Notes under the pieces: model-generated
The model's input: the letters and a program-made list of their open reading frames with translations, nothing else
Told to the model about the DNA's origin: nothing
The model's database searches: none
In this document: piece by piece, positions 1 to 64,000 of the stretch
Numbering within the stretch: position 1 is the stretch's first letter
Layout of the letters: every line of letters starts with the position of its first letter
Source of the DNA: Deltaproteobacteria bacterium
Lineage (GTDB): Bacteria; Desulfobacterota; GWC2-55-46; JAJCZF01
Reading direction: 5' to 3'
Length of the DNA: 64,000 nucleotides
Assembly (NCBI GenBank): GCA_029262535.1
Contig: JAJCZF010000074.1
Coordinates: 78,883 to 142,882, forward strand
Made by a program: the position numbers and the translations under genes

Positions 1-1081
1 ATAGTGGATAACCCTTTACCCAGCCCGAGTATACTGTCGGTAAGAGCGGCACGAATATCCACAGGACCGCAAGCACGAAGAGCGGCGCGCTGCGGCGCAG
101 TTTAATGAGGCAAAAGATTAGAATGAGGCTCGCTATAATAAGCAGGATAGATCTAAGCTCCGTTACGGAGCCGACCGGGTCGATCCTCATATGCGCGTAA
201 AATATCAGATCCGTTGGCCAGACGAGTTTTTTAAAGTATTCAAATAAGAGCGGCAGGATATTTATCAGGTACTCGTATGGAGTATAGGCCTTGTTCTGCG
301 CGCTGCCCGGAGAGAGAGAGCCGAGAGCCGTGATACGCAAGAGCAGGTAGATGATAAAGGCCGGGAAAAAGAGCCAGAACCTTCTTATAAGTGCGCTCAC
401 TGCCGCGCCGGGACGCCGGTGGTCCGTCTCGGATCTTTCCATAAAGAGCAGGTCGTAAAAAAATAATATTACCGGAATAACGATGGCCGTCTCTTTATAT
501 AAGAGGGCGATAAAAAAGAATAGGGCCGCGCCGGCGGTATTATGGGGTCCACGCCCTTTCGAGAAGCAGTAGAGGGCCATAATAAAGCAGAATGAATAAG
601 ATAACTCCGTTACGGTGGCGACCCATGCGACAGATTCGGCGTTGACCGTATGAAGGGCGAAGAGCGTTGCCGTTATAAAGGCCCACGGTGCGGCTTCCGA
701 GTTATGTGAAAGCCGCCCGGTATTGCTACTTAGAAGGCCGAGGGCCAGAAAGTAGAGGGCCGCTACATTCATAGCGTGCAGTACTATATTTATGAGATGG
801 TAACCCCACGGGGACGTGCCCGAAAGGGCGTGGCTAATGAGATAAGAGACGTACATAAGAGGCCTGTAGTAGGCCGAATCACTGCCTTCCGGCAAAAAGG
901 ACCAGACAGAAGAGAAGAAGATATCTCGCAGGTGGCCGCCCTCAAGAACCCATGGGTTCTGTGCCACCTGATATATATCATCCGAGACGAAACCTCCCGA
1001 TAGCGTATTCAGGTAGACCCCTACGGCTATGATTACGGCTATTGCCGCGGGTACGTATCTTTGATAGCTATTATTAATCAT
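1..1081 (-). CDS. Polytopic membrane glycosyltransferase-like protein (GT-C fold; TMTC/PMT_2, DUF1736-like). N-terminal part only; the C-terminus lies beyond the window start.
   Basis: Manual minus-strand translation from ATG 1081..1079 reads without a stop to position 1. It gives many TM helices with motifs such as VSDDIYQVAQNPW, YYRPLMYVSY and GYHLINIVLHAMN, typical of PMT_2/TMTC-type transferases. It is missing from the ORF track because it is truncated at the window edge. Confidence 0.5.
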   Translation of the reverse strand, partial: MINNSYQRYVPAAIAVIIAVGVYLNTLSGGFVSDDIYQVAQNPWVLEGGHLRDIFFSSVWSFLPEGSDSAYYRPLMYVSYLISHALSGTSPWGYHLINIVLHAMNVAALYFLALGLLSSNTGRLSHNSEAAPWAFITATLFALHTVNAESVAWVATVTELSYSFCFIMALYCFSKGRGPHNTAGAALFFFIALLYKETAIVIPVILFFYDLLFMERSETDHRRPGAAVSALIRRFWLFFPAFIIYLLLRITALGSLSPGSAQNKAYTPYEYLINILPLLFEYFKKLVWPTDLIFYAHMRIDPVGSVTELRSILLIIASLILIFCLIKLRRSAPLFVLAVLWIFVPLLPTVYSGWVKGYPL

Positions 1082-1139
1082 AGTGATTATTATACACAAG
1101 CCTTGTTGCGCGGTCTAGCGGTCTGCTATTTCGTTTTTT

Positions 1140-2786
1140 TTATGGCCTAAAGGCCTTTCGGCCATAGATCAAATACTGCGTCTTCTCATAGAGACTCTGT
1201 ATTCTATCTTCGCCCATGCCAACGGTTGAAACAATCTGCCCGGCGACGCCATCGCCGTCAACAAGCACGATAGCCTCTAATTCATAACCTTCCCTCATAA
1301 AGGCCGCACCTTGACCGGAGAGGAACTTATCCGGCCTGCCGACCCACGAGCCGGTGACATTTACAAAAACTATCTTGGCGGGCCGGGCCTCTTTTATCTT
1401 TTTCCACGCCATAGTACGAAACTCGTCGGCGCGGGGATAGTCCCTTACGAGCGGGTAGGTGAAGATAAATGGCATAGCGCTCTTTCGTTCGCTTAAGAAT
1501 AGTATCTCCGGTTCCGAGCCGAGTATGAGGATCTTTTCGTCTACGCCGGTCTTTTCTTTTATATATTCGCTAACGGTCTCGGCTGAGAGGAACGGGTCGT
1601 AGTGGAAGACGTATTTGCTCTTTTCTTCCATCGGGCTCTCGAAATAATATGGCCCCTTTCGAGCGAGCGGGACCCCGATGATGATTATAACCATCGCCGC
1701 CGTGAGCGCAGACCTTGCGTTCGTTGTCCTTACTATCCGGCTAAAAAAGAGCAAACCGCCTCCCGCCCCGAGCGCCAGCGGCACGGCGAGCTGTGCGAGG
1801 TAATGCGCGTAGGCGTATCCGGGTACGATTCCGGCGAATGAAAAGAGAAGGAAACCCGCGACGATCAGGCCGGCCTTTTTTTCTCCCTTTAAGAAAGGCG
1901 CGATGATCCCGGCTATGCCGGCTGTGATGATAAGCGGGTTCTCACGAAAAAAGTCGCCGAGGATAAGGGACAGATTTTTAAAGACGAATGATGGGTCGGC
2001 CGCGCCGCCATAGAGGAAGTTATGCGTAAAGTTCCAATAGAAAAACTCTTCACCGGCTCCGGCATTTACAAAGTAGGCCACCAGGAGAGCTGAGAGGGTG
2101 AGAAGACCTATGCAAAACGATAAGAACGGTTTGAGTGTAGCCAGGCGTAATCGCCCCTCTCTACGGCCCGACAGGATGGTAGATACGACTATATATATAG
2201 CGACAAATAGAATACTTGTAGCAGCCGGCGGTTTTATCCAACATGCCGCCGCGCCTGAAAATCCGCTTAGGAGATAAAAAAGGTTGGCCTGCCTGCCCAT
2301 TCCTTCCGCTTTGAGTACAAGGAGCAGCGATATTGCTACGGGCAGCATCATAAATAGTTCGCTCGACCCTGTGGAGCCGAGTATGGAGTGGGCGATACTT
2401 AAGATGCCATAGGATAGAGCGGCGAAGAGGCCCGCTTCTTTCGATCTGAATACCCTTACGGCGAGAAAGTAGACGCAAAGCAGTGTTAGAAAGTTATAGA
2501 TATGCAGGAAGATATGTATCCCAGAGGTGGTATTGGGAAATATGGAAAGCGCTACGGAATATATAAAAAAGATGAGCGGCGGTTTGTGATTTACGGCATC
2601 GATATAAGGCAGACCGCCGTCGAGCAAGAGCCTGCCCATGTAAGCGTAACCGCCTTCGTCCCTGCCGAGCGGGATATCTATAAGGTTTATCCTGAAGGCG
2701 ATATATAGAAAAATTATGCCAACCCAGAAGAGCCAGTAGAGGGCGGGCCTGCTTGCCGGGCCGGGTTTTTTTTCACTTCTTATCAT
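1140..2786 (-). CDS. ArnT/PMT-family (GT39/GT83-like) membrane glycosyltransferase
   Basis: 548 aa with 10 or more predicted TM helices. The N-terminal region (GRDEGGYAYMGRLLLDG ... NHKPPLIFFIYSVAL) resembles the undecaprenyl/dolichyl-phosphate sugar transferase family. It ends 4 bp inside the downstream SGNH hydrolase gene, suggesting translational coupling. Confidence 0.55.
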   Translation of the reverse strand: MIRSEKKPGPASRPALYWLFWVGIIFLYIAFRINLIDIPLGRDEGGYAYMGRLLLDGGLPYIDAVNHKPPLIFFIYSVALSIFPNTTSGIHIFLHIYNFLTLLCVYFLAVRVFRSKEAGLFAALSYGILSIAHSILGSTGSSELFMMLPVAISLLLVLKAEGMGRQANLFYLLSGFSGAAACWIKPPAATSILFVAIYIVVSTILSGRREGRLRLATLKPFLSFCIGLLTLSALLVAYFVNAGAGEEFFYWNFTHNFLYGGAADPSFVFKNLSLILGDFFRENPLIITAGIAGIIAPFLKGEKKAGLIVAGFLLFSFAGIVPGYAYAHYLAQLAVPLALGAGGGLLFFSRIVRTTNARSALTAAMVIIIIGVPLARKGPYYFESPMEEKSKYVFHYDPFLSAETVSEYIKEKTGVDEKILILGSEPEILFLSERKSAMPFIFTYPLVRDYPRADEFRTMAWKKIKEARPAKIVFVNVTGSWVGRPDKFLSGQGAAFMREGYELEAIVLVDGDGVAGQIVSTVGMGEDRIQSLYEKTQYLIYGRKAFRP

Positions 2787-3871
2787 TGTGGCGGTAGCGG
2801 TAGCGGGGCCAGCCGTGACGCGATCTCACTGGCGAGCGCCTCGGCGGCTATTTGGTGCGCGATCTCGTTTGGATGCGCGTCTACCGCGTGTACGCGCAGT
2901 TTCAGCGGGCCGTACTCTTGATAGCTCTTTGTCATATCAATATAGCTCACGCCGTTGGCCTCGAAGATGGCGCGCAGCTTTTCGTGGACCGGCTCGAAGC
3001 GGTAGCCATCCTTATTATACCCGTTAAGGTCGGGGAAGAGGATTACGACGATATCCGCATTATTTTTTCTAATTTTTAAGACGGCCTCCTTAAAGAGCTT
3101 TTCAAGCTCCCCCCACATGGTCGGGTCTTGGTAGAGCTGGTTGATAAAGTCGAAATAGTCGCCTGAATAGGAGCGTCGCTGTAGCCTCTTTTTGATATAG
3201 TTATATAGTTTTGAGGGGGTATTTGCGCCCTTTTTCATAGATCCGCGTTTTCTAAGGGTCCATAGGTCGATATCTGCGTGGGAAATGTCGTTAAGCACGT
3301 AGGCCCAGAGGACGAGGTCCGGCCTGTAACGAGGCAGTGCGGTGTCGAGCGTTACCCATTCGTCGCGGATGCCGTGGCCGTTTACGCCGAGGTTGAATAC
3401 CTCTACACCTGCCCCTTTGGCGCGCAGGCTCTTTTCAACTACCTTGGGAAATGACTGGCTGGCGTAGACCCCTTCACCGATGGTAAAAGAGTCGCCAATG
3501 GCCGTTATGCGAAAGACCTTATCGCTCTTCGGGCCGAACTCGTAGTCCCGGTATCCGTCTGAGTTTATCTTATAGTAGATGCGGTTCTTATCGTCGAAGG
3601 TACTGCGGGGGTTCGACGGGTACTCGGTGGCCCATACCGAGCCCGGCCTGTAGCCGTAATATTTATATACCAGGCCCGGGTCGTCCTTGTGTTCCATGTA
3701 GAGGGGGTGCGGCTCCACAACGAGCGACTGGGCGAGGTTGATATATTTAGTCCTGACTCCGATACCCTCTTTTATGTCGATAAACCTGAAGGCGACCTCT
3801 AAAACGACAAGGATAAAGATTATCGAGAAGGCAGCGAGTGCCAGATTTTTAGAAAGATTTTTCATATCCAA
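2783..3871 (-). CDS. SGNH/GDSL-family hydrolase with N-terminal membrane anchor
   Basis: N-terminal TM helix followed by block I GDSFTIGEGV (catalytic Ser in GDSxT). Later GxND-like and DxxH-like blocks (VLNDISHADIDLW ... HAVDAHPNEIAHQ) are present. Confidence 0.6.
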   Translation of the reverse strand: MDMKNLSKNLALAAFSIIFILVVLEVAFRFIDIKEGIGVRTKYINLAQSLVVEPHPLYMEHKDDPGLVYKYYGYRPGSVWATEYPSNPRSTFDDKNRIYYKINSDGYRDYEFGPKSDKVFRITAIGDSFTIGEGVYASQSFPKVVEKSLRAKGAGVEVFNLGVNGHGIRDEWVTLDTALPRYRPDLVLWAYVLNDISHADIDLWTLRKRGSMKKGANTPSKLYNYIKKRLQRRSYSGDYFDFINQLYQDPTMWGELEKLFKEAVLKIRKNNADIVVILFPDLNGYNKDGYRFEPVHEKLRAIFEANGVSYIDMTKSYQEYGPLKLRVHAVDAHPNEIAHQIAAEALASEIASRLAPLPLPPQ

Positions 3872-4002
3872 ATAGTATAGCCCATGCCGGTCTTGTCGCT
3901 CAAGGAGTTTATACTTGCTATTACCACGTTTTATTGTGATACTTATAAGTTACACCCACCCAGAAAGGGCGGGTATGACAAAGTACGATAACCGGAGGCA
4001 CA

Positions 4003-5817
4003 GTGAAGAAGAGAAGAGATATACGAAATATTGCGATAATAGCCCATGTAGACCACGGTAAGACGACGCTCGTAGATGGCATGTTGCATCAGGCCGGGAC
4101 CTTTAGAGAGAACGAAGCGGTCAAGGAACGCGTCATGGACTCTATCGACCTCGAACGTGAGCGCGGCATTACGATAATGGCCAAAAATACCGCGGTTGTA
4201 TATAACGATGTGAAGATAAATATAATCGATACGCCGGGACACGCCGACTTCGGTGGCGAGGTCGAAAGAACCTTGAAGATGGTAGACAGTGTTTTTCTAC
4301 TTGTCGATTCTTCCGAGGGGCCGTTGCCCCAGACGCGTTTTGTCCTCAAGAAGGCTCTTGAACTGGGCCTTCCGCCGATACTTGTTATAAACAAGATTGA
4401 CCGGAAGGACGCGCGTATCGAGGAAGTGGTAGACGAGGTATACGACCTCTTTATAGACCTCGACGCCACGGAAGACCAGCTTGATTTCCCTATAATATAT
4501 ACTAACGCAAAGGCCGGTATCGCAAAGCTTGAGCTTGACGACGACGCTACGGATCTTCGCCACCTTTTTGAGATGATAATCGACAAGATGCCGCCGCCCG
4601 ATGAGAAGAGCGAAGAGGTATTGCAGGTCCTTGTCACAAATATCGACTATAACGACTATCTGGGCAGGCTTGCCGTAGGACGTATCTTTTCCGGCACTAT
4701 AAGGAAGAACGATCAGGTGGCCCTGGTGAATGCGGAAGGTGAGAGTACGAAGCTTAAGGCAAGTTCCCTATATACCTTCAGCGGGCTTGAGCAGGTCGAG
4801 TGCGACGAGGCCAAGGCCGGGGACATTATAGCTTTGGCCGGCATGAAAGATGTAAGTATCGGCGATACTATCACCGACCCGGAAAATCCGCAGCCCCTTT
4901 CCGGTATCAGGCTCGACGAGCCGACGATATCGATGGTCTTTTCACCCAACACCTCGCCCTTTGCCGGACTTGAGGGTAAGTACGTCACATCTAGGAATAT
5001 TCGTGAAAGGCTCGAAAAGGAGCTTTTATATAATGTCTCTATCAAGGTCGACTTCTCCCAGCCCGAGGCCTTTAAGGTTATGGGCAGGGGCGAATTGCAG
5101 CTTGCGATCCTTATAGAGATGATGCGCCGCGAGGGCTATGAGCTATCTGTCTCAATGCCCCAGACGATTACCAAAGAGATAGAGGGCAGAAAACACGAGC
5201 CAATGGAGCTTCTCCAGATAGACGTGCCCGAAGAGTATATCGGCGTTGTCACCGAGAGCCTTGCACCGCGTAAGGGCAAGATGCTCAATATGCACAACCC
5301 CGGAAACGGTCGCGTGAGGCTCGACTACCGCGTTCCAACGCGCGGCCTTATCGGCTTCAGGAGCCAGTTCATGACAGACACGCGCGGCACCGGCCTCTTA
5401 AATCATCTCTTCGACGGCTACGAGCCGTGGCATGGTGATATCACCAAGAGGAATTCGGGCGTGCTCGTTGCCGACAGGACAGGAAAGACGACAACTTACG
5501 CGCTCTTTAACCTCCAGCCGAGAGGCACTCTATTTCTGCGTGAGGGCGCCGAGGTCTACGAGGGCATGATAATAGGCGAGAACTCCAAGGAGAGCGATCT
5601 CGACGTAAATCCTGTAAAGCCTAAAAAACTTTCAAATATGCGCTCCTCCGGCTCCGACGATACGTTACAACTCATTCCGCCGAAGAATCTGAGCATGGAA
5701 GAGGCCCTTGAGTTTATCAAGGAGGACGAGCTTGTGGAGATAACTCCCACGGCTATAAGGCTTAGAAAGACGGTGCTTGCTTACAACCAGAGGTCCAAGT
5801 CCAAAAAAGCCTACTAA
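4003..5817 (+). CDS. typA: Translational GTPase TypA/BipA
   Basis: 604 aa. G1 [11 protein letters not shown]3 DTPGHADF and G4 NKIDR are present. Full-length colinearity with BipA, including the C-terminal domain. Confidence 0.95.
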
Positions 5818-5837
5818 AAGAAGAATAATAAAATAAA

Positions 5838-5872
5838 AAAGGGGCCGCGCTTTAGAGCGCGGCCCCTTTTTT
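5838..5872 (+). terminator. Rho-independent terminator of typA
   Basis: GGGGCCGCGCT...AGCGCGGCCCC hairpin followed by TTTTTTT, preceded by an A-tract. Confidence 0.85.
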
Positions 5873-5892
5873 TGTCTTAAGAACTTATAGCG

Positions 5893-6070
5893 GACAATCC
5901 AAGGAAGCGCTGATCTATTCGTGAACTCGTATCTTGCGTCTAAAATATCCAGCTTCCGCGTTGCGAATCTTCGAAATAGCTAGCTATTCCGTACGATCCA
6001 CGCCTTGAATCTGAACATTTTAGCTCGCAACCTACTTCGGTCAGAATAAATCAGAACTTCCCTAATCTAT
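5893..6070. mobile_element. MITE-like nonautonomous repeat, copy A. About 170 bp with imperfect terminal inverted repeats (GGGAAG[C/T]NCTGAT[C/T]TATTC) and an internal 14-bp palindrome AATAGCTAGCTATT.
   Basis: Its reverse complement aligns at roughly 85% identity over about 165 bp with 48006..48172. Both lie in intergenic space. Confidence 0.6.
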
Positions 6071-6319
6071 TTTTCAATTCTTAAGAAAATTATTCTTTTT
6101 GAAGTATAGTGATTTCATGCCAGTTGGGTTCGGGCGTTGAGACGATATCTCTCACCTTTGTTTCTCGGCATAATCACGGCCTTAATAGCCTATGAGTATG
6201 CCGGTTTTTACCTCTCTTGACTATCCAATAAGGTGTTATTTCGCGGATATGCCTGTTACGGTTTTTTATAAAGTATGTAGGATTAAAGACAGATTGATTC
6301 TCTTTTTTATATGCGGATG

Positions 6320-6351
6320 TCATAACAGGATCGTAACATTGCTGTCATAAT
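6320..6351 (+). promoter_or_regulatory. Candidate Pho-box-like direct repeats (TGTCATA ... TGTCATA) upstream of the small-ORF/porin/pstS module
   Basis: Two exact TGTCATA heptamers at 6320-6326 and 6345-6351, in an AT-rich spacer ahead of a phosphate porin and pstS. The spacing is not the canonical 11 bp. Confidence 0.2.
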
Positions 6352-6407
6352 CTCGTAATGATGATCTCCTATAATGGTTTCAAACAAAGTGAAAATAAAA
6401 GGAGAAA

Positions 6408-6650
6408 GTGATGTCGACGGATCTAAAGAGTTTTGAGAGAGAAGAGAGAGCAAGAAAGAAGTTTCATTTGAATATACCTGCGAAATGCCCTTTCCTGGAA
6501 GAGGAAGAAGGTATTTCCTGCGGAGCCTCTGTGAACGATACTGTCCTTGGCCGGGATGCGCTAGTTGAGCGTTGTTATAGTGAAGAGTTTGATTTCTGCC
6601 CGATATTCTTGGCCGGCGCCCTGAGCGGAGGAACGAAAAGGGCGGCCTGA
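6408..6650 (+). CDS. Small hypothetical protein with four cysteines (80 aa)
   Basis: Good RBS AAAGGAGAAAGTG before the ATG. Cysteines at residues 27, 38, 56 and 64. It is co-oriented and immediately upstream of the porin gene. Confidence 0.35.
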   Translation: MMSTDLKSFEREERARKKFHLNIPAKCPFLEEEEGISCGASVNDTVLGRDALVERCYSEEFDFCPIFLAGALSGGTKRAA

Positions 6651-6711
6651 CCGACTTTAGAGATTTGAATTTATCAAAGAAGCAACCAACTTTAAAAGGA
6701 GAACTAAGGTA

Positions 6712-7911
6712 ATGAAGAGAGGAATAAAGCCATTAATATTAGGCGGGCTGATGCTTGCGGTTACGGCAGTCGTGCCGAGTCTGCCTACCGTGGCGGACGC
6801 GGCGGGAATCACCGTCTATAAGGACGGCGACAAGTATGTGAAGATGGGCGGACGTATCCAGATACAGTATCATTACGAAGACGAGGATACCGGTAGTCCG
6901 ACCGATAGATCGGTGGATGAGCTTTTCTTTAGAAGGCTGCGTCCCTATATAGAAGGGAGCCTTCATAAAGACTGGAAGGGTAAGTTCCAGTTCGATCTCG
7001 GCAAGTCCAGCAATGATAACGAGATAGTGATTAAGAGTGCCTATATGCAGTATACCGGCATAGAAAATGTAAAGGTAACTGTTGGTAACTCCCATACGCC
7101 TTTTTCTCGTGAGACTCTGACCTCTTCCAAGAAGCAGCAGCTGGTAGAGCGTACCTTTGTCGGAGACCATAACTACGGATCGCCGGACAGGAATCTTGGA
7201 ATACACGTAAAGGGAACGACCTCTGATAAGAAGATAGGCTGGGCAGTAAGCGCGGCCTCTGCTTCGATAGACCCTGACGACGATAAGCTTGACTTCGATA
7301 CCCCGGTTAATAAGAGCGACGACTGGAACGAAGGCTGGCTCGCCGGAGCAAGGCTCGACTTTCACCCTCTTGGACATCTTGCGATGGCCCAGGGCGACTT
7401 TAAGAGGGACGAGACCAAGGCGACCATAAGTGTCGCGGCCTTTAGCTGGAATAACGACGATGACAACAATACTCATACCGATGCGACGACAGGCCTTGAC
7501 GACGGCAAGGGCAAGCCGGATGTCGATACCGTAACAGGTTACGAAATAAGCGGCGCGTTACGCACGGCGGGTATTTCAATAGACGCACAGTACAATAGTT
7601 TTGATGTGGACTTGAAAGATAGTTCCGTAACAGCCGGTATGTACAAGGATGGATCTAGCAATCTTACAAGTCTCGCTATAGAGGGCGGTTATATGATTAT
7701 ACCCTCAAAGCTTGAAGTAGTCGCAGGTTATGAAGTGCAGGACGCCGACAACTACAAGACCGAGTGGACGAGAAGCTCCGTAGGCGCCAATTATTTTATC
7801 AAGAAGTATGATATAAAGGTTCAGGCCACCTACAGGATTGGCGAAGGCATAAAGGGCAAGAAGGATAACGACCTGAACGAGTTCTTCGCTCAGGCGCAGT
7901 ACGTATTTTAG
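6712..7911 (+). CDS. Outer-membrane porin, likely phosphate-selective porin O/P family
   Basis: Signal peptide, beta-strand-rich sequence and a C-terminal aromatic (…AQYVF). An RRLRP Arg cluster is present, as in OprO/OprP. It sits directly upstream of pstS. RBS AAAGGAG. Confidence 0.6.
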
Positions 7912-7949
7912 TTAAACCTAAAGAGGGTCGGAAGACCCGGCTAAAGATA

Positions 7950-8984
7950 ATGGAGAAAGAGATGAAAAAGATCAGAAAATATATAACGGCTATTGCCGTA
8001 GCGGCGGCCTTTACCGCGGGCCTGACAGGCTTTGCTACAGACGCAGACGCGGCTAGAAAGATAGTTAAGGTAGACGGCTCTTCGACCGTCTTTCCGATAA
8101 CCGAGGCCGTGGCCGAAGAGTTTCAGATATCGAAGAGGGGTAAGGTTATGGTAACGGTCGGGGTATCGGGCACCGGCGGCGGATTTAAAAAGTTCTGTCG
8201 CGGAGAGACCGACGTTTCCGACGCGTCACGTCCGATAAAGGCCAAGGAGGCCGCGCTCTGCAAGGAGAACGGTATCGACTTTATCGAACTTCCGGTGGCC
8301 TACGACGGGCTTGCCGTTGTGGTAAATCCGAATAACGACTGGGTAAAAGAGCTAACCCCGGCGGACCTTAAGAAGATCTGGGAGCCGGCGGCGCAGGGTA
8401 AGATAACGAAGTGGAGCCAGGTGAAGCAGGGCTGGCCTGATAAGCGTATCAATCTCTTTGGTCCGGGAACCGATTCGGGAACCTTTGATTACTTTACCAA
8501 GGCCATAAACGGCAAAGAGGGCGCGAGCCGCGGCGACTATACGGCGAGCGAAGACGACAACGTGCTGGTTCACGGCATATCGGGCGACCGCTACGCGCTC
8601 GGTTTCTTCGGCATTGCCTACTACGAGAATAACAAGGACAAGTTAAGGCTCATAGGCGTTGACGACGGAGACGACTCGAACGGCAAGGGGGCGATACTGC
8701 CATCTATGGAGACGATCAACAACTCCACCTACCAGCCGCTCTCAAGGCCAATATTTATCTACGTCTCAAAGCAGGGGGCCGAGGCGAAGCCGGAGCTTGA
8801 TGAATTTATAGCGTTCTACCTTGAAAACGCGCCGGCCCTTACCGAAGAGGTCGGTTATATACCGCTTCCCGACAAGATCTATGAGGGAGCCCTGAAGAAG
8901 TTCCGCGCCAGGAAGACCGGCTCGGCCTTTTCCGACGGTTCAAAGACCGGCGTGTCGATAGAGGATCTTGTTAGCGCAAATTAG
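7950..8984 (+). CDS. pstS: Phosphate ABC transporter substrate-binding protein PstS-like
   Basis: Signal peptide. PBP-like motifs [10 protein letters not shown] and [12 protein letters not shown]. No pstCAB genes follow. Confidence 0.75.
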
Positions 8985-9080
8985 AGATAATATAAATCAT
9001 TTTTGTGGGGCTGCCATCCTGACTATGGATACTCATCCTATCCTCCCGGTTTAGAGCAGCTTGTCCCCACTTAGAAAAAG

Positions 9081-9115
9081 GGGGGCGTAACCTTACGCTT
9101 CCCTTTTTCTATTCG
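9081..9115. terminator. Bidirectional rho-independent terminator between pstS (+) and the convergent membrane-protein gene (-)
   Basis: AAAAA GGGGGGCGTAA CC TTACGCTTCCC TTTTTCT. The stem uses two G.T wobble pairs and is flanked by A- and T-runs on both sides. Confidence 0.7.
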
Positions 9116-9139
9116 GATAGTTTGATTTGCCGGAAAATT

Positions 9140-11335
9140 TTATTTATCTATACGTTTTGTCAGCGAACACTTGCTACCTGTAAGCTCAGGCTCTATAAAG
9201 AGATCGGCTATATAACTGGCCCCGCCGTAACCAATAAAGTGAGAGCCGATGAGTTCCTTTCCGTCGGCCTGCCAGTTGCTGTAAGGGCCGCTGCCTATTA
9301 CGGTACGGTCAAGCAGCTCTCCGTTAAAATAGAAGCAGAGTTGATCGCCGGACCTTGAGACTATCATCTCGGCCCAGCCGTCGTTTCTTCTTGCGAAGAA
9401 GTTCATCTTTTCAAGCAGATAGGGGTGTCTTAGTTTATATAGCTCTATCTTCCCGGTCGCTTCGTTTTTAAGCTCTACCTTTATCTGGCCGCCGATGGTG
9501 AGCAAAACCCTCGGGAAGTTATCCTTCGAGCCGACTATCTCCACATCCTTCCACGGAGGGGCAACCTTAAAGGGCCTGTAGATCCAGGATACGGTAAAAT
9601 CTTTTAAAAGGGGCGAGGCCGCGCCCTTGGCATAGGCCGGGTTCTTTATGATTCGATTATCTTTTGTATATATATGGGTCGCCCTTGTTGGAAACTTGGT
9701 AAGGCGATCGCCAAGCATAAGGTCGAGCGCGATATCCGCTCCGAGATAAAAGCGGCCCCCGTTAAAGGGGTTATAGTCCATCTTTACCTTTGCCGACGGG
9801 TTCTCTTTGGTAAAACTTCTTATGGCGTAGTATGGATCGTCGAGAAAGGCCATATGTTTATCGACCGAGTTATTTGCGATGAGCACATTGTGCGCGTTCC
9901 AGAAAAATACTGCCCCGAGGGCTGCGAGCATTACGGGCCTTAGGGTTTCCCGGTTAAAGCTCTTCCATAGCAAGGCCCCGGCCGCGACGGTCAGGGCGGC
10001 ATTTGGAAAGTAGAGATAACGCGGCTGGCTAATCAGGTATTCAAGGGTATTGGAGTAGACCCTGCCAAGAGAGATGATAGAGAGGTAGGATAGGCCGAGC
10101 CCGACGATAATGAGTACGATAAGGCGCCAACCCTTAACAGGCCTTATAAGTACGACCAGGAAGGATGCAACGATCAGCTTTAAGATATTTTGAAGCTCGG
10201 AAAAGACCCCTTCCGGCGGGGACATATAGACTATATGTACTATCTTGGTCTGCGCCGCTATGCCGATATTTTTTAATAGTAGGGAGCCGTAGATATTTAC
10301 CCACATGCCCTTTATCGTGCGCCCTATATTTTCAGCGCTCAGGAGGTCGCCGGTGGCCATCTTGTGGGTATCTTTTACCAGAGAGTAACCGTAGAGGGTA
10401 ACGAGTATGTAAAGAAGATAAACGGTCACCACACAGATGGCGGCCTTTACGATAAGCCCTTTTTGAAGATTGTTTCCTTCAAGGCGCAAGGCCAGAAAGG
10501 TGATGCAAAAGAGAGCTACCGGGGCGACTATCGCCGGTTCATACAAGAGTATCGATGCCAGTGAAAAAAGGCCTGAGAAGGCCATATAAGAACTCTTTCC
10601 CGTATCGGCAAAGCGGATAGCGAGTAAGACGGCCGCCAGAAGCAGTATCGCACCGCTCATGATATAGATATGGTAGGTCCAGACGACGGTATCAAACTGG
10701 CTCGGCAGCCCGATAAAGATAAGGCCGAAGATAAAGGCGAAGGCGTAATTTCGAATAACCCTTGCCAGCAGGGCGAAGACCATTAACCCCGTGAGCGCAT
10801 GTACCGCGATATTTAAAAGGTGATAGAGGATGATATTATCGGCAAGCAAGAGATGTCGAAAATACATCATCAGATGCGCCAGCGGTTGAAAGCGCATATC
10901 GCCAAAAAGTTCGAATAAGGAGAGCCGTTTTAGATCTTCAAGCGAAAAGCCTTCGACGCCCTGGAAGAGTTTTAATATATACCAGTAATCGCTTCTGAAT
11001 ATATTGGTGATTGTAGGATGAAAGAGCGCTATCGATACGGCCAGGTAGGTCAGGTAGACGAGCGCCGTATCGCCTTTGAATCGGGTTTTAGCGCTGGAAA
11101 GCCGCCCAAAGACCACGGCTGAAAGAAGCGTAACAGACAAAAGCACGGCCCATTGGTATGGAGGGATGGAGTGTGACTCGACAAGAGAGCAATAGAGCAC
11201 GATCAGGGCGATTAAACACGGGCCGATAAGAGTGCCCTTATTATCTTTTAATGCACCAAAGTCCAAAAATTCGTAGCCCCCGTTCTGTTCTTCCGTGTGA
11301 CAGGCCTTGTCTTGCAAGTTGCGACCCTTTCTCAC
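9140..11335 (-). CDS. Large polytopic membrane protein (about 12 TM) with a roughly 280-aa C-terminal extracytoplasmic beta-rich domain; function unknown (possibly GT-C-like or YfhO-like)
   Basis: 731-aa ORF. Residues 40-450 are hydrophobic and the C-terminal domain is soluble. No catalytic motif was recognised. Confidence 0.5.
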   Translation of the reverse strand: MRKGRNLQDKACHTEEQNGGYEFLDFGALKDNKGTLIGPCLIALIVLYCSLVESHSIPPYQWAVLLSVTLLSAVVFGRLSSAKTRFKGDTALVYLTYLAVSIALFHPTITNIFRSDYWYILKLFQGVEGFSLEDLKRLSLFELFGDMRFQPLAHLMMYFRHLLLADNIILYHLLNIAVHALTGLMVFALLARVIRNYAFAFIFGLIFIGLPSQFDTVVWTYHIYIMSGAILLLAAVLLAIRFADTGKSSYMAFSGLFSLASILLYEPAIVAPVALFCITFLALRLEGNNLQKGLIVKAAICVVTVYLLYILVTLYGYSLVKDTHKMATGDLLSAENIGRTIKGMWVNIYGSLLLKNIGIAAQTKIVHIVYMSPPEGVFSELQNILKLIVASFLVVLIRPVKGWRLIVLIIVGLGLSYLSIISLGRVYSNTLEYLISQPRYLYFPNAALTVAAGALLWKSFNRETLRPVMLAALGAVFFWNAHNVLIANNSVDKHMAFLDDPYYAIRSFTKENPSAKVKMDYNPFNGGRFYLGADIALDLMLGDRLTKFPTRATHIYTKDNRIIKNPAYAKGAASPLLKDFTVSWIYRPFKVAPPWKDVEIVGSKDNFPRVLLTIGGQIKVELKNEATGKIELYKLRHPYLLEKMNFFARRNDGWAEMIVSRSGDQLCFYFNGELLDRTVIGSGPYSNWQADGKELIGSHFIGYGGASYIADLFIEPELTGSKCSLTKRIDK

Positions 11336-11482
11336 GGAGCTGTATTATATAATACACATACGGGCATCTTTCTTCTATCATAACTTTTTCGCCCTTCTTA
11401 TGCCCCTTGTACCGAGCCTATCTTTTCAATCGCGTCATATCTGAAATAATATACCTTTTCGGTATCGACAGGTTTTAGAGGA

Positions 11483-11800
11483 CTATTTAAAAGATACCTT
11501 CGGACCGCGCCGAGGTGGCCGAAGTAATAAAAATATTCGTGATTCCATACCCAGCTTGCTAAAGCCGAAGAACTTCTCCACGCCGAAAATATAGGCGGGG
11601 GTAATGGAAAGACCTATAAGGCCCGCGACGGCAAGCTTAAGCGTTCTTCGGGGGCTGAATGGAGCTAATGAAGTAAAGAAGATTCCGAGCTCAAGCAGCC
11701 CGACTGACCGGAGTAGAGGCAGGAGCGCCATATAACGAATGTAACTACCGGGCTTGATATTCGTTTGATTTTTTGTTCGAAATTTGCCTGCTAAAATCAA
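11483..11800 (-). CDS. Doubtful small membrane ORF. Its 5' part overlaps a copy of the R2 repeat family.
   Basis: The 105-aa ORF has two hydrophobic stretches. Its upstream third coincides with the repeat copy at about 11775-11865. Confidence 0.2.
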   Translation of the reverse strand: MILAGKFRTKNQTNIKPGSYIRYMALLPLLRSVGLLELGIFFTSLAPFSPRRTLKLAVAGLIGLSITPAYIFGVEKFFGFSKLGMESRIFLLLRPPRRGPKVSFK

Positions 11801-11865
11801 AACCTTGGAACAACTCCAACAATACTACTGTTTCAGTGCGATTTTATCATACTAGGGCGGGGTGA
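11775..11865. repeat. R2 repeat family, short copy (CCTGCTAAAATCAAAA ... TGTTTCAG.CGATTTTATCA)
   Basis: Shares core blocks with 38556..38695 and 41476..41620. Confidence 0.45.
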
Positions 11866-12126
11866 GGCACTTTAATTTATTTTACGGTCCATTCTGAGTT
11901 TTCCCTCAAGCAGGCCGACTAAAAGCCGATATATTAAGATGGAGCACGGGGCTAAATGTAACGAGAATAGCATTGCCGAGCCACCCTTTAGTCGCTTGAG
12001 AAAAGAATCTATTTGTCGTAAGATAGCGGATATGGAAGGTTGTTTGTTTCTTATTAATATATCGCGCGAGAAGATCTTTACCCAGTTCTCACAGTTCTCC
12101 CATGTTTCCCGGTTTCCCAAGGCGCT

Positions 12127-13392
12127 GTGAGTTTAAATTTGATTTCTGGACCGGAGTATATGTTGATAGATTTTAAGGAGCTTGATTCTTTTTCGGGTAA
12201 TTCCACCTCTCCTCTTCTCACCGAAGAGAGAGCCTGTCCTGTATGCGCCTCTACTAGCGCCAAGGCCTTATTCGCCCTTTCTAATTTCCAATTCTATAGC
12301 GACTGCGCGCAGCTACCGAAGCGAACCTATATAAAAGATTGCCAGTGCCTGCACTGTTACGCCATATACCTGAATCCTGCTTACTCTGATTACGGCCTTG
12401 AGGTACTTTTTAAAGAGGCCGGTATGAGTTACGGCTCCTCCGACGGCAGGGCCGATGAAGAGATCGGCTGGCTCTTTGAAAAGGGGCTTCTTAATAGCGG
12501 AACGACTGTAATGGATGTTGGTTGTTACGAGGGGGCCTTTCTTGCAAAGCTCCCGGACGGAGTCTTTGGCATAGGCATAGATATAGACGAGCCGGCCATT
12601 GAGCGTGGCAGGTCAAACTATGCCGGGCGTGATATAAGCTTTATTCACGGCGATTTTGAGAGCTTCGAGTGTGAAGAGAGACCGGGTGTGATCACCATGT
12701 TTCATGTGCTCGAACATCTCTCTCGTCCTGTGGAGGTGCTTAAGAAACTTCGCTCTCTGGCCGATAATAGAACCAGACTTCTTGTAGAGGTGCCGATACT
12801 TGAACTTGGCGCGACAAACGACATTAACGGCTTTTTTTCCGTGCAGCATATGACGCATTTTAGCAGGCAAAGCCTTGCAAATACCCTCGCGCGCGCCGGG
12901 TGGAAGATTATTGATAGATTCGAAGCGCCCGATTATAACGGTTGTAGAGTGCTTGCCGCGCCTGCGAGTGTAGAGGAAGATGTAAGTGGCGATCCGAACG
13001 ATCTTTTTTTGGTTTATAGCTATTTTTCAAAATGGTATGAGGAGCTCGGCAAGGTTGAAGAGCGCTTAATGCGTTATAAAGAGCTGGGGGAAAAGTTTAT
13101 TATTAGAGGCGGCGGGGCCCATACAGAGTTTCTCTACCATATGACCTCTATTCTTCATTCGCGTAAGAGGAGTTATGCCATTGTAGATAACGACCCTATG
13201 AAGAGCGGAACAACGTGGCGCGGTATTACTATTTACAACTCCGAGGCGCTTTCTGACGTGGATTGGTCAGATACCTATATGATAATATCCTCTTATGGTT
13301 CGCAGGAGAAGATCTATGAGCAGGCAGTGTCTGACCACGCTGTGCCAAAGGATAGAATAATCAGACTTTACGATAGCTTGAGGGTTTATTAG
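12127..13392 (+). CDS. Sugar C-methyltransferase-like protein with TylCIII-type architecture (N-terminal zinc ribbon, class I SAM methyltransferase, C-methyltransferase C-terminal domain)
   Basis: CPVC...CLHC zinc ribbon. SAM motif I VMDVGCYEGAF. C-terminal Rossmann-like block IIRGGGAHTEF...AIVDNDPMKSGTTWRGITIYN, matching the Methyltransf_14 pattern (DxNPxKxG). Confidence 0.55.
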   Translation: MSLNLISGPEYMLIDFKELDSFSGNSTSPLLTEERACPVCASTSAKALFALSNFQFYSDCAQLPKRTYIKDCQCLHCYAIYLNPAYSDYGLEVLFKEAGMSYGSSDGRADEEIGWLFEKGLLNSGTTVMDVGCYEGAFLAKLPDGVFGIGIDIDEPAIERGRSNYAGRDISFIHGDFESFECEERPGVITMFHVLEHLSRPVEVLKKLRSLADNRTRLLVEVPILELGATNDINGFFSVQHMTHFSRQSLANTLARAGWKIIDRFEAPDYNGCRVLAAPASVEEDVSGDPNDLFLVYSYFSKWYEELGKVEERLMRYKELGEKFIIRGGGAHTEFLYHMTSILHSRKRSYAIVDNDPMKSGTTWRGITIYNSEALSDVDWSDTYMIISSYGSQEKIYEQAVSDHAVPKDRIIRLYDSLRVY

Positions 13393-13393
13393 A

Positions 13394-14527
13394 GTGACGA
13401 TAAAGAATATTATTTGCGATACCGTAAAAGAGGCCCTGACCTTAGAGGACCTTCTTTTACGAGAAGAGCGCTTCATTATCTTCGGCGCAGGCGGGGCGGG
13501 GCGCGACGCGCGCGCCTATCTTGAGAGAAAAGGCAAAGAGGTACTCTATCTCTCGGATAATGACGAGGCCAAACACGGCACCGTCGTTGACGGTCTTAAG
13601 GTTTTAGGTCCGAAAGAAATCTCTTCTCACGGACTGCATGTAATCATAGCGAGTTACTGGGCAAGAGAGATCGCGCTCCAGCTTAGAGAGCTCGGTATAA
13701 CCGGCTATTCCGACTTAAGCTCCGTCTCAAACGAATCGCTACCAATCGAGAGATGGGCAGGCCATTTTGACGCTGCTTTTATAGAAGAGAATCTGGAAGT
13801 TATAGAAGAGACTTATAATTGGCTTGCCGACGAGAGTTCTAAAGAGACCTTTCTTTCCTTGCTATCTTACCGCCTGACACTCGATCCGGCCCGCCTGTCG
13901 GTTGCGCCTTTTGGCGAGTATCTTCACCCCTTGGTTCGTGCCGAGGCGGGTGAGGTTATTATAGACGGCGGCGCATGGACCGGCGACACGGCCCTTGAGA
14001 CGGCCGTCGCGCTTAAGGGGAAGTGCCGCATATTCTCATTCGAGCCGGAAGATGGTAATTACGAGAGACTTCAAGCGAATATAAATGAGAGTTCTTTTGC
14101 TGATATCGTCACTCCCATAAAACGCGGCCTTTGGCATTCTGAAGAGACCTTATACCTTGGTTCCAATGCCGACAATAGTAAGCAGTTTAGCGTGGATAGT
14201 TCTGTAAATCCTTCCTGTGACGAGGGCTTGCGCATAGAGGTTACATCTATTGATAGTTTTTCCGCGGAGCGTTCTATCGAACCGACGCTTATAAAGATGG
14301 ATATCGAGGGCTCCGAGTGCGAAGCGCTTAACGGAGCGCGAGAGGTCATAAGGCGCAACAGGCCGAAACTTCAGATATCGATATACCATAAGCCGGGCGA
14401 CCTCTGGTTAATCCCGGCTCTTATAAGAGAGATATTGCCCGGTTATAGATTTTATCTATCGCATCATAGCCAGAACCTATTCGAGTCTACCCTTTACGCC
14501 CTGCCGGAAAGGCTGGAGAAGAAGTAA
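13394..14527 (+). CDS. FkbM-family methyltransferase with N-terminal Rossmann-like (C-methyltransferase C-terminal-like) domain
   Basis: N-terminus IIFGAGGAGRDARAYL...YLSDNDEAKHGTVVDGLKVLG. C-terminal block IKMDIEGSECEALNGAREVI is typical of Methyltransf_21/FkbM. Starts 2 bp after the previous stop. Confidence 0.6.
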   Translation: MTIKNIICDTVKEALTLEDLLLREERFIIFGAGGAGRDARAYLERKGKEVLYLSDNDEAKHGTVVDGLKVLGPKEISSHGLHVIIASYWAREIALQLRELGITGYSDLSSVSNESLPIERWAGHFDAAFIEENLEVIEETYNWLADESSKETFLSLLSYRLTLDPARLSVAPFGEYLHPLVRAEAGEVIIDGGAWTGDTALETAVALKGKCRIFSFEPEDGNYERLQANINESSFADIVTPIKRGLWHSEETLYLGSNADNSKQFSVDSSVNPSCDEGLRIEVTSIDSFSAERSIEPTLIKMDIEGSECEALNGAREVIRRNRPKLQISIYHKPGDLWLIPALIREILPGYRFYLSHHSQNLFESTLYALPERLEKK

Positions 14528-14528
14528 T

Positions 14529-15374
14529 ATGGACGATAAACTTTTTACGGAACTTAAAGGCCACGCCGCGACACTCAGGGCGCATATAATACGCATGAAC
14601 TGCTTTGCCGGCTCGGGCCATCCGGGCGGGGCCTTATCCGCGGTCGAGCTTATGGCCTACCTCTTTAATGTCGAGATTAACTTCTCCCCTGAAAATGCGC
14701 TCTCGCCGGATAGAGACCGCTTTGTTCTCTCCAAGGGCCATGCCTGTATGGTGCTCTATGCGGCCCTTGCGGAGAAGGGTTTTTTCTCCACCGAAGAGTT
14801 TCGCGGTTTGAGGCATATAAATTCCATGCTTCAGGGCCATCCCGACAGGCTAAAGACTCCGGGGGTTGAATTTAATTCCGGCTCCCTGTCGCAAGGTTTC
14901 TCTTTTGCCGTAGGTTGCGCTCTCGGCGCGAAACTTACTGGCAGGGATTATCGTGTATATAGCCTGCTCGGTGACGGAGAGATGAACGAGGGGCAGGTAT
15001 GGGAGGCGCTCATGTTCGGGGCCCACAGGAAGCTCGATAATATAGTCGCCATTATCGATTATAATAAGCTACAGAGCGACGATAGCTGTGAAAATATCAC
15101 ATCTCTTGAGCCGCTTTCGGATAAACTCGTCGCGTTCGGCTGGCATGTGATAGATATAAACGGCCACGACCTTAATGAGATAGAATCGGCCTTTGCGGAG
15201 GCGCGCGGGACAAAGCACAAACCCACTGTGATAATCGCCAATACCGTCAAGGGTAAGGGAGTATCCTTTATGGAAGGCAACCCGAAGTGGCACGGCAGCC
15301 TCGCTCCCGCTGGTGAAGAGAGGCGTATAGCCTTTAGCGAGTGCGGGCTAGTCGAAGAAGGTGAGGGAGACTAA
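14529..15374 (+). CDS. Transketolase, N-terminal (TPP-binding) subunit of a split transketolase
   Basis: Motifs GHPGGALS, LSKGHAC and GDGEMNEGQVWEA. 281 aa. Confidence 0.85.
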   Translation: MDDKLFTELKGHAATLRAHIIRMNCFAGSGHPGGALSAVELMAYLFNVEINFSPENALSPDRDRFVLSKGHACMVLYAALAEKGFFSTEEFRGLRHINSMLQGHPDRLKTPGVEFNSGSLSQGFSFAVGCALGAKLTGRDYRVYSLLGDGEMNEGQVWEALMFGAHRKLDNIVAIIDYNKLQSDDSCENITSLEPLSDKLVAFGWHVIDINGHDLNEIESAFAEARGTKHKPTVIIANTVKGKGVSFMEGNPKWHGSLAPAGEERRIAFSECGLVEEGEGD

Positions 15375-16309
15375 TGGCCAATATGAGAGCCGCATTCGGA
15401 GAGGCCCTGGTCGAACTCGGCAAGAAGCGCGACGACTTTGTCGTATTGGACGCCGATGTCGCCGGGGGCACCGGGACCGCCCCGTTTAGAGAGGCCTTTC
15501 CGGATAGATTTATCCAGTGCGCCATAGCAGAGCAGAATATGGTCAGCATGGCAGCCGGACTTTCGACTGCGGGAGTCATACCGATTGTCACCTGTTACGG
15601 GGTCTTTGCCTCAATGCGCGCTATAGAGCAGGCGCGAAACTCGGTGGCATACCCGAACTTTAACGTAAAGATAATCGCCAGCCACCTTGGCGTGGATGTC
15701 GGCCCCGACGGACCCACCCACCAGGCCCTTGAAGATCTAGCCATATATCGCTCCATACCCAACTTTAAGGTCGTAAGCCCGGCGGATCCGTTTGAGCTCA
15801 GGGCGGCTCTCCCGGTTATCCTTGATACGCCGGGGCCCCTCTATATGCGTACCGGCAGGAGCGATCTGCCTGCGATATTCGATAAAGATATAAACTTTAC
15901 ATTAGGCAAGGCATCTATAGTAAGAGAGGGAACGGATGTAACGATCATAGCCGTTGGGGTGATGGTCGCGCGAGCCCTTAAGGCCGCCGAGGGACTTGAG
16001 GGCGAGGGGGTCTCGTGCCGTGTCGTTAATATGAGCACTATTAAACCGATTGATAGAGATATTATAGAAGAGTCCGCAAGGCGAACCGGGGCCATAGTCA
16101 CTGCCGAAGACCATAATATAATCGGCGGACTTGGCGGAGCCGTGGCCGAGGTTATATGCGACAGCGTGCCGGTGCCGGTAGTGCGCGTAGGTATTAAAGA
16201 TAGCTTTGCCGAGTCCGGAGATCCCGCCGAGTTAGCCGCTAAATACGGTGTGGACGCGAGCGCGGTAAGAGAGGCCGTCTTACGGGTACTTCGGCGGGCC
16301 GGTCGTTAG
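15374..16309 (+). CDS. Transketolase, C-terminal (pyrimidine-binding/C-terminal) subunit
   Basis: FGEALVELGKK...VLDADV...QCAIAEQNMVSMAAGLS. The start codon overlaps the stop of the N-terminal subunit (ATGA-type coupling). Confidence 0.85.
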   Translation: MANMRAAFGEALVELGKKRDDFVVLDADVAGGTGTAPFREAFPDRFIQCAIAEQNMVSMAAGLSTAGVIPIVTCYGVFASMRAIEQARNSVAYPNFNVKIIASHLGVDVGPDGPTHQALEDLAIYRSIPNFKVVSPADPFELRAALPVILDTPGPLYMRTGRSDLPAIFDKDINFTLGKASIVREGTDVTIIAVGVMVARALKAAEGLEGEGVSCRVVNMSTIKPIDRDIIEESARRTGAIVTAEDHNIIGGLGGAVAEVICDSVPVPVVRVGIKDSFAESGDPAELAAKYGVDASAVREAVLRVLRRAGR

Positions 16310-16339
16310 TGAGTTTTATCTATAGAGGGAGTTAAGAGT

Positions 16340-17092
16340 ATGTCTGAATCAAGAGCATTGGTAGCGCTCGTTACCGGAGGCGGGCGCGGCATAGGCGCCG
16401 CTATCTCAAAGCGGCTCGCCGCCGACGGTATCCCGGTAGCGCTCTCATATAACGAAGACGCCTCCGCGGCGGAAGATACGAAGTCCTCTATAATAGCCGC
16501 CGGGGGCAGGGCCATGGCCCTTAAGCTTTCGGTTGAGGACCGTAGTTCCATAGAGGCGGCCTTAGCTGATATTGCAGACCGCTTCGGCCCTGTTTCGGTT
16601 CTTGTTAATAACGCGGCCATTGCCCAGGAAAAGCCCTTTGATACCATTACCGATGCGGACTGGGACCGTATGCTTGCCGTCAACCTGCGCGGTCCTTTTG
16701 CGCTTACTCAGGAGCTCTTGCCTGCCATGCTTGAGGCCAGTTTCGGCAGGGTCATTAATATTACTTCCATCGGCGGTCAGTGGGGCGGCTTTAATCAAGT
16801 CCACTACGCGGCCAGTAAAGCGGCGCTTATTAATCTCACTCGTTCTATCGCCAAGATTTACGGCAAAGACGGAATTAACTGTAATGCCGTCTCTCCTGGG
16901 CTCGTTGGAACGGAGATGAGCGCCGCCGAGCTTAGTTCAGAGGCGGGAAGAGAGAAGGTCCGTAATATCCCGGTCGGAAGGATCGCTACCGCAGGTGAAG
17001 TGGCTTCGGTGGTGAGTTTCCTGGCGTCTGAGGATTCGAGTTACGTAACCGGGCAGACTATCAATGTCAACGGGGGAATCTATTTTGACTGA
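16340..17092 (+). CDS. SDR-family oxidoreductase (FabG-like 3-oxoacyl reductase fold)
   Basis: TGGGRGIGAAI glycine motif, NNAAI and YAASKAAL (catalytic Y-x3-K). Confidence 0.8.
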   Translation: MSESRALVALVTGGGRGIGAAISKRLAADGIPVALSYNEDASAAEDTKSSIIAAGGRAMALKLSVEDRSSIEAALADIADRFGPVSVLVNNAAIAQEKPFDTITDADWDRMLAVNLRGPFALTQELLPAMLEASFGRVINITSIGGQWGGFNQVHYAASKAALINLTRSIAKIYGKDGINCNAVSPGLVGTEMSAAELSSEAGREKVRNIPVGRIATAGEVASVVSFLASEDSSYVTGQTINVNGGIYFD

Positions 17093-18308
17093 CGCGCTCG
17101 TTATAGTGGGCGCGGGAATTGAACAGATAAAGGCCTACGAGCTTGCATCGAAGATGGGTTTTTTTGTAATAGGCACAGATATTAATCCCGAGGCTCCTGC
17201 CTTTGACAATGCCGACGATAAGGTAATCGCCTCTACCAGAGACCCTGACGCCACGCTCTCGGCTCTTAAGAAATACTTCTCTCTCAACTCTTCTTTGAAC
17301 TTTTCCGGTATTATGACCATCGCAAACGACGTGCCGCTAACGGTTGCGACCGTTAGCAACGAGTTCGGCCTTCCGGGTATTTCGGTCGATTCCGCCCTTA
17401 TCGCATCCGATAAAGTCCTCATGAAAAATGTCTTTAAGTCCAATGGTGTAAAGATACCTCTCTTTAGAGAGATCGGGTCTTCGGAAGAGATAGCTATCGC
17501 CATGAATGAATGGTCCGGCCCCATCGTAATAAAACCGGTAGACGGGAGGGGGGCTCGCGGTGTGCTGCTCCTGACCGAAGATACGGACTTTGAGTGGGCC
17601 TACAGAGAGAGCATGAGTTTTTCTACGGTTAAAAGGGTTATGCTTGAGGCCTTTATCGACGGACCGCAGATTAGCACGGAGTCGTTTCTCATAGACGGCA
17701 GCTCCATTACCCCGGCATTTTCCGATAGAAACTATGAAGACTTTCTTTCTTACGCCCCTTATATTATTGAAGACGGCGGTACCTTGCCGGCGCTCTTAAG
17801 CGACGAAGAACGCCGCCTTATCAATAAACTTGTAGAAGATGGCTCAGCCGCCATGGGCATAACCGACGGCATTGTTAAGGGCGATATAGTAATGGGTGAA
17901 GATGGGCCGGTAATCATAGAGCTAGCCGCGAGGCTTAGCGGCGGCTACTTTGCAAGCGACCAGATCCCTCTCTCGACCGGCGTGGACCTTGTTAAAGAGT
18001 CGATCCGTTTTGCCACCGGCTCGAAGGTTGATATAAATGACCTGGCGGTTAAGCGGACGCGCGGCGTTGCGATAAGATATTTTTTTCCTCCCGAAGGGCT
18101 TGTGCGTGAGATTCATGGGGCCGAAGGGCTTGGTGATATGGCCGGGGTCGTAAAGAGTGAGATCTTTATAAAACCGGGTGATATTCAACAAAAGGTAAAG
18201 GCGCATCCGGAGAGGGCCGGTTTCGTAATCGCTGTGGCCGAGAGTAGAAGCGACGCCGTTAAGATGGTAGAGGCGGCAATAGATAGTGTTGAATTTATAA
18301 TTGATTGA
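17064..18308 (+). CDS. ATP-grasp domain protein (carboxylate-amine ligase-like)
   Basis: PIVIKPVDGRGARGVLL and the following central-domain pattern. The first ATG overlaps the upstream SDR gene by 29 nt. Confidence 0.6.
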   Translation: MSTGESILTDALVIVGAGIEQIKAYELASKMGFFVIGTDINPEAPAFDNADDKVIASTRDPDATLSALKKYFSLNSSLNFSGIMTIANDVPLTVATVSNEFGLPGISVDSALIASDKVLMKNVFKSNGVKIPLFREIGSSEEIAIAMNEWSGPIVIKPVDGRGARGVLLLTEDTDFEWAYRESMSFSTVKRVMLEAFIDGPQISTESFLIDGSSITPAFSDRNYEDFLSYAPYIIEDGGTLPALLSDEERRLINKLVEDGSAAMGITDGIVKGDIVMGEDGPVIIELAARLSGGYFASDQIPLSTGVDLVKESIRFATGSKVDINDLAVKRTRGVAIRYFFPPEGLVREIHGAEGLGDMAGVVKSEIFIKPGDIQQKVKAHPERAGFVIAVAESRSDAVKMVEAAIDSVEFIID

Positions 18309-19342
18309 TCTCTCATATCGGTTATCAAAAGAAAGAAGGTAGAGTGCATTCGATTGTATTTGATATAGGCGGCACTCATCTCAGGAGCGCCGTTTCCGAC
18401 GGAGAAGCGAAGCTTGACAAGGTGGAGAAGGAGCGGATACCCTCCTTTATCGAGGGGCTCTCTTCGGGCGAGGTTTGGCAGGGGCTGATAGAAAAACTTA
18501 CGACTTATGCGTTAAAGGTAGAGGACGAGGTAGAAAAAGGCGCGCCAATAGTTCTTTCATTTCCAGGTCCTGTCGAGCACCCGTCAAGAATATTGAGCGC
18601 TCCAACATTGGTTGGCAACGAGAGGTCGATGCCCGATCTCGCCGCGCTGATTACGCGGGCTACCGGGCGTCGAACATATATTATAAACGACCTTTCCGCC
18701 GCCGCATGGTACTTGCAAAGGAATATTTCAGACGACAGATTCATAGTCGTTACGGTCAGTAGCGGCATCGGCAGCAAGATATTCGACAGGACCCGTCTCT
18801 CAGGCGTTCTCGATAACCTGCCCTTTGCCGGAGAGATCGGCCACATAACGATGGAGAGTGCAGATGGCGACGTCCGGTGCGATTGCGGCGGCATGAATCA
18901 CATCGGCGCTATCTCATCGGGGCGCGGAGTAGAGCGCCTTGCAAGGAGCATGGCCATTAGCCATCCGGAATGTTTTCGGGCCTCCGTTATTGCAAGGCAG
19001 TTCAAGGCCGCAGCCGAAGAGCTTACGAACGAAGCCCACATAGTGCCTGCGGCGCGGCTCGGAGACCCGTGGGCGCTGGACATTATTGCACGCGCTACCG
19101 CTCCGCTTGCCCGAGCGCTCCTGGCCGTAACTGTCGCTTCCGGCCTTGAGAGGGTCGTTGTGATCGGCGGCTTCGCCCTCTCGCTTGGAGACATATACTT
19201 AAAAGCGCTCAAAAATGAAATGCTAAAAATAAGTGATTATGATATGATATCCGACAGGATAGAGGGTCTCCTTGTCATGGGAAAGGCCGGCGAGGAGGCC
19301 TGTCTTGAGGGCGCGGCTCTCTATGCGCTCTCCATTAGATAG
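18305..19342 (+). CDS. ROK/BadF-type sugar kinase family protein
   Basis: N-terminal VFDIGGTHLRSAV (ATPase fold) and a Cys/His cluster CDCGGMNHIGA. Overlaps the upstream stop by 4 nt. Confidence 0.55.
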   Translation: MISHIGYQKKEGRVHSIVFDIGGTHLRSAVSDGEAKLDKVEKERIPSFIEGLSSGEVWQGLIEKLTTYALKVEDEVEKGAPIVLSFPGPVEHPSRILSAPTLVGNERSMPDLAALITRATGRRTYIINDLSAAAWYLQRNISDDRFIVVTVSSGIGSKIFDRTRLSGVLDNLPFAGEIGHITMESADGDVRCDCGGMNHIGAISSGRGVERLARSMAISHPECFRASVIARQFKAAAEELTNEAHIVPAARLGDPWALDIIARATAPLARALLAVTVASGLERVVVIGGFALSLGDIYLKALKNEMLKISDYDMISDRIEGLLVMGKAGEEACLEGAALYALSIR

Positions 19343-19441
19343 CCTGCCAGGTAATCTGCCAGATAATCAGATAGATAGTCTGGCAGGGGCAGCCCGAAGT
19401 TCCCTCACAAAATAACCTACACCTCGTAATTACTCTGAAAA

Positions 19442-20581
19442 ATGTTATTGATAATCATTGTCATCTTAGCCGTAATACTGACCTCTTACTCTATACACGA
19501 TATTTACTATCTGCGCGTCAAAGGGCGCGGGAGCTCGCAAGGCGGTTCTATCCCCCGGCCCAGCCCCAGCTCCGGCGACTGGCCGCGCATTACTTGCGTC
19601 ATTCCGGCTGCCAATGAAGAAAAGACGATCGGGCCGAAGGTCTCTAATCTAAAGAAGGCCTATCCGCCGGATAAGATGGAGATCATGGTCGTTCTTAATA
19701 ACTCTACCGACTCGACTGCCGAGATATGCCGTGAGCTTGACGTTACACTTATAGAGAGCGCACCGGGCAAACAGATGGCTCTGGAGGCGGCTCGCCTCAA
19801 GGCAACGACAGATTATATCCTTGTAACCGACGCGGATGTTAAGCTTGAGACAGATACGGTAAAGAAGCTTGTCGCCGACCTTCAGGACGCGCCGGACGAC
19901 GTTATAGTCGTTTCCGGCTATTGCGAATATTCCTTTAACCGTAAGAGCCGTACCGGCAAGAAGATGAACGAGCATGAACATAAACAGGCCTACCTCTGCG
20001 AGCTTCAGGGGGTCGATGCAAGCTCGGCAATTATTCAGGGACCGTGTTATGTATATAAGAGAGAACTCTTTCCATCTTACCCTACAGGTGCTATGGAGGA
20101 CGAGCTCTCGGTTGCAATCGAGATTGCGGCCTCGGGTTATAGGGCGAGGACCAATGCCGGGGCCCGCTGCTTTCAGTATGTCGATACCGAACCCTTAAGG
20201 CTAATATCGATGTTGACGCGTCACGCGGGGCGTCAGGTGCATAGCTGCCTAAAGCAGTTCGGCGTGATCTTTAACCGGCGCGCAGGCGCTTATAGCCGTT
20301 TTATATTTCCTTTTTATATATTCATACCGAGGTGCCTGCCCATTGTAACGCTCTTTGTCCTGTCGATACCGTTTCTTGTGGATTTAAATATTGGCTACTT
20401 CTTTCCTTGCTGTATAGCCGCCTTTATCTTTATAGCCGCTCTAAACCCGTTTGTCGCCATGCAGATTATCGCCATACATCTGGGCTGGCTCTATCTTATT
20501 ACCCACAGGAAGCATGCCTCGACGTGGCACAATGACAACCGGGCGAGGATAAAATTTTCGGGAGAGAGCCAGGGTAGCTAA
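19442..20581 (+). CDS. Family 2 glycosyltransferase with C-terminal transmembrane helices
   Basis: ITCVIPAANEE...MVVLNNSTDSTAEI...LVTDADV (DxD). 3-4 C-terminal TM helices. Confidence 0.7.
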   Translation: MLLIIIVILAVILTSYSIHDIYYLRVKGRGSSQGGSIPRPSPSSGDWPRITCVIPAANEEKTIGPKVSNLKKAYPPDKMEIMVVLNNSTDSTAEICRELDVTLIESAPGKQMALEAARLKATTDYILVTDADVKLETDTVKKLVADLQDAPDDVIVVSGYCEYSFNRKSRTGKKMNEHEHKQAYLCELQGVDASSAIIQGPCYVYKRELFPSYPTGAMEDELSVAIEIAASGYRARTNAGARCFQYVDTEPLRLISMLTRHAGRQVHSCLKQFGVIFNRRAGAYSRFIFPFYIFIPRCLPIVTLFVLSIPFLVDLNIGYFFPCCIAAFIFIAALNPFVAMQIIAIHLGWLYLITHRKHASTWHNDNRARIKFSGESQGS

Positions 20582-20598
20582 TCTGGCGTTATGATAAT

Positions 20599-21702
20599 AT
20601 GTCCTTACCCAAGACACTTTTGTTAAATAGTCTGCGTCTGAACGCGGTTCCCTTTAGCCTTATCCACTTCGTTACGGACAGGTGTAACCTGAGGTGCGGC
20701 CATTGCTTTATCTATGGCGACTTCGAGGGGCAGGGCGAGGACCTTCGCTATCCGGGCGAAAATACCCTTACCATCGAAGAGATCGAATCTCTAACAAAGA
20801 GCCTCCGGGGGGAGCTTGGCGTGATCTCGCTTACCGGAGGCGAACCATTCTTGCGTGACGACCTTATAGATATCGCCAAGCTATATGCGATAAACGCCGG
20901 GGCGCGAATCGTGGAGGTCTCGACCAACGGCTGGTACGGGGATAAGCTTGTCGAGTTTATTACGGCCTTCCTTCCGGCTACTAAATCGGAACTCTTTATA
21001 TCCTTATCTTTCGACGGGCTTAAATCTACCCATGATAAGTTACGTGGAAAAGAAGGCGCGTTCGACCGTGCAGCCGAAACGGCAAGGACCGTGCTTGCCA
21101 TGAAGGAGGCCAGGGTTCAAGTAAGCGCAACCATTACCGTGACCGATCAATCGACCGAGGAGATGGAAGAGCTATTTCACTTTCTTATAGACGAAGTCAA
21201 GATCGACGCCGTTACCACCTCGGCCGTAAGGGGCGAACCCAGGTCAGACGGAAGTATGGCCTTTAATATGGAGAGCTATAAGCTCTTGAATCGTCTTATC
21301 GAAGAACATATGCTCGGCGGCTCCATAACGCCATTTAGCAACTACGTGGGCCGCGACCTTATAAATGCCAGGGGGGTGCTCGCCAGAAGAAGGGTTGAGG
21401 AGACGCTTGAGAAGAATAAGTATATCGCCCCGTGTACCGCAGGGCGCTCTCTTGCGATAGTCTACTCCGACGGCGCGGTCTATCCCTGTGAGATTCTTGA
21501 CGAGAAGATGGGAGAGCTAAGAAAGTTCGGTATGGATCTTCCCGCGCTCTTAAAGTCGAAAGAGGCGCGCTCGGTCGTCAAGGGCATACACGACAAGAAA
21601 TGCTTTTGCAGCTTCGAGTGCGCCTGGACATATAATACGATATTCGAGATGAAGAACTGGAAGGATCTCTTCAAGGAGTACCTGAAGTTAAAGGGGAGAT
21701 AG
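20599..21702 (+). CDS. Radical SAM enzyme with C-terminal SPASM/twitch-like cysteine-rich domain
   Basis: CNLRCGHC (CxxxCxxC) near the N-terminus. A C-terminal Cys cluster (…PCTAG…YPCEIL…KCFCSFECAW) follows. Confidence 0.75.
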   Translation: MSLPKTLLLNSLRLNAVPFSLIHFVTDRCNLRCGHCFIYGDFEGQGEDLRYPGENTLTIEEIESLTKSLRGELGVISLTGGEPFLRDDLIDIAKLYAINAGARIVEVSTNGWYGDKLVEFITAFLPATKSELFISLSFDGLKSTHDKLRGKEGAFDRAAETARTVLAMKEARVQVSATITVTDQSTEEMEELFHFLIDEVKIDAVTTSAVRGEPRSDGSMAFNMESYKLLNRLIEEHMLGGSITPFSNYVGRDLINARGVLARRRVEETLEKNKYIAPCTAGRSLAIVYSDGAVYPCEILDEKMGELRKFGMDLPALLKSKEARSVVKGIHDKKCFCSFECAWTYNTIFEMKNWKDLFKEYLKLKGR

Positions 21703-22016
21703 AGGGAAGAGGAAGGGGGGCGACACTTAAAGGGAGCGCCTGCTACCGCACTTAAGGTTTTTGCGTAGGCGCTCGATATCCAGCCGCAAAAGAGACCGTG
21801 ACCACCGCTTGCTCTCTTCCCGGTTTCGTTAAGGCATGACGGAGATTAAACGATTGACTGTGGAATGGAAATAGGATTATATGAGGTTATCTATCGCTAT
21901 GCCGTTTTAAAAAAGACGATACGGGCGAGAAAGTTTTAGACTAAGGGAGGGCTTCTGTCTGCAACTCACTTGAAGAGTTTTTGCAGCCCCTTACTGCGAC
22001 AAAGAGGTCTCTATAC

Positions 22017-23499
22017 GATGGAAACTAAAAAGAGGACCACGGTAAAAAAACTCACAGAGCGTATCAAAGAACTGGAACTACTCGTCAAGGTATCGACCAT
22101 GATATCCTCCATGCTTGAGCTGCCGAGGCTGCTTGAAGATATTATGAACATAGCCAAGCGGATAGTCGGCGCTGAGGCATGTTCCGTTCTGCTGGTGGAT
22201 AAGGAAACGGGCGACCTCACCTTTAGCGTGGCGATGGGCCAAAAGGGAGAAGAGGTAAAGAAGTTCAGGATAAAGCCCGGCCAGGGGATATCGGGCTGGG
22301 TCTACGAGCACGGCGAGACGCTCTTGATCGAAGACGCCCAGGCCGATGAGAGGTTCTACGGCAAGGTGGATAAGGACACGGGGTTTATTACGAAGAGCAT
22401 GGTGACGGCCCCGCTGATTGTCCATGAAAGAACCGTGGGCGTGATACAGGTCATAAACAAGGCAAGCGGCGGCTTCTTTACCGAAGAAGACATGCAGACG
22501 CTTATTTCAATCTCGGGGCCGATGGCGGTAGCCATTGATAACGCTGTAATGGCCGAGGAGCTGAAGGAGTCGAACAGGCAGATAGAACTCTATAGCAGAG
22601 ACCTCGAAGGCATGGTCCGGGAGAGGACCGAAGAACTCACAAAGGCCAACATGGAGATCAAGCTCGGACAGGCCAGGCTGCTTCAAACCGAAAAGCTCGC
22701 TTCAATAGGCCAACTCGCCGCGGGCGTGGCCCACGAGATAAACAACCCGCTGAGCTTTGTCCGAAGCAACCTTGGTGCCATAAAAAGCTCTACGGATAGT
22801 TTTTTTGAGATCATAGAGAGCTATGGGCGCGTTCTTGAGGGTATCGATTCTCCGGAGGTCGCCCTCGCGGCGGTGGAACTTAATTCCGTCAAGGATAAGC
22901 TCGACTTTGACTTCTTGAAAGAGGACATGGGAGAGCTTCTAAGCGAGTCGTACCAGGGCATCGACAGGGTGACCGATATCGTTGGCACCCTCAAGGATTT
23001 TTCAAACATAGACCGCGCCGATAGAAGACGCCAGAATCTTAACAAATTGATAGATACCGCCTTAAGCGTTCTTGAGAGCAGGGTCGGGCCGAATGTCAAG
23101 CTTGTAAAGGACTATGCCGAGTTACCCCTCGTAGAGTGCCTTACGAGCGAGACAAACCAGGTCTTTTTTAATATACTGGATAACGCCTTTACGGCCATAG
23201 GCGAAAACGGTCTGATTACCGTCAGGACCAAAAGCGGCGAAGAGACCGTATTCGTAGAGATAACCGACAGCGGAGAAGGTATCGGTGAAGAGCATCTGGG
23301 CAAGGTCTTTGATCCCTTTTTTACTACGCATGAGCCCGGCAATGGGACCGGTCTAGGCCTGACCATCACCTATAATATAATCAAACGACACGGCGGAGAG
23401 ATCAGCGTCAAGAGCCGGCCTGGAGAAGGAACGACCTTTACTGTAGAGTTTCCAATAAGGATGGCCGAAGAGACGCTGGAGGGCGTCCTCTCGGCCTGA
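22017..23499 (+). CDS. GAF-domain sensor histidine kinase
   Basis: Coiled-coil, a GAF-like region, an H-box [15 protein letters not shown] and a HATPase G-box GTGLGLTI. The first in-frame start codon is at 21970. ATG 22017 has the better RBS (AAAGAGG). Confidence 0.8.
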
Positions 23500-23686
23500 A
23501 CCGCCGACCCGAATTCGAATGGGCGAAAAAAACGCTTGGACGGCTTTCCGCTCTTTGGCGGGATATCTCTGGAGGCTTCCTGCCTAATGCTGGACAGCAC
23601 GCGTGGTTTGGCATATTATATTGACCGGCATGATAGCGCAGTACATGTTTGTCTATGAAGCTTTAAATAATGCAAGGTTATCTTAG

Positions 23687-25102
23687 ATGACTAATAACTC
23701 TAAAACTCATAAAGTCCTTATCGCTGACGACGAAGAATCCAATAGAAGGATTCTTGAGACACAACTTCAACTTCTCGGCTACGAGACGGTATTGGCCGTA
23801 GACGGCAATGACGCTATTGAAAAGGTCGCAAGCAATTCGCCCGACCTCATCTTGCTCGACATCATGATGCCTGGCATGGATGGGTTTGAGGTCTGCATGA
23901 TATTGAAGGCGGACTTGAAGACGGCCATGATACCGGTCCTGTTCGTTACGGCCCTGGACGATAAGGAATCGAGACACAGGGGGCTTGAGGTAGGGGGGAA
24001 CGACTTCCTTACAAAGCCGGTCGATAAGTTCGAACTTATGTTAAGGGTGAAAAATCTCCTTGAGATAAAGGACTACCAGGACTTCATAGTCGACTATAAC
24101 AGGCAGCTTGAGAAGGAGGTAAACAAGAAGACCTCAGAGATTCAGGCCGCCTACGACAGCCTCAAGGTGGCCCACGATAAGCTCATTGATAACAAGCTCA
24201 CTCTTGAGAAGAAGAACGCATTGCTTGAGGAGGCGAACAGAGACCTTGTCGATACAAGGGCGCAGGTGGTCCAGTCCGAGAAGATGGCCTCCGTTGGGCT
24301 GCTTGCCGCCGGCGTGGCGCACGAGATAAACAACCCCGTTGGATACGTTAAGAGTAACCTCAACTCGCTTAAAGATTACGCCGATGACCTGCGAGGCCTT
24401 CTTAAGCTTCACGGATCTCTTATGAAGGTAAAGGAGGACGGCGCTTCCGATCTAAAGGAGATATTGAAAGCTATTGAAGAGTACAGTGAGAATGTGAGCC
24501 TTGAAGAGTTAGTGACCGATATCGACGAGATCGTAGCGGAATCGATCGAAGGCATGGACAGGGTCGCCGATATAGTAAAGAGCCTCAAGGACTACTCACA
24601 CCAGGAGAGCGGGGCCGTTGCCAAACACTCGGATATCAACGAATGCCTCGAGGATGCGATAAAGCTCTGTTGGCACGAAATAAAGTACAAGGTAAAACTT
24701 ATAAAAGAACTGGGCGAGCTGCCGCGGATAGTCTGCCGTTCCCAGCAACTATGCCAGGTCTTTTTGAACTTGATCGTTAATGCCTCGCACGCCGTTTCAG
24801 ATGACGGCAAGATATGGGTAAAGAGCTATCCGAATGAAAACTATGTGGTCGTAGAGATAAGGGATAACGGCCACGGCATCCCGGCCGACAAGCTTGGCAA
24901 GATATTCGATCCCTTCTTTACAACTAAGGTGCAGGGCGAAGGCACGGGGCTCGGGCTCTCTATCGCCTACGGCATCATAGAGGAGCATAATGGAATTATA
25001 GAGGTCGATAGCGGAGAATGGGGAACATGTTTTACGATCCATCTTCCGTATGAAGGTATGGAAGCCGACGAGGCGCCGTGCGGCCAAGAGGATGGGGGAT
25101 AA
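23687..25102 (+). CDS. Hybrid REC-histidine kinase (N-terminal receiver, C-terminal HisKA+HATPase)
   Basis: REC motifs (ADDEESN, DLILLDIMMPGMDG and K at +), H-box [15 protein letters not shown] and GTGLGLSI. It is a paralog of the upstream kinase core. Confidence 0.85.
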   Translation: MTNNSKTHKVLIADDEESNRRILETQLQLLGYETVLAVDGNDAIEKVASNSPDLILLDIMMPGMDGFEVCMILKADLKTAMIPVLFVTALDDKESRHRGLEVGGNDFLTKPVDKFELMLRVKNLLEIKDYQDFIVDYNRQLEKEVNKKTSEIQAAYDSLKVAHDKLIDNKLTLEKKNALLEEANRDLVDTRAQVVQSEKMASVGLLAAGVAHEINNPVGYVKSNLNSLKDYADDLRGLLKLHGSLMKVKEDGASDLKEILKAIEEYSENVSLEELVTDIDEIVAESIEGMDRVADIVKSLKDYSHQESGAVAKHSDINECLEDAIKLCWHEIKYKVKLIKELGELPRIVCRSQQLCQVFLNLIVNASHAVSDDGKIWVKSYPNENYVVVEIRDNGHGIPADKLGKIFDPFFTTKVQGEGTGLGLSIAYGIIEEHNGIIEVDSGEWGTCFTIHLPYEGMEADEAPCGQEDGG

Positions 25103-25104
25103 AA

Positions 25105-26463
25105 GTGGAAAAGAAAGCGCATACCATACTTCTGGTAGATGACGAGAAGAATATCCTGAATTCGCTCTCCAGGCTCTTTAGGAGGGAAGGGTACGGTATC
25201 TTGAAGGCGGAGAACGCGGCTGAGGCGCTCGCCCTTCTGGACGACAACAAGGTATCTCTGGTCATCTCCGACTACCGGATGCCCGAGGTGGACGGCGTGG
25301 AGTTCCTTTCCATAGTAAAAGATGGTTCGCCCGACACGATCAGGTTTATGCTGACCGGTCAGGCCGATCTCGATTCCGTCGTGGAGGCCATAAACAAGGG
25401 CGAGGTATCCAGATACATCACCAAGCCGTGGGACGACGACATGCTCAAGATTACGGTCAAAGAGGCCCTTGAGCACTACGATCTGACCCAGGAGAACAGA
25501 CGGCTTTTCGATGAGACCATGAGGCTCAACGAGGAGACGGCGAGGCTCAATGAAGAGCTTACCGATATCAACGAGCACCTCGAAGAGAAGGTAAGGGACA
25601 AGACAAAGGAGATAAGGGAAAACTTTTTCGGCTTCGTTCGCATGTTCGCCGACTTGATGTCGCTCTATGACCCGGTGCTTGGCGGACATACTTCGAGGGT
25701 CGCTACCCTTGCGAGGGCGCTTGCCGTGCGCTTGGGGCTTGAGGAGCAGGATGTAGACCTAATCGAGGCTGCGGCCTACCTTCACTCCATCGGCCTGATC
25801 GGGGTGCCGAAAGATGTGTTAAAGAGGGCTGAAACCACGGTCTTTTTGAGCGATGTCGAGTTGGCCTTCATGAAGAAGACCCCGATAGTCAGCCAGCGTC
25901 TGCTTGCGCATATCGATATGCTCCTTCAGTCCGGTATCATCATAAGGAGCCATGCGGAGAACTTCGACGGAAGCGGCTACCCGGACGGCCTCAGGGGTGA
26001 GGAGATACATATAGGATCAAGGATACTGGCCGTCTGCAAGGCATACGATAAGGTGTTGAGCAAAAAGAAGGATGTCAGCAAGAGAAGGGAGTTTGAGTAT
26101 ATCAAGCAGCTCTCCCCAAAGGAGTACGACCCGAACGTCCTCGCAGCCCTGGTGGGGTTGAGGCTTGGCGATGCGGCCGAAAATTTCTACAGAAAGTCGC
26201 TTGCTGAAGGCGGCTCCGGAAAGAGAGGCGCCACGAAAAAGATCTCCGCACCGGTGGTTGAACACGAGACGCATGCCGGCACCATGCCCTTTGAGGCCCT
26301 TCGGGACGGGATGTTGCTTGCGGAAGATATCAAGAATATTAGCGGCAAGGTGCTCGTGTCAAGGGGGTCCAGGCTTACCAACGTACTGATCGAGAAGGTC
26401 CTTGGAATGAAAGAACTCGACCAGATAAAGGCAATGACCACAAGGGTCTACGAAGACGATTGA
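25105..26463 (+). CDS. Response regulator with HD-GYP phosphodiesterase domain (RpfG-like)
   Basis: REC (LVDDEKN...DYRMPEVDG), then HD-GYP with HSIGLIGVP and FDGSGYPDGLRGEEI. A GTG start just after the upstream stop is likely. Confidence 0.8.
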   Translation: MEKKAHTILLVDDEKNILNSLSRLFRREGYGILKAENAAEALALLDDNKVSLVISDYRMPEVDGVEFLSIVKDGSPDTIRFMLTGQADLDSVVEAINKGEVSRYITKPWDDDMLKITVKEALEHYDLTQENRRLFDETMRLNEETARLNEELTDINEHLEEKVRDKTKEIRENFFGFVRMFADLMSLYDPVLGGHTSRVATLARALAVRLGLEEQDVDLIEAAAYLHSIGLIGVPKDVLKRAETTVFLSDVELAFMKKTPIVSQRLLAHIDMLLQSGIIIRSHAENFDGSGYPDGLRGEEIHIGSRILAVCKAYDKVLSKKKDVSKRREFEYIKQLSPKEYDPNVLAALVGLRLGDAAENFYRKSLAEGGSGKRGATKKISAPVVEHETHAGTMPFEALRDGMLLAEDIKNISGKVLVSRGSRLTNVLIEKVLGMKELDQIKAMTTRVYEDD

Positions 26464-26489
26464 CGGTTCGTGTGGATTCGTTCTAGTTA

Positions 26490-27029
26490 CTACGATCTTG
26501 CGGTCATCAAGGGTCGGTATGGAATGGCTCTGAGTTCTCCGAGGAGCCTGTCGATACCGTCCGCGAGTCCGATACCCTTTATCAGTTCGCTCTCTTTGCC
26601 CCGCGCTACCTTCCTAAGCTCCATGTCGGCGACTTCTTCGTCAAAACCTTTCGATATGATTTTTTCGAGAAGCGCCCGGAAGAGAACCCTCCTCTTTTCG
26701 CCCTGATCCGTTTCGTCCCGGCGGCATTCAAAGTTTTCAAGCAGGGTGGAGCCGCACGCGCAGTTACGAAAGAGTTCCACGATCCTATTGTCGTCTTCAT
26801 CGTAGGATTCTTTAAGCCCCGTCTTCAAACCCGCCTTCGCGGTCTTTGCCAGAAAGTCCTCCTGGTCGTAATATATCTCGCCGCAGGTATTGCATCTTTT
26901 TGGGAAGTTGTCGTCTGAAACCGGTTTTAACCCATTATATATGTCGCTCGTCATATAATGATCTCCTGATAGCCCTATAGGCGCATCCACTCCAAGATTG
27001 GGAGAAGGGAAGCACCTTCTTCTTTTCAT
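26490..27029 (-). CDS. Hypothetical protein with two Cys pairs (CNTCGE ... CACGS), possible zinc ribbon
   Basis: 179-aa ORF, antisense-oriented relative to the surrounding genes. The internal start MTSDIY may be the real one. Confidence 0.4.
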   Translation of the reverse strand: MKRRRCFPSPNLGVDAPIGLSGDHYMTSDIYNGLKPVSDDNFPKRCNTCGEIYYDQEDFLAKTAKAGLKTGLKESYDEDDNRIVELFRNCACGSTLLENFECRRDETDQGEKRRVLFRALLEKIISKGFDEEVADMELRKVARGKESELIKGIGLADGIDRLLGELRAIPYRPLMTARS

Positions 27030-27307
27030 TATTTTAAAGCCTATAATTTATAATTTCAATAAGTAATTTTTATCGTTTGTACTATCTTATGTCTGGCATG
27101 GGCCTTGTTTGCTATTTACATATCGTCATTAGATTATGTATAATATAATATTATATTCATGCTCTGCACTATCATTTGATTTTTGAAATATAGCACGATA
27201 CTACTCAAGCTGCCTCTTGTATCCTATCCTGTTGAAGCCTCACCCGTTAAGGCAAGCGAGTTTTAGTCAAGTCGTTATCTCTCATTATAAGGTAAAGGGG
27301 AGACCAG

Positions 27308-30300
27308 ATGGATACGAGTGGCAGTAATCTCAAAATAGGACTCAGGGGTAAGACCCTCTTAGGGCTGGGTTTTTTGGTCTTCTGCGCGCTTCTCATCCTT
27401 GGGGGCACCACCTACTGGCACAGTTTTAAGGTCGCCGAAAAGACGGCCGTTGAGTTCGCCGGGGAAGAGATCGAGCAACTGACCGTCGGTGTCGGCTATT
27501 TGCTCAAAAGCTCCAGGGCCGACCTGAAGGTAATAAAGAGCACGCCGCCCATACAGGGCATCATTCGGGCCATGGATGACGACGGCTTCGACGTCGTAGG
27601 GGAGAGCACCATCGACGAGTGGCGCGGAAGGCTCGCCACCATCTTCGACTCCTTTATGAGAAACAATCCCGGCTACAGCCAGTTACGCTACCTGGATAAG
27701 GACGGTAACGAGATCGTTCGCGTCGAACTCCTCGGCATGGCCGCGCGTATCGTTCCTAGAGAAGAGCTCCAGAACAAGGCCGACTACCCCTATTTTACAG
27801 AGGCCATAAAGTTAGAATCCGGAGAGTTCTATTCTTCCGATGTGACCCTCAACCGTGAGCGGGGGCCTATTGAGACCCCCCATACTCCAATGCTCAGGCT
27901 CTCGACCCCCATTTACGATGAGGTTGACGTCGTAAGCGGAGTTCTCGTCTTGAATATCCTTGCCGACCCGATCTTCGACACCATCATCCCAAAGACCGGG
28001 ATAGAGACCTACATCATAGACGATAAAGGTTACTTCCTTCGCCATCCCGACAGCGCAAAGGAGTTCGGTGGAGAGCTTGGCCACGGGTTTTCGGTCTCCG
28101 ACATAGATTACGAGCTTGACGACGACGGTTCTTTCGACCGGCATGACAAGTTTGTGTACCACCAACCTCACGAGAACCATATCGAGGGCTTTAAGAAGGT
28201 CTTTTTCGACCCGTCCGACAGGACCCGTTATTGGAATCTTCTCTATAAGATTCCAAACGAGATGGTCTTCGCCAGCCTCTATGCGACCAGAAACTCGATG
28301 CTCGCAACCGGAATACCCTTAGGAATCCTGTCGATCATCCTGATTACATTGTTGGTCTCAAGAAGGGTCGTTCGTCCGGTTGTCAGCCTCTCAGAGGCCG
28401 CGCGGAAGATGCGCGCGGGAGATCTCTCCATCAGGGTTCCCGAAGAGGAGGTGACAGACGAGTTCCGCCACCTCTACCGTGCCGTTAACGAGTTCGCCGA
28501 GGCGCAGCAGTGTGCGGTCGAGCGCTTCGAGCGCGCGCTAACCGTAAGGACCGAGGAGCTTCAGAGGAGCAACATAGAGTTGCTCGGTTCTCAATCGAAA
28601 CTTGCCGCAAGGAGCGGGGAGCTTGAGAATCTCAACAGGGCGCTCATTTCTTCCCAGTCCGAACTCGATGCGAGGAACAACGAACTCAAAACGAAGGCCG
28701 AGTACGAGGGCACCATGACGAGGCTGATAGCCCTCTTTAACTCCTCCTTCAACGAGGAGTATGAACTCAAAGAGATGTTCTCCATCCTCGGCGAGCGGTT
28801 GCCCTTACCTTGCGCGGCTTTCTACCGCTACGACGAATGGTCCGGAAAAGCCGTATGCGTAGCCTCCAAAGGGAATCCCGAGTGCTTTGTCAGGGCCTTT
28901 TCTGAGGACGAGAGCCACGTAAACAGGGTCTGCGTCGACCTGAGGCCCGTGGTGCTTGAGGGTGACGAGATCGATTTCACCTGTGAGGCCGAGGGGTGTG
29001 AGGCCGGAGGCGCCGCGATAAAGCCCCTGGCGGTCTTTATCCATCCTGTGACTTATCGCGAGAAAGTATTAGGAGCGCTCGTAATAGCCTCGACCGCGCA
29101 GATGGACGATCTCAAAAAGGATTTTATCGAAAAACTCTCGATACATCTCGGCATAGAGCTTAATAATCTAAAACAGTATGCCGATCTCAAGGAACTCTCG
29201 GCGCAGCTAAAGCAGAAAGGCAAGGAGATAGGGCAGAAGAATATCCAGCTCGAAGAGTCGAACAAGATGAAGAGCGAGTTTCTGGCCAACATGTCCCATG
29301 AGCTGAGAACACCTCTTAACGCCATAATCGGATTCTCGGAGATATTGAAGGACGGGCTGATGGGAGAGATGGCCGACAAGCAGAAGGACTACTGTAACGA
29401 TATCTTCACGAGCGGACAGCACCTCCTATCCCTTATTAACGACATACTGGACCTCTCGAAGATAGAGGCCGGCAAGATGACCCTCGACCTTGAGGGCGTC
29501 TCTGTACCCGGACTGCTCAAAAACAGCCTGATGATCGTAAAAGAGAAGGCCATGTCTCATTCCATAGGGCTTGAGTTGGACCTGGATGAGAGGCTCGGCA
29601 TCGCCTCCGTTGACCCGCGTAAACTAAAGCAAGTCGTATATAACCTCCTCTCCAACGCAGTCAAGTTTACCCATGACCACGGAACGGTCTCGCTCGCGGC
29701 CAGTTTAGTTGAGAAAGACTCGGGCAGGATGATGGAGATAAGCGTAACGGATACAGGCATAGGGATATCCGAAAAGAACCAGAAGAGACTATTTAAACCC
29801 TTTGAGCAGCTTGAGGGAGCCATTACCAAGAAATATAAGGGCACCGGCCTCGGCCTCATGCTGGTAAAGCGTCTCACCGAGCTTCACGGCGGCACGGTGG
29901 AGGTCAGGAGCAAAAAAGGCGAGGGCTCCTCCTTTACCGTAAGGATCCCGTACATGGCGGATGAGGGAGCCACAGCCGAAGAGTCGCTATTCCTGCCGGA
30001 GAAGCCTCTCCAAGAGATGTCTAGTGAAAAAGGGCCGCTCGTCCTTATAGTAGAGGACGACGCAAAGGCTGCCGACATTACCAAGGCCCAGCTCGAAGAG
30101 AGGGGCTACAGGACCATGACGTCCGAAACGGCCGAGGATGGGCTTAAGGCTGCCGCGCTGATGCGGCCTGACCTCATAGTGCTCGACATCCTTCTTCCGT
30201 CCATGAGCGGATGGGACTTTTTGCAGATGATCAAGGATGACGATGCGACCTGTAATATACCGGTGGTAATACACTCCATAGTTGCGGATTCGAGGAAGGG

Positions 30301-30856
30301 CTTTTCTCTTGGGGCGTCGGCGGTACTCCATAAGCCCGTGGAGAGGCGCGAGCTCTTTGAAACGCTCGAAAGACTCGGCTTTGACGACAGAGCCGGAGAG
30401 CTGAAGGTCCTTGTCATAGATGACGACCCGCAGTCCGTCGAGTTTGTCTCCCGTAACCTTGAAGAGGCGGGCTACAAGGTCCGGAGGGCCTATGGCGGAG
30501 AAGAGGGTATCGAGGCGGCGATGGAAGATAGTCCCGACCTCCTTGTCCTCGACCTGATTATGCCGGAGGTCTCGGGCTTTGACGTTGTGAGCGCGTTAAG
30601 GTCGAACCGGCCGACCTCCGTGATCCCCGTCATTATACTCACGGCAAAGGTCCTCACGGATGAGGATCGTGATATACTAAGTGGTAATGTTTTTGATATA
30701 GTCGAGAAGTGGGATTACAGGGCAGAGGACTTCGTCAGGGAGGTGGACTGTGCGCTGGGACGGAGAACCGTCGGCTGCGACGTCTGTCCCGATCCCCCAA
30801 TGGGGCCCGTAAAGGAAAGCGCCCCTTCGGCAGACGATTCTTTAAAACCGAAATAA
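27308..30856 (+). CDS. Large hybrid sensor histidine kinase: TM, extracytoplasmic sensor, TM, HAMP-like region, coiled coil, GAF-like region, HisKA, HATPase, and three receiver domains
   Basis: 1182 aa. H-box SHELRTPLNAIIGFSE and G2 GTGLGLMLVKRL. Receiver signatures (VEDD...DILLPSMSG, IDDD...DLIMPEVSG and a third) are present. Confidence 0.85.
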   Translation: MDTSGSNLKIGLRGKTLLGLGFLVFCALLILGGTTYWHSFKVAEKTAVEFAGEEIEQLTVGVGYLLKSSRADLKVIKSTPPIQGIIRAMDDDGFDVVGESTIDEWRGRLATIFDSFMRNNPGYSQLRYLDKDGNEIVRVELLGMAARIVPREELQNKADYPYFTEAIKLESGEFYSSDVTLNRERGPIETPHTPMLRLSTPIYDEVDVVSGVLVLNILADPIFDTIIPKTGIETYIIDDKGYFLRHPDSAKEFGGELGHGFSVSDIDYELDDDGSFDRHDKFVYHQPHENHIEGFKKVFFDPSDRTRYWNLLYKIPNEMVFASLYATRNSMLATGIPLGILSIILITLLVSRRVVRPVVSLSEAARKMRAGDLSIRVPEEEVTDEFRHLYRAVNEFAEAQQCAVERFERALTVRTEELQRSNIELLGSQSKLAARSGELENLNRALISSQSELDARNNELKTKAEYEGTMTRLIALFNSSFNEEYELKEMFSILGERLPLPCAAFYRYDEWSGKAVCVASKGNPECFVRAFSEDESHVNRVCVDLRPVVLEGDEIDFTCEAEGCEAGGAAIKPLAVFIHPVTYREKVLGALVIASTAQMDDLKKDFIEKLSIHLGIELNNLKQYADLKELSAQLKQKGKEIGQKNIQLEESNKMKSEFLANMSHELRTPLNAIIGFSEILKDGLMGEMADKQKDYCNDIFTSGQHLLSLINDILDLSKIEAGKMTLDLEGVSVPGLLKNSLMIVKEKAMSHSIGLELDLDERLGIASVDPRKLKQVVYNLLSNAVKFTHDHGTVSLAASLVEKDSGRMMEISVTDTGIGISEKNQKRLFKPFEQLEGAITKKYKGTGLGLMLVKRLTELHGGTVEVRSKKGEGSSFTVRIPYMADEGATAEESLFLPEKPLQEMSSEKGPLVLIVEDDAKAADITKAQLEERGYRTMTSETAEDGLKAAALMRPDLIVLDILLPSMSGWDFLQMIKDDDATCNIPVVIHSIVADSRKGFSLGASAVLHKPVERRELFETLERLGFDDRAGELKVLVIDDDPQSVEFVSRNLEEAGYKVRRAYGGEEGIEAAMEDSPDLLVLDLIMPEVSGFDVVSALRSNRPTSVIPVIILTAKVLTDEDRDILSGNVFDIVEKWDYRAEDFVREVDCALGRRTVGCDVCPDPPMGPVKESAPSADDSLKPK

Positions 30857-30881
30857 GAAGATTGCTCAAAAAAGAGATCTG

Positions 30882-31256
30882 ATGAAGATATTGATTATCG
30901 AAGATAATACCATTAATATGAAGCTTGCCAGCGATCTCATGGAGAGCGCCGGGTATGAGGTGCTTCAGGCCGTGGAGGCCGAAGCCGGGATAAGGCTCGC
31001 CAATGTTGAGCAACCGGAATTGATACTGATGGACATTCAGCTTCCGGACATCGACGGCATTACCGCCATGAGACTCCTGAAAGGGAATGAGAAGACCCGC
31101 GACATCAAGATAATCGCGCTCACGGCATTCGCCATGAAGGGCGACCGCGAGCGCATGCTCAAGGCAGGCTGCGACGGTTATATGGCGAAACCCATAAGAT
31201 ACAAAGAGCTCTTCAAGCTTATAAAGGTTATTACAGGTCATGCCGCTGATCTTTAA
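30882..31256 (+). CDS. Single-domain CheY-like response regulator
   Basis: 124 aa with IIEDN, DIQLPDIDG and K105-type residues. Confidence 0.85.
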   Translation: MKILIIEDNTINMKLASDLMESAGYEVLQAVEAEAGIRLANVEQPELILMDIQLPDIDGITAMRLLKGNEKTRDIKIIALTAFAMKGDRERMLKAGCDGYMAKPIRYKELFKLIKVITGHAADL

Positions 31257-31292
31257 TAAAGAGCTCTTCTTTTCCTTGAAAGGATTTGACTG

Positions 31293-32426
31293 ATGATAAT
31301 GGAAGACGCGCCAAGAAAGATACTGGTGGTGGACGATGAGGATACCAACAGAAAGCTTCTCAAGATACTGCTTGAAAGCCTTAACTACGTGGTCGATACG
31401 GCGTCAAACGGACAGGAGGCGCTTGATAAGGTTTCGGCCGAGCTTCCCGACCTCATCCTGCTCGACATAATGATGCCGGGCATGGACGGCTACGAGGTCT
31501 GCAAGAGGCTCAAGGAGAGCCCGGACACTTCTTTCGTCCCGATCATAATACTCTCGGCCCTCGCCGATATGGAGTCGAGGGTCAAGGGGCTCTCTATGGG
31601 CGCCAACGACTTCCTCTCAAAGCCCTTCGACAGGTCGGAGCTTGCCGTCAGGGTCGGAAATCTCTTGAAGGCCAAGGAGTACGACGACTTTATAATCGAG
31701 TATAACAGGATGCTGGAAGCGGAGGTCAACAAGAAGACCTCTGACCTGCAGACCGCCTTCGAAGAGCTGAGGGCGGCAAACGAGGAGCTTGTCGGCACCA
31801 ACAGTCTCTTAAAGGAAGGCTACCTCGACACCATCGAAAAGCTTACCTCCGTAGCGGAGTATAAGGATCACGAGACGGCCAATCATGTAATAAGGGTCCG
31901 CGAGTACAGCGGCCTCTTTGCGATTGAACTAGGCTTCTCTGATGAGGAGTCGGAGACGATCAAGTATGGCTCGACGCTCCACGATATCGGCAAGATAGCC
32001 ATTCCTTCCGAGATACTCCTGAAGACAGGGGGACTTACCAGCGAGGAGTTTGTTCTGATGAAGACCCATACCACGGTCGGGGCCGCGATCCTTGAGAACC
32101 CGGTATCCGATTATCTCAAGAAGGCCCGGGTGATTGCGCTCACACATCATGAGAGGTGGGACGGAAGCGGCTACCCCGCCGGGCTTCGGGGAGAGGATAT
32201 CCCTATAGAGGGCAGGATCGTGAATATCGTGGACCAGTACGACGCCCTGAGGAGCGTAAGGCCCTATAAGAGGGCGTTTGACCACGATACCGTATTAAAG
32301 ATATTGACCGAGGGGGACGGAAGGTCCATGCCCGGGCACCTGGATCCGAGGGTGCTTGAGGTCTTTTTGGATATCCACGGCAAGATAGCCGAGGTCTATG
32401 ACGAGTTTAAGGACGCCGGGGGTTGA
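31293..32426 (+). CDS. Response regulator with HD-GYP domain (second RpfG-like paralog)
   Basis: REC (VVDDEDTN...DIMMPGMDG), then HDIGKIAIP ... HHERWDGSGYPAGLRGEDI. Confidence 0.85.
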   Translation: MIMEDAPRKILVVDDEDTNRKLLKILLESLNYVVDTASNGQEALDKVSAELPDLILLDIMMPGMDGYEVCKRLKESPDTSFVPIIILSALADMESRVKGLSMGANDFLSKPFDRSELAVRVGNLLKAKEYDDFIIEYNRMLEAEVNKKTSDLQTAFEELRAANEELVGTNSLLKEGYLDTIEKLTSVAEYKDHETANHVIRVREYSGLFAIELGFSDEESETIKYGSTLHDIGKIAIPSEILLKTGGLTSEEFVLMKTHTTVGAAILENPVSDYLKKARVIALTHHERWDGSGYPAGLRGEDIPIEGRIVNIVDQYDALRSVRPYKRAFDHDTVLKILTEGDGRSMPGHLDPRVLEVFLDIHGKIAEVYDEFKDAGG

Positions 32427-32449
32427 GGCCGGACCACCAGAGATGACAT

Positions 32450-35400
32450 ATGAACGATAATGAAAAGACAAAGGAAGAGCTTATAAAAGAGCTGGCGGAG
32501 CTTCGCGCGAAGCCCTCAGAGGGCGTAGCCGCGGAGAGCGACCGGGACGAGTATAAGGCCTATTTCGATTATATGGGTGACGCCCTGATCGTCCTGGATA
32601 TGCACAGAAGGGTGCTGAGGCTTAATAAGTCCGCCAAGAGGATGCTTGGTTACTCGGACGAGGATATTTCCGGTCTGACTTTTGAGAAGCTCTTTCCGGA
32701 ACGTGAGCATAAGAGCCATTATGCCGAGATGGAGCAGGCTATTGAAACAAGGTCTATCAGGTCTATGGATACTACGCTCATCTCAAAGCGCGGGGTGGAG
32801 ATACCGGTGCTTCTGAGCGGTTCCGTAATGCTTGACCGGGAAGGCGAGCCGTGCGGTTTAATCGGCGTATGCAGGGATTACACACAGATCAAACGGCGCT
32901 ATGAAGATGAGTTATTGAGATCGGAACAGCGCTGCCAGCTCCACATAGAGAGGACCCCTCTCGCAGCCATAGAGTGGAACACCGACTTCGAGGTTGTGGA
33001 GTGGAACCAGGCCGCCGAGAAGGTTTTTGGCTATACAAGGGAAGAAGCCCTTGGCCGACATGCCGACTTTATCATCCACAAAGATGCCAGAGGCCATGTG
33101 GATAAGGTATGGCAAGATCTTATGGAAAGAGAGGGCGGCGAGAGAAGCACAAACCTGAACGTCACAAAGGACGGTAGGACCATATTTTGCGAGTGGTATA
33201 ATACACCGCTGGTCACAGGGGGCGGCGAGGTGATAGGAGCCGCATCTATGGCCCACGATGTAACGGAGCTTAAGGCGGCCCAAGATGCTCTTAGAAGTGC
33301 CCATTACGATCTTGAAGAGAAGGTCCGGGAGCGCACCGAAGAGCTGATAAAGACCAATGAGGCGCTCAGAGACAGAGAAAGAAGGCTCTTAGAGGCCGAA
33401 CGAGTCTCGGGGTTGGGTCATTGGGAGTACGACCTTCGAGACGGCAAACTCTACTGGTCCGATGAGGTCTACCGTATCTTCAACATGGACCCTGAAGAGA
33501 TAGAGTCCTCTTTTGATGCTTTTATGGAGAGGATTCACCCCGAAGACCGGGAAGAGGTCGCCAGGGCCTACCGGGAGTCGGTAGAGAACAAAACCGTCTA
33601 CGATATCGTCCACCGCCTCCTGATGGAAGACGGAAGCGTTAAGTATGTAAATGAGAGGTGCAAGACCGAGTATGACGAGGACGGGATTCCCGTGCGTTCC
33701 CTCGGTACGGTACTTGACATAACGAAACTCAAACAAGCGGAAGAAGCTCTCGGGGAGAGCGAGGGGAAATACCGCCGTTTGTTCGAGAACATGCAGGAGG
33801 GTTTTGCCTACTGCAAGATGGAGTTCGATGAACTCGGCAAGCCGGTTGATTGGGTCTACCTTGAGGTAAACGACTACTTTGAGCTTCTTACCGGACTCAA
33901 AAAGGAGGATGTGGTCGGCAAAAGGGTCACTCAGGCGATACCGACAATCAAGGAAACACACCCGGAACTCTTCGACATCTACGGCGACGTTGCTCTGACC
34001 GGCAGGCAGGCCAGGTTTGAAATCTATTTCAAACCCCTGGAGATATGGCTTTCCGTCGCGGCATACTGTCCGCGTAAAGGGTATTTTATTGCAATATTCG
34101 GCAACATCACGGAGCGTAAAGGGATTGAAGAGGCTCTGAGGGACAGCGAAGAGAGGTTCTCCAAGGTCTTCTATGCCTCGTCCGACATCATGGCGATAAC
34201 CAGGGTGAGCGACGGCCTGATCGTTGAGGTGAACGATACAATGTTGAAGCTGTTTGGCTACGAGCGCGACGAGCTCGTCGGCGATACCACGACCGGAAAG
34301 AATCTCTGGGGAGACCCCTCCGACCGCGATAGGATGGTCGAGATATTAAAGAGAGACGGTTGTATTAAGAACTTCGCTACGAAGGTTTGCACCCGTAGCG
34401 GTGAGTTACGCTCGATTATCTTCTCGGCCGACACCATTACTCTTCGTGGAGAGACGCACCTGATAACGCATGCAAGGGACATTACCGAAAAGCTTGAGGC
34501 GGAAGAACGTCTCAGGCAAAGCGAGGAGAAGTTCAGGGGAATCGCCGAGAGGAGTTACGACGCCATCCTGATGACCGACGCCGGGGGCCATTATACCTAT
34601 ATCTCTCCGGGAGATGAGAAGAACACCGGAGTAAAGGCCGAAGAGGGGATTGGCAAAGACTTCCGGGACTTTCTGCCGGAGAGATCGGTTCCGCTTGCCG
34701 ACAAGGCTTTCGCCAGGGTCCTTGGCGGCGAGACCGTAGAAGGGCTCGAACTTGAGGCCGTGCGCAGGGACGGCAGGCCCTTCTTTATCGAATGCAATAT
34801 CACTCCGGTCTATCAGGATAATGAAGTGTCCGGAACGCAGATAATATACAGGAATATCACGGAACGTAAGCGGGCCGATGAGGTTCGAATAAAGAATATC
34901 GAGTTGGAAAAAGTCAACAGGTTGAAGGACGAGTTTTTGGCGAATATGTCACACGAACTCAGGACCCCCCTTAATTCGATAATCGGCTTCTCGGAGATGC
35001 TCAAGGACGATATGGTCGGCAAGCTAACGGAAGTGCAGAAAGGACAGTGCGAGCTTATATTTAAGAGCGGACGACACCTCTTGGATCTAGTAAATGACAT
35101 ACTCGATCTTTCGAAGGTGGAGGCCGGAAAGATGCAGCTTGAGCTTGAGATGTCCAATATTTCTGAACTGCTCAAGACCGGCGGGCTTATCCTAAAGGAG
35201 ACGGCCCAGAAGCGCTCCATAGAGCTTTCACTGGACATTGCGGACGATATAGGTATCGTCTATGTGGACCCGGTAAGATTCAAGCAGGTAGCCTACAATC
35301 TCCTCTCTAACGCCGTAAAGTTCACCCCGGACGGCGGAAGTGTTTCGCTCTCGGCAAGGTCTATCGGCGCGGATCCGAACAGGATGCTGGAGGTAAGCGT

Positions 35401-35623
35401 TACCGATACCGGCATCGGTATACCGGAAAAGGATATTGAGAGACTCTTTACGCCCTTTGAACAGCTGGAGAATGTCTTTACCAAGAAATACGAGGGTACC
35501 GGTCTCGGACTCATGTTGGTAAAACGTCTCACGGAGCTTCACGGCGGTACTGTGGAGGTGAAGAGCAAAGAAGGCGAGGGGAGCACATTTACCGTAAGGA
35601 TTCCATACAGGGAGTCACTTTAA
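32450..35623 (+). CDS. Multi-PAS (about 5 PAS/PAC) sensor histidine kinase
   Basis: 1057 aa. Repeated PAS/PAC blocks are separated by coiled-coil linkers. H-box SHELRTPLNSIIGFSE. The ATPase core is nearly identical to that of the 27308 kinase. Confidence 0.85.
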   Translation: MNDNEKTKEELIKELAELRAKPSEGVAAESDRDEYKAYFDYMGDALIVLDMHRRVLRLNKSAKRMLGYSDEDISGLTFEKLFPEREHKSHYAEMEQAIETRSIRSMDTTLISKRGVEIPVLLSGSVMLDREGEPCGLIGVCRDYTQIKRRYEDELLRSEQRCQLHIERTPLAAIEWNTDFEVVEWNQAAEKVFGYTREEALGRHADFIIHKDARGHVDKVWQDLMEREGGERSTNLNVTKDGRTIFCEWYNTPLVTGGGEVIGAASMAHDVTELKAAQDALRSAHYDLEEKVRERTEELIKTNEALRDRERRLLEAERVSGLGHWEYDLRDGKLYWSDEVYRIFNMDPEEIESSFDAFMERIHPEDREEVARAYRESVENKTVYDIVHRLLMEDGSVKYVNERCKTEYDEDGIPVRSLGTVLDITKLKQAEEALGESEGKYRRLFENMQEGFAYCKMEFDELGKPVDWVYLEVNDYFELLTGLKKEDVVGKRVTQAIPTIKETHPELFDIYGDVALTGRQARFEIYFKPLEIWLSVAAYCPRKGYFIAIFGNITERKGIEEALRDSEERFSKVFYASSDIMAITRVSDGLIVEVNDTMLKLFGYERDELVGDTTTGKNLWGDPSDRDRMVEILKRDGCIKNFATKVCTRSGELRSIIFSADTITLRGETHLITHARDITEKLEAEERLRQSEEKFRGIAERSYDAILMTDAGGHYTYISPGDEKNTGVKAEEGIGKDFRDFLPERSVPLADKAFARVLGGETVEGLELEAVRRDGRPFFIECNITPVYQDNEVSGTQIIYRNITERKRADEVRIKNIELEKVNRLKDEFLANMSHELRTPLNSIIGFSEMLKDDMVGKLTEVQKGQCELIFKSGRHLLDLVNDILDLSKVEAGKMQLELEMSNISELLKTGGLILKETAQKRSIELSLDIADDIGIVYVDPVRFKQVAYNLLSNAVKFTPDGGSVSLSARSIGADPNRMLEVSVTDTGIGIPEKDIERLFTPFEQLENVFTKKYEGTGLGLMLVKRLTELHGGTVEVKSKEGEGSTFTVRIPYRESL

Positions 35624-36094
35624 AAGAGCCTACGATAGTACGCATTAATGGTATGTCAAGTAGCGTAGCGTCATGAAGTTTATCATAAGTTTTATCACAT
35701 TGGGGTGGAGTGAACCCCTGTAGTGAGATAGTTTTTCTTAGCACAATAGCGTTTCTGGTCTCCGGTGGCCGCTAATATTATGCAGCCCCCCTCTCTACCC
35801 TGGGGCGATCTAGGGAGAGGAGACCGGCGCACTCGACCCCGGTGAGGAAGTTGACCTGGGCGTGGATTTCGGCAAGGGCCCTGAAAGGGATACAAGGACG
35901 TCTAAAGCCCACCCATAAAGATTACCCAGTATTTAAAACATTTCCATCGTTAATCACTTATCTCGAAAAGTTGACCCTAAATCAGAATTATATTATAATT
36001 ATTCCTCACCGTAGGCCTTTCCCGTTTAGGGTGTTGATGACACCTCTCCCCATGAGCATTAAGGAATGGATTGAGTCAACATGTCTTAAGTTAG

Positions 36095-38176
36095 TTGATT
36101 GGGGTTGTTTCGATGCTCTCCTTATTTGTAGATCCTGATTTTTTAAGCAGGCCAATCCTTGACAGCCATTACAATCTTACCCTTGTCGCCCTTTCTTATG
36201 TGGTGGCCTCAATTGCCGCTTACGTAGCACTCTTTCTTTCGACACGCTTTCGCCTGGCTGCCACCGCAAAACAACGCTGGACATTGTTGGTATCAGGCGC
36301 TGTCTGTATGGGTGGGGGCATCTGGGCGATGCACTTTATCGGTATGCTGGCATTTCATCTGCCGGTCGAAGTCACATACGGCCTTTCTCTTACCTTTATC
36401 TCCCTGTTGATTGTTATCGCAGTATCGGCTTACGCCTTCTACCACGTCGGGCGCAAGAAGATAAGCAGATATAACCATCTCCTCGGAGCCGTCCTGATGG
36501 GGCTTGGAATCTCTTCAATGCATTACATGGGCATGGCGGCAATGCGCATGGATGCCATGGCACGTTACAGGCCGGGTATATTCTTCCTTTCGATAATCAT
36601 TGCCATAACCGCGTCCTATACCGCTCTGTGGCTCTTGCTCTACTTTTGCAAAGAAGAAAAAGGTCACGAAAATCTGTTCCACCTCCTAAGCGCTCTCGTT
36701 ATGGGGCTGGCGGTCGTTGGGATGCATTACACGGGAATGTATGCGGCGGTATTTGTCAAGACCACGACTTCACTGCCTCTCCAGGCAGCCGTCAACACAC
36801 ATCTACTGGCGTTTACCATCACGATAGCGGTAGCCGTCATCTTGTGTCTCGGCCTTCTGTCGGCCTTCCAGCTGGAGGTATCGCAGAGGAAGTCCGTCGA
36901 AGCGGCGCTAAGGGAGAGCGAGACCTTTCTGCGTACTATTCAGGAGAACGCCGCGGACGGCATCATCGTCATTGATGACGGCGGAACTATCAAAAGCTTC
37001 AATATGGCTGCGGAGAAGATGTACGGCTACTCCGCCGACGAGGTGTTAGGCAGGAACGTAGATATCCTTATGTCTGAGCCCTACCATAGCAGCCATAACG
37101 CATACCTTGAAAGGTATATTCGTACGAAGGAAAAGCGAATTATAGGAGTAGGCCGAGATGTGGAGGCCCTGAGGAAAGACGGGACCGTCTACCCAATACG
37201 CCTTGCCGTAAGCGAAACGTTCATTGGAGATTGTCGATCGTTTACCGCCATACTCCACGATCTTACAGAACAAAAAAAGGCCGAGGAGGATCTTAGGAAA
37301 CTTTCGCGCGCCGTGGAACAGAGCCCGGTAACAGTCATGATAACCGACCTCAATGGCGATCTGACCTACGTAAATCCGAAGTTCTGCGAGGTCTCCGGGT
37401 ACGAGGCTGAGGAGGTCATTGGAGAAAACCCTCGTTTTCTGAAATCAGGCCATACCTCGGATGAGGAGTACAAGACGCTTTGGAAGACGATCAGCTCCGG
37501 CAACGAATGGCGCGGAGAGCTCCACACCAGGAAGAAGAACGGAGAGCTCTTCTGGGAGTCGGCCTCAATCTCCCCTATTAAATCCGCCGATGGCGCGATC
37601 ACGCACTACGTAGCCATTAAGGAGGATCTTACCGAGAGAAAACGACTTGAAGAAAAATTAAGGGAACTATCGTTTGTTGATGGACTGACCGGTCTTGCCA
37701 ACCGCAGGAGCTATGAAAAGGCCATCAAGAACGAGTGGAACCGTGCGAAGCGCACGAAGACGGCTATCTCCGTCATCATGATTGATATCGATTATTTCAA
37801 ATCTTATAACGATACCCTGGGCCACGCCGCCGGAGATGAATGCCTGCGTAGCGTTGCCCTGTCTCTTAAATCGAAGACTGTCAGGGGCGGCGATATGCTT
37901 GCCCGTTACGGTGGAGAGGAATTTATCGTGATTCTACCCAGTTCCGACAAAAATACGGCAACCAGGCTGGCCGAGATACTCAGGGCGAAGGTCGAGTCGC
38001 TTGGCATAAAACACCCTGCGTCAGTAATATCAGATTATGTCACCATAAGTCTCGGAGTCGCATCTACGATTCCCGGTGAGGTAAGTGATTCAAGCACGCT
38101 CGTCTCGGCGGCTGATGGTGAGTTATACCGTGCTAAAGAGGAGGGTAGGAACATGGTTAAGGGAATAGAATTATAG
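36095..38176 (+). CDS. MHYT-domain membrane sensor, two PAS domains, GGDEF diguanylate cyclase
   Basis: Three MHY[IMT]GM repeats within 6-7 TM helices, then two PAS domains, then RYGGEEFIV (GGEEF). Confidence 0.85.
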   Translation: MIGVVSMLSLFVDPDFLSRPILDSHYNLTLVALSYVVASIAAYVALFLSTRFRLAATAKQRWTLLVSGAVCMGGGIWAMHFIGMLAFHLPVEVTYGLSLTFISLLIVIAVSAYAFYHVGRKKISRYNHLLGAVLMGLGISSMHYMGMAAMRMDAMARYRPGIFFLSIIIAITASYTALWLLLYFCKEEKGHENLFHLLSALVMGLAVVGMHYTGMYAAVFVKTTTSLPLQAAVNTHLLAFTITIAVAVILCLGLLSAFQLEVSQRKSVEAALRESETFLRTIQENAADGIIVIDDGGTIKSFNMAAEKMYGYSADEVLGRNVDILMSEPYHSSHNAYLERYIRTKEKRIIGVGRDVEALRKDGTVYPIRLAVSETFIGDCRSFTAILHDLTEQKKAEEDLRKLSRAVEQSPVTVMITDLNGDLTYVNPKFCEVSGYEAEEVIGENPRFLKSGHTSDEEYKTLWKTISSGNEWRGELHTRKKNGELFWESASISPIKSADGAITHYVAIKEDLTERKRLEEKLRELSFVDGLTGLANRRSYEKAIKNEWNRAKRTKTAISVIMIDIDYFKSYNDTLGHAAGDECLRSVALSLKSKTVRGGDMLARYGGEEFIVILPSSDKNTATRLAEILRAKVESLGIKHPASVISDYVTISLGVASTIPGEVSDSSTLVSAADGELYRAKEEGRNMVKGIEL

Positions 38177-38399
38177 ATTGTTGCGCTTAAAAGTTATTGC
38201 CGGGAATCAATATTTCTTGGATCTCCTTTGAGGTGCGCAGGTGTAGCAAGTACCTCGCCGAATCCTTTAAAATCTGCTAAAAGTTCCGAATGGCCTTTCT
38301 TAAGCTTATCATTCATAGCTCAGACTTATCGATTTATAGGGTGGCTACAAAATTTTATCACAATCGTAAAGCTGAACTAGACAATTCATAATATCTTCC

Positions 38400-38546
38400 A
38401 TTGACTCGGACCGATTTTATCATAATTAGCACAATTTGGCCGACTCGGAAGAGACGGCCAAAGACGCCACAGCGTAAGCAGTTGTTTTAGAAGAGGAAAA
38501 GTGGTGGGCGGTACTGGGTTCGAACCAGTGACTTCCACCGTGTGAA
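38400..38546. repeat. About 145-bp direct repeat, copy 1. It carries the R2 tail, a roughly 60-bp tRNA-Val 3'-flank and a 45-nt copy of the tRNA-Val 3' half (38502-38546, minus orientation).
   Basis: Identical or near-identical to 41583..41715. The tRNA part is an exact 45-nt match to the 3' half of the intact tRNA-Val. Confidence 0.65.
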
Positions 38547-38555
38547 AATGAGAAG

Positions 38556-38695
38556 ACGTATTTTTGCAAGGTCATGATTTTATTCTGGTTTCCCCTTTTA
38601 ACCTATAAAATCAAAGCCTTAGGCCGATTCCAATAATTCCATAGAGTCCAGTTAATTCCATAGTTTCGGACTGATTTTATCACAGTTGGGTGCAA
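38556..38695. repeat. R2 repeat family, full copy
   Basis: Shares the blocks TTTTTGCAAGGTCATGATTTTATTCTGG, AAAATCAAA and GACTGATTTTATCACA with 41476..41620. Confidence 0.5.
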
Positions 38696-38759
38696 GGCGC
38701 TCGTTGAGATTCATTAAAACAAGCGGGAAAGAAAAACCTTGACAGGCCGTATTGAAAGT

Positions 38760-38778
38760 GATATTCATTATCAATATC
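38760..38778 (+). promoter_or_regulatory. Fur-box-like operator overlapping the promoter of the FTR1 permease gene
   Basis: GATATTCATTATCAATATC matches the 19-bp Fur consensus GATAATGATAATCATTATC at 15 of 19 positions. It lies 20 bp upstream of the ATG and downstream of a TTGACA -35-like hexamer. Confidence 0.45.
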
Positions 38779-38797
38779 AACCTTTGGAGGTCTTTCT

Positions 38798-40237
38798 ATG
38801 TTAAAGAAAATTATTTTAATAGCTTTTTTGCTTGTCCCCTTTGCAGCCCCCTTTGCCATTGCAGGCGGTGCGGATTGGTCATTCGTGGCGGATGAAATAG
38901 AGACCGCCTTGCATTCGGCCGGGGAAGCGTATGGCGAAGGGAATGTAATAGAGGCGCAGGACACCGTGTCACGGGCATACCTCGAACTCTTCGAGGGCGG
39001 GGGGTTGGAAGCCGCCATAAGCCTTCACATATCCGAGAGGCGTAAACTGGATATCGAAGAGATGTTCGGGACGGTCAGAGACGCCATGGACCCTGGAGGA
39101 CCCGTCTCCGGGGTCATGGAGAAAGTTGACCTGCTGGTCTCAACTCTCAAGGAAGTAGCCCGGAGCCTACCGGTAAATGGCGGACCAAAAGAGTCTGCGC
39201 TTTCGCTCTTTTTCAAGTCGTTCATAATAATCCTGAGGGAGGGCTTCGAGGCCATACTCGTTATAAGCGCCCTTTCGGCATGGCTTGTAAAATCCGGACA
39301 TACTGATAAGGTCAGGACCATTTATAAAGGTGCGGGAGCGGCCCTCGTAGCAAGCGTCATTACCGCTATTTTGCTACAGACGCTGATTAAGATAAGCGGC
39401 GCGGGCAGGGAGGCCCTTGAAGGCGTTACCATGCTCCTTGCCACCGCGGTCCTCTTTTACGTTAGCTACTGGCTCATAAGCAAGATAGAGATAGGGCGGT
39501 GGCAGAATTATATAAGGTCGAAGGTCGAGGGTTCGCTCACGAGAGCCAACCTCTTCGCCCTCGGGTTTGCGGCCTTCCTCGCCGTCTATCGAGAAGGGGC
39601 GGAGACGATACTATTTTACGGGGCCCTCTATTCCTCGTCCGGGGGAGAGAGTTCCATAATTGCCTCGGGATTCATTATTGGGGTTCTTGCCCTTGTCGGA
39701 GTTTTTATCATCATCCAATATACGAGCGTGCGCATTCCCATAGGTCCGTTCTTTGCTGTAACGTCAACCCTCCTTTATTACCTTGCCTTCAGTTTTGCGG
39801 GAAAAGGAACACACGAACTACAGGAGGCCGGATGGATATCCTCTACCGTTGCCGAAGGGCTCCCGACGATTCGCTTCCTGGGTATCTATCCGACCTGGGA
39901 GGGCGTATGGGTACAGTCGCTCCTCTTCCTGGCTCTTCTGTTTGCTGTCCTTTACTGTCTTGTTATAAGACCTTACAGGGAAAGAGGAACTCTCTCTAAC
40001 GGCCTGACCCATATGGAGCTCGACATCAGATCCCTCCACAATATGCTTAATTCCGTAAGCGAGCACGCCATGAAGGCCCACGGACTCTCAAGCGGGCGTG
40101 CAGACCGAGAGGCGGACGAGATAAGAAGGCACCTTGTACGCATAGACTCAAAGGTACATTTGGTGATGGAGCATTTAATGAAGCTCAAAGAAGGTATATT
40201 TACAGATACGGAAAGGGATATAAAGAAGGCGCCTTAG
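38798..40237 (+). CDS. FTR1/EfeU-family high-affinity iron permease with N-terminal periplasmic extension
   Basis: Two REGxE motifs (ILREGFEAIL and VYREGAETIL) in TM helices. Signal peptide plus a roughly 130-aa N-terminal soluble domain. RBS GGAGG. Confidence 0.75.
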   Translation: MLKKIILIAFLLVPFAAPFAIAGGADWSFVADEIETALHSAGEAYGEGNVIEAQDTVSRAYLELFEGGGLEAAISLHISERRKLDIEEMFGTVRDAMDPGGPVSGVMEKVDLLVSTLKEVARSLPVNGGPKESALSLFFKSFIIILREGFEAILVISALSAWLVKSGHTDKVRTIYKGAGAALVASVITAILLQTLIKISGAGREALEGVTMLLATAVLFYVSYWLISKIEIGRWQNYIRSKVEGSLTRANLFALGFAAFLAVYREGAETILFYGALYSSSGGESSIIASGFIIGVLALVGVFIIIQYTSVRIPIGPFFAVTSTLLYYLAFSFAGKGTHELQEAGWISSTVAEGLPTIRFLGIYPTWEGVWVQSLLFLALLFAVLYCLVIRPYRERGTLSNGLTHMELDIRSLHNMLNSVSEHAMKAHGLSSGRADREADEIRRHLVRIDSKVHLVMEHLMKLKEGIFTDTERDIKKAP

Positions 40238-40335
40238 AAGAAACACTTATTAATTAGTGGTTCGAAGCAACGAGCCCTATGGTATTTACCGGTTCAAAAT
40301 TATAATAACTGCAATCCATAAAGGAGATATAGACC

Positions 40336-41193
40336 ATGTACAAAAAAAGCAGGTATCTGGCAGTCGTATTGTTGTTGGGAGCGTTCGCAGTCCTTCCGTC
40401 TTTTGTCTACGGCGCTAACGGCGCTAACTTCGTCCTTTACAACCATCACACCGCCGAGCCGGGGGAGATGGAGATCATGCTGATGATGGATATTGGCCAG
40501 GAGCCGGACGGCACCAATTATACTGCCCAGATGGTCGAATTCGAGTTGGGGATAACGGAGAGGTTTACGGCTGAGTTCATGGTCGAGGGGCAGACGACCT
40601 CCGGTGAAGACGGGTATCATTTCACGGGTTTCAGGTTGGAAGGCCGGTACCGTCTCTTTGAATACGGGACATTCTTAAACCCCGTACTTTACGTAGAGTA
40701 CGAAGATTTGAGTGAGGACACCAAGTACGTGATGGAGATGAGCGGCAGGGAGGATGCGTCGGAAAAGCATAAATCCAGGCCATCGAGGGAACGGGTGCTT
40801 GAGACAAGGCTCATCCTCGGCCACGATATTACCGATAGGTTCGATGTGGCTCTGAACTGGCTAAACGAGAGCGATCTGGACACGGGGGTAACTGCCTTTG
40901 GGTACGCGGTGGGCCTTAATTACGGCCTCCGGGCTTTTGGCGGCGGTTCTTCCGGTCATATGGAGGACAAAAGCGAGGTCCATAAAAGCGTAACGCTCGG
41001 CCTTGAAATCTTCGGCGGCCTGGGTGATAGCGACAAGGGTTTGACCGCAAATGGAAACCTCACCCAGCACTACTTCGCTCCAAACCTTAAAATACACGCC
41101 ACGGAAAAGGTCATGGTAAAGTTCGGCGGGGCGATAGGGCTTACCAACGTCAGCCAGGATATATTCAGGCTCGCCCTGGGCTATGAGTTTTAA
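40336..41193 (+). CDS. Outer-membrane beta-barrel protein of unknown function
   Basis: Signal peptide, alternating amphipathic beta-strands and a C-terminal ...LALGYEF ending in Phe. RBS AAAGGAG. Confidence 0.6.
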   Translation: MYKKSRYLAVVLLLGAFAVLPSFVYGANGANFVLYNHHTAEPGEMEIMLMMDIGQEPDGTNYTAQMVEFELGITERFTAEFMVEGQTTSGEDGYHFTGFRLEGRYRLFEYGTFLNPVLYVEYEDLSEDTKYVMEMSGREDASEKHKSRPSRERVLETRLILGHDITDRFDVALNWLNESDLDTGVTAFGYAVGLNYGLRAFGGGSSGHMEDKSEVHKSVTLGLEIFGGLGDSDKGLTANGNLTQHYFAPNLKIHATEKVMVKFGGAIGLTNVSQDIFRLALGYEF

Positions 41194-41417
41194 GGCCTGT
41201 ATCTCTGCTAGCAAAGGCGAGGAAGGCCGACTCTGCAACAGGTTGCGTACTGACAAGCGAAGCGGGAAGAAAGGTCCTTGTCCGCAACGTTCACAGAGGC
41301 TTTCACGGGGCCATGAAGAGGGAAAAGATTATAGGTTTCCGTCTTCATAATCTTCGCAACGCGTTTAGTTCAGCCAGGAAAAAAGGGCTGACCGAAACGG
41401 CTAACTCCATGATTAAC

Positions 41418-41453
41418 TTGGTTCCCGGGGAGGGGTTCGAACCCCCGACAGAG
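41418..41453 (-). pseudogene. tRNA 3'-end fragment (T-arm, acceptor 3' strand and CCA) with no 5' half
   Basis: The reverse complement reads ...GTCGGGGGTTCGAACCCCTCCCCGGGAACCA. A T-stem/loop (GGGGG-TTCGAAC-CCCTC) and acceptor are recognisable. No complementary 5' acceptor strand lies upstream. Confidence 0.4.
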
Positions 41454-41475
41454 TGATTAAGAGGGGGATATCGAC

Positions 41476-41669
41476 AATTTTCGTAAGGGCATGATCTTGT
41501 TCTGGCTTCCCTGTTTACCTGCTAAAATCAAAATCTTAGATGAGTTCGAACAATTCTATAGAGTCTAATCCAGTCCATTGTTTCAGGCTGATTTTATTAC
41601 AATTTGGCCAATTGAAAACGATAGGTCAAAGACGCCACCGCGTAAGTTGTTGTTTTAGAAGAAAAAAAC
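41476..41669. repeat. R2 repeat plus tail, copy 2. It lies immediately 3' of the tRNA-Val gene and is part of the approximately 145-bp direct repeat.
   Basis: Aligns block-for-block with 38556..38695 (R2) and with 38400..38501 (tail). Confidence 0.55.
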
Positions 41670-41744
41670 TGGTGGGCGGTACTGGGTTCGAACCAGTGAC
41701 TTCCACCGTGTGAAGGTGGCACTCTACCGCTGAGTCAACCGCCC
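41670..41744 (-). tRNA. tRNA-Val (anticodon CAC)
   Basis: The reverse complement GGGCGGTTGACTCAGCGGTAGAGTGCCACCTTCACACGGTGGAAGTCACTGGTTCGAACCCAGTACCGCCCACCA folds into a cloverleaf. Acceptor 7 bp, D-arm, anticodon stem CCACC/GGTGG with loop TTCACAC, T-arm ACTGG-TTCGAAC-CCAGT, and an encoded CCA. Confidence 0.85.
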
Positions 41745-41857
41745 GTGCTTTATAAGAATAATATATAGCCCTCTGGTAAGTCAAGCCTTGCCCGCTCTTT
41801 GGCGACTCGTTAAGAATTATATTGAATCCGTGCCGCTTAATAGATATATTCTACCCT

Positions 41858-42295
41858 ATGAGACTGCTGGGACTAGATATTGGTAAAAAAAGAATAGGCG
41901 TCGCCGTCACCGATCCGCTCGGTATTATGGCTACCCCTGTTGTGGTTATTAAAAGGGTTTCGATTGCAAAGGATGTTGCCGATATCGTGTCGCTTGCCGA
42001 GGAGTATGAGGTCGAAAAGATAGTCTCTGGCATGCCGATGAATATGGACGGCACCTCGGGCGCCATGGTTCTTTATGTGGAAAAGTTCTTAACGAAACTC
42101 AGGCAAGAGACAACGGTTGAGGTCGTCTTGTGGGACGAGAGGCTCTCGACCGTTGCCGTTGAGCGTGTTCTTATTGAGGGCGACGTTTCAAGGGCAAAGC
42201 GCAGAGAGGTCGTTGACAAACTCTCCGCCGCTTATATACTCCAGGGTTATCTTGACGCACAAAAAAATTCAGCTCCAAATTCCGGCAGGTCCTAA
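41858..42295 (+). CDS. ruvX: Putative pre-16S rRNA nuclease / Holliday-junction resolvase-like YqgF (RuvX)
   Basis: MRLLGLDIGKKRIGVAVTD (RNase H-like fold N-terminus). About 145 aa. Confidence 0.8.
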   Translation: MRLLGLDIGKKRIGVAVTDPLGIMATPVVVIKRVSIAKDVADIVSLAEEYEVEKIVSGMPMNMDGTSGAMVLYVEKFLTKLRQETTVEVVLWDERLSTVAVERVLIEGDVSRAKRREVVDKLSAAYILQGYLDAQKNSAPNSGRS

Positions 42296-42301
42296 GCTAA
42301 T

Positions 42302-43309
42302 ATGCAAAACCTCTTTAAACTCATTGCCGCTCTCTTTATCGTAGCTCTCCTGATAGTTGGATATTATACCTACAATATGCTCTATACCCCTATGTCGAAG
42401 GTCGGCGAAGTTCGTGTCGTTACTATCGAGAGGGGTGAGAACTTTGGCCAGATTATTGAAAAGCTCACTCGTGCGGGGTTGATAGAGTCGAAGACTGGTT
42501 TTAAGGCGCTTGGGCGCATTCGCGGCTCGCATAGGGAGATCAAGGCCGGAGAGTACGAACTCAGGACCGATATGAGCCCGAATGAGCTCATTACCGCGCT
42601 CGAAAGCGGAAAGGTGAGGTATCATTCCATTACCGTGCCCGAGGGTTTTTGTATAAAAGATATCGCCAAAACTCTCGTGGCCGCCAATATGACCGGCCAT
42701 GCTCTATTTATAGAAAAGGCCTTATCCGAAGAGACTGTAAAGAGACTCGCTCTTCCCGGTCCTACGCTTGAAGGTTATCTCTTTCCCGATACATATAGAG
42801 TGACAAGGGCCGCCAATGTAGACGACCTTATTGTTATGATGACCGACCGTTTTAAAGAGGTATATAATGAAAAATTCAAGGCTATGGCCCTTCGCCGCGG
42901 CATGGAGATTAAGGAGGTTATAACACTGGCCTCCATCATAGAGAAAGAGACCGGCCTCGTCAGCGAGATGAGAACCATAAGCGCCGTTTTTCATAACAGA
43001 TTGAGCCGAGGCATCCCGCTTCAGAGCGACCCGACCGTTATCTACGGCATAGAGGATTTTGACGGAAACCTGAGGAGAAAGGATCTTCAAAGAAAGGAAC
43101 CGTATAATACCTATACCAATGCCGGTCTACCGCCCGGCCCCATAGCCAACCCCGGCGCAGAGGCCATCTCGGCAGCTATAAACCCTACTAATGAGCCTTA
43201 TCTCTATTTTGTATCGCGTAACGACGGCAGCCACCATTTTTCCCGTACGTTAAAGGAGCACAATATCGCTGTGCGCCACTATCAAAAGAATCGACGAAAC
43301 AGAAAATAG
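42302..43309 (+). CDS. mltG: Endolytic murein transglycosylase MltG (YceG family)
   Basis: N-terminal TM anchor. YceG-like blocks (GENFGQIIEKL, LEGYLFPDTY and ASIIEKET). Confidence 0.8.
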   Translation: MQNLFKLIAALFIVALLIVGYYTYNMLYTPMSKVGEVRVVTIERGENFGQIIEKLTRAGLIESKTGFKALGRIRGSHREIKAGEYELRTDMSPNELITALESGKVRYHSITVPEGFCIKDIAKTLVAANMTGHALFIEKALSEETVKRLALPGPTLEGYLFPDTYRVTRAANVDDLIVMMTDRFKEVYNEKFKAMALRRGMEIKEVITLASIIEKETGLVSEMRTISAVFHNRLSRGIPLQSDPTVIYGIEDFDGNLRRKDLQRKEPYNTYTNAGLPPGPIANPGAEAISAAINPTNEPYLYFVSRNDGSHHFSRTLKEHNIAVRHYQKNRRNRK

Positions 43310-43572
43310 GATCAAAGGCTCTCTTTTTATCTAATACAAATTTCTGAATTTTATGCAAAAATTTGTATTGCATGTTGCGGCTGGGGCTTCAGAATTCTTA
43401 TAACTATTTAATATATAAGAGCTTTCTTTTTACGGGTCTTTATTTTTATTTGGCATGTTCTTTGCAATTTACTATCATTAATTAATTTGAGCCATCGCAG
43501 CTTTTTTCAGTCTCTAATCTTCCTCTAAGCGACAAGAGGCTATGGTTGATGTAATAAGGAGAGATTTTAACT

Positions 43573-44304
43573 TTGAAAATTCTTTTTAATGATATGAAGA
43601 TGGCCATTGGCCGCGACGGGCGTTTTATGCTTCGCCTCTTTGGGATTGACAGCCCGGAGAGGATTGAGGTCGAGCAGTTCGCTCATCGCGTATATAAGAA
43701 ACATTACGGAGCGGATCTGCGCTCTTTTAGCCGCGAGATGCTGGCCCTTACTTCGGACAGTGGGCGTGTTCTTAGCTGTGTGGGTATTAATATGCCCGAA
43801 AACGGCCCGCTCTTTTTGGAACACTATACTGGCGGTCCGGTTCAGGAGGCCATAGCCGCGGCCAGGCCGGAAGTTGAAGATGTCAAACGGGCCGAAGTTG
43901 TAGAGGTCGGTACCATGGCCGTACATCCGAAGGGGCTTTGCCGTTTGATGATGGCGGCGCTAGCCGGAGTGGTTGCCGCGCGCGGTAAGAGATATATCGT
44001 CTTTACGGCTGTTAAGAACCTCCAGAATACACTAGATAGTCTCAAGATACCCTTTACAGTACTTGCCGATGCAGATATGTCTGCACTGCCAAGGGTTGAT
44101 GAAGGTGGGACCGACTGGGGCCGTTATTATAATTCTTCGCCAAAGGTTATCGTGCTCGATCTCTTACAGGGCTGGTCCCGTGTGGGAGAGATACTGGATA
44201 ACGCCAATGGCGATAGCGCGCCGGATATGGCGCGGATCATGTCGGACCTATTTGCCGAAGGCGAATACCTTGAATCTCCACATAAGGGAGGCAGGGTAGC
44301 CTAG
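43573..44304 (+). CDS. Thermostable-hemolysin-like (PF12261-type) protein with GNAT/acyltransferase-like fold
   Basis: Recalled family blocks REMLAL, PLFLEHYTGGPVQEAI, EVVEVGTMAV, YIVFTAVKNL and WGRYYNSSPKV. About 240 aa. TTG start with RBS AAGGAGAG. Confidence 0.5.
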   Translation: MKILFNDMKMAIGRDGRFMLRLFGIDSPERIEVEQFAHRVYKKHYGADLRSFSREMLALTSDSGRVLSCVGINMPENGPLFLEHYTGGPVQEAIAAARPEVEDVKRAEVVEVGTMAVHPKGLCRLMMAALAGVVAARGKRYIVFTAVKNLQNTLDSLKIPFTVLADADMSALPRVDEGGTDWGRYYNSSPKVIVLDLLQGWSRVGEILDNANGDSAPDMARIMSDLFAEGEYLESPHKGGRVA

Positions 44305-44306
44305 AG

Positions 44307-45869
44307 ATGAAGTTTTGGCGGAGCATCCTCCACCATGCAAAAGAGTCCCCGACACGGCTTGCGCTCGGTCCCGTCACCTATGACGGGCTCAGGTCAGCCG
44401 TAACCCGTGTAGTTCGCTCTCTACCCGATATGTCGGGAAAGAGGGTCGGCCTCTTTCTCGGCAACGGCCCACTCTTTGGAGTATACGATATCGCCCTTAC
44501 CCTCAAGGGCGCGGTAGTAGTGCCCCTTCCTGGCTTTTTTTCCACTGAACAGTTAGAGCATCTTATTGTTGATGCGGCCCTCGATACGGTAGTGATCGAG
44601 AGTGGTTGCGATGAGGGATTTCATTCGCTACTGGCTTCTCTCGATGTGATTGAAGCCGATACCGGACATCTTGTTTCCTCCAGTGAGGAAGAAGACGGAG
44701 GTGACGGGGGTGACGGGCAAGAGCTGGTTTTATCCGAGCTATCTCCTTCCACAGTTGTTAAGATAATATATACCTCCGGCACGACCGGCAGTCCGCGGGG
44801 CGTTATGGTCACTCTTGCAGCACTTGAGGCCGTGACCGAGTCGCTCATCGAGCGTAGCGAGGCGACCGGGAGCGATAGCCATCTGTCGCTCTTGCCGCTT
44901 TCGACCCTGCTTGAGATAATCGGCGGTATCTACGTGCCGCTAACCGTTGGGGCAACGGTTACCTACCTGCCCGCTGGTGGTATGGGTGGGGTTACCGCAG
45001 ATCCTTCGGCCCTTATAAAGGCAATTGAGTTTATCAGGCCTACGACCACGATAGTCGTTCCTTCGCTGCTGGAGCTGCTCGTGCGTTTCTTTGAAGAGGC
45101 CGGGGTCAGGCCCGAAGGCTTTCGTTTTATCGCGTGCGGCGGAGCGCCGGTAGCCGTTTCACTGCTTCTTCGGGCAGAGGCTCTGGGACTTCCGGTCTTT
45201 CAGGGTTACGGCCTTTCCGAGTGCGCCTCTGTCGTCACATTAAACGAGTTGCTATCAAACCGTATAGGCTCTGTTGGCAAGCCCCTTTCGCATGCCGGAG
45301 TAACCGTAAGCGAAGAGGGTGAGATCGTTGTGACCGGCCCGGCGGTTCTTGCCGGTTACGCGTCGGGAGGTAAAGAGTTCTCGTTAGAGTACCCGACCGG
45401 TGATATAGGCCGTTTGGACGAGGACGGTTATCTATATATCGAAGGGCGTAAGGATAATGTGATCGCGCTGGCCAACGGCAGGAATCTCTCGCCGGAATGG
45501 GTAGAGGGTCTAGTATCGTCCCTTAAATTCGTAAAACAGGTCGTCGTCTTCGGCACAGGCATGGAGGGCGCGGTCGCTCTTTTGGTAGTTGACCATGAAT
45601 GGCTAAGGTCGACTGCTGAGAGGTTTTCTGATAAATCTCCCGTGGAAGAGCTTGTTGATAACCCACTTATAATAAAGACGGTATTGGATGAGATAATAGC
45701 AGCTTGTAAGGACCTTCCGGACTATGCGCATATTCAAAGGGTGAAAGTTTTGGCAAAACCTTTTACGATAGAGAACGGTCTTCTAACCCACAACTGGAGG
45801 CCGCGTCGCAAGGAAATTTTCAAGCGTTACGAAAAGGATATAGAGAGACTATACGAAGAAGATCTGTAA
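44307..45869 (+). CDS. AMP-dependent synthetase/ligase (ANL superfamily adenylating enzyme)
   Basis: A3 core IIYTSGTTGSPRGVMVT, A5 GYGLSEC-like and A8 IGRLDEDGYLYIEGRKDN. Starts 3 bp after the upstream stop. Confidence 0.85.
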   Translation: MKFWRSILHHAKESPTRLALGPVTYDGLRSAVTRVVRSLPDMSGKRVGLFLGNGPLFGVYDIALTLKGAVVVPLPGFFSTEQLEHLIVDAALDTVVIESGCDEGFHSLLASLDVIEADTGHLVSSSEEEDGGDGGDGQELVLSELSPSTVVKIIYTSGTTGSPRGVMVTLAALEAVTESLIERSEATGSDSHLSLLPLSTLLEIIGGIYVPLTVGATVTYLPAGGMGGVTADPSALIKAIEFIRPTTTIVVPSLLELLVRFFEEAGVRPEGFRFIACGGAPVAVSLLLRAEALGLPVFQGYGLSECASVVTLNELLSNRIGSVGKPLSHAGVTVSEEGEIVVTGPAVLAGYASGGKEFSLEYPTGDIGRLDEDGYLYIEGRKDNVIALANGRNLSPEWVEGLVSSLKFVKQVVVFGTGMEGAVALLVVDHEWLRSTAERFSDKSPVEELVDNPLIIKTVLDEIIAACKDLPDYAHIQRVKVLAKPFTIENGLLTHNWRPRRKEIFKRYEKDIERLYEEDL

Positions 45870-46100
45870 GGATTAAGAACGCGGAGAGGGAACTTTCAAG
45901 TAACGAAGCTTATTCCGCGAAAATAAAACCACACCTGTGTGGATATAGAGAGATTATACGAAGAAGATCTGTAAGGCTTTAAAACGCGGAGAGGGAATTC
46001 AAGTAGCTAAGAACTTGCACCGCGAAAATTGGCCCCGTATACTGTGCGGCTGTGCGGAGCTAAAATAAGAGCACACTGGTATGCCACACCTGTGTGGAAG
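45835..46100. repeat. Tandem direct duplication (about 105 bp and about 160 bp units) beginning inside the last 35 bp of the ANL ligase gene
   Basis: GATATAGAGAGA(C/T)TATACGAAGAAGATCTGTAAGG ... AACGCGGAGAGGGAA ... CCACACCTGTGTGG occurs twice in tandem. The second unit carries an insertion of about 50 bp. Confidence 0.7.
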
Positions 46101-46111
46101 GAGAATAAGGT

Positions 46112-46930
46112 ATGAGGGGATTTTTACTGTACAGGATCTTTGGTATAACGCTTGCGTTAGTTGTAGTTGCGCTCTTTTCCACGGCCTCACTGGCAGTCGA
46201 GACTTCGCAAAGCCATGTGGCGAAGGGCGATATGTACTATGCAAAGCGCGCCGACGGACACAGGGACGATATGGCGGCGGTAAATATTATAATGTCGGCC
46301 ATTGACGAGTATAAGTTAGCATACGAGATGGGCGACCACTCGTCGGAACTTGTTGAAAAGACTATGCGCGCTAACTTCTTTTACGCCACATATGCCGAGA
46401 CCGATAAAGATAAGCAGAAAGCGGCCTTTGAGCACTCTATAAAGATAGCCGAGGAGTTTTTAAAGGACGACCCGGATAATGTCGCTATTAATTATCAGAT
46501 ATCCGGGGCCTGGGGGCGTTGGGGAGAGGTCAACGGCATAATAGCCTCGGCCCGCAAGGGTGTTGCCGACAGGGTTAAGGAGTATGGCGAGAAGACGGTC
46601 GCGTTCGATGCCGACTTTGGCGATGGCGGCGGATACAGAACGCTCGGCAGGCTTCATCTTATGGTGCCGAGAATTCCTTTCATCCTCTCATGGCCGAGCA
46701 ATAAGGAGAGTGAAAAATATCTGGCCAAGGCCGTGAAGGTCGGGCCGGACAACCTGACCAACCACCTTTTTTATGCCGAGACACTTTATGAGAACGGTTC
46801 CTATGTAAAGGCCATGGAAGAGGTCAATATCGTGCTCAGGAACGGCGCAAGGTCCGATTATCTCGTTGAAGATTTGAGGGACCAGAGCGACGCGCGCAAG
46901 CTCAAAGAGAAGATAAATAAGAAGTTATAG
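46112..46930 (+). CDS. Secreted/periplasmic TPR-like repeat protein
   Basis: Signal peptide. Helical repeat pattern with Y/A/G spacing. No enzymatic motif. Confidence 0.55.
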   Translation: MRGFLLYRIFGITLALVVVALFSTASLAVETSQSHVAKGDMYYAKRADGHRDDMAAVNIIMSAIDEYKLAYEMGDHSSELVEKTMRANFFYATYAETDKDKQKAAFEHSIKIAEEFLKDDPDNVAINYQISGAWGRWGEVNGIIASARKGVADRVKEYGEKTVAFDADFGDGGGYRTLGRLHLMVPRIPFILSWPSNKESEKYLAKAVKVGPDNLTNHLFYAETLYENGSYVKAMEEVNIVLRNGARSDYLVEDLRDQSDARKLKEKINKKL

Positions 46931-46942
46931 GAACTCTTAAAA

Positions 46943-48028
46943 TTGACCAGTAAAGAAGATTTCGACATTCAGGCCATAAAGGACTATGTGCCGGACGCGT
47001 TATGGGATTCCTTTAAGCTGAACCCAGAGCGTTTAGGAGAGCTGCGGGTCCTTGAGGCGAGTATCTATCTCACGCGCGACTGCAACTTGAAGTGCCAGTA
47101 CTGCAAGATCATAAAGACCGAACTGGAAGAAGAGCTCTCTATCGAAAGGTGGATAGAGGCGGTCGATATCCTGGAGTCGCTCGGTATCAGGTTCGTTAAT
47201 ATCGCGGGTGGAGAGCCTACGGTCGTTAAGGGGCTTTCCAGGTTGATAAGCCACCTCGACAAAAATACCACGATGGATTTTTCCGTTGTATCCAATTCGC
47301 TCTTTGGTGATAATATGGCCCGCGAGCTTGCCGAGGCAGGCCTCCGGGCTTATGTGGCGAGCGTGGATGTGCTCGGCGACGACGTTGCTTTGGACGATCT
47401 GAGGAAGTCGAGCGCCGGAATAAAGATGCTCGCAAAACTAAAAGAGCTAGGCGTACCCTACCTCTGCGCTAATATTGTCGTATCGGCCCAAAATATCGAT
47501 AAGGTAATGGATGTGGTAAGGTATCTTAGCGACGAGGGCGTCTGGGTGAATATCTGCCCGATCCTATGGGGCAAGGGCGATAAGTGGGACAAGATCGAGG
47601 CGGCCGACCGGACCTACAGGCTTGGGCCTGAGCACAAGGCGCGCCTTACCGCCTTAAGCAAAGAGATAATAGAGTATAAACGGACCGGCGCGCTCATACT
47701 GCCGACCGAACAGTATATCGAGGCCATGCCGGATTACGGTATTTCGCTTTCATGGAAATGTTTCGACGAAGAAAAGCCCGGCCCGCCGCCGCGCCTTACT
47801 ATAGACGCCGACGGCGCGATGATGACATGTATAAATATGCGCGGCGATCTTTCTGTCAAACACTCTATATTCGATCTAAAAGATAAAGATCTATTTGAAG
47901 AATTTATTTCGGACTGGTGGCGGGACGCAAGCAGCTGTACCGGTTGTTATTGGTCCACTATGGTTATGGCTCAGGAGCGTCAGGAGACGCTCGAACGGCT
48001 TAAGACGGGAAGCTCTGATTTATTCTAG
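46943..48028 (+). CDS. Radical SAM enzyme with C-terminal Cys-rich (SPASM/twitch-like) region
   Basis: CNLKCQYC near the N-terminus, GGEPT and C-terminal CINMRGD...SSCTGCYWS. The final 7 codons and stop codon lie inside MITE copy B. Confidence 0.7.
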   Translation: MTSKEDFDIQAIKDYVPDALWDSFKLNPERLGELRVLEASIYLTRDCNLKCQYCKIIKTELEEELSIERWIEAVDILESLGIRFVNIAGGEPTVVKGLSRLISHLDKNTTMDFSVVSNSLFGDNMARELAEAGLRAYVASVDVLGDDVALDDLRKSSAGIKMLAKLKELGVPYLCANIVVSAQNIDKVMDVVRYLSDEGVWVNICPILWGKGDKWDKIEAADRTYRLGPEHKARLTALSKEIIEYKRTGALILPTEQYIEAMPDYGISLSWKCFDEEKPGPPPRLTIDADGAMMTCINMRGDLSVKHSIFDLKDKDLFEEFISDWWRDASSCTGCYWSTMVMAQERQETLERLKTGSSDLF

Positions 48029-48172
48029 GCGAAGTAGATTGTGATCGAAAATGTTCAGATTCAAGGCGTGAATCGCAAGTAATAGCAAGCTATTGCTAAG
48101 ATTCGCAACGCGGAAGCTAGGCATTTTAGGCGCAAGATACGAGTCTACGAATAGATCAGAGCTTCCCTAAGA
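48006..48172. mobile_element. MITE-like repeat, copy B (inverted relative to copy A at 5893..6070)
   Basis: Both TIRs are present (GGGAAGCTCTGATTTATTC ... GAATAGATCAGAGCTTCCCT). The internal palindrome is TAGCAAGCTATTGCTA. Confidence 0.6.
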
Positions 48173-48188
48173 TGATGGGAGATCATAA

Positions 48189-48995
48189 GTGAATTTAAAG
48201 GGAAAGAACGTCATAATAACTGGCGCCGCTGGCGGCATAGGGCGCAACATGTCGCTCGCGTTCGCTTCAAAGGGCGCAAATATAAGTCTGGTGGACAGGG
48301 CCGAAGCGCAACTTGAGACGGTCCGTAAGGAAGTAGAGGCCAAGGGAGTAAAGGCCGTCGCTATTGCGGCCGACGTAACTGTGGAGGCCGATATAGAGCG
48401 CATAGTAAAGGATACGGAGTCCGGACTCGGCCAGGTCGACGTTCTTGTAAATAACGCGGGCATAATGCCCTTCAAACTCACAGTGGACCACAGCGCGGCG
48501 GAGGTTATGGCGGCGCTTATGGTCAACGTATACGGCCCGATAAGGCTCTCGCAGTCCGTGCTTGTCGGCATGCTCGAACGCGGCTCCGGGCGTATAGTGA
48601 ATATCGGCTCGACCTTCGGTTCTATGGGCTTTCCCTACTTTAGCGTATATTCGGCCACAAAGGGCGCGATGAAGATCTTTACCGAGTCGCTACGCCGCGA
48701 GCTTCACGATGTGAAGGGCGTCGGCGTAACATACGTCGCCCCGCGCGCGGTGAAGTCCTCCCAGCCCGAGATATTTTTCGAGATGGCCAAGAAGATGAAG
48801 ATGAATCTGGACGAGCCCGGCTATGTATCCGATATCGTCGTCTCCGCCGTTGAGAAGGGCGAGTCAGAAGTCTATATCGGTGGTCAGGAAAAGTTCTTCA
48901 TGTTAATCAACAAGCTAAAGCCCTCCATGATCGACGGCGGCCTGAAAAAGCAGGTATCGATCATGAAAGAATACTGCCCAAAAATGTCAAAATAG
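48189..48995 (+). CDS. SDR-family oxidoreductase
   Basis: ITGAAGGIGRNM, NNAGI and YSATKGAMK. Confidence 0.8.
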   Translation: MNLKGKNVIITGAAGGIGRNMSLAFASKGANISLVDRAEAQLETVRKEVEAKGVKAVAIAADVTVEADIERIVKDTESGLGQVDVLVNNAGIMPFKLTVDHSAAEVMAALMVNVYGPIRLSQSVLVGMLERGSGRIVNIGSTFGSMGFPYFSVYSATKGAMKIFTESLRRELHDVKGVGVTYVAPRAVKSSQPEIFFEMAKKMKMNLDEPGYVSDIVVSAVEKGESEVYIGGQEKFFMLINKLKPSMIDGGLKKQVSIMKEYCPKMSK

Positions 48996-49047
48996 GCTTG
49001 AGTTTCTTTGCGTTTTAAGTTATTCTGCAGTGAGGAGGTGAGAATAA

Positions 49048-49589
49048 TGAAACTATCTAGAGCAACAATTCTCTTCTATGCTGATGAATATGACAAAGAA
49101 TTTAAGGGCAAAAAAGAGACAAAGATTGAGGATACTGTTAAGCCAAAGATAAAGAATCAAACCTACTTAACGAGTGAGGATTTAATAGAAATTGCTAAGT
49201 GGAAGTCGCCTAGGTCAGCTTGGCGTTGCGAAGATAATGAATCGGAATTCATTAAAGAAGTTACGAAGATTGCTTTTAAAAGCACTAATGAGCAGGTGAA
49301 AATTGAAGTGTTGCAGTTGTTAAAGGGGGTCCGCTATCCGATGGCTTCCTCTATATTGCATTTTAGATTTCCAAATGAGTACCCTATAATTGATTTTAGA
49401 CTACTTGAAATTTTAGAATTTGTAAAAAAAGAAGAGACAATAAAGTACAATTTTAGCCTTTGGGAAAAATATCGTAAAAGGATTGAAGAGATAAAAGATA
49501 GAACCGGCCTTGACATAAGAACGATAGATAAGGGCTATTGGTGGAAACATAGGGATGCCGGGAAAATGAAAAGAAATAGATGTAATTGA
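49048..49589 (+). CDS. Hypothetical protein (low-GC ORFan, Lys/Glu-rich)
   Basis: Strong RBS GGAGGTGAGAATA before ATG 49048. The surrounding 0.9 kb is markedly more AT-rich than the flanks. No recognisable motif. Confidence 0.5.
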
Positions 49590-49815
49590 CACCACTCAAC
49601 TTCACAAACTCTAGACTTCAAAACCTATGTGGCGCGGCCAAGAAGCTTCCGGCTCATATAAACTTACCCCGTGAAAATAAACACACGACCGTGTGCGACC
49701 GTGCAATTCGGACTTTTCAGATACTTTTGTCCGCTTAGAAGGAACCTTGCGGAATACCAATACAAAATAATAATCCTTTAAAAACAAACCGTTGTAAATT
49801 TCTTCAAAAAAGAGG

Positions 49816-49844
49816 TTGACAAAGCAATAATTGTGGGATAAAAA
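49816..49844 (+). promoter_or_regulatory. Sigma70-like promoter (TTGACA, 17-bp spacer, TAAAAA) for the Rrf2 regulator and cytochrome oxidase operon
   Basis: Exact -35 hexamer, a 17-bp spacer and a 4/6 -10 match, about 30 bp upstream of the Rrf2 start. Confidence 0.3.
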
Positions 49845-49876
49845 AGACTTAAGAGGTCCTTAAAGGGGGGATTCCA

Positions 49877-50326
49877 ATGTTTAAATTAAGCAGAGGCGCT
49901 GAGTATGCGATCCGAGGTCTTTTATATCTATCCGGCCAGCCTACGGGTAAGGTCTCTTATATAGAAGAGATTTCCAACGCACAGCAGATTCCGCGGGCAT
50001 ATCTTGCAAAGATCTTTCAGACCCTTAGTAAAAAGGGCTTTGTTAAATCATACAGAGGCCCGGAGGGTGGTTTCGCGCTTACAAGGGACCCTGCCGAGCT
50101 AACGCTTTTAGAGGCGGTCGAGGCGATGGAGGGTCCTATCCACCTGAACGAGTGCCTGATTCACAGCGGTTACTGCGAGAGGGAGGATATGTGTCCCATA
50201 CACGACGTATGGAATCAGGCGCATGAGAAGCTTATGGAGGTCCTTACGGGCACTACATTTGCCGGGCTTGCAGAGGCCGGTAGAGAGAAGGCGGCAAAGG
50301 CGCGGGATAAACGCGCCGCAAGTTAG
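49877..50326 (+). CDS. Rrf2-family transcriptional regulator with three-Cys cluster (IscR/NsrR-like)
   Basis: The N-terminal wHTH MFKLSRGAEYAIRGLLYL is typical of Rrf2. The C-terminal spacing CLIHSGYCEREDMCPIH suggests an Fe-S ligand set. Confidence 0.8.
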   Translation: MFKLSRGAEYAIRGLLYLSGQPTGKVSYIEEISNAQQIPRAYLAKIFQTLSKKGFVKSYRGPEGGFALTRDPAELTLLEAVEAMEGPIHLNECLIHSGYCEREDMCPIHDVWNQAHEKLMEVLTGTTFAGLAEAGREKAAKARDKRAAS

Positions 50327-50544
50327 CTTTAGACCGTTCCCGGCTGGATTATGGTCGGGGCCGGTGAATTACCTGTAGATGGTTTTAAAATCAATTAATA
50401 CGAAAAACTCATAATAGATAGGCAAAAATACTCTATAGTAGTAGTTTTATTCAGGACAAAAAGGCCTTTAAGTCCTAAATAACTTTGGTGCTTACAGGGC
50501 GTTTGCGTAGTTAGAAAGTCAAAAAAGGAGAGGTGGAGGAAAAT

Positions 50545-51315
50545 ATGGAAGATTCTACAACAGGACATCACGAGCCGGAATGGGAGGTCAGTCCCTGGCC
50601 TCTGGTAGTGAGCGTAGGGGCGCTCTTTATGGTGCCGCTTGCGTTTTCTTTTTATTTTGTATATGACAAGCCGCTTATGGCGATCTTATCGCTCGGTATC
50701 GGCGTTCCGCTCGTTATCGCTTCGGTAGTCGGCTGGACAAAGGGCGGTATCGCGGACATAGCGCATCACGGCAAGGAGCCGGGTTTTGCTACCGGGGCGA
50801 TGCCGTTTTTCATAGTAGCCGAGGCATTTATATTTGTCTCGTTCTTCGCGGCCTACTGGGTCTTGAGGCTCAAGGCGCCGAACTGGCCGCCAGCGGGTAC
50901 GCCGGAATTCGGGGTGACAATCCCTATTATAATGACCATCCTTCTGGTCTCATCAAGCTTTACCATACATTTTAGCGAACACGCCATTGAGCATGGCGAC
51001 AAGGGCGGCTTTCGTAACTGGCTTATTGTCACCATAATACTCGGCGCGATATTCTTTCTCTTATCCGCATTCGAGTGGTCTCATCTGATGCACGGCGGCT
51101 TTACGATGAAGACGAATCTCTTTAGCACATTCTTCTACTCGATAACAGGTTTTCACGGTTCGCATGTTATTGTCGGCCTCATCATCTTTCTCTGCATACT
51201 CGTCTCGGCCTTCTTTGGCAAGGTGAGCAAGACATTCGTAAAGAGCGCAAGTGTCTACTGGCATTTTGTTGATCTCATCTGGTTCTTTGTCGTAACGCAG
51301 ATATACTTCTGGTAG
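50545..51315 (+). CDS. ctaE: Cytochrome c oxidase subunit III
   Basis: FYSITGFHGSHVIVG and YWHFVDLIWFFV signature blocks. 7 TM. Confidence 0.85.
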   Translation: MEDSTTGHHEPEWEVSPWPLVVSVGALFMVPLAFSFYFVYDKPLMAILSLGIGVPLVIASVVGWTKGGIADIAHHGKEPGFATGAMPFFIVAEAFIFVSFFAAYWVLRLKAPNWPPAGTPEFGVTIPIIMTILLVSSSFTIHFSEHAIEHGDKGGFRNWLIVTIILGAIFFLLSAFEWSHLMHGGFTMKTNLFSTFFYSITGFHGSHVIVGLIIFLCILVSAFFGKVSKTFVKSASVYWHFVDLIWFFVVTQIYFW

Positions 51316-51328
51316 ATGAAGGCAGACG

Positions 51329-52168
51329 ATGTCAATTCTTAAAAATACTATAATGGCGTTTGTCATGGTGCTTTTAATGTCGGGTTACGCCCTTGCCGAG
51401 TACGGCAGGGTTCCCGTCAATACGATAGATCCGGCCATTATAGAGATCGACGAGGGCGAGTTTCTTGGCACTGCGCCGGACGGTGCGACCGAGCTTATGG
51501 ATGAAAACGGAGAGATATTCAGGTTAGATTCTCTTTACGGCAAGCCCTTGATATTGCTCTTGTCCTATTACCGTTGCGACGGTGTCTGCCCGGTTGTCGC
51601 CGACGACCTGAAGAGGGCGCTGGAGGGTACGACCGGGACGCTGGCGGGGCTTGGCGGTTTTGAACGCGGCAAGGACTACTCGGTGCTCTCGCTCTCTTTC
51701 GACTCGCTCGATGATATCTCGAAGATTAAGATGTTTAAAAAGCACGCCGGTGTCGGAGACGAGGGTTGGCGTCTGGCGATATTCAAAGACCCGGAAAAGA
51801 TACAGGACTTTACCAGGTCGCTCGGTTATAAATTCTTCTGGTCAGAGAGGGACAGGACATTTATTCATCCGAATGTCCTGGTATTTCTTTCACCCGAGGG
51901 GAGAGTTACCCGTTACCTGTACGGGTCGGCAATGGATTCATCGAATATAAAGATAGCGCTCGCGGAGGCCGGTTTTGGTAAAGAAGGCCGAAGCGCAAAG
52001 CGAGAGCTTTCCGATATATTTTTGATCGCTTGTTACAGCTACAACTATAAGGAAGGTCGTTTCACCCCGAACTACCCGCTCTTTATCGCGTCGGGTTCGC
52101 TCGTCGCCGGTTTTGGATTCACGATCTTTGGCATTGTATATTTTAAAAGAAAAAAACGGAGGAGGTAA
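51329..52168 (+). CDS. SCO1/SenC-family copper chaperone (thioredoxin-like, C-x3-C-P) with C-terminal TM helix
   Basis: Signal/TM N-terminus. LLLSYYRCDGVCPVV. A downstream His is present. Confidence 0.65.
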   Translation: MSILKNTIMAFVMVLLMSGYALAEYGRVPVNTIDPAIIEIDEGEFLGTAPDGATELMDENGEIFRLDSLYGKPLILLLSYYRCDGVCPVVADDLKRALEGTTGTLAGLGGFERGKDYSVLSLSFDSLDDISKIKMFKKHAGVGDEGWRLAIFKDPEKIQDFTRSLGYKFFWSERDRTFIHPNVLVFLSPEGRVTRYLYGSAMDSSNIKIALAEAGFGKEGRSAKRELSDIFLIACYSYNYKEGRFTPNYPLFIASGSLVAGFGFTIFGIVYFKRKKRRR

Positions 52169-52172
52169 GGTA

Positions 52173-52937
52173 ATGTTCGCTAGAATTAGAAACGGATTGG
52201 TGGTCTTTCTGGCTACCCTGCCATTTGCGGCGTCCGGGGCTCTTGCGTCGTTTGGAGTCGAGGAGCCCGAAGTAGAAGGGCACCATCTTTGGGACGTGGA
52301 TGACCCTGTTGACGGATTTCATCACCTTTGGGAAGAGGTGATGATGGATATTATAATAATCGGCGTGATATTCGCCCTTATAACGCTTTATTTTCTCATA
52401 AAGTACAGGAGAAAGCATAACGGCCAGGAAGGCAGACCGCCAAAACTTTCTCGCGCGGCCAAGATGGGCTGGGTGCTTATTCCGGTTGCCATCTTCATGG
52501 CAGACGACCTCTTTCTCGCCGCCGAGGGCTGGACGCTCTGGAAAAAGTACAGAGAGGTTCCTGAAAATAATATTGAGATAGAGCTGGAATCGGCCATGTG
52601 GAGTTTTAACTTTACATATCCGAACGGCATAGAGACCTATAACGAGCTTCGAGTGCCGGCGGGCACTCCTATACTGGTCAGGATGACGAGCCGCGACGTT
52701 GTGCACTCGCTCTATATGCCGGACTTTAAGGTCAAGGAAGACTCCATGCCGGGGCGTATTACCTATCTGTGGTTTCTGCCCAAGAAGGTTGGCGAACACG
52801 TAATGACATGCGCCGAATACTGCGGCGTAATGCACTCGATGATGCACGGCAAGGTTATCGTAATGACGCCGGAGAATTACCAGAGTTGGTACAAGCAGGA
52901 ACAAGCAAAATTGGTTGAAGGAGGTGCCGGCTCATGA
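52173..52937 (+). CDS. ctaC: Cytochrome c oxidase subunit II (CuA)
   Basis: HSLYMPDF and the CuA motif CAEYCGVMHSMM. Two N-terminal TM helices. RBS GGAGGAGG before ATG 52173. Confidence 0.85.
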   Translation: MFARIRNGLVVFLATLPFAASGALASFGVEEPEVEGHHLWDVDDPVDGFHHLWEEVMMDIIIIGVIFALITLYFLIKYRRKHNGQEGRPPKLSRAAKMGWVLIPVAIFMADDLFLAAEGWTLWKKYREVPENNIEIELESAMWSFNFTYPNGIETYNELRVPAGTPILVRMTSRDVVHSLYMPDFKVKEDSMPGRITYLWFLPKKVGEHVMTCAEYCGVMHSMMHGKVIVMTPENYQSWYKQEQAKLVEGGAGS

Positions 52938-54526
52938 GTACGAAAACAGGAAAAGGAAAGGTAATAGCCGAGTGGATATTTACTACCGACCACAAGAGGG
53001 TCGGCATACTCTACCTTATCGGGTCGCTCGCGGCATTTCTCGTGGCCGGGCTTTTGGCCATGGTGATAAGGATGGAGCTATCGGAGGTCGGCCCTCAAGT
53101 AACAGACCCGAATACTTACAACGTGATGCTTTATTTTCATGGTGCGGCGATGATTCTGGGCTTCCAGATTCCGGCCCTTACCGGCTTCTTGGCAAATTAC
53201 CTTATACCGCTCCAGATAGGGGCGAAGGATGTCGCCTTTCCGAGGTTAAACGCTTTAAGCCTCTGGTTATTCTGGATGGGTATCATACTAGCCCTTCTGA
53301 CATTCGTAGTGCCGGACCCGCCGGATATCATGTGGACCGGTTATCCGCCGTACTCGATAATATCGCCGGGTAATACGGCGCTCTACGCATCTACCGTCCT
53401 CTTTATGGGATTCGCGTCGATTGCAGGTGGCGTAAACCTTATAACGACGATCATCTACATGCGCGCTCCGGGCATGACCTGGGGCAAGCTCAATATGTTT
53501 GTATGGACGACGCTTGGGGCCTTTATCATCCAGCTCGTATTCGTACCCGTACTGGGAAGTGCTGTGATAATGCTGACCATGGACAAATACCTTGGGACGC
53601 ACTTCTTTAACCCGGCCTCGGGTGGCGACGTCCTGCTCTACCAGAACCTCTTCTGGTTCTATTCGCATCCGGCTGTTTATGTTATCTTGTTACCGGTTCT
53701 AGGTATCATCTTCGACATAACCGCCACATTTGCGCGAAATCGAATATTTAACTACTGGGCCTGCGTTGTCGGCGGGGTCGGTGGAATTGTCTTAATCAGC
53801 GGAGAGGTCTGGGTACATCACCTCTTCACCTCGGGAATGCCCAACTGGATCAGGGTCGGCATGATGGTCTCGACGCTTCTCATCAGTGTGCCGGTCGGTA
53901 TCATGGTTCTTAGTCTCATCGGAACGCTCTATCGCGGCGCCATTGAGTTTAAGACACCTATGCTTTATGCGGCCGGTTTCATATTCCTCTTCCTTATAGG
54001 AGGACTTACTGGCATACCGCACGCCATCGCCTCTTTGGATCTGGCGCTTTCGGATACGCACTTTGTCGTTGCGCATTTCCATTACGTCATGGCCGTATCG
54101 GGAACCTTTGCCATAGTCGGCGGCGTATACTACCTCTTCCCGAAGTTTACCGGAAAGATGTATCACGAGGGGCTTGGCAAGATCGGTTTTGTCGTTACCT
54201 TTATCGGGGCCAATATAACCTTCTTCTTTATGTTCCTTGTGGGTCTTGGGGGCATGCCGAGGAGGTACTTTGACTACTCTCACATGCCGGAGCTTCAGGA
54301 CCTGCAACAGATAGTCACCTACGGGGCCTTTATACTCGCCGCCGGTCTCTTTATAACTCTTGCCAGCTGGCTGGTAGGTCTCTTTAAGGGTAAGAAGGCC
54401 GAGGACAACCCATGGGGTTCGAGGTCGCTTGAGTGGACTACGAAGTCACCTCCCGGACCGGGCAACTGGGCCGAGGTGCCGGACTGTACGGACTACGACC
54501 CATATGGCTACGGCGAAGACCGTTAA
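52934..54526 (+). CDS. ctaD: Cytochrome c oxidase subunit I (heme-copper oxidase catalytic subunit)
   Basis: 530 aa, 12 TM. WFYSHPAVYV, HHLFT and HFHYV-type His ligand blocks. Confidence 0.9.
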   Translation: MSTKTGKGKVIAEWIFTTDHKRVGILYLIGSLAAFLVAGLLAMVIRMELSEVGPQVTDPNTYNVMLYFHGAAMILGFQIPALTGFLANYLIPLQIGAKDVAFPRLNALSLWLFWMGIILALLTFVVPDPPDIMWTGYPPYSIISPGNTALYASTVLFMGFASIAGGVNLITTIIYMRAPGMTWGKLNMFVWTTLGAFIIQLVFVPVLGSAVIMLTMDKYLGTHFFNPASGGDVLLYQNLFWFYSHPAVYVILLPVLGIIFDITATFARNRIFNYWACVVGGVGGIVLISGEVWVHHLFTSGMPNWIRVGMMVSTLLISVPVGIMVLSLIGTLYRGAIEFKTPMLYAAGFIFLFLIGGLTGIPHAIASLDLALSDTHFVVAHFHYVMAVSGTFAIVGGVYYLFPKFTGKMYHEGLGKIGFVVTFIGANITFFFMFLVGLGGMPRRYFDYSHMPELQDLQQIVTYGAFILAAGLFITLASWLVGLFKGKKAEDNPWGSRSLEWTTKSPPGPGNWAEVPDCTDYDPYGYGEDR

Positions 54527-54554
54527 GGTCCATTTAAGATTGGCGGAGGAGCAG

Positions 54555-55460
54555 ATGCAGAAAAAAGAGGTAAAATTCTGGCCGATACTGGCCCTTACGA
54601 TATTCTTTACATATATCTTAATGGTGATGGGCACCTTTGTAACGTCCACCGGTTCGGGACTGGCATGTCCCGACTGGCCGCTCTGTTACGGCACAGTCGC
54701 CCCGCCGCTTGAGATAAGTATCTGGTTCGAGTGGGGTCACAGGCTGCTCGGAGGGGTGAGCTCCATACTGATACTCGCCTCGACCATTATCGTAGTTAAG
54801 CGTTATAAAGGGCTTCCGAAGGTCATGATGCTTTCGGTCCTTGGGCTCCTGGCTGTCGGTGTCGTAATGGGTGGAGTGACGGTTATCGTTGAGGCTCCAC
54901 TGCTTTCGACATTCTCGCATATAGCCATAATAAGCTCTCATCTTGTTATTGCGACACTCGTTCTTATATGCCTGATATTTACGCTCAGGTATGTTATTAA
55001 TGGTAACGGGGCGGCCAAGGAGGGTTACTTTAAGTTGCTCTTCGGCGTTATCTACCTGCAGGTCATACTCGGCATCGTGGTCCGGTACGCCGGTGCGACA
55101 CTTGCCTGCCCCGACGTGCCGTTTTGTAACGGTTCGCTGGTGCCTGACCTTGGCGATTACATGATCGCGCTGCACTTCATGCATCGCCTGACGGCCCTTA
55201 TCGTGGTGATCGTTGCCGCCGCCTCGCTCTACCGCGCCATTAAGGACGGCAGCCCGGCAAGGGATTTCGCCATAGCTCTTGTTCTTATCTTATTGCAGGC
55301 TACATGGGGCGTCACCATAGTTCTGAGCGGCATGTTCCTACCCTATGTAATACTGCACGCTGCAACCGGTTTCTTGTTGCTCGGATTTGTCGCATATAAG
55401 TCGATGCCCTATCTCTTCAAAATACCCCCGCTCCACGGGGGAGAAGCGGAGCGCATATGA
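54555..55460 (+). CDS. ctaA: Heme A synthase CtaA (COX15 family)
   Basis: GLACPDWPLCYG and a second CPDVPFC repeat. 8 TM. ATG 54555 follows RBS GGCGGAGGAG. The first in-frame start codon is at 54429. Confidence 0.8.
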   Translation: MQKKEVKFWPILALTIFFTYILMVMGTFVTSTGSGLACPDWPLCYGTVAPPLEISIWFEWGHRLLGGVSSILILASTIIVVKRYKGLPKVMMLSVLGLLAVGVVMGGVTVIVEAPLLSTFSHIAIISSHLVIATLVLICLIFTLRYVINGNGAAKEGYFKLLFGVIYLQVILGIVVRYAGATLACPDVPFCNGSLVPDLGDYMIALHFMHRLTALIVVIVAAASLYRAIKDGSPARDFAIALVLILLQATWGVTIVLSGMFLPYVILHAATGFLLLGFVAYKSMPYLFKIPPLHGGEAERI

Positions 55461-56368
55461 AAGTATTTGCCCAAAAGAGCAGAGCTGTCTCGCCCGTACA
55501 AGGGGAAATTCAGTCCGCACTTTCAGATTACGTTACACTCTTTAAGCCGGGTATAGTTTCACTCGTTCTCGTATCAACGCTTACCGGTATCTACCTTGCC
55601 GGACGCGGCGTGGTGGACCTTCCGACCGTCCTGTGGGCGATTGGCGGGGTGGGGCTTGCAACGGCCGGTTCGGCTGCCTTGAATAACTTCTTCGACCGCG
55701 ACATAGATTCGCTCATGAAGAGGACAAGCAAAAGAGGGCTTGTTACAGGCACGATACCGCCGGCTTTTGCGCTCTTTGCCGGTCTCTTTATGGTAATGGG
55801 CGCAATGATGATGCTCTCGATTAATGTTAATATGCTTTCGGCGGCTCTGACCATGGCTTCGGTCCTGATCTATGTCGTGGCCTACGCCATGATACTCAAG
55901 AGAACGAGTCCGCTGGCCAATCAGATAGGCGGCATAGCCGGCGCTCTGCCGCCGGTGATAGGTTACGCGGCTATGACCGGCTCGGTCGGCATTGAGGCCG
56001 TAGCGCTCTTTTTTATCGTCGCTATATGGCAACAGCCGCATGCCCTCTCCCTGGCGCTCAAGTACAAGAACGACTACGCCCGGGCGGGCATACCGGTTAT
56101 ACCGGTTGCATGCGGGGTTCCGGCGACCAAGTGGCGCATACTGCTCTATACGCTGGCCCTGCTTCCGGTCTCGACCATCCCCTATTTTATAGGCATGGCG
56201 GGCCCGATATACCTCGCGCTTGCGATAGTGTCGGGAGTGATATTTATAGGACTCTCTTACAACTTCCTCCGAGCCGAGCGTGAGTCCAATATGTTCTTAT
56301 TTATGTATTCGGTAATTTATTTGACCGTGGTATTTCTCGCCATGGTTATGGACTTGATAATACTGTAG
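55457..56368 (+). CDS. ctaB: Protoheme IX farnesyltransferase (heme O synthase) CtaB/CyoE
   Basis: UbiA-family NNFFDRDID motif. 8-9 TM. Confidence 0.85.
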   Translation: MKVFAQKSRAVSPVQGEIQSALSDYVTLFKPGIVSLVLVSTLTGIYLAGRGVVDLPTVLWAIGGVGLATAGSAALNNFFDRDIDSLMKRTSKRGLVTGTIPPAFALFAGLFMVMGAMMMLSINVNMLSAALTMASVLIYVVAYAMILKRTSPLANQIGGIAGALPPVIGYAAMTGSVGIEAVALFFIVAIWQQPHALSLALKYKNDYARAGIPVIPVACGVPATKWRILLYTLALLPVSTIPYFIGMAGPIYLALAIVSGVIFIGLSYNFLRAERESNMFLFMYSVIYLTVVFLAMVMDLIIL

Positions 56369-57667
56369 ATGGATACGATATATACAAAGAGGTGGCTCTC
56401 GGTAGCGGTGACATTCCTTGGTGTCGGCGGCTCGTTCGCATTCCTGATCGCGCTATCGAGGACGCCGTTCGGACATGCCCATTTCCCGGAGGGCTTTATG
56501 TTTCAGGGCATAGTCGGCCATGTGGTGCTCGCCATAGTGATGTGGCTTATGTCCTTTACGGTCGTCCTGTGGTCGATCTATCTTAAGGGAAGGGTCTGGC
56601 GCGGTAGTTACCACCTGGCCATAGCAGGCGCAATACTTGTCACGGTCTCGGTCTTTACCGGTTCGGGTAAGGCCATCGTTAATAACTATGTGCCGACGAT
56701 AGACGATCCGCTATTTTTCTTTGGCATAGGGTTTTTCTTTGCGGCCTTTGCGATAAACGGCCTCTCCTATCTCGCTTCGGCGATCTACCAGCTAAGATCG
56801 AAGGAGCCGTTAAAGTGCGCTATATCTTTTTCAGTGCTTATCGGTCTTTTGATGATGATTTCGCTTTGCGTCTCGCTCCTTTTAGGTTCTGGGCAAGAGG
56901 TAGAGCCGCGCATGGCCTACTTTGAAAAGTTATTTTGGATACCCGGTCATATACAGCAGGTCTTGAACGGCGCGCTGCTCATAGCGGTCTGGTACGCGCT
57001 TCGCTCGGCGCTGGGGCTTCCTAATCATGACAGAGTTTGGCTAAGGCCGTTCAACTGGATGCTGCTTTTATCGGCTCTTGTTCTATTTATAATACCCTTT
57101 GTGACCGATCCGGTTTCAAGAAACGCCAAGATCGGGGCCGAGATAATATATGGCGTCGGCCTTGGCATTCCGGTATTTGTTCACGCTATAAATATCTTGA
57201 TTGGTCTATCAAAGGCTAAAGGGAATTTCAGTGGCGTCGTATTCCTTTCTTTGGTATTATCGATGGCGATATATTTCCTCGGCATTGCCATAGCCTATAC
57301 GGGGCTCGGTAACGACACGCGCGTTCCGGCCCATTACCACGGGGCGGTGACGGGACTGACGCTTGCGATGATGGGCCTTACATATACGCTTGTCAGGTCG
57401 TCGGCAGGGGCGAAGGGAGTGCTCGAAAAGTTTGCTCGGATACAGCCGGTCTTATATGGCGCGGGCATGATACTCGTAATACTCGGCCTCATGGTATCGG
57501 GCATGTTCGGAGCTCCGCGTAAGACCTACGGTGTCGCCTTTGCAAGCGACCCACTTGTCTTGACCGCTCTGACCGTTATGGGAATCGGCACGCTGATGGC
57601 CGTATTCGGCGGAGTTTTATTTGTATCCTATTCGGGAATAAAACTTTTGGGAAGGAGAGAGTTTTGA
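56369..57667 (+). CDS. 12-TM membrane protein of unknown function with conserved His pairs, embedded in the oxidase operon (possible divergent heme-copper-oxidase-like or assembly protein)
   Basis: 432 aa. The start codon abuts the ctaB stop. HAHFPEG, WIPGHIQQ and VPAHYHGAV motifs in predicted helices. Confidence 0.55.
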   Translation: MDTIYTKRWLSVAVTFLGVGGSFAFLIALSRTPFGHAHFPEGFMFQGIVGHVVLAIVMWLMSFTVVLWSIYLKGRVWRGSYHLAIAGAILVTVSVFTGSGKAIVNNYVPTIDDPLFFFGIGFFFAAFAINGLSYLASAIYQLRSKEPLKCAISFSVLIGLLMMISLCVSLLLGSGQEVEPRMAYFEKLFWIPGHIQQVLNGALLIAVWYALRSALGLPNHDRVWLRPFNWMLLLSALVLFIIPFVTDPVSRNAKIGAEIIYGVGLGIPVFVHAINILIGLSKAKGNFSGVVFLSLVLSMAIYFLGIAIAYTGLGNDTRVPAHYHGAVTGLTLAMMGLTYTLVRSSAGAKGVLEKFARIQPVLYGAGMILVILGLMVSGMFGAPRKTYGVAFASDPLVLTALTVMGIGTLMAVFGGVLFVSYSGIKLLGRREF

Positions 57668-57672
57668 CAGAG

Positions 57673-57783
57673 ATGACAATGGAAAGAGATAATAAAGGAA
57701 AACGCAAGGTCGGTCTCATAGTGGGCGGTATAGTGTTACTTAACTTTATCGTGGCCATCCTGATACTTTCGTCGAGACTATAG
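57673..57783 (+). CDS. Candidate 36-aa single-TM micro-protein (MTMERDNKGKRKVGLIVGGIVLLNFIVAILILSSRL)
   Basis: Not in the ORF track (below 60 aa). It fills the 120-bp gap between the unknown 12-TM gene and DUF420. It has a positively charged N-terminus and one hydrophobic helix. Confidence 0.3.
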   Translation: MTMERDNKGKRKVGLIVGGIVLLNFIVAILILSSRL

Positions 57784-57789
57784 CGGCGA

Positions 57790-58194
57790 ATGGATCTTGA
57801 GCCACTGGTCTCTTACGGGAGCCGCGCTACCATTGCCCTGAGCGGCCTTGCCGTAATTACGGGTGTCGTGCTTGTTAAGACGGGACGCAAGGAGGCGCAT
57901 AAAAAAGCAATGGTTACGGCCGCGCTGCTTGCGGTAATCTTCGTTATACTGTATATTTTAAGGACCATGCTCTTTGAACACGGTCGGTACGAGGGTGATT
58001 ACAGGACCTTTTACCTCTTTACACTCGGCTCCCATACCGTAATGTCGCTTATTAACCTGCCGCTTGCGGTGGTGACGATCTACTTGGGTTTTAAGGGTAG
58101 GATAGAGATTCATAAGAGAATAGCCCCCTATACGGCGGTTGTATGGATATATGTGGCATTTACCGGCTGGCTGGTCTTTCTATTTAACAGTTAG
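57790..58194 (+). CDS. DUF420-family 4-TM membrane protein (commonly linked to caa3/aa3 oxidase operons)
   Basis: 134 aa, four helices. Sits in the cta operon. Confidence 0.6.
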   Translation: MDLEPLVSYGSRATIALSGLAVITGVVLVKTGRKEAHKKAMVTAALLAVIFVILYILRTMLFEHGRYEGDYRTFYLFTLGSHTVMSLINLPLAVVTIYLGFKGRIEIHKRIAPYTAVVWIYVAFTGWLVFLFNS

Positions 58195-58270
58195 CCATTA
58201 ACGAGAGAAAAGATTTCGCCCGGGATCGCGGTGGAACTTAAACTTAAATCCTATAAGGAGGACTTTAAAG

Positions 58271-58612
58271 ATGGAAAAAGCAAATATACTGGAAACAAAG
58301 GAATTTAGCGATACAGTCGTAAAGAAGGTTACCTATATAAAGACCGATCAGGTCGCGCAGGATACCTATTACTTCAATGCCGGGCAGGAGCTACCCTACC
58401 ACCGTCACCCCCAGGGCGATCAGGTATTTTTTGTTCAGGAAGGCACCGGCACATATACCACCGACAACGGCACGGAAGAGTCTACCGCTCTAGCGCCCGG
58501 CGTAATCGTACTTGCCCCGAAGAATGTATGGCACAAGATTGTCGCCGACACGGAGCTCGTCGTAAGCCAGGCGACTGTGCAGCCGGCCGGCATGGAGGCG
58601 CGTAACGCCTAG
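58271..58612 (+). CDS. Cupin-domain protein
   Basis: HRHPQGDQVFFVQEGTG ... two-His cupin motif. RBS AAGGAGG. Confidence 0.6.
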   Translation: MEKANILETKEFSDTVVKKVTYIKTDQVAQDTYYFNAGQELPYHRHPQGDQVFFVQEGTGTYTTDNGTEESTALAPGVIVLAPKNVWHKIVADTELVVSQATVQPAGMEARNA

Positions 58613-58630
58613 TTTTTTTAAGGTGTTCTA

Positions 58631-58680
58631 GTTTTTAAAGGGAGAATAGTCGTTATGTGACTATTCTCCCTTTTTTATGG
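58631..58680 (+). terminator. Rho-independent terminator
   Basis: GGGAGAATAGTC gttatgtg ACTATTCTCCC followed by TTTTTTAT. Confidence 0.85.
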
Positions 58681-59014
58681 CTTGAAATACTGGATTGATC
58701 TTTTCTCTATTAATTAACCGCCTAATCATGCTTTAATATAAATATGGTATACTTAATTTATCGGCAAGCGCGCACTTTACAAGGCAAGCTTTAGCACACC
58801 TCGACTCCTCATCCGAAAATACGAACAACCCACTTTTAACCGACTTGTCGGAATAGATGATAGAAAAGCCGACCGGCTTTATTGTATTATAGTTAATAGA
58901 TAGATACTATGTTTTGTAATGGATATTCAGGACTGAACTGTCTTAATAAATCAGACTATTAATGGTGGCGTCTGTTTAATGGTGCTATAATAGAATTAAG
59001 AGTCAGGCTTAATT

Positions 59015-59719
59015 ATGAAAAAGACGATCCTATTTGTAGATGACGAACATATTCTTCTTGATGCTGCCGAGAGGATACTCGGAGAGTGGTTTGTCGTATT
59101 GATTGCCGGTAACGGCGAGGAAGCCCTGCGTTTATTGAATGAGGAACGGGTCGATTGCGTGGTGCTTGATCTGGTTCTACCCGGCATGGATGGCGTTACG
59201 CTACTGCGCAGTCTGCGTGAGAGAGGCTCGGATGTGCCTGTAATAGTCGTCACCGGCTGGAGCAAGCTTGAGTATGCCGAGAAGTGCGCCGACCTCGGCG
59301 TTAGCGGTTATCTAAATAAACCTTATGAATTTGAAGAGCTTCGGGACAGGGTCAAGAAGCTTACCGACTTAAATTCAAAAGGGCAGGCAGGCACACTGGA
59401 CGGTAGCGTTCATCCCAAGTTGCATGAGGCCATAGAGTATATCCATAATAACTTTGCCGGCACCGTTACGACTACACGGGTTGCACAAGAGATCGGCATC
59501 TCCTCCGACTACCTCGGTCGCCTCTTTCAAAGAACGATCGGCGAGACCCTTACCGGTTATTTGAACCGCATCAGGGTCGAAGAGGCCAAGAGACTTCTGG
59601 AGAGCACCGATAACCCTGTATCCGCTATAATGGAAAAGACAGGTTTTAAAACGGAACAACATTTCTTTTCTCTCTTTAAAAGATATGCCGGAGCCACACC
59701 AAAGAGTTTTAGAAAGTAA
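59015..59719 (+). CDS. Response regulator with AraC-type HTH output domain
   Basis: REC (FVDDEH...DLVLPGMDG) plus C-terminal AraC helices (SSDYLGRLFQR and FKTEQHFFSLFKRYAGATP). Confidence 0.85.
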   Translation: MKKTILFVDDEHILLDAAERILGEWFVVLIAGNGEEALRLLNEERVDCVVLDLVLPGMDGVTLLRSLRERGSDVPVIVVTGWSKLEYAEKCADLGVSGYLNKPYEFEELRDRVKKLTDLNSKGQAGTLDGSVHPKLHEAIEYIHNNFAGTVTTTRVAQEIGISSDYLGRLFQRTIGETLTGYLNRIRVEEAKRLLESTDNPVSAIMEKTGFKTEQHFFSLFKRYAGATPKSFRK

Positions 59720-59934
59720 GTTTCTTTAACGACTTTTTTTCTTGTCTTTCCGTCTTGTAAAACCCTCATAAATCCCGCAAACTAAAGCCAGGTGTATCTT
59801 TAAGCCTATATAGAGGACTTTTTTGTCTGGATTATTGAGCTAATTACCGCTTACCCTTATTGTTAATAATTCTTGAAGCTGTCACAATATATATATTCTG
59901 GGATCATAATAAAAATTTGACTATCGGCAAAGGA

Positions 59935-60147
59935 GTGCAGGTCTGTTTTTGCAATGTTGATAAGAGGATATTAAAAGAGGTCGCTCTTGAGAAGACGCTG
60001 CCTGCAAGCGTGCTCAAATGTCAAAACTGTTGGGACGACCTTTGCGATATAAAGATGGAACTTGATAGCGACTTATGGATGGAGCTTGCGCGAAGACGAT
60101 TGACGCTAGTATTTATGAATGACTCCTTTCGGAGCTCTGATAAATAA
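59935..60147 (+). CDS. Small CFC...C-x2-CW-motif protein, paralog a. Start uncertain: GTG 59935 or upstream ATG 59860.
   Basis: Shares ...VCFCNV...(22 aa)...CQNCW with paralogs b and c. AT-rich context. Confidence 0.35.
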   Translation: MQVCFCNVDKRILKEVALEKTLPASVLKCQNCWDDLCDIKMELDSDLWMELARRRLTLVFMNDSFRSSDK

Positions 60148-60213
60148 TAACAATAATCGCTCAGGGGCCTAACGCTACCGTTTATTAAATATTATTTTCA
60201 TTTGGAGAGTATC

Positions 60214-60420
60214 ATGAGCGCAAAATGTTTTTGTAAAGTTGTCGACGGCGAACTGGGCCTATTCCTTAAGGTCGGGCTGGTGCCGGACGAGGCCCTCTTG
60301 CACGGCTGCTGCTGGACAAGATTATCCGATGCCTATGAATCTGATAAAGATAGTTATGAAAAATCGTGGGGAGATCTTAAGGCCAGGCGTAAAGAGTTAT
60401 TAAGAGGCCGGGAGTTGTAG
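60214..60420 (+). CDS. Small CFC...CCW-motif protein, paralog b (69 aa)
   Basis: MSAKCFCKVVDGELGLFLKVGLVPDEALLHGCCWTRL. RBS GGAGAG 6 nt upstream of the ATG. Confidence 0.45.
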   Translation: MSAKCFCKVVDGELGLFLKVGLVPDEALLHGCCWTRLSDAYESDKDSYEKSWGDLKARRKELLRGREL

Positions 60421-60472
60421 TCACAGGGATTCTTCCGGCTTCGGCTTTTCTTAGTATAGGCTGGTGATTATT

Positions 60473-60622
60473 ATGCAAGAAGAGTGTTTTTGTTTTATGA
60501 GTAACAGAATAATAATAGTATATATAAAGGGCGGGCTCGTTCCCGATAGCGCCCTGAAGAGAGAGTGTTGTTGGAGCAGGATAAACAAGCTACGCAGATC
60601 CAGCCTTGAGTTAAAGAAATAG
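60473..60622 (+). CDS. Small CFC...CCW-motif protein, paralog c (49 aa)
   Basis: MQEECFCFMSNRIIIVYIKGGLVPDSALKRECCWSRI. Not in the ORF track (below 60 aa). The motif spacing is identical to paralog b. Confidence 0.4.
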   Translation: MQEECFCFMSNRIIIVYIKGGLVPDSALKRECCWSRINKLRRSSLELKK

Positions 60623-60923
60623 AGCCATATTTGGAACTCTATGATTATGAGACGCAAAGAGCTATTGAGGTGATCGTCTGAGCTGAATCGCTTATCTTTA
60701 AGGTCGTCACTCCCGCCTGTCCCGTCACATCGTTTAAATTTTAAAAAAACCCACTTGATTTAATCTTCCGAGAGATTGATAATATAATAATAGGTGCTAA
60801 AGCCTCTTTATTTTATCCGCTGGCGAACGGTCAGCTTCCTTAGTGACACCAATCTGATCTTGGTTTTCGACCACAACTCTTACCTGATAGTGTGAGCATT
60901 AAATATTTGACCCGACTCTTATT

Positions 60924-63900
60924 ATGAAAAATATTTCAATTATAATAGTTATTGATCCGGCGGACGATATACGGCCGGTAACCAGTGCGCTTGAGAAGGG
61001 CGGCTTTAGGGTAAAGCTAGAAGTGCTTTCTGACAGGAAGGCTCTTTGTTCGGCTCTTGCTAAGCGACCCTGGGACGCTGTGATAGTTACCGCTCATTCG
61101 TCCCTTGAAATGCTTAAGGTCTGCAAGGAGTGCGATCCTGATATCCCCTTCATAATAGTCTCGGATGAAACGGATGAGGCGGCAGTCGCTCATATTGCCT
61201 CCGCGATACGCGCTGGGGCGAGTGAATATGTAACATTGAAATATATCGATAATCTTCTTCCTATCCTTGAGCGGGAGCTGAAATACGCGCAGGCAAACCG
61301 GGAGAAATCTCATGCCGACGAGACCGTTGCGCACTACAAACTGCTCTTTGATAATATCTCCGATCTTGTCTACATCTGCGACGACAAGGGAGATATATTA
61401 TATCTTAATAGCGCTTTTGACAGGCTCTCAGGTTGCAAGAGAGATGACTATATTAATAAACCTTTTGCGCCCTTGTTCGATGAAGAGAATCTGAAGGTTG
61501 CGACAAAATTTTATAAGAAGACGCTTGGTGGCGAGAGCCCTACATTCGAGCTTTCTTTCAAAGAGAGCGGAATCTTATGTGAGTACAAGGCCCTTCCTCT
61601 CAGGGACGGTGATGGTAGGATAACCGGCGTGCTCGGCTCGGCCAGAGACGTTACCGGCAGAAGGCTCGCGGAAAAAGCCCTCTCCGAAGCCAATAAGGAG
61701 TTCCACGCAAAACTTACCGAGAGCGAGCTGGCACAGAGACTCTTTAAGAAGGTTCAGACCTTTGACCTGACCGACCTTGAAACCTTTCCAGAGATCGTAT
61801 ACCTTCAGGCCCGGGACCATACTATTCCTTTTGCCAACCGGCGTTTCAGGGAAGAATACGGTGAGCCCGGCGCGAGGCCCTGTTATGAGGTTATGTGGAA
61901 CAGGAACGAACCATGCGATGAATGTCGGACTTTTGAGGTCTTTGATACGCGCGAACCTATGGAATGGATATCGAATCATCTATCCAGTGGCAAATTTTAT
62001 CATGTCTACGACTATCCTTTTGAAGATACCGACGGCACTTTTCTAGTCCTTGAGATAAGCATAGATATAACGGAGCAAAGGCGCGCCGAGGAGGAGATCC
62101 GTCTTCTCGCCGAGATGACGGCCAATATTACGGAAGGGGCATCTCTGGTTAGAGTAAGCGACGGCACAATAGTTTATGCCAACGAACGTTATGAAGAGAT
62201 CTTCGGTTATGGGCCTGGCGAGCTTATATCTAAACATATAAGCGAGATCAATGCGCCTTCGGAAGATGGCGAAGATGCCAAGGACGACAAAGAGGTCTTT
62301 ACAGAGGTCTCCGCAGCGCTCAAACGTGACGGAATATGGACGGGCGAGGTAAGGAATCTAAAAAAAGACGGAACGATCATAACGACATATGCGAAGGTCA
62401 GCGCCTTTGAGTCCACGAAGTACGGCGCCGTCTGGTTGGGCATGCTGGAGGACATTACAGAGAAGAAACGGGCGGAGAAGGCCCTTGTCGATAGTGAGGC
62501 GCGTTTTAGGAGATTGGTGGAGACGACACCGCACGGTATTCAGGAGAACGATCTGAATGGAACTATTACCTTCAGTAACCTGGCTCACGCAAAGATGCTC
62601 GGCTACGAGGAAGGCGAGCTGGTGGGCAGGGCCATATGGGATTTTTATGAAGATGACGACGAGCGGCAGGCAATAACTAAATATCTTCAATACCTGATCG
62701 TGGAAGAGCCGGTCCCTTCCTCATATGTAGGCAAGAATATTACAAAAGACGGCAGGTCTATATATCTTCAGATCGACTGGAACTATATGCGTGACGACAA
62801 AGGAGTTCTTATAGGTTTTGTATCGATCATTACCGATATAACAGAACAAAGAGAGGCCCGTGAGGAGCTTGAAGAGAGCAGGGAACTGCTGGAGTCGGTA
62901 ATAGACAACTCCACGGCTGTTATATATATAAAAGACCCTGAAGGAAGATATATTCATGCGAATCGCTGTTTTAATAGACTTTTTAACCTGACAAAAGATG
63001 AAATTTCAGGCAAGACGGATCATGAACTCTTTCCTTTAGAGGCGGCCGATGCCTTTCGTAAAAATGATTTGGAGGTGATAAAGGCCGGAGCTCCACTTGA
63101 GTTTGAAGAGATAGCCTATAGTGTGGACGGCCCTCATACATATATCTCCAAAAAGTTTCCGCTATATGATTCCTCTCAGACCCTATATGCCGTCTGTGGC
63201 ATCTCCTCCGACATAACCGAGCGCAAGAGGGCGGAAGAGGCTCTAAAAGAGAGCGAGCAGCGTTTCAGGGCCGTATTTGAGAACGCTATCGACGGTATAG
63301 CCATCGCCGATATAAGCGACAGGTCAATATATACCTGTAATGAGACTTTTGCAAAGATGCTCGGTTATACGATTGAAGAGGTTACGGGGCTAAAGGTTGA
63401 AGATCTACATCCGAAAGAGAGCAGCGCTCTCGAAGAATTCGAGTTGGTCTTAAAAAAAGAAAAGAAGTTTGTAGGCGATTTTCCCGTTTTAAGAAAAGAC
63501 GGAACTATCTTTCATGCCGATATCAGTCCTTCAGTTATGAATATTCAGGGCAAAGAGTTAGTAATGGGTATCTTTAGAGATATTACGGAGCGGCTCGAAT
63601 CCTACGAGGAGAAGGAGAGGCTTCAGGAACAGCTCATGCAGTCGCAGAAGATGGAGGCCATCGGTCGCCTGACAGGCGCGATATCGCACGATTTTAATAA
63701 TATGATGATGTGTATTACGACACTCTGCCGCCTTGGAATAATGGACTCTGATGAAAACGGACCGGTCAGGGGATATTTTGGCGAGATAGATAATGCCAGC
63801 AAACGCGCTCGTAACCTGACCAGCTTGATTGCTAACTATGGCCTCAAAGGACTGCTTCAGTCTACAAGAGTCGACATCAATGAGGTTATTGAAAGCGAAC

Positions 63901-64000
63901 TTATGGACCTACTCTCAAGGTTAATAGGCGTCAACTATGAGATAAAATATGATCTGGCGGAGAGCCTATGGTCGGTTTATGTTGATAAGGCGCATATAGA
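60924..64000 (+). CDS. Multi-PAS sensor histidine kinase with N-terminal receiver-like (pseudo-receiver) domain. The 3' end lies beyond the window.
   Basis: Manual translation from ATG 60924 is open to the window end. A REC-like fold lacks the canonical DD...D...K residues. At least 5 PAS/PAC blocks follow, then the H-box AISHDFNNMM. It is missing from the ORF track because it has no stop in the window. Confidence 0.7.
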   Translation, partial: MKNISIIIVIDPADDIRPVTSALEKGGFRVKLEVLSDRKALCSALAKRPWDAVIVTAHSSLEMLKVCKECDPDIPFIIVSDETDEAAVAHIASAIRAGASEYVTLKYIDNLLPILERELKYAQANREKSHADETVAHYKLLFDNISDLVYICDDKGDILYLNSAFDRLSGCKRDDYINKPFAPLFDEENLKVATKFYKKTLGGESPTFELSFKESGILCEYKALPLRDGDGRITGVLGSARDVTGRRLAEKALSEANKEFHAKLTESELAQRLFKKVQTFDLTDLETFPEIVYLQARDHTIPFANRRFREEYGEPGARPCYEVMWNRNEPCDECRTFEVFDTREPMEWISNHLSSGKFYHVYDYPFEDTDGTFLVLEISIDITEQRRAEEEIRLLAEMTANITEGASLVRVSDGTIVYANERYEEIFGYGPGELISKHISEINAPSEDGEDAKDDKEVFTEVSAALKRDGIWTGEVRNLKKDGTIITTYAKVSAFESTKYGAVWLGMLEDITEKKRAEKALVDSEARFRRLVETTPHGIQENDLNGTITFSNLAHAKMLGYEEGELVGRAIWDFYEDDDERQAITKYLQYLIVEEPVPSSYVGKNITKDGRSIYLQIDWNYMRDDKGVLIGFVSIITDITEQREAREELEESRELLESVIDNSTAVIYIKDPEGRYIHANRCFNRLFNLTKDEISGKTDHELFPLEAADAFRKNDLEVIKAGAPLEFEEIAYSVDGPHTYISKKFPLYDSSQTLYAVCGISSDITERKRAEEALKESEQRFRAVFENAIDGIAIADISDRSIYTCNETFAKMLGYTIEEVTGLKVEDLHPKESSALEEFELVLKKEKKFVGDFPVLRKDGTIFHADISPSVMNIQGKELVMGIFRDITERLESYEEKERLQEQLMQSQKMEAIGRLTGAISHDFNNMMMCITTLCRLGIMDSDENGPVRGYFGEIDNASKRARNLTSLIANYGLKGLLQSTRVDINEVIESELMDLLSRLIGVNYEIKYDLAESLWSVYVDKAHI

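Follow-up and report, generated by a model that had tools for sequence, protein, structure and literature searches.

What event left the 3' half of a tRNA-Val(CAC) gene standing twice on the same strand, once in the intact gene and once on the far side of two iron-uptake genes? A displaced tRNA 3' half is the usual scar of an integrating mobile element, and the anticodon loop is a standard position of crossover by integrases. The locus was examined for its tRNA sequences, its repeats, its genes and its context. The whole stretch of 64 kb that was analysed is called the window, and the segment bounded by the two copies of the tRNA-Val half is called the islet.

tRNA sequences

The tRNA-derived features are the following:

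41670-41744, minus strand: intact tRNA-Val(CAC) (ARAGORN; 66 bits with the Rfam tRNA model)
38502-38546, minus strand: displaced tRNA-Val(CAC) 3' half, position 32 to CCA, equal to 41670-41714 at 45 of 45 positions
41419-41463, minus strand: second tRNA 3' half, position 32 to CCA, Lys(CUU)-like or Asn-like (score with the truncated-tRNA model)

The displaced tRNA-Val half begins at the first base of the anticodon loop (position 32). It lies downstream of the intact tRNA-Val in identical orientation, at a distance of about 3.2 kb. As a 5'-truncated tRNA it scores 19.7 bits over model positions 30-71, and the second half scores 16.5 bits over model positions 32-71. For the latter, Lys(CUU) is indicated by A73 together with the anticodon loop CUCUUAA; its 24-mer of T-arm and acceptor equals that of an authentic tRNA-Asn on a JGI contig, the corresponding half of which agrees with it at 39 of 45 positions. 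No Rfam family other than tRNA was matched.

The preliminary description of this locus had recorded the intact gene, a 45-nt copy of its 3' half contained in direct repeats of about 145 bp, and a second tRNA 3' fragment at 41418-41453. ARAGORN and Rfam agree on the first, the copy was recovered without a mismatch, the repeat size proved right to within a few bases, and the second fragment is real, with its limits moved to 41419-41463.

The gene order tRNA-Val, ruvX, mltG is kept in the nearest relatives (L003, L097 and L099). Their MltG is at most 55% identical, and no better MltG match was found anywhere, so that the comparison carries little weight as a search for an empty site. The DNA downstream of tRNA-Val is different in each of the three, L097 having about 800 nt of gene debris there, and the site thus looks variable. 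tRNA-Val itself is invariant across the clade: the L097 gene, beside ruvX, is 100% identical to that of the window at a locus where MltG is 55% identical.

The outer direct repeat

The outer direct repeat (38396-38546 versus 41573-41714) contains, besides the tRNA halves, the following parts:

38396-38427, plus strand: D3a, 32-nt motif (TTCCATTG..GATTTTATCATAATT) of repeat family D3, homologous to the right-hand end of the repeat D1
38428-38501, minus strand: flank A, adjoining the displaced tRNA-Val half on its 3' side; identity to flank B about 80%
41605-41669, minus strand: flank B, 65 nt adjoining the intact tRNA-Val on its 3' side, homologue of flank A

The repeat search returned this repeat as 121 nt at 84% identity plus the 32-nt motif, and blastn as 117 nt at 87%. 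It extends about 100 nt past the tRNA, and without the tRNA part 73 of 97 positions are identical (75%), with a 9-nt indel. D3a is the outermost part of the left copy; the inner end of the right copy is D3c (41573-41604), the final 32 nt of the repeat D1(B) listed below. A scan with the D3 motif gave four matches, against 0.14 expected.

The tRNA part is thus preserved at every position next to 97 nt that are preserved at 75%. Equal neutral decay would yield this with a probability of 0.75^45, or about 2e-6, from which it follows that the flanks already differed when the junction was formed. Such a pre-existing difference would be expected from an element that brought in the tRNA half of a related lineage. 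In flank A, the first 8 nt that follow CCA (CTTTTCCT) match the trailer of the L097 tRNA-Val and the flank of the intact gene does not, which would fit the fragment side being the ancestral chromosome.

The D1 repeat and its register with the tRNA halves

A further repeat, termed D1, adjoins both tRNA halves through a short spacer:

38547-38559, no strand: 13-nt spacer from the tRNA-Val half to D1(A) (repeat coordinates)
38560-38690, plus strand: D1(A), 131-nt non-coding repeat, putative att arm (repeat search, blastn)
41464-41476, no strand: 13-nt spacer from the second tRNA half to D1(B), length and register as at copy A
41477-41607, plus strand: D1(B), second copy of 131 nt, 75% identical to D1(A) (repeat search, blastn)
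11740-11862, plus strand: D1(C), third copy, one 19-nt internal unit shorter (sequence comparison)

The pair D1(A) and D1(B) had been missed by the preliminary description. Inside D1(A) are an inverted repeat of 8-9 bp (TAAAATCA..TGATTTTA) and a tandemly repeated unit of roughly 20 nt. The offset between the two copies, 2917 nt, is also the offset between the two tRNA breakpoints: the breaks in two different tRNAs fall alike at position 32, each exactly 13 nt from D1. A single site-specific mechanism, by which one arm position is joined to either tRNA, accounts for this shared register; random duplication does not.

D1(C) has no tRNA fragment beside it and is located just upstream of a small minus-strand membrane-protein ORF (ATG at 11731), hence D1 is not exclusively an att arm. 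At L094 and L095, in another lineage and on an unrelated metagenome contig, a homologue of D1 aligns over 105 nt without gaps at 66% identity; among 2.78 million control windows, none went above 49%. It precedes, by about 300 nt, the gene of a 70%-identical outer-membrane-protein homologue. Using RNAalifold on three to four homologues, no conserved RNA structure was found in D1 on either strand (0 to -4 kcal/mol). A structured non-coding RNA was rejected, as D1 has neither an Rfam match nor a conserved fold. A MITE-like repeat was rejected as well, since the inverted repeat is internal and candidate flanking duplications are inconsistent among the copies. Being conserved, non-coding and unstructured, with internal direct and inverted repeats, D1 has the properties that would be expected of a protein-binding recombination arm.

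In working anticodon-loop att sites, symmetry of the anticodon stem around the crossover is expected. On direct reading, the 3' strand of the anticodon stem is not complemented by the bases 5' of either breakpoint; the symmetric core expected of a working site is therefore absent.

Genes between the repeats

The following features are located between D1(A) and the second tRNA half:

38739-38778, plus strand: FTR1 promoter, -35 box TTGACA at 38739-38744, overlapping a Fur-box-like operator at 38754-38778 (consensus match)
38798-40237, plus strand: iron permease of the FTR1 family, 479 aa, extended at both termini (Pfam PF03239, 8.7e-28)
40336-41193, plus strand: outer-membrane beta-barrel channel, 12-stranded, 285 aa, with signal peptide and C-terminal ...GYEF (predicted model, pLDDT 83)

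Homologues of the permease that have equal length are up to 69% identical. The Fur-box-like site, which is a sequence match only, agrees with 16 of 19 consensus positions, compared with a best value of 14 in 20 shuffles. The promoter is conserved upstream of FTR1 or outer-membrane-protein homologues on six other contigs, and the predicted site suggests that FTR1 is under iron-responsive control by Fur. The barrel gene has no Pfam match; its family is widespread (679 matches) and is without a Pfam model. A periplasmic partner (EfeO/EfeB, P19/FetP) was not found beside FTR1 in the islet, the sole neighbour being the outer-membrane barrel. An FTR1/EfeU permease with a Fur-box-like operator and an outer-membrane beta-barrel gene had both been proposed before, and both assignments stand. 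The same description had asked for a search for atypical codon usage. By GC, GC3 and codon usage, neither cargo gene stands out from the window, and the homologues of both are mostly found in ordinary chromosomal contexts without tRNAs or D1.

Domains of an integrase, excisionase, transfer gene or transposase were found neither in the islet nor in the 38 ORFs scanned across the window, in line with the earlier observation that an integrase is missing.

Origin of the islet

A decayed or serially rearranged integrative element at the tRNA gene had been suggested previously. This is the best-supported reading, given the start of the displaced half at position 32, its downstream location in the same orientation and the second half in register; import of the iron genes as an islet does not share this support, their composition being typical. 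We consider it somewhat probable, at roughly 55%, that 38502-41744 is the remnant of at least one integrative element in tRNA-Val(CAC), formed by anticodon-loop recombination of the tyrosine-integrase type, the integrase having since been lost. The sequence shows the repeats and the register in which they stand, the position-32 breakpoints, what the genes encode and that an integrase is missing; from this we infer the mechanism of recombination, the order of events and a foreign origin of the cargo as follows.

The element would have brought a replacement 3' half, by which the tRNA gene at 41670-41744 stayed intact, and the original half would have been displaced 3.2 kb downstream to 38502-38546. 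D1 and the 13-nt spacer may be the arm on the side of the element, next to the crossover point. Where this arm meets the Lys-/Asn-like half, at the identical nucleotide, it would then mark a sister att module, left by a related element that was specific for another tRNA. Possibly, the downstream flank of the tRNA already bore the arm of an earlier related element, i.e., tandem accretion was followed by decay, which is likely the reason why the outer repeat is only 75% identical in the 100 nt or so past the tRNA. The cargo, a presumably Fur-repressed FTR1 permease and a 12-stranded outer-membrane channel, would serve iron uptake under iron limitation. What is left of the islet appears CIME-like and would probably move only if a cognate integrase acted on it in trans. 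Against an integrative origin speaks that a further event, of which no trace was observed, has to be assumed to place a tRNA-Lys/Asn half within an element that has tRNA-Val sequence at its ends.

On this reading, the islet is a familiar genomic remnant and not a new system, and integration at tRNA genes is understood as before. The locus would be a tidy example of how tRNA genes gather and keep the scars of integrative elements, here in an uncultured lineage without close sequenced relatives. The two tRNA halves fused at one arm nucleotide would provide direct sequence evidence that related elements switch their tRNA target while the arm is kept. The D1 arm is conserved, non-coding and undescribed, and it recurs beside the same iron-regulated outer-membrane channel in another lineage.

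Alternative explanations

Recombination among tRNA-linked repeats had been named by the preliminary description as an alternative, and an origin of this kind, without any mobile element, is unlikely. D1 and the flank would in this case be dispersed lineage-specific repeats, arranged by ectopic homologous recombination or local duplication, the tRNA halves would be chance debris and the iron genes native. The third D1 copy without a tRNA half beside it, the missing integrase among the 38 ORFs scanned, the native-like composition of the islet and the divergence of the repeats to 70-87% identity agree with this, whereas two different tRNAs broken at position 32 and joined at the same D1 nucleotide, at an offset of 2917 nt, do not; nor is a half identical at 45 of 45 positions beside a 75% flank predicted by simple duplication and decay. 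The exact 13-nt register with two tRNA halves would also be left unexplained if D1 were a cis-regulatory module of the iron-uptake cassette (e.g., an array of regulator sites), co-travelling with it and only secondarily adjacent to tRNA halves. D1(A) does end about 10 nt before the start of the conserved Fur-regulated promoter region, the D1 homologue at L094 and L095 precedes an outer-membrane-protein homologue by about 300 nt, and the core of D3, TGATTTTATCA, is by direct reading a small palindrome loosely resembling a Fur half-site. However, D1(B) is located downstream of the cassette, D1(C) is found beside unrelated genes and D1 is missing in six of seven other FTR1 or outer-membrane-protein contexts, which makes a regulatory module improbable.

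The tRNA 3' half, the 13 nt and D1 might together form a live modular attachment site, at which an integrase acting in trans moves small integrase-less cassettes between tRNA genes. The perfect preservation of the displaced tRNA-Val half (45/45), the conservation of the arm beside the outer-membrane-protein gene in a second lineage and the two modules with different tRNA cores, one shared arm and identical register are compatible with such a site and do not demonstrate it. The arm copies, however, are only 70-75% identical, the core is without anticodon-stem symmetry, an integrase is absent from the 38 ORFs scanned in the window, and no further instance was found in the JGI metagenome, viral, phage or plasmid collections; a live site is thus very doubtful. 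If it existed, it would amount to an integron-like cassette system built on tRNA att sites, with a Fur-regulated outer-membrane channel with or without FTR1 as cargo, in which a swap of the 45-nt core changes the tRNA target and D1 is kept. Repeats arising as assembly artefacts had been named at the outset as fatal to the integrative reading; such an artefact would be a chimera, or a duplication that is not real, produced where the tRNA half recurs. The contig (146,860 nt) is apparently metagenome-derived, an identical segment of 45 nt could mislead a small-k-mer assembler, and the Logan contigs of the same sequencing run are fragmented in this region. Since the copies have diverged outside the 45-nt half (flank 75%, D1 70-75%, 9-nt indel), in a way that an assembler cannot create, they cannot be assembly duplicates, and an independent Logan contig matches 40287-41617 at 100%, a span that takes in the outer-membrane-protein gene, the Lys-like half and D1(B). 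An artefact is accordingly the most far-fetched of these explanations.

Comparison with known systems

A displaced tRNA fragment downstream of an intact tRNA is the diagnostic principle for tRNA-integrated islands in Islander (Hudson, Lau and Williams 2015, PMC4383910), and anticodon-centred attP were reported for about half of the mapped islands (2083 of 3919; PMC4383910). The attP sublocation classes are those of Williams 2002, the anticodon loop being the 'A' class in the summary given in PMC4383910. Like these islands, the islet shows a tRNA apparently regenerated by element sequence and a displaced 3' fragment: the intact tRNA and its cognate downstream fragment have the same orientation on one replicon, and the boundaries of both tRNA fragments coincide with the anticodon loop ('A' class), which is one of the recognised crossover sublocations, the other being the T-loop/junction. 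It differs in its size of only 3.2 kb, in an extended repeat of 75% identity outside the tRNA and in the second, different tRNA half inside. Islander also looks for an integrase inside the candidate island; the islet holds FTR1 and the outer-membrane protein only, and would be rejected by the integrase filter.

CIMEs are integrase-less elements which keep attL and attR and take part in tandem accretion (Pavlovic 2004 and Bellanger 2011, as summarised in PMC5704250). The islet likewise is without an integrase in the 38 ORFs and is bounded by att-like repeats, and the homologous arms on both sides of the displaced fragment fit serial integration. Direct repeats and arm homology are present as candidate attL and attR, with a core lacking stem symmetry and with arms 70-75% identical. 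According to the account in PMC5704250, CIMEs were defined experimentally in Streptococcus ICE families, whereas the islet, from an uncultured deltaproteobacterium-like organism, is known from its sequence and has no cognate ICE or IME.

With FTR1/EfeU loci, the islet shares the Pfam FTR1 permease, a Fur box overlapping the promoter and the conservation of this promoter across homologous loci. In contrast to them, it is without an EfeO/EfeB or P19-type partner, and the permease has as its partner a small 12-stranded barrel outside any Pfam family. MITE- or REP-like repeats resemble D1 in length (105-140 nt), in being non-coding and in occurring in several copies and in more than one lineage. 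D1 differs from them in having no terminal inverted repeats, consistent target-site duplications or stable hairpin, and in that a tRNA half adjoins two of the three copies, each time at a fixed position.

tRNA-Val and the outer direct repeat

According to ARAGORN, the 64 kb of the window contain a single tRNA gene, tRNA-Val(CAC) on the minus strand, which was confirmed by Rfam with 66 bits. The features of the islet at this gene and a third copy of its non-coding repeat D1 are:

11740-11862: D1(C), one internal 19-nt unit shorter than the other copies, without an adjoining tRNA fragment
38396-38546: outer direct repeat, copy A
38502-38546, minus strand: displaced 3' half of tRNA-Val
38560-38690: D1(A), 131 nt
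38739-38744: perfect -35 element (TTGACA) of the FTR1 promoter
38754-38778: Fur-box-like site
38798-40237, plus strand: FTR1-family permease (PF03239)
40336-41193, plus strand: outer-membrane protein, 285 aa, without a Pfam family, with a signal peptide and the C-terminus ...GYEF
41419-41463, minus strand: second tRNA-like fragment (Lys/Asn-like half)
41477-41607: D1(B), 131 nt, 75% identical to D1(A)
41573-41714: outer direct repeat, copy B
41670-41744, minus strand: tRNA-Val(CAC)

Along the minus strand, tRNA-Val is followed by a flank of 65 nt, D1(B), a 13-nt spacer and the Lys/Asn-like half. Then come 225 nt (41194-41418) and, in antisense orientation, the outer-membrane-protein gene and FTR1; after a further 107 nt, these are followed by D1(A), again a 13-nt spacer, the displaced tRNA-Val half, a flank of 74 nt and a 32-nt D1-end motif (D3a). 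The islet is bordered by a gene for an MHYT-PAS-GGDEF protein on the left and by ruvX and mltG on the right.

The outer direct repeat was detected with a repeat finder (121 nt at 84% identity plus the 32-nt motif) and with blastn (117 nt at 87%). The final 45 nt of tRNA-Val recur, as the reverse complement, at 38502-38546, a stretch identical to 41670-41714 at 45/45 positions, whereas the other 97 aligned columns of the repeat are 75% identical and include a 9-nt indel. At 38420-38437, copy A has 9 nt more than copy B, apparently from a local tandem duplication (ATCATAATT / AGCACAATT). The preliminary description had named the intact tRNA gene, the direct repetition of its 3' half and flank at about 38400-38546, and a further tRNA 3' fragment just inside; the last of these is real as well, and all factual claims of that description proved correct to a few bases.

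Second tRNA half and shared register

Scored as a 5'-truncated tRNA, the second fragment reaches 16.5 bits over model positions 32-71, compared with 19.7 bits over positions 30-71 for the displaced tRNA-Val fragment. The T-loop motif GGTTCRANNCC occurs at only three sites of the window, namely in tRNA-Val, its displaced half and the second fragment. The T-arm and acceptor of the latter have tRNA-Asn as their sole match in the JGI metagenome collection, whereas its anticodon loop and A73 point to Lys(CUU).

Both breakpoints (38546 and 41463) correspond to tRNA position 32, where the anticodon loop begins. At both D1 copies of the islet, the plus strand reads tRNA 3' half, 13-nt spacer, D1, with the tRNA-Val half preceding the left copy and the second half preceding the right one. 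The two D1 copies are offset by 2917 nt, exactly as the two breakpoints are (2917 nt); thus, one and the same arm nucleotide is fused to one structural position of two different tRNAs.

The D1 repeat

D1 had been missed in the preliminary description. All three window copies contain an intact inverted repeat of 8-9 bp (TAAAATCA ... TGATTTTA), which is degenerate in the homologue described below, and a tandem pair of ~20-nt units (TTCCATAGAGTCC and TTCCATAGTTTCGG), of which copy C lacks one. D1(C) lies ~10-20 nt ahead of the start codon (ATG, 11731) of a small ORF for a membrane protein (11483-11731, minus strand); this ORF is itself found just upstream of a 731-aa ORF (9140-11335) without a Pfam match. 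The end of D1(C) lies approximately at the register of the tRNA breakpoints of copies A and B, with a 6-nt indel leaving this register uncertain.

An nhmmer profile built from the three window copies gave one homologue outside the window, on the JGI metagenome contig L094 (9598-9702); a second contig, L095, contains the same sequence at 1307-1411. This homologue is located ~300 nt upstream of a gene for a 70%-identical outer-membrane protein. Over 105 nt without gaps, it shares 66% identity with D1(A), against a maximum of 49% among 2.78 million control windows. To its left, a palindrome (GGTGGGCAGTGCCCACC) is found, whose first 9-10 nt resemble a tRNA 3' end. A stricter D1 pattern had no match in the JGI metagenome collection, and blastn against phages and plasmids returned nothing. 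In the viral collection, 10 matches were rejected as chance, as they showed no extended similarity, and a second pattern gave 0 matches.

Rfam, with gathering as well as E-value thresholds, matched the tRNA only, and RNAalifold found no consensus structure on either strand for 3-4 D1 homologues. Scans of the repeats for σ70 promoters and terminators gave counts not above those of shuffled sequences. Target-site duplications around D1 were sought by inspection and dismissed, since the candidates TGCAAGG (copy A) and GTGCCC (L094) disagree. Because the sequence is conserved and has neither an Rfam match nor an RNA structure, D1 is a conserved non-coding DNA element, most plausibly with a function in protein binding.

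Cargo genes and regulation

The Fur-box-like site upstream of FTR1 matches 16/19 consensus positions (best of 20 shuffles: 14), and the promoter DNA is conserved in six other contigs, upstream of either FTR1 or outer-membrane-protein homologues. For the outer-membrane protein, an AlphaFold model based on 30 homologues (pLDDT 83) predicts 12 strands, and the best Foldseek matches are the 12-stranded outer-membrane channels FapF, COG4313 channel, Tsx and NanC. Permease, Fur-box-like operator and an outer-membrane beta-barrel gene inside the repeats had all been recognized beforehand. The barrel family (homologues P0002-P0120) is widespread with 679 matches at E ≤ 1e-3, lacks a Pfam model, has ~35 invariant positions across 30 aligned members, and its genes often adjoin those for Fur or FTR1. 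A 21-nt repeat at 38721 and 41260, flanking both genes, was discarded as chance, for its score was reached in 57/500 shuffles.

Both cargo genes have a GC content of 0.52-0.53, and their GC, GC3 and codon-usage distance fall inside the range spanned by the window's 38 other genes; atypical composition, including the codon usage proposed for inspection in the preliminary description, is hereby ruled out. The closest homologues of the outer-membrane protein are 70-71% and that of FTR1 69% identical, compared with 55% for MltG, which suggests, short of proof, an exchange of the cargo between lineages. Homologues of the outer-membrane protein are found alone, together with FTR1 or together with Fur, in diverse chromosomal settings without tRNAs. 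The closest FTR1 (69% aa and 75% nt identity, Fur-box promoter included) is encoded on a contig (L100) with a tyrosine integrase gene (5790-7061) 1.4 kb upstream of it, and neither a tRNA nor D1 was found on this contig. Between the integrase gene and FTR1, small phage-like ORFs and a truncated HAD/P-type-ATPase fragment are located, and the ORF after FTR1 (290 aa) is truncated by the end of the contig. A D1-like match upstream of this integrase gene (CATG..CTTGTTCTGG) was rejected, its score being inside the shuffle null.

Surroundings and relatives

No integrase or transposase domain was detected in 38 ORFs scanned across the window, in agreement with the preliminary description as regards the integrase. 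Close relatives of the source organism are essentially absent from the searched collections: the best MltG match was 53% against 185,579 species genomes (among 80 loci of a contig scan) and 55% against 5.8 billion proteins. Exact look-ups of the window proteins returned only short Logan contigs (SRR15505517).

A tRNA-Val(CAC) on the opposite strand directly upstream of ruvX-mltG was present at only three loci (L003, L097 and L099), all from distant relatives. The DNA downstream of tRNA-Val differs in each of them, and these relatives are too distant for an empty-site comparison. In L097, the nearest relative with a long contig, the tRNA-Val is 100% identical to that of the window and is followed by ~800 nt without called genes (8400-9170). 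This gap may hold a fragment of a thiamine-diphosphate-enzyme pseudogene (GYLGSIGFSLPAAMGAW); if so, this would suggest that gene debris accumulates at that site, too. Immediately after CCA, L097 has 8 nt (CTTTTCCT) that agree with the flank of the window's displaced fragment and not with that of the intact gene; this points weakly in the direction predicted by integration.

Other features of the window

A 193-aa ORF without a Pfam match (49008-49589), flanked by an SDR gene and an Rrf2 regulator, has a GC content of 0.35 (neighbors ~0.52), a GC3 of 0.37 and the largest codon-usage distance of the window; it may have been acquired horizontally. Two 57-nt copies (45836-45892 and 45941-45997; 93% identical, 105 nt apart) cover the stop codon of an AMP-binding enzyme gene and the intergenic region thereafter, and a Logan contig ends at 45941. 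A 233-nt direct repeat (29725-29957 and 35380-35612; 80%) links two hybrid histidine-kinase genes at their 3' ends, which look like ordinary paralogous HATPase regions.

Origin of the islet

The islet shows the textbook traces of insertion by an integrase: an intact tRNA gene and, downstream in the same orientation, a displaced 3' fragment with its breakpoint at the anticodon loop (PMC4383910). We consider the islet, with a probability of roughly 0.55, to be a decayed CIME-like (cis-mobilizable element) remnant at a tRNA gene, which carries putatively Fur-regulated iron-uptake genes and would have arisen by site-specific integration, the integrase having been lost. The decayed or serially rearranged integrative element proposed in the preliminary description is thus supported in part: the footprint stands and the shared register is added to it, but an integrase, a compositional signal and an empty site were not found.

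Two tRNAs cut at one position and joined to one arm nucleotide favor site-specific recombination over chance duplication, and so does a tRNA half with 45/45 identity next to a flank with 75%. Under equal neutral decay, the former would have a probability of about 2e-6 (0.75^45); hence, the flanks must already have been unlike when the junction formed, which would be expected of an element of related lineage bringing along its own copy of the invariant tRNA half. On the chromosomal side, the repeat continues into the flank and the D1-end motif, for which tandem accretion would be the simplest explanation: an earlier related element may have left its arm downstream of tRNA-Val, a second element would then have integrated into the regenerated tRNA-Val gene, and later deletions would have removed the integrases. 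For the Lys/Asn-like half, which is fused to D1(B), the best reading is a putative relic att module left by a sibling element with another tRNA specificity.

As D1(C) has no tRNA fragment beside it, D1 is not confined to such fragments; an origin by ectopic recombination between dispersed repeats is unlikely, though to be kept in mind. D1 is associated with the tRNA breakpoints and also, in two lineages, with this outer-membrane-protein gene. We regard it as improbable that D1 is a regulatory module of the iron cassette. Slightly less credible still is a cassette system that is active and served in trans; on the 5' side of either breakpoint, the bases lack complementarity to the anticodon stem, which makes it unlikely that the junctions are working core sites. 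An assembly artefact is very improbable, because the repeat copies have diverged and an independent Logan contig matches 40287-41617 exactly.

Two different tRNA halves in an exact common register with a conserved, undescribed arm are a neat detail which would hardly surprise specialists. Integrase-less elements bounded by att sites are known as CIMEs (PMC5704250).

Follow-up and report, generated by a model that had tools for sequence, protein, structure and literature searches.

A conserved five-gene T_hemolysin, ligase, and radical SAM cassette as a candidate sigma-54-dependent operon for an acylated small molecule

Introduction

What does a member of a protein family named for a hemolysin do at the head of a row of enzyme genes? 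In the window analyzed here (a single stretch of DNA of 64,000 nt), five open reading frames (ORFs) on the (+) strand at 43573-48995 encode a T_hemolysin-family protein (T_hem), an ANL ligase, a TPR protein, a radical SAM enzyme (rSAM), and an SDR (Table 1). A preliminary description had assigned these domains and proposed a system for an acylated metabolite or a modified peptide; the ORFs are present at the coordinates given and, apart from a SPASM domain, the assignments are supported by Pfam. The operon formed by the five genes is real and conserved, and its most likely task is to make and export a small molecule that is acylated and lipid-like. Under the preferred reading, given a probability of about 0.55, the genes constitute a biosynthetic operon of five members, dependent on sigma-54, for a hydrophobic, acylated small molecule, and are related as a radical SAM sister to the cassette of the dth region.

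TABLE 1 Positions of the cassette genes and associated elements in the window
Feature	Position	Strand	Details
Putative UAS for a sigma-54 activator	43334..43368	+	Inverted repeat ATACAAATTT-N15-AAATTTGTAT; read from the sequence, putative function
Sigma-54 (-24/-12) promoter	43451..43466	+	TGGCATGTTCTTTGCA; match to TGGCAYN5TTGCW
T_hemolysin-family protein, predicted LuxI/FeeM-like acyltransferase fold	43573..44304	+	243 aa; TTG start, AAGGAGAG just before
ANL adenylate-forming ligase, fatty-acid/CoA-ligase-like	44307..45869	+	520 aa; AMP-binding 2.9e-48 and AMP-binding_C_3 (Pfam)
Tandem duplication across the ligase stop codon	45836..46029	+	105-nt period, 1.8 copies, 85% matches
Secreted TPR protein, TatT/BstC T-component type	46112..46930	+	272 aa; weak TPR_19 (Pfam)
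Radical SAM enzyme	46943..48028	+	361 aa; Radical_SAM 4.7e-18 (Pfam)
MITE-like insertion	48007..48166	+	160 nt, 19-bp terminal inverted repeats; separates the rSAM gene from the SDR gene
Classical SDR, PRK09072-like	48189..48995	+	268 aa; adh_short 1.3e-50 (Pfam)

Results

The same five genes were found intact in six other distinct loci (L007/L008; L014; L009; L011-13/15/54/55; L050; L056) from Thermodesulfobacteriota, "Deltaproteobacteria", and Nitrospirota MAGs, and the partial contigs L051, L052, L057, and L058 are consistent with this rSAM-type cassette. Four of the five genes also occur together in 25 further loci, and their co-localization far exceeds chance. This recurrence goes against the refuting case named in the preliminary description, in which homologs of the five genes would never be found together in other genomes. 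The T_hem/ligase pairing, stated for other bacteria in the preliminary description, is general: T_hem adjoins ANL in every cassette, and an ANL partner is present in 31/31 other complete cassettes. The two genes are 2 nt apart in the window and abut or overlap in rSAM-type relatives; overlaps were also seen between ANL and TPR (L007, L011, and L056) and between rSAM and SDR (L007/L011). Counting against the preferred reading, the 9 kb upstream of one rSAM homologue, L053, is free of cassette genes.

A further point against it is the state of the window copy, which carries two insertions (tandem repeat and MITE) and has no adjacent two-component system, its expression being putative. The tandem duplication recognized earlier at the 3' end of the ligase gene is confirmed; both of its copies carry the last 11 ligase codons and the stop, and it occupies an ANL-TPR intergenic gap that relatives do not have. 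The MITE had been taken as the downstream boundary of the cassette but is internal to it, and the last 7 rSAM codons come from it. It folds as a single hairpin (-76 kcal/mol, z=-8), and an inverted second copy, 86% identical, lies at 5903-6062. The segment at 49585-49880 gave no blastn match to the rest of the window; its sole recurrence is a 23-nt hairpin motif at 49673-49695, found also at 45919-45941.

The 25 further loci hold a complete cassette with the order T_hem-ANL-HDO-SDR-TPR, where HDO is a heme-oxygenase-like diiron enzyme, in Pseudomonas, Stenotrophomonas, Lysobacteraceae, Rhodoferax, Tepidiphilus, and others (Gamma/Betaproteobacteria). Every intact cassette encodes a single enzyme of the two, either HDO or rSAM, and none has both (0 loci); the two enzymes fill equivalent slots and are mutually exclusive. 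Neighbor-joining trees were built separately for T_hem, ANL, and SDR, and in each the rSAM-type loci group as a single clade from which all HDO-type loci are excluded; these topologies indicate evolution of the cassette as a unit. The widespread HDO-type cassette includes the Vibrio dth/delta-VPH region, and the window cassette is its radical SAM sister. In L001, the sole HDO-type locus with called genes, the SDR and HDO genes overlap by 4 nt. A published link exists in Vibrio parahaemolyticus between the two-component gene VP1735 and both VP1729 (hemolysin) and VP1731 (iron-containing redox enzyme) (PMC10469919). No characterization of the five-gene combination was found in the searchable literature, and the preliminary description had likewise been aware of none. 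The set itself is conserved, and its sister cassette had been overlooked.

T_hem matches PF12261 (T_hemolysin) at E=9.5e-43, with 146 bits against a Pfam cutoff of 27. For its AF2 model (pLDDT 89.5, pTM 0.87), the top Foldseek matches were TofI (1.3e-8), LasI, MesI, BjaI, RpaI, and FeeM, with E values of 1.3e-8 to 1.6e-5 for the AHL synthases and 3e-6 for FeeM. The GNAT/acyltransferase-like structure expected earlier is borne out by this confident model, which is nearest to LuxI-type AHL synthases and FeeM, generic GNATs ranking behind. TM-scores to the AHL synthases are just ~0.5-0.68, which counts against the preferred reading, and neither a LuxI nor an NAS family was detected in the T_hem sequence by Pfam/NCBIfam, Pfam giving T_hemolysin only. 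The window protein keeps 11/11 family-invariant residues (polar or aromatic); the rSAM-type clade carries R73N, N114T, and W141Y/F at otherwise near-invariant positions.

The name of the Pfam family suggests instead a secreted, lipid-binding, pore-forming "thermostable hemolysin" with accessory or unrelated neighbors. Recombinant purified deltaVFH, a Vibrio family member, was reported to be cytotoxic, to cause pyroptosis, to be present in the supernatant, and to bind PS, PA, and phosphoinositides (PMC11033176), which also weighs against the preferred reading, and dth and delta-vph serve as hemolysin markers in Vibrio (PMC6474259). At this locus a toxin is nevertheless very improbable: no signal peptide was found in T_hem, the fold with its 11 invariant residues is that of an enzyme, the ligase is a neighbor in 32/32 complete cassettes, the pair co-evolves with three more enzyme/carrier genes, and for hosts that are environmental Thermodesulfobacteriota/Nitrospirota MAGs a eukaryotic target is not obvious. 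A surfactant-like acyl product could account for hemolysis. The Vibrio label is most likely a misnomer for the family, and given the fold, the ANL pairing, and the conserved five-gene set, adenylation-activated acyl transfer, as originally proposed, is the better reading at this locus.

The nearest curated or solved relatives of the ligase are long-chain fatty-acid CoA ligases, MenE, oxalate-CoA ligase, and FadD13. The canonical A10 catalytic Lys is replaced by Arg across the ligase family (NWRPRR in the window), which counts against the preferred reading. In Vibrio cholerae, the predicted long-chain fatty-acid ligase VCA1110 ("DthC") adjoins dth VCA1111 (PMC12208996). A ligase of this kind might also serve catabolism or salvage: it would activate a fatty or aromatic acid from outside the cell to be degraded or recycled, the oxidase and dehydrogenase would be degradative, and the TPR protein would act in uptake. 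ANL plus SDR is a frequent catabolic pairing, TatT-type T-components have been described in association with import (PMC10942540), and in a vca1110 transposon mutant a fed odd-chain fatty acid was elongated differently, although the phenotype was mild and its authors blamed promiscuity (PMC12208996). The cassette encodes no beta-oxidation enzymes, thiolase, hydratase, or TRAP permease, and the LuxI/FeeM-fold transferase at its head is a biosynthetic type of enzyme; such a role is improbable.

The TPR protein was rightly described as secreted, having a signal-peptide-like N terminus (MRGFLLYRIFGITLALVVVALFSTASLA) besides its weak TPR_19 match; a precomputed Pfam match to RMD1-3 also exists. It is homologous over ~130 residues to BstC (PDB 7t1s, E=5.2e-8) and matches the NCBIfam BstC model at 6.5e-11 and 42 bits, well under the 350-bit equivalog cutoff. 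BstC binds sterols within a hydrophobic cavity (PMC10942540), and by homology the TPR protein is a candidate for binding a hydrophobic product in the periplasm.

In the rSAM enzyme, the CX3CX2C motif is formed by C47/C51/C54, and four further Cys (C273, C296, C332, and C335) are invariant in 70/70 distant relatives. This pattern indicates one putative auxiliary-cluster site, twitch-like and not a 7-Cys SPASM. Of the earlier label "rSAM/SPASM enzyme", the first half holds, whereas no SPASM domain was matched by Pfam. The enzyme has ~45 orthologue clusters at 54-68% identity and no NCBIfam equivalog, and no curated family fits even relatives at 30-42% identity; its fold neighbors are SkfB, MoaA, SuiB, BlsE, and viperin. 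The window SDR scores 224 bits against NCBIfam PRK09072 (cutoff 238) and the HDO-type SDR scores 283 bits; by similarity to this model, the SDRs of both cassette types are assigned to the PRK09072 family.

The modified-peptide alternative suggested in the preliminary description would have the rSAM enzyme mature a ribosomal peptide (RiPP) that is then acylated by the ligase and acyltransferase. SkfB and SuiB, which mature peptides, do rank among the radical SAM enzymes of solved structure that are nearest in sequence and fold, but MoaA, BlsE, and viperin are equally close in fold. The genes of relatives overlap or abut and therefore leave no conserved small ORF, and in the window every sizeable gap is accounted for by the tandem duplication or the MITE. 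Peptidase and transporter genes are absent, as is a SPASM match, and the diiron HDO in the same slot of the sister cassette points to small-molecule chemistry. A peptide product is thus extremely unlikely.

Upstream of the cassette, the sigma-54 promoter is one of just 2 matches to its consensus in 64 kb, against 0.04 expected. An equivalent element stands 5' of the first gene in L007, L014, L009, L011, and L050, giving 6/7 distinct rSAM-type loci with the window included and L056 outside the comparison. The putative UAS lies ~85-115 nt upstream of the -24 element, and similar AT-rich motifs (TGCAAAAATTTATAT, ATACAAAAATTT, and others) precede the cassette in L007, L014, L050, and L011. A kinase and a sigma-54 activator are encoded directly upstream in 6/7 rSAM-type loci; the window is the exception, and its activator must therefore sit elsewhere in the genome. 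An OmpR-type regulator directly follows TPR in 24 HDO-type loci, with a detected kinase next in 21 (Pfam domains were checked in two of these loci). The promoter and the near-universal two-component link, like the HDO-type cassette, had been missed in the preliminary description.

The HDO-type layout, with enzymes, OmpR-type regulator, and 2CSK_N/HAMP kinase in that order on one strand, would also suit envelope-lipid remodeling, in which an N-acyl aminolipid or similar product is ferried to the outer membrane by the BstC-like protein under a two-component switch that answers envelope or environmental stress; the chemistry would be that of the preferred reading, and only the purpose would differ. 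The eptA(pmrC)-pmrA-pmrB genes are a comparable two-component-switched arrangement, and FeeM/OlsB-type N-acyltransferases produce membrane-active lipids. A dedicated exporter is absent, and BstC, the sole solved TPR relative, is a lipid-trafficking protein (PMC10942540). Against this, the O-acyltransferase/flippase gene usual in aminolipid pathways is absent, and, of the folds compared with T_hem, those of AHL synthases are closer than that of any lipid acyltransferase. Envelope remodeling is a possible but doubtful explanation.

Discussion

For the preferred biosynthetic operon, the following route is proposed. The ANL ligase, by its domain, would adenylate a carboxylic acid, probably a fatty acid, to an acyl-AMP or acyl-CoA, and the cytoplasmic T_hem would, as its LuxI/FeeM fold suggests, transfer the acyl group to an amine acceptor such as an amino acid or a SAM-type substrate. 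The rSAM enzyme may then carry out the oxidative tailoring that HDO would perform with O2 in the proteobacterial version, paired redox chemistry being supplied by the SDR, whose gene overlaps that of rSAM (relatives) or HDO (L001). The signal-peptide-bearing BstC/TatT-like TPR protein could bind the product in the periplasm for outward delivery. Expression would depend on the sigma-54 activator, encoded next door with a sensor kinase in 6/6 other complete rSAM-type loci, and the product could be either a signal sensed by the kinase or an envelope lipid made at its command. No carrier protein or transporter gene was found within the cassette, which counts against this route.

Among known systems, LuxI-type AHL synthases (BjaI, RpaI, and MesI; LasI/TofI/EsaI) match the T_hem model best in structure, and BjaI and RpaI use acyl-CoA, not acyl-ACP (PDB titles), which would suit a partner ligase. 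T_hem differs from them in lacking sequence-level membership (Pfam, T_hemolysin only). AHL systems have a LuxR receptor, whereas here the receptor, if any, would be a histidine kinase, and the cassette adds tailoring enzymes and a periplasmic carrier. FeeM, an N-acyl amino acid synthase of the fee cluster from soil eDNA, matches T_hem in structure (E=3e-6, TM up to 0.67). FeeM-type synthases cluster with tailoring enzymes and make long-chain N-acyl amino acid derivatives. FeeM takes acyl-ACP from a dedicated carrier protein, whereas no carrier protein is encoded here and sequence similarity is undetectable. The TPR protein resembles BstC (Methylococcus, PDB 7T1S) and TatT Tp0956 in being secreted, all-helical, and TPR-like; no bstA/bstB or sterol genes were found near the window cassette.

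The Twitch/SPASM group (SkfB, MoaA, SuiB, and BlsE) has the closest solved sequences and folds to the rSAM enzyme and a C-terminal Cys-ligated auxiliary site; the window enzyme differs in its 15-20% identity, four instead of seven auxiliary Cys, and lack of a peptide/nucleotide substrate context. In AcsF/BchE and HemF/HemN, an O2-using enzyme (diiron in AcsF) and a radical SAM enzyme carry out the same step in different lineages, much as HDO and rSAM exclude each other in otherwise homologous cassettes. Both reactions are known in those pairs, whereas the HDO/rSAM equivalence is drawn from gene position only; by analogy only, the rSAM enzyme might be an O2-independent substitute for HDO. Cytochrome oxidase genes just downstream mean that the host is not a strict anaerobe, which counts against such O2-independent logic.

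Also among the closest systems is the dth/delta-VPH cassette of Vibrio and many Gamma/Betaproteobacteria, which in proteobacteria has been characterized no further than its hemolysin label. Four of its five genes are homologous to those of the window, with T_hem first and ANL second, and identities to Pseudomonas L019 are 34% for T_hem, 36% for ANL, and 29% for TPR over the C-terminal 113 residues. The rSAM type differs in that rSAM replaces the diiron HDO, TPR precedes SDR instead of standing last, and a sigma-54 activator lies upstream where the dth cassette has an OmpR-type regulator downstream. The SDR gene overlaps that of the oxidase in L001 as it does that of rSAM in L007/L011, and a two-component system is associated with both cassette types.

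Gene content and conservation of the cassette

Five same-strand ORFs were confirmed at the positions proposed in the preliminary description, with Pfam matches to T_hemolysin, AMP-binding plus AMP-binding_C_3, TPR (weak), Radical_SAM and adh_short. Their products are referred to here as T_hem (T_hemolysin-family protein), ANL (adenylate-forming ligase), the TPR protein, rSAM (radical SAM enzyme) and the SDR. All five reading frames in the window are full length relative to their homologues. We conclude that the cassette is a biosynthetic operon. The coordinates of all window features are collected in the table below.

Contigs of rSAM orthologues carry the five genes together in L007 (a 'Deltaproteobacteria' MAG), L009 (a Nitrospirota MAG, with the rSAM and TPR genes in exchanged order) and L011-13 (Thermodesulfobacteriota contigs). 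Loci L014, L015 and L050 were added by a genome scan with T_hem alignment A2, a closer alignment used because the 9-sequence A1 was too diverse, and L056 and four consistent partial contigs were added by a metagenome scan with the rSAM alignment. A word-indexed protein search from T_hem alone returned 6 matches, and wider recovery needed a 22-sequence profile. The preliminary description would have been refuted had homologues of the five genes never co-localised elsewhere; they do co-localise in these other loci.

One further contig, L053, has an rSAM orthologue at 8923-10020 (57% identity) and ends 421 nt past the gene. No T_hem, ANL or TPR gene was found in the 9 kb before it; the high-GC genes there include, by eye from translations, those for a probable TonB-dependent receptor, ABC-transporter proteins and a cobalamin adenosyltransferase-like protein. 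This rSAM gene may belong to another gene neighbourhood, or the contig may be chimeric or truncated.

Positions of cassette genes and other features in the window
Feature	Positions	Strand	Details
T_hem gene	43573-44304	+	T_hemolysin-family protein
ANL gene	44307-45869	+	adenylate-forming ligase
TPR gene	46112-46930	+	TPR protein
rSAM gene	46943-48028	+	radical SAM enzyme
SDR gene	48189-48995	+	SDR
Sigma-54 promoter	43451-43466		near-consensus, TGGCATGTTCTTTGCA
AT-rich inverted repeat	43334-43368		
Other exact sigma-54 pattern match	22765-22780	-	TGGCACCAAGGTTGCT, opposite in strand to the kinase gene that contains it
Tandem duplication	45836-46029		105-nt unit, 85% matches, ligase 3' end
MITE-like element	48007-48166		160 nt, between rSAM and SDR genes; 19-bp terminal inverted repeats GGGAAGCTCTGATTTATTC...GAATAGATCAGAGCTTCCC
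Second MITE copy	5903-6062		opposite orientation, 86% identical
Low-GC ORF	49008-49589		193 aa, 34% GC, between SDR and Rrf2 genes
23-nt motif	45919-45941; 49673-49695		GAAAATAAA then CACAC...GTGTG hairpin
Signalling block	21970-38176		
Paralogous repeats in signalling block	29725/35380; 22679/24267; 25957/32151		first pair 80% over 233 nt
121-nt direct repeat	38426-38546; 41594-41714		84%
45-nt repeat family	11783; 38597; 41514		
FTR1-like permease gene and 285-aa ORF	38798-41193		ORF has no Pfam match

The T_hemolysin protein

The first protein matches Pfam T_hemolysin (PF12261) at 146.4 bits (cutoff 27, E=9.5e-43) over profile positions 5-172 of 174, and keeps all 11 residues judged invariant on alignment A4 of 121 sequences (G71, E83, Y85, R106, E111, A167, W182, G183, Y185, Y186 and P190). 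The T_hem clade of the rSAM-type loci also retains these 11. It carries P54R/S/K, R73N, N114T and W141Y/F at positions that are otherwise nearly invariant, where about 110 of the 118 remaining family sequences differ from it. At the sequence level T_hem falls outside Autoind_synth, Acetyltransf_5 and NCBIfam NAS, as Pfam gives T_hemolysin alone and NCBIfam gives nothing, and a profile search found no relative among PDB sequences.

An AlphaFold model built from 121 homologues (pLDDT 89.5, pTM 0.87) has a compact alpha/beta acyltransferase fold. The best PDB matches by Foldseek were TofI (1.3e-8), LasI (1.3e-7), MesI (8e-7), FeeM (3e-6) and BjaI (3e-6), with EsaI and RpaI also among them (whole set E=1e-8 to 1e-5). 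AHL synthases and the N-acyl amino acid synthase FeeM outranked generic GNATs, with target-normalised TM of 0.53-0.68. T_hem thus has its fold in common with LuxI-type AHL synthases and FeeM but not their sequence-profile membership. The initial assignment of the first gene as T_hemolysin/GNAT-like is borne out by the PF12261 match together with this predicted structure.

A secreted, pore-forming 'thermostable hemolysin' toxin is what experiments in Vibrio fluvialis would lead one to expect: there the recombinant protein deltaVFH showed cytotoxicity, secretion and lipid binding (PMC11033176). We consider a toxin improbable for the window gene, since the fold is that of an enzyme, the inspected N-terminus has no hydrophobic secretion signal, the pairing with a ligase is invariable and the hosts are environmental.

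Ligase, SDR and TPR proteins

The ANL gene is separated from the T_hem gene by 2 nt. Its product matches AMP-binding at 165 bits and also AMP-binding_C_3, its nearest types are fatty-acid, MenE and oxalate CoA ligases, and the core motifs YTSGTTGSPRG, GYGLSE, PTGDIG and GRKDN were seen in the translation. At the expected A10 motif the family has NGRL(R/K)R, with Arg in the place of the canonical catalytic Lys (read by eye, without a reference alignment, in L001, L007, L009, L011 and L019). The window ligase, also read by eye without a reference alignment, diverges further at this site, with NWRPRR at residues ~490-502 (45775-45810).

The SDR matches adh_short and contains ITGAAGGIG (TGxxxGxG) and YSATK (YxxxK). 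Against NCBIfam PRK09072 it scores 224 bits, just under the cutoff of 238; the SDR of the HDO-type cassette (see below) scores 283 bits and by this profile is a true PRK09072 member. The TPR protein has a signal-peptide-like N-terminus. It scores 42 bits against NCBIfam BstC, for which the cutoff is 350, and so is not an equivalog, and BstC (PDB chain 7t1s) is its sole solved sequence relative (E=5e-8). BstC is a TatT-type periplasmic protein with a hydrophobic cavity that binds sterols (PMC10942540).

The radical SAM enzyme

The rSAM protein matches Pfam Radical_SAM at 66 bits (cutoff 29.5) and carries the CX3CX2C motif as C47-X3-C51-X2-C54. The earlier label of a SPASM enzyme did not hold. 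Pfam SPASM gave no match, and in place of the 7-Cys motif CX9-15GX4C...CX2CX5CX3C...C the C-terminal part has just four conserved Cys (C273, GX4C296 and C332-X2-C335), which are invariant in 70 of 70 relatives at 25-42% identity. These four indicate that the protein probably holds a single auxiliary cluster in an abridged, twitch-like arrangement. Its fold neighbours are SkfB, MoaA, SuiB, BlsE and viperin, none of them close. No NCBIfam equivalog was found for rSAM or for ten relatives at 30-42% identity, and its orthologues form about 45 clusters at 54-68% identity. A role in defence was rejected because the PADLOC pVip matches span the generic N-terminal core only.

The HDO-type sister cassette

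One T_hem homologue, distant at 28% identity, occurs in the order T_hem - ANL - Haem_oxygenas_2 - SDR - TPR, where the third gene encodes a heme-oxygenase-like diiron enzyme (HDO). In the genome scan this HDO-type cassette was complete in 25 loci, with further copies truncated, and its hosts include Pseudomonas, Stenotrophomonas maltophilia, Lysobacteraceae, Arenimonas, Rhodoferax, Tepidiphilus, Azonexus and Motiliproteus. The HDO of L036 was detected by tblastn and not by per-ORF classification. By published gene numbers, the Vibrio genes that gave the family its name belong to this cassette type. In V. parahaemolyticus, VP1729 (hemolysin) and VP1731 (iron-containing redox enzyme) are linked to the two-component gene VP1735 (PMC10469919), and V. 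cholerae dth VCA1111 adjoins VCA1110 'DthC', a predicted long-chain fatty-acid ligase (PMC6474259, PMC12208996).

The window has the T_hem, ANL, SDR and TPR homologues in one co-directional block, as in the dth region. A homologue of HDO (Haem_oxygenas_2, PF14518) was found neither in the window nor among the rSAM-type loci, which makes the window a sister variant of the dth-region type rather than a member of it. HDO and rSAM never occur in one locus, and each intact cassette has one of them. In each of the neighbour-joining trees of ANL, SDR and T_hem, the rSAM-type loci form a single clade that excludes every HDO-type locus. The separate clades in all three trees and the presence of one enzyme or the other argue that the cassette evolved as a unit and that its oxidase was swapped a single time, early in its evolution. 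The clade-specific changes in T_hem may reflect an altered substrate or partner that came with this swap.

Streptomyces T_hem and ANL pairs fall outside both types, and the T_hem tree puts them closer to the rSAM-type loci. Only these two genes are present in Streptomyces loci L045 and L046, and T_hem stands alone in L041 (Zetaproteobacteria), so the T_hem-ANL pair is the minimal core, and the T_hem protein is able to occur singly. In L030 a deletion joins the remnants of the ANL and HDO genes at 8471-9405, leaving a decaying cassette.

Insertions in the window copy

The tandem duplication reported at the ligase 3' end is real and makes up the 242-nt gap between the ANL and TPR genes. The MITE-like element folds as one long hairpin (-76 kcal/mol, z=-8) and rewrites the last 7 codons of the rSAM gene. 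It had been taken as the downstream boundary of the cassette but lies inside it; within 49585-49880 of the window no repeat was found that could be such a downstream copy. The low-GC ORF is probably a recent insertion, because it is absent from the syntenic L007. It had no match in Pfam, NCBIfam or PADLOC and a weak match to phrog_24538, a phage family of unknown function (E=2e-8). Just two copies of the 23-nt motif exist in the 64 kb, the first lying within the tandem duplication and the second past the end of the low-GC ORF. Both copies resemble intrinsic terminators on the minus strand, and the nearby genes are all on the plus strand.

A RiPP or other modified-peptide system, which the preliminary description had offered as an alternative, would call for a precursor ORF next to the maturase. 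None is conserved there, the genes overlap or abut in L007, L011 and L056, and the gaps in the window are made of the tandem duplication and the MITE. A peptide product also conflicts with the HDO counterpart in the sister cassette, and we regard it as very improbable.

Regulation

The sigma-54 promoter before the first gene has the correct -24 GG / -12 GC spacing, and its pattern matched 2 sites in 64 kb where 0.04 would be expected. Five relatives (L007, L014, L009, L011 and L050) have an equivalent promoter before the cassette, and the AT-rich inverted repeat is similar to motifs in the rSAM-type relatives that have the promoter. Each of the six other complete rSAM-type loci has genes for a sensor kinase and a sigma-54 activator directly before the cassette; between L011 and L007 the activators share 59% identity. 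HDO-type loci have a response regulator after the TPR gene in 24 cases, with a kinase also detected in 21 of these. In the two checked against Pfam, L019 and L020, the regulator is of OmpR type and the kinase has 2CSK_N, to which L019 adds HAMP.

The window cassette is the exception: RuvX and MltG lie upstream of it, and Sigma54_activat was absent from the nine signalling and neighbouring window genes tested. The 121-nt and 45-nt repeats flank the FTR1-like permease gene and the 285-aa ORF just upstream of ruvX, and may mark an inserted or rearranged segment where relatives have the kinase and activator pair. Farther upstream, the dense signalling block encodes a GAF histidine kinase, a receiver-kinase hybrid, two receiver and HD_5 proteins, an MHYT-PAS-GGDEF protein and two proteins of >1000 aa with histidine-kinase similarity by blastp.

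Proposed function

In the proposed pathway, the ligase would activate an acid, and T_hem, with its LuxI/FeeM fold, would transfer the acyl group to an amine. The rSAM enzyme, paired with the SDR, would then carry out an oxidative tailoring that in the sister cassette would fall to the O2-dependent HDO, and the periplasmic TPR protein would capture the hydrophobic product. Of this scheme, the domains, the fold, the equivalent slot and the tie to regulators are observed, and the substrates, the types of reaction and what the product does are inferred. The presence of cytochrome oxidase genes a short way downstream rules out a strictly anaerobic host. A catabolic module built from the same enzymes would be expected to have degradative partner genes, which the cassette lacks, and is unlikely.

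The cassette, kinase and regulator might together form a hitherto unrecognised cell-to-cell signalling system, to which we give a rough probability of 0.2. The ligase-fed LuxI-fold synthase would make an acylated autoinducer, tailored by HDO in aerobes and by rSAM in anaerobes. The TPR protein would chaperone it as a lipid-binder in the periplasm, and the neighbouring histidine kinase would sense it. Alternatively the product may be an envelope lipid, which we hold to be a credible if doubtful candidate. A signal would suit the fold and the association with a kinase; a lipid would suit the BstC-like carrier and the pmrCAB-like gene layout. If the signalling system is real, the Vibrio dth/delta-VPH 'hemolysin' locus is a signal-synthesis locus and the system reaches sulfate-reducer-like and Nitrospirota lineages. 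A signal product would define a new autoinducer class with a kinase receptor, present also in anaerobes, where such systems are little known, and an envelope product would be a new lipid with a BstC-like carrier.

Relation to known systems

The enzyme superfamilies of the cassette are ordinary, and the Vibrio 'dth region' is already named in the literature. In the preliminary description the full combination was not known to have been characterised. This agrees with the literature searched, where coverage was incomplete and absence is not proof: no account was found of the cassette as a biosynthetic unit, of the two-component link or of the radical-SAM version. A Vibrio virulence-marker family would be recast as an acyltransferase that serves a conserved biosynthetic module of five genes; this module is linked with a two-component system and spans Proteobacteria, Thermodesulfobacteriota and Nitrospirota. 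HDO and rSAM in the same slot of sister cassettes provide a clean natural experiment. The reaction of either enzyme, once solved, would give a function to two orphan clades at once, one of HDO and one of radical SAM enzymes, and would add a new pair of O2-dependent and O2-independent enzymes. The exchange of HDO and rSAM seen here parallels the pairs AcsF/BchE and HemF/HemN.

Follow-up and report, generated by a model that had tools for sequence, protein, structure and literature searches.

Three small open reading frames (ORFs) lying in tandem on the + strand of the 64,000-nucleotide stretch of DNA analyzed here (the window) are very probably real coding genes that belong to a new protein family and are not precursor peptides of the RiPP type. 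The three proteins are ORF1 (59935-60147, +; 70 aa counted from a GTG), ORF2 (60214-60420, +; 68 aa from an ATG), and ORF3 (60473-60622, +; 49 aa from an ATG). They share a cysteine-rich module that recurs, at low frequency, in several bacterial phyla. Directly upstream of the array lies a gene for a REC-AraC response regulator (59015-59719, +; Pfam Response_reg at 4e-29 and HTH_18 at 7e-21), and downstream a gene for a multi-PAS signaling protein (60924-64000, +), whose product exceeds 1025 aa and runs past the end of the window. The open frame of the latter extends from 60903 to the window end and contains five PAS stretches. Its N-terminal 139 aa are weakly receiver-like, with Response_reg and FleQ matches at E ∼0.03, below the cut-off.

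The preliminary description of this DNA, made from the letters alone, had placed three adjacent same-strand small ORFs in an AT-rich islet between a REC-AraC regulator and a PAS kinase. The ORFs, their common strand, and the low GC content (0.409 across 59720-60923 vs 0.502 for the window) were borne out, as were the REC-AraC regulator and the PAS protein; the kinase part was not, in that PAS domains alone were detected up to the window end and no kinase domain of the downstream gene is visible inside the window. Further upstream, on the other side of the REC-AraC gene, are a cupin gene and a cox operon (COX3, an SCO1-like gene, COX2, COX1, CtaA, CtaB, a COX1-like protein, and DUF420), which ends ∼1.7 kb before the array and in which no Cox11/CtaG could be recognized. 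ORF2 has a GGAG Shine-Dalgarno sequence 7 nt 5' of its ATG and ORF3 a GGTGA 5' of its ATG, both at normal spacing. The start of ORF1 is uncertain: an AAGGAG abuts the GTG at 59935, and the in-frame TTG codons at 59917 and 59860 both lack a Shine-Dalgarno sequence. The AT-rich intergenic region upstream of ORF1 (59720-59934, +) holds a promoter-like site at 59881-59910 (GTCACA-18-CATAAT) that, if real, would favor the short form of ORF1, the match to consensus being weak (six such sites vs 3.2 ± 1.7 expected). None of the mini-proteins encoded in the window has a hydrophobic segment.

ORF2 and ORF3 have in common the motif M-x3-CFC...G-LVPD-x-AL-x3-CCW-xR, and ORF1 carries the variant CFC...LP...VLK-C-QN-C-W. 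The conserved Cys motif was thus much as first described: ORF2 and ORF3 matched in BLASTP at E=3e-12, far above chance, with ORF1 more distant (E=0.006 against ORF2), and between ORF2 and ORF3 the LVPD codons show synonymous third-position changes only. Two details of the description needed correction. The C-terminal tails had been called unrelated, which holds for ORF3, whose tail is unlike that of ORF2, and fails for the other two. Here, the ORF1-ORF2 alignment reaches into the tail (SD...W-EL-RR-L), and both tails correspond to a conserved helix 4 of the family, W-x-[DE]-L-x2-RR-x2-L, which is complete in ORF1 (WMELARRRL). Four cysteines had been named; ORF1 has five, in the pattern CxC...C-x2-C-W...C, with a displaced third ligand, so that C-x2-C-W stands in place of CC-W. 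ORF2 is a full-length member with Cys1-4 (CFC...CCW), and ORF3 a truncated one, comprising the N-terminal three-helix module with Cys1-4 and lacking helix 4. A family HMM built from our alignment A5 scored ORF2 at E=3.6e-19, ORF1 at E=3.6e-16, and ORF3 at E=8.5e-16, values that are partly circular, as ORF1-3 are themselves in that alignment. Independent support for membership comes from the relatives recovered by a profile of the three sequences alone. No other ORF of the 64-kb window matched the family profile.

The closest relatives were found on a second contig (L002) from SRR15505517, the same sequencing run as the window, where six family genes lie on a single strand. Of these, the first three are counterparts of ORF1, ORF2, and ORF3 in identical order, with reciprocal best matches of 79, 82, and 49.7 bits; for ORF3, the sixth member on L002 scored equally high. 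ORF1 and its counterpart P0004 are 53% identical, with 22/19/38 differences at the three codon positions and a dN/dS of ∼0.18; ORF2 and P0003 are 51% identical, with 24/15/39 differences and a dN/dS of ∼0.12 (Nei-Gojobori in both cases, with dS near saturation). ORF3 and the ortholog-like P0007 (55 aa) are 48% identical, with 16/17/34 differences. Equal substitution rates at all codon positions had been named as the sign of a non-coding repeat; what we observed was this third-position excess, and the ORFs hold up as genuine paralogous protein-coding genes. At the DNA level, window and L002 are 65-70% identical, and only over short stretches. The REC-AraC protein of the window shares 49-53% identity with the REC and HTH pieces encoded next to the L002 array, and the mini-proteins (48-53%) are therefore conserved to about the same degree as a genuine regulator. 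P0007 is truncated like ORF3, so that the three-helix form is a conserved variant rather than a broken gene. These substitution patterns show ORF1-3 to be coding genes under purifying selection, and the shared gene order shows the 1-2-3 array to be old, predating the split of the two genomes. We looked for a promoter or operator motif common to the intergenic regions of the window and L002 and found none.

An exhaustive HMMER search of 1.84 billion representative proteins with the three-sequence profile returned 53 proteins at E<1e-3, of which two were repeat proteins matched spuriously. A second search with the domain alignment gave 99 clusters at 90% identity, all labeled "hypothetical" and none with a Pfam domain. 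The domain so defined is ∼65 aa long and reads C-x-C, exactly 16 residues, [IV]-P-[DE]-x-A-L-x3-C-C-W-x2-[IL]-C-x-V-R-G, then, after a variable loop, W-x-[DE]-[IL]-C-x-[RK]-R-G-[YH]-L, usually followed by a C-terminal NPRGF. In most members the domain stands alone, in proteins of 63-100 aa. It also occurs at the C terminus of larger proteins of 120-590 aa, behind a cold-shock domain, a weak C2H2 zinc-finger match, or unrecognized domains. Degenerate DNA patterns were used to scan GTDB genomes, viral contigs, and metagenomes. In GTDB, there were 10 true main-clade members among 46 matches, namely in Dissulfurispiraceae and three Nitrospirota, in Candidatus Zemynaea, Blastocatellia, and Acidiferrales, in Syntrophomonadaceae, as a Planctomycetota protein of ∼590 aa with the domain at its C terminus, and in one unclassified bacterial MAG (L012); the groups represented are Nitrospirota, Acidobacteriota, Planctomycetota, and Syntrophomonadaceae. 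The metagenome scan yielded at least three true main-clade members and no sub-clade member among the matches listed. One named isolate, Hoyosella sp., was found among the members.

Word-indexed searches with ORF2 and with the three-sequence profile recovered the window's own proteins alone, and the three-sequence alignment found no related locus in genome contigs. The three window proteins matched nothing in Pfam and NCBIfam at E≤10, and the domain itself was unmatched when 52 members were compared with Pfam, NCBIfam, PHROGs, and PADLOC, the matches obtained being to the fused cold-shock or zf-Di19 parts. The family profile found nothing among PDB sequences, nor did the N-terminal domain of a 178-aa fused class, and a literature search on the motif strings turned up nothing relevant. 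The view that the motif does not belong to a described family is in keeping with these results, and the conservation of the ORFs and of their Cys motif in related genomes is seen in profile matches across phyla. Taken together, the searches show a sparse family that extends over several phyla and has no entry in the curated libraries searched. Within it, a group that includes the window genes has CFC or CIC, no NPRGF, and mostly no Cys5 or Cys6. ORF1 and ORF2 keep W-x-[DE]-L-x2-RR without Cys6 or NPRGF, and ORF3 lacks the entire helix; since these features are partly missing, the window genes appear to form a divergent sub-clade. It is very rare, seen in five loci only: the window, L002, L006, L007-L009, and L176.

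Cysteine patterns were counted over 135 aligned members. All six cysteines are present in 66, and ∼25 have lost a single one of Cys1-4; in a further 13, Cys1-4 have been lost jointly with Cys5 and Cys6 kept. The losses of Cys5 and Cys6 are independent of each other across the 135 members, and both are absent from ORF2 and ORF3, which have Cys1-4. In the ORF1 lineage (ORF1 and P0004), Cys3 is absent and a new cysteine stands two residues upstream (C-x2-C-W). The joint loss of Cys1-4, along with the positional compensation in the ORF1 lineage, suggests that these four residues function together as a single thiol centre, which may bind metal or act as a redox switch. The alternative offered in the preliminary description, a family of small metal-binding proteins, is plausible on the same pattern. 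The 13 members devoid of Cys1-4 indicate that the quartet is not essential to the fold.

AlphaFold2, run for ORF2 with an alignment of 85 sequences, predicted an all-alpha structure (pLDDT 87.6, pTM 0.72) with helices at residues 11-20, 25-29, 31-43, and 45-66. The ORF3 model (pLDDT 81.5) has its first three helices as in ORF2. Neither the PDB nor BFVD contained an informative fold neighbor of the predicted model. The family is confidently predicted to adopt an all-alpha, four-helix fold with no informative structural relative in these collections.

We next compared gene neighborhoods. A receiver-domain HMM found REC genes at three of the five sub-clade loci and at 4 of 153 control loci (chance-match loci totaling 956 kb; Fisher p=5e-4), the three positive loci representing two independent lineages, so that p=0.007 when the window and L002 are counted as one. 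The L002 array adjoins a REC-AraC gene (split in the assembly), an HD-GYP fragment, and another REC gene; the REC-AraC gene is the sole neighbor conserved between the window and L002 arrays. At L006, the order is CBS-PAS-HK, REC-GerE, mini-protein, MCP. L007-L009 show abhydrolase, mini-protein, and SpoVG, with one copy and no REC gene, and are syntenic with the left flank of L002 at 46-52% identity. In the main clade, REC genes were found at 1 of 16 loci, which is not significant, and the neighbors are heterogeneous (peptidase M16 twice, Ser/Thr kinase-TPR twice, UvrD-type helicase twice, HAD, GT87).

We speculated that ORF1-3 could connect a thiol chemistry to the regulators beside them. In this proposal, the three genes would be translated into cytoplasmic mini-proteins of an uncatalogued, ∼65-aa, all-alpha family, with a thiol quartet made up of the N-terminal CxC and of the CC(W) or C-x2-C-W where helix 3 begins. 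The quartet may bind a metal, as an ion or as a cluster (Zn, Cu(I), or Fe-S), or may switch between thiol and disulfide. As stand-alone proteins, they might act in trans as connector-type modulators or sensors of the REC-AraC regulator and the multi-PAS protein, and ORF1, ORF2, and the truncated ORF3 could be specialized variants. As a whole, from the new family through the thiol centre to action on the adjacent two-component proteins, we put this forward tentatively and would not give it an even chance. A broader speculation, which we consider unlikely, is that the family could be an undescribed class of thiol/metal four-helix mini-sensors acting as trans-acting connectors. Tandem arrays of 3-6 copies, conserved truncated three-helix forms among them, would then diversify and couple redox or metal state to several regulators, and in the NPRGF clade the module would be used by itself or would serve nucleic-acid-binding proteins as a C-terminal sensor.

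An explanation that we weight equally with the connector proposal, and hold just as tentatively, is that these are mini-proteins with structural Zn (or Cu or Fe-S) whose role has nothing to do with the signaling neighbors, adjacency to the latter being coincidental or regulatory. Such proteins might, for example, bind nucleic acids or other proteins, or buffer or chaperone a metal in the vicinity of the cox operon. The scarcity of REC genes around the main clade is consistent with this, and the fusions to a cold-shock domain (P0038, 3e-14) and to a part with a weak C2H2 zf-Di19 match (P0014) suggest nucleic-acid-binding partners, as does the basic main-clade consensus (pI 8.7). ORF1 and ORF2, however, are acidic to neutral (pI 5.3 and 6.6) and do not suggest nucleic-acid binding, and the fold has no structural relative that points to such a role. 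The cox operon, with SCO1, CtaA, CtaB, and DUF420, upstream of the window array also fits this explanation, and the CFC of the mini-proteins recalls the copper motif CFCF of Cox11. Against it, no cox genes are present at L002, L006, or L007, and neither the cox nor the cupin genes of the window recur at other sub-clade loci; it is the REC-AraC gene that the window and L002 arrays share.

Another possibility, which we regard as improbable, is that the genes are cargo of a mobile or defense island (toxin-antitoxin, anti-defense, or another conflict system) whose copy number expands and contracts. Both arrays are indeed GC-poor relative to their flanks (0.41 vs 0.48-0.50), and the copy number varies from one at the syntenic L007 through three in the window to six at L002. 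The Hoyosella member adjoins genes for an AAA_21/SMC_N ATPase, an HD_4 protein, and a UvrD-like helicase, a fused member at L141 lies beside a UvrD helicase, and one cold-shock-fused member matches the retron Se72 effector model, through its cold-shock domain. However, PADLOC and PHROGs hold no model for the domain itself, the motif pattern had no match in 2.9 million viral contigs, BFVD gave no fold match, and no integrase, transposase, or tRNA adjoins the window array. The array is also old, being orthologous between genomes with a divergence equal to that of its neighbor.

The preliminary description had suggested precursor peptides with a conserved leader and a variable core, as for RiPPs or bacteriocins, in which a modifying enzyme would recognize the leader and the C-terminal core would be matured. 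The ORFs do resemble the precursors of lanthipeptides, sactipeptides, and thiopeptides in being short, tandem, paralogous, and Cys-rich with a conserved N-terminal part, ORF3 has a tail unlike that of ORF2, and the segment is an AT-rich islet. Yet the supposed core of ORF1 and ORF2 is the fourth helix of a folded ∼65-aa domain, conserved across phyla over its full length. AlphaFold2 predicts, with high confidence, a fold for ORF2 over the entire chain, the domain also forms the C-terminal part of larger proteins, and there is no conserved double-glycine or other leader cleavage motif. Inspection of the neighborhoods for cognate enzymes gave the same answer: no gene for an rSAM, YcaO, LanB/C/M, cyclodehydratase, peptidase-ABC exporter, or other RiPP-type enzyme was found within ∼10 kb in the window (where 50.5-64 kb, annotated with Pfam, returned the cox operon, cupin, REC-AraC, and PAS protein), nor at L002, L006, L007, or ∼15 main-clade loci, some 20 related loci in all. 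We consider the precursor-peptide explanation very improbable.

Least credible of all is a DNA repeat or a set of chance ORFs in an AT-rich spacer, for which one could cite the poor start context of ORF1 and the gene annotation (NCBI has ORF2 alone of the three and the Logan gene caller ORF2 and ORF3, ORF2 being P0001 in both), but which is ruled out for practical purposes by the profile matches across phyla and by the excess of third-position differences from L002 and a dN/dS well under 1, the protein motif being kept at a DNA identity of 65-70%, and the array region having no Rfam match and no conserved ORF on the opposite strand.

The array illustrates how small proteins are under-annotated, with one of three genes called by NCBI and every relative labeled "hypothetical". 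A conserved, confidently folding, Cys-rich domain present in at least five phyla merits a family definition and a structure. What it would add beyond that depends on its role. Connectors have been described mainly in enterobacteria. Should the thiol centre prove to be a sensor of metal or redox state that acts on the neighboring response regulators or PAS proteins, the connector concept would be extended, and carried to environmental lineages with a new fold. If these are structural zinc mini-proteins, they would amount to a new domain of unknown function, useful but of an ordinary sort.

Several known systems invite comparison. Cu(I)-thiolate motifs include CCxC in Cox17, CFCF in Cox11, CopY CxCx4CxC, and those of metallothioneins. 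The mini-proteins are like these in pairing a CxC with a CC, in tolerating the loss of one ligand, and, for the window copy, in lying downstream of a cox operon. They differ in fold (Ig-like beta in Cox11, CHCH hairpin in Cox17), we detected no homology, and the other sub-clade loci are without cox genes. WhiB-like (Wbl) proteins are all-alpha proteins of 80-120 aa with four cysteines that hold a [4Fe-4S] cluster, often present in multiple copies, and serve as accessory regulators that sense redox state or NO. The likeness lies in the small all-alpha form, the four conserved cysteines, and the paralogs. However, Wbl cysteines are arranged as C-x(14-22)-C-x2-C-x5-C, with a G[VI]WGG turn after them, whereas the mini-proteins have C-x-C-x24-CC-W, and membership in the Whib family found no support in Pfam or NCBIfam or in PDB sequence or fold matches.

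Like the window proteins, the connectors PmrD, MgrB, SafA, and CacA are stand-alone and 50-85 aa long, and their genes lie next to two-component genes or are controlled by them. Conserved cysteines are required in CacA and MgrB. In CacA, a protein of 63 aa with four conserved cysteines, activation of CpxRA is dependent on thioredoxin (TrxA) (PMC3533512). We detected no sequence relationship between the connectors and the window proteins, which are unmatched in the curated libraries, and MgrB and SafA are membrane proteins, unlike the window mini-proteins with their lack of a hydrophobic segment. The analogy is drawn solely from gene neighborhood, and we offer it with low confidence. The family itself is undescribed in the libraries searched, and an uncharacterized small Cys-rich family beside regulators is a familiar kind of object.

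The array of Cys-rich helical mini-proteins lies downstream of a complete haem-copper oxidase cluster on the same strand (50533-58612), which encodes COX3, an SCO1-like protein, COX2, COX1, CtaA, CtaB, a second COX1-like ORF, a DUF420 protein and a small cupin. The second COX1-like ORF (56369-57667, strand as the array) is divergent and matched at E=4e-12 only. None of the genes in this cluster was recognisable as a CuB chaperone of the Cox11/CtaG type. Downstream of the array, the N-terminus of the multi-PAS protein (60924-61340, about 139 aa) is receiver-like in appearance; it gave Pfam matches to Response_reg and FleQ at E ~0.03 only, and by eye the position of the phospho-acceptor Asp is occupied by Thr (DAVIVT). 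Together, these features suggest that this part of the protein is a degenerate pseudo-receiver. The gene continues past the window end, and its output domain is not seen within the window. ORF1 itself (59935-60147) is bracketed by an AT-rich inverted repeat of 24 nt with 75% complementarity (59857-59880 and 60133-60156), which may have arisen by chance in AT-rich DNA. Within the window, Rfam matches nothing but one minus-strand tRNA gene (41673-41744).

At L002, the second locus, where the first three of six family members are the counterparts of ORF1-3, a hydrophobic 36-aa ORF (MQMEKIPAYLKTVIINFFAIISGSIIASLIAYIFLP; 3946-4056) separates the first and second members; it has no counterpart in the window, because the corresponding gap there is only 66 nt. 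The REC-AraC homolog adjoining this array is in two pieces (5330-6043), namely a REC ORF (5330-5764) and an HTH ORF (5786-6043), and an HD-GYP ORF (6137-6523) matches the HD_5 model over its C-terminal half only. Frameshifts, pseudogenes or mistakes in the assembly of the Logan contig could account for the split and for the partial HD_5 match.

P0028, a sub-clade member present as a single copy at L007 (8001-8571; GCA_029262495.1) and also at L008 and L009, has CCM in place of CCW. Its gene and the start of a SpoVG gene share 11 nt, an overlap that points to possible translational coupling of the two.

Main-clade family genes lie close to a TPR-Ser/Thr kinase at two unrelated loci (L003 and L012) and to a UvrD-like helicase at two others (L004 and L141), the helicase directly adjoining a 218-aa fused member at L141; these neighbours hint that partners may be specific to sub-families. 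All of Cys1-4, the CxC and CCW cysteines, are lost in a main-clade sub-group (P0120, P0123, P0124, P0128, P0131 and P0134, the Hoyosella protein included) that retains ICQVRGRN...C-ARRGYL...NPRGF nearly unaltered. Since the C-terminal half and its NPRGF end persist in these proteins, this region may, judging from sequence conservation, have a role that does not depend on the thiol quartet.
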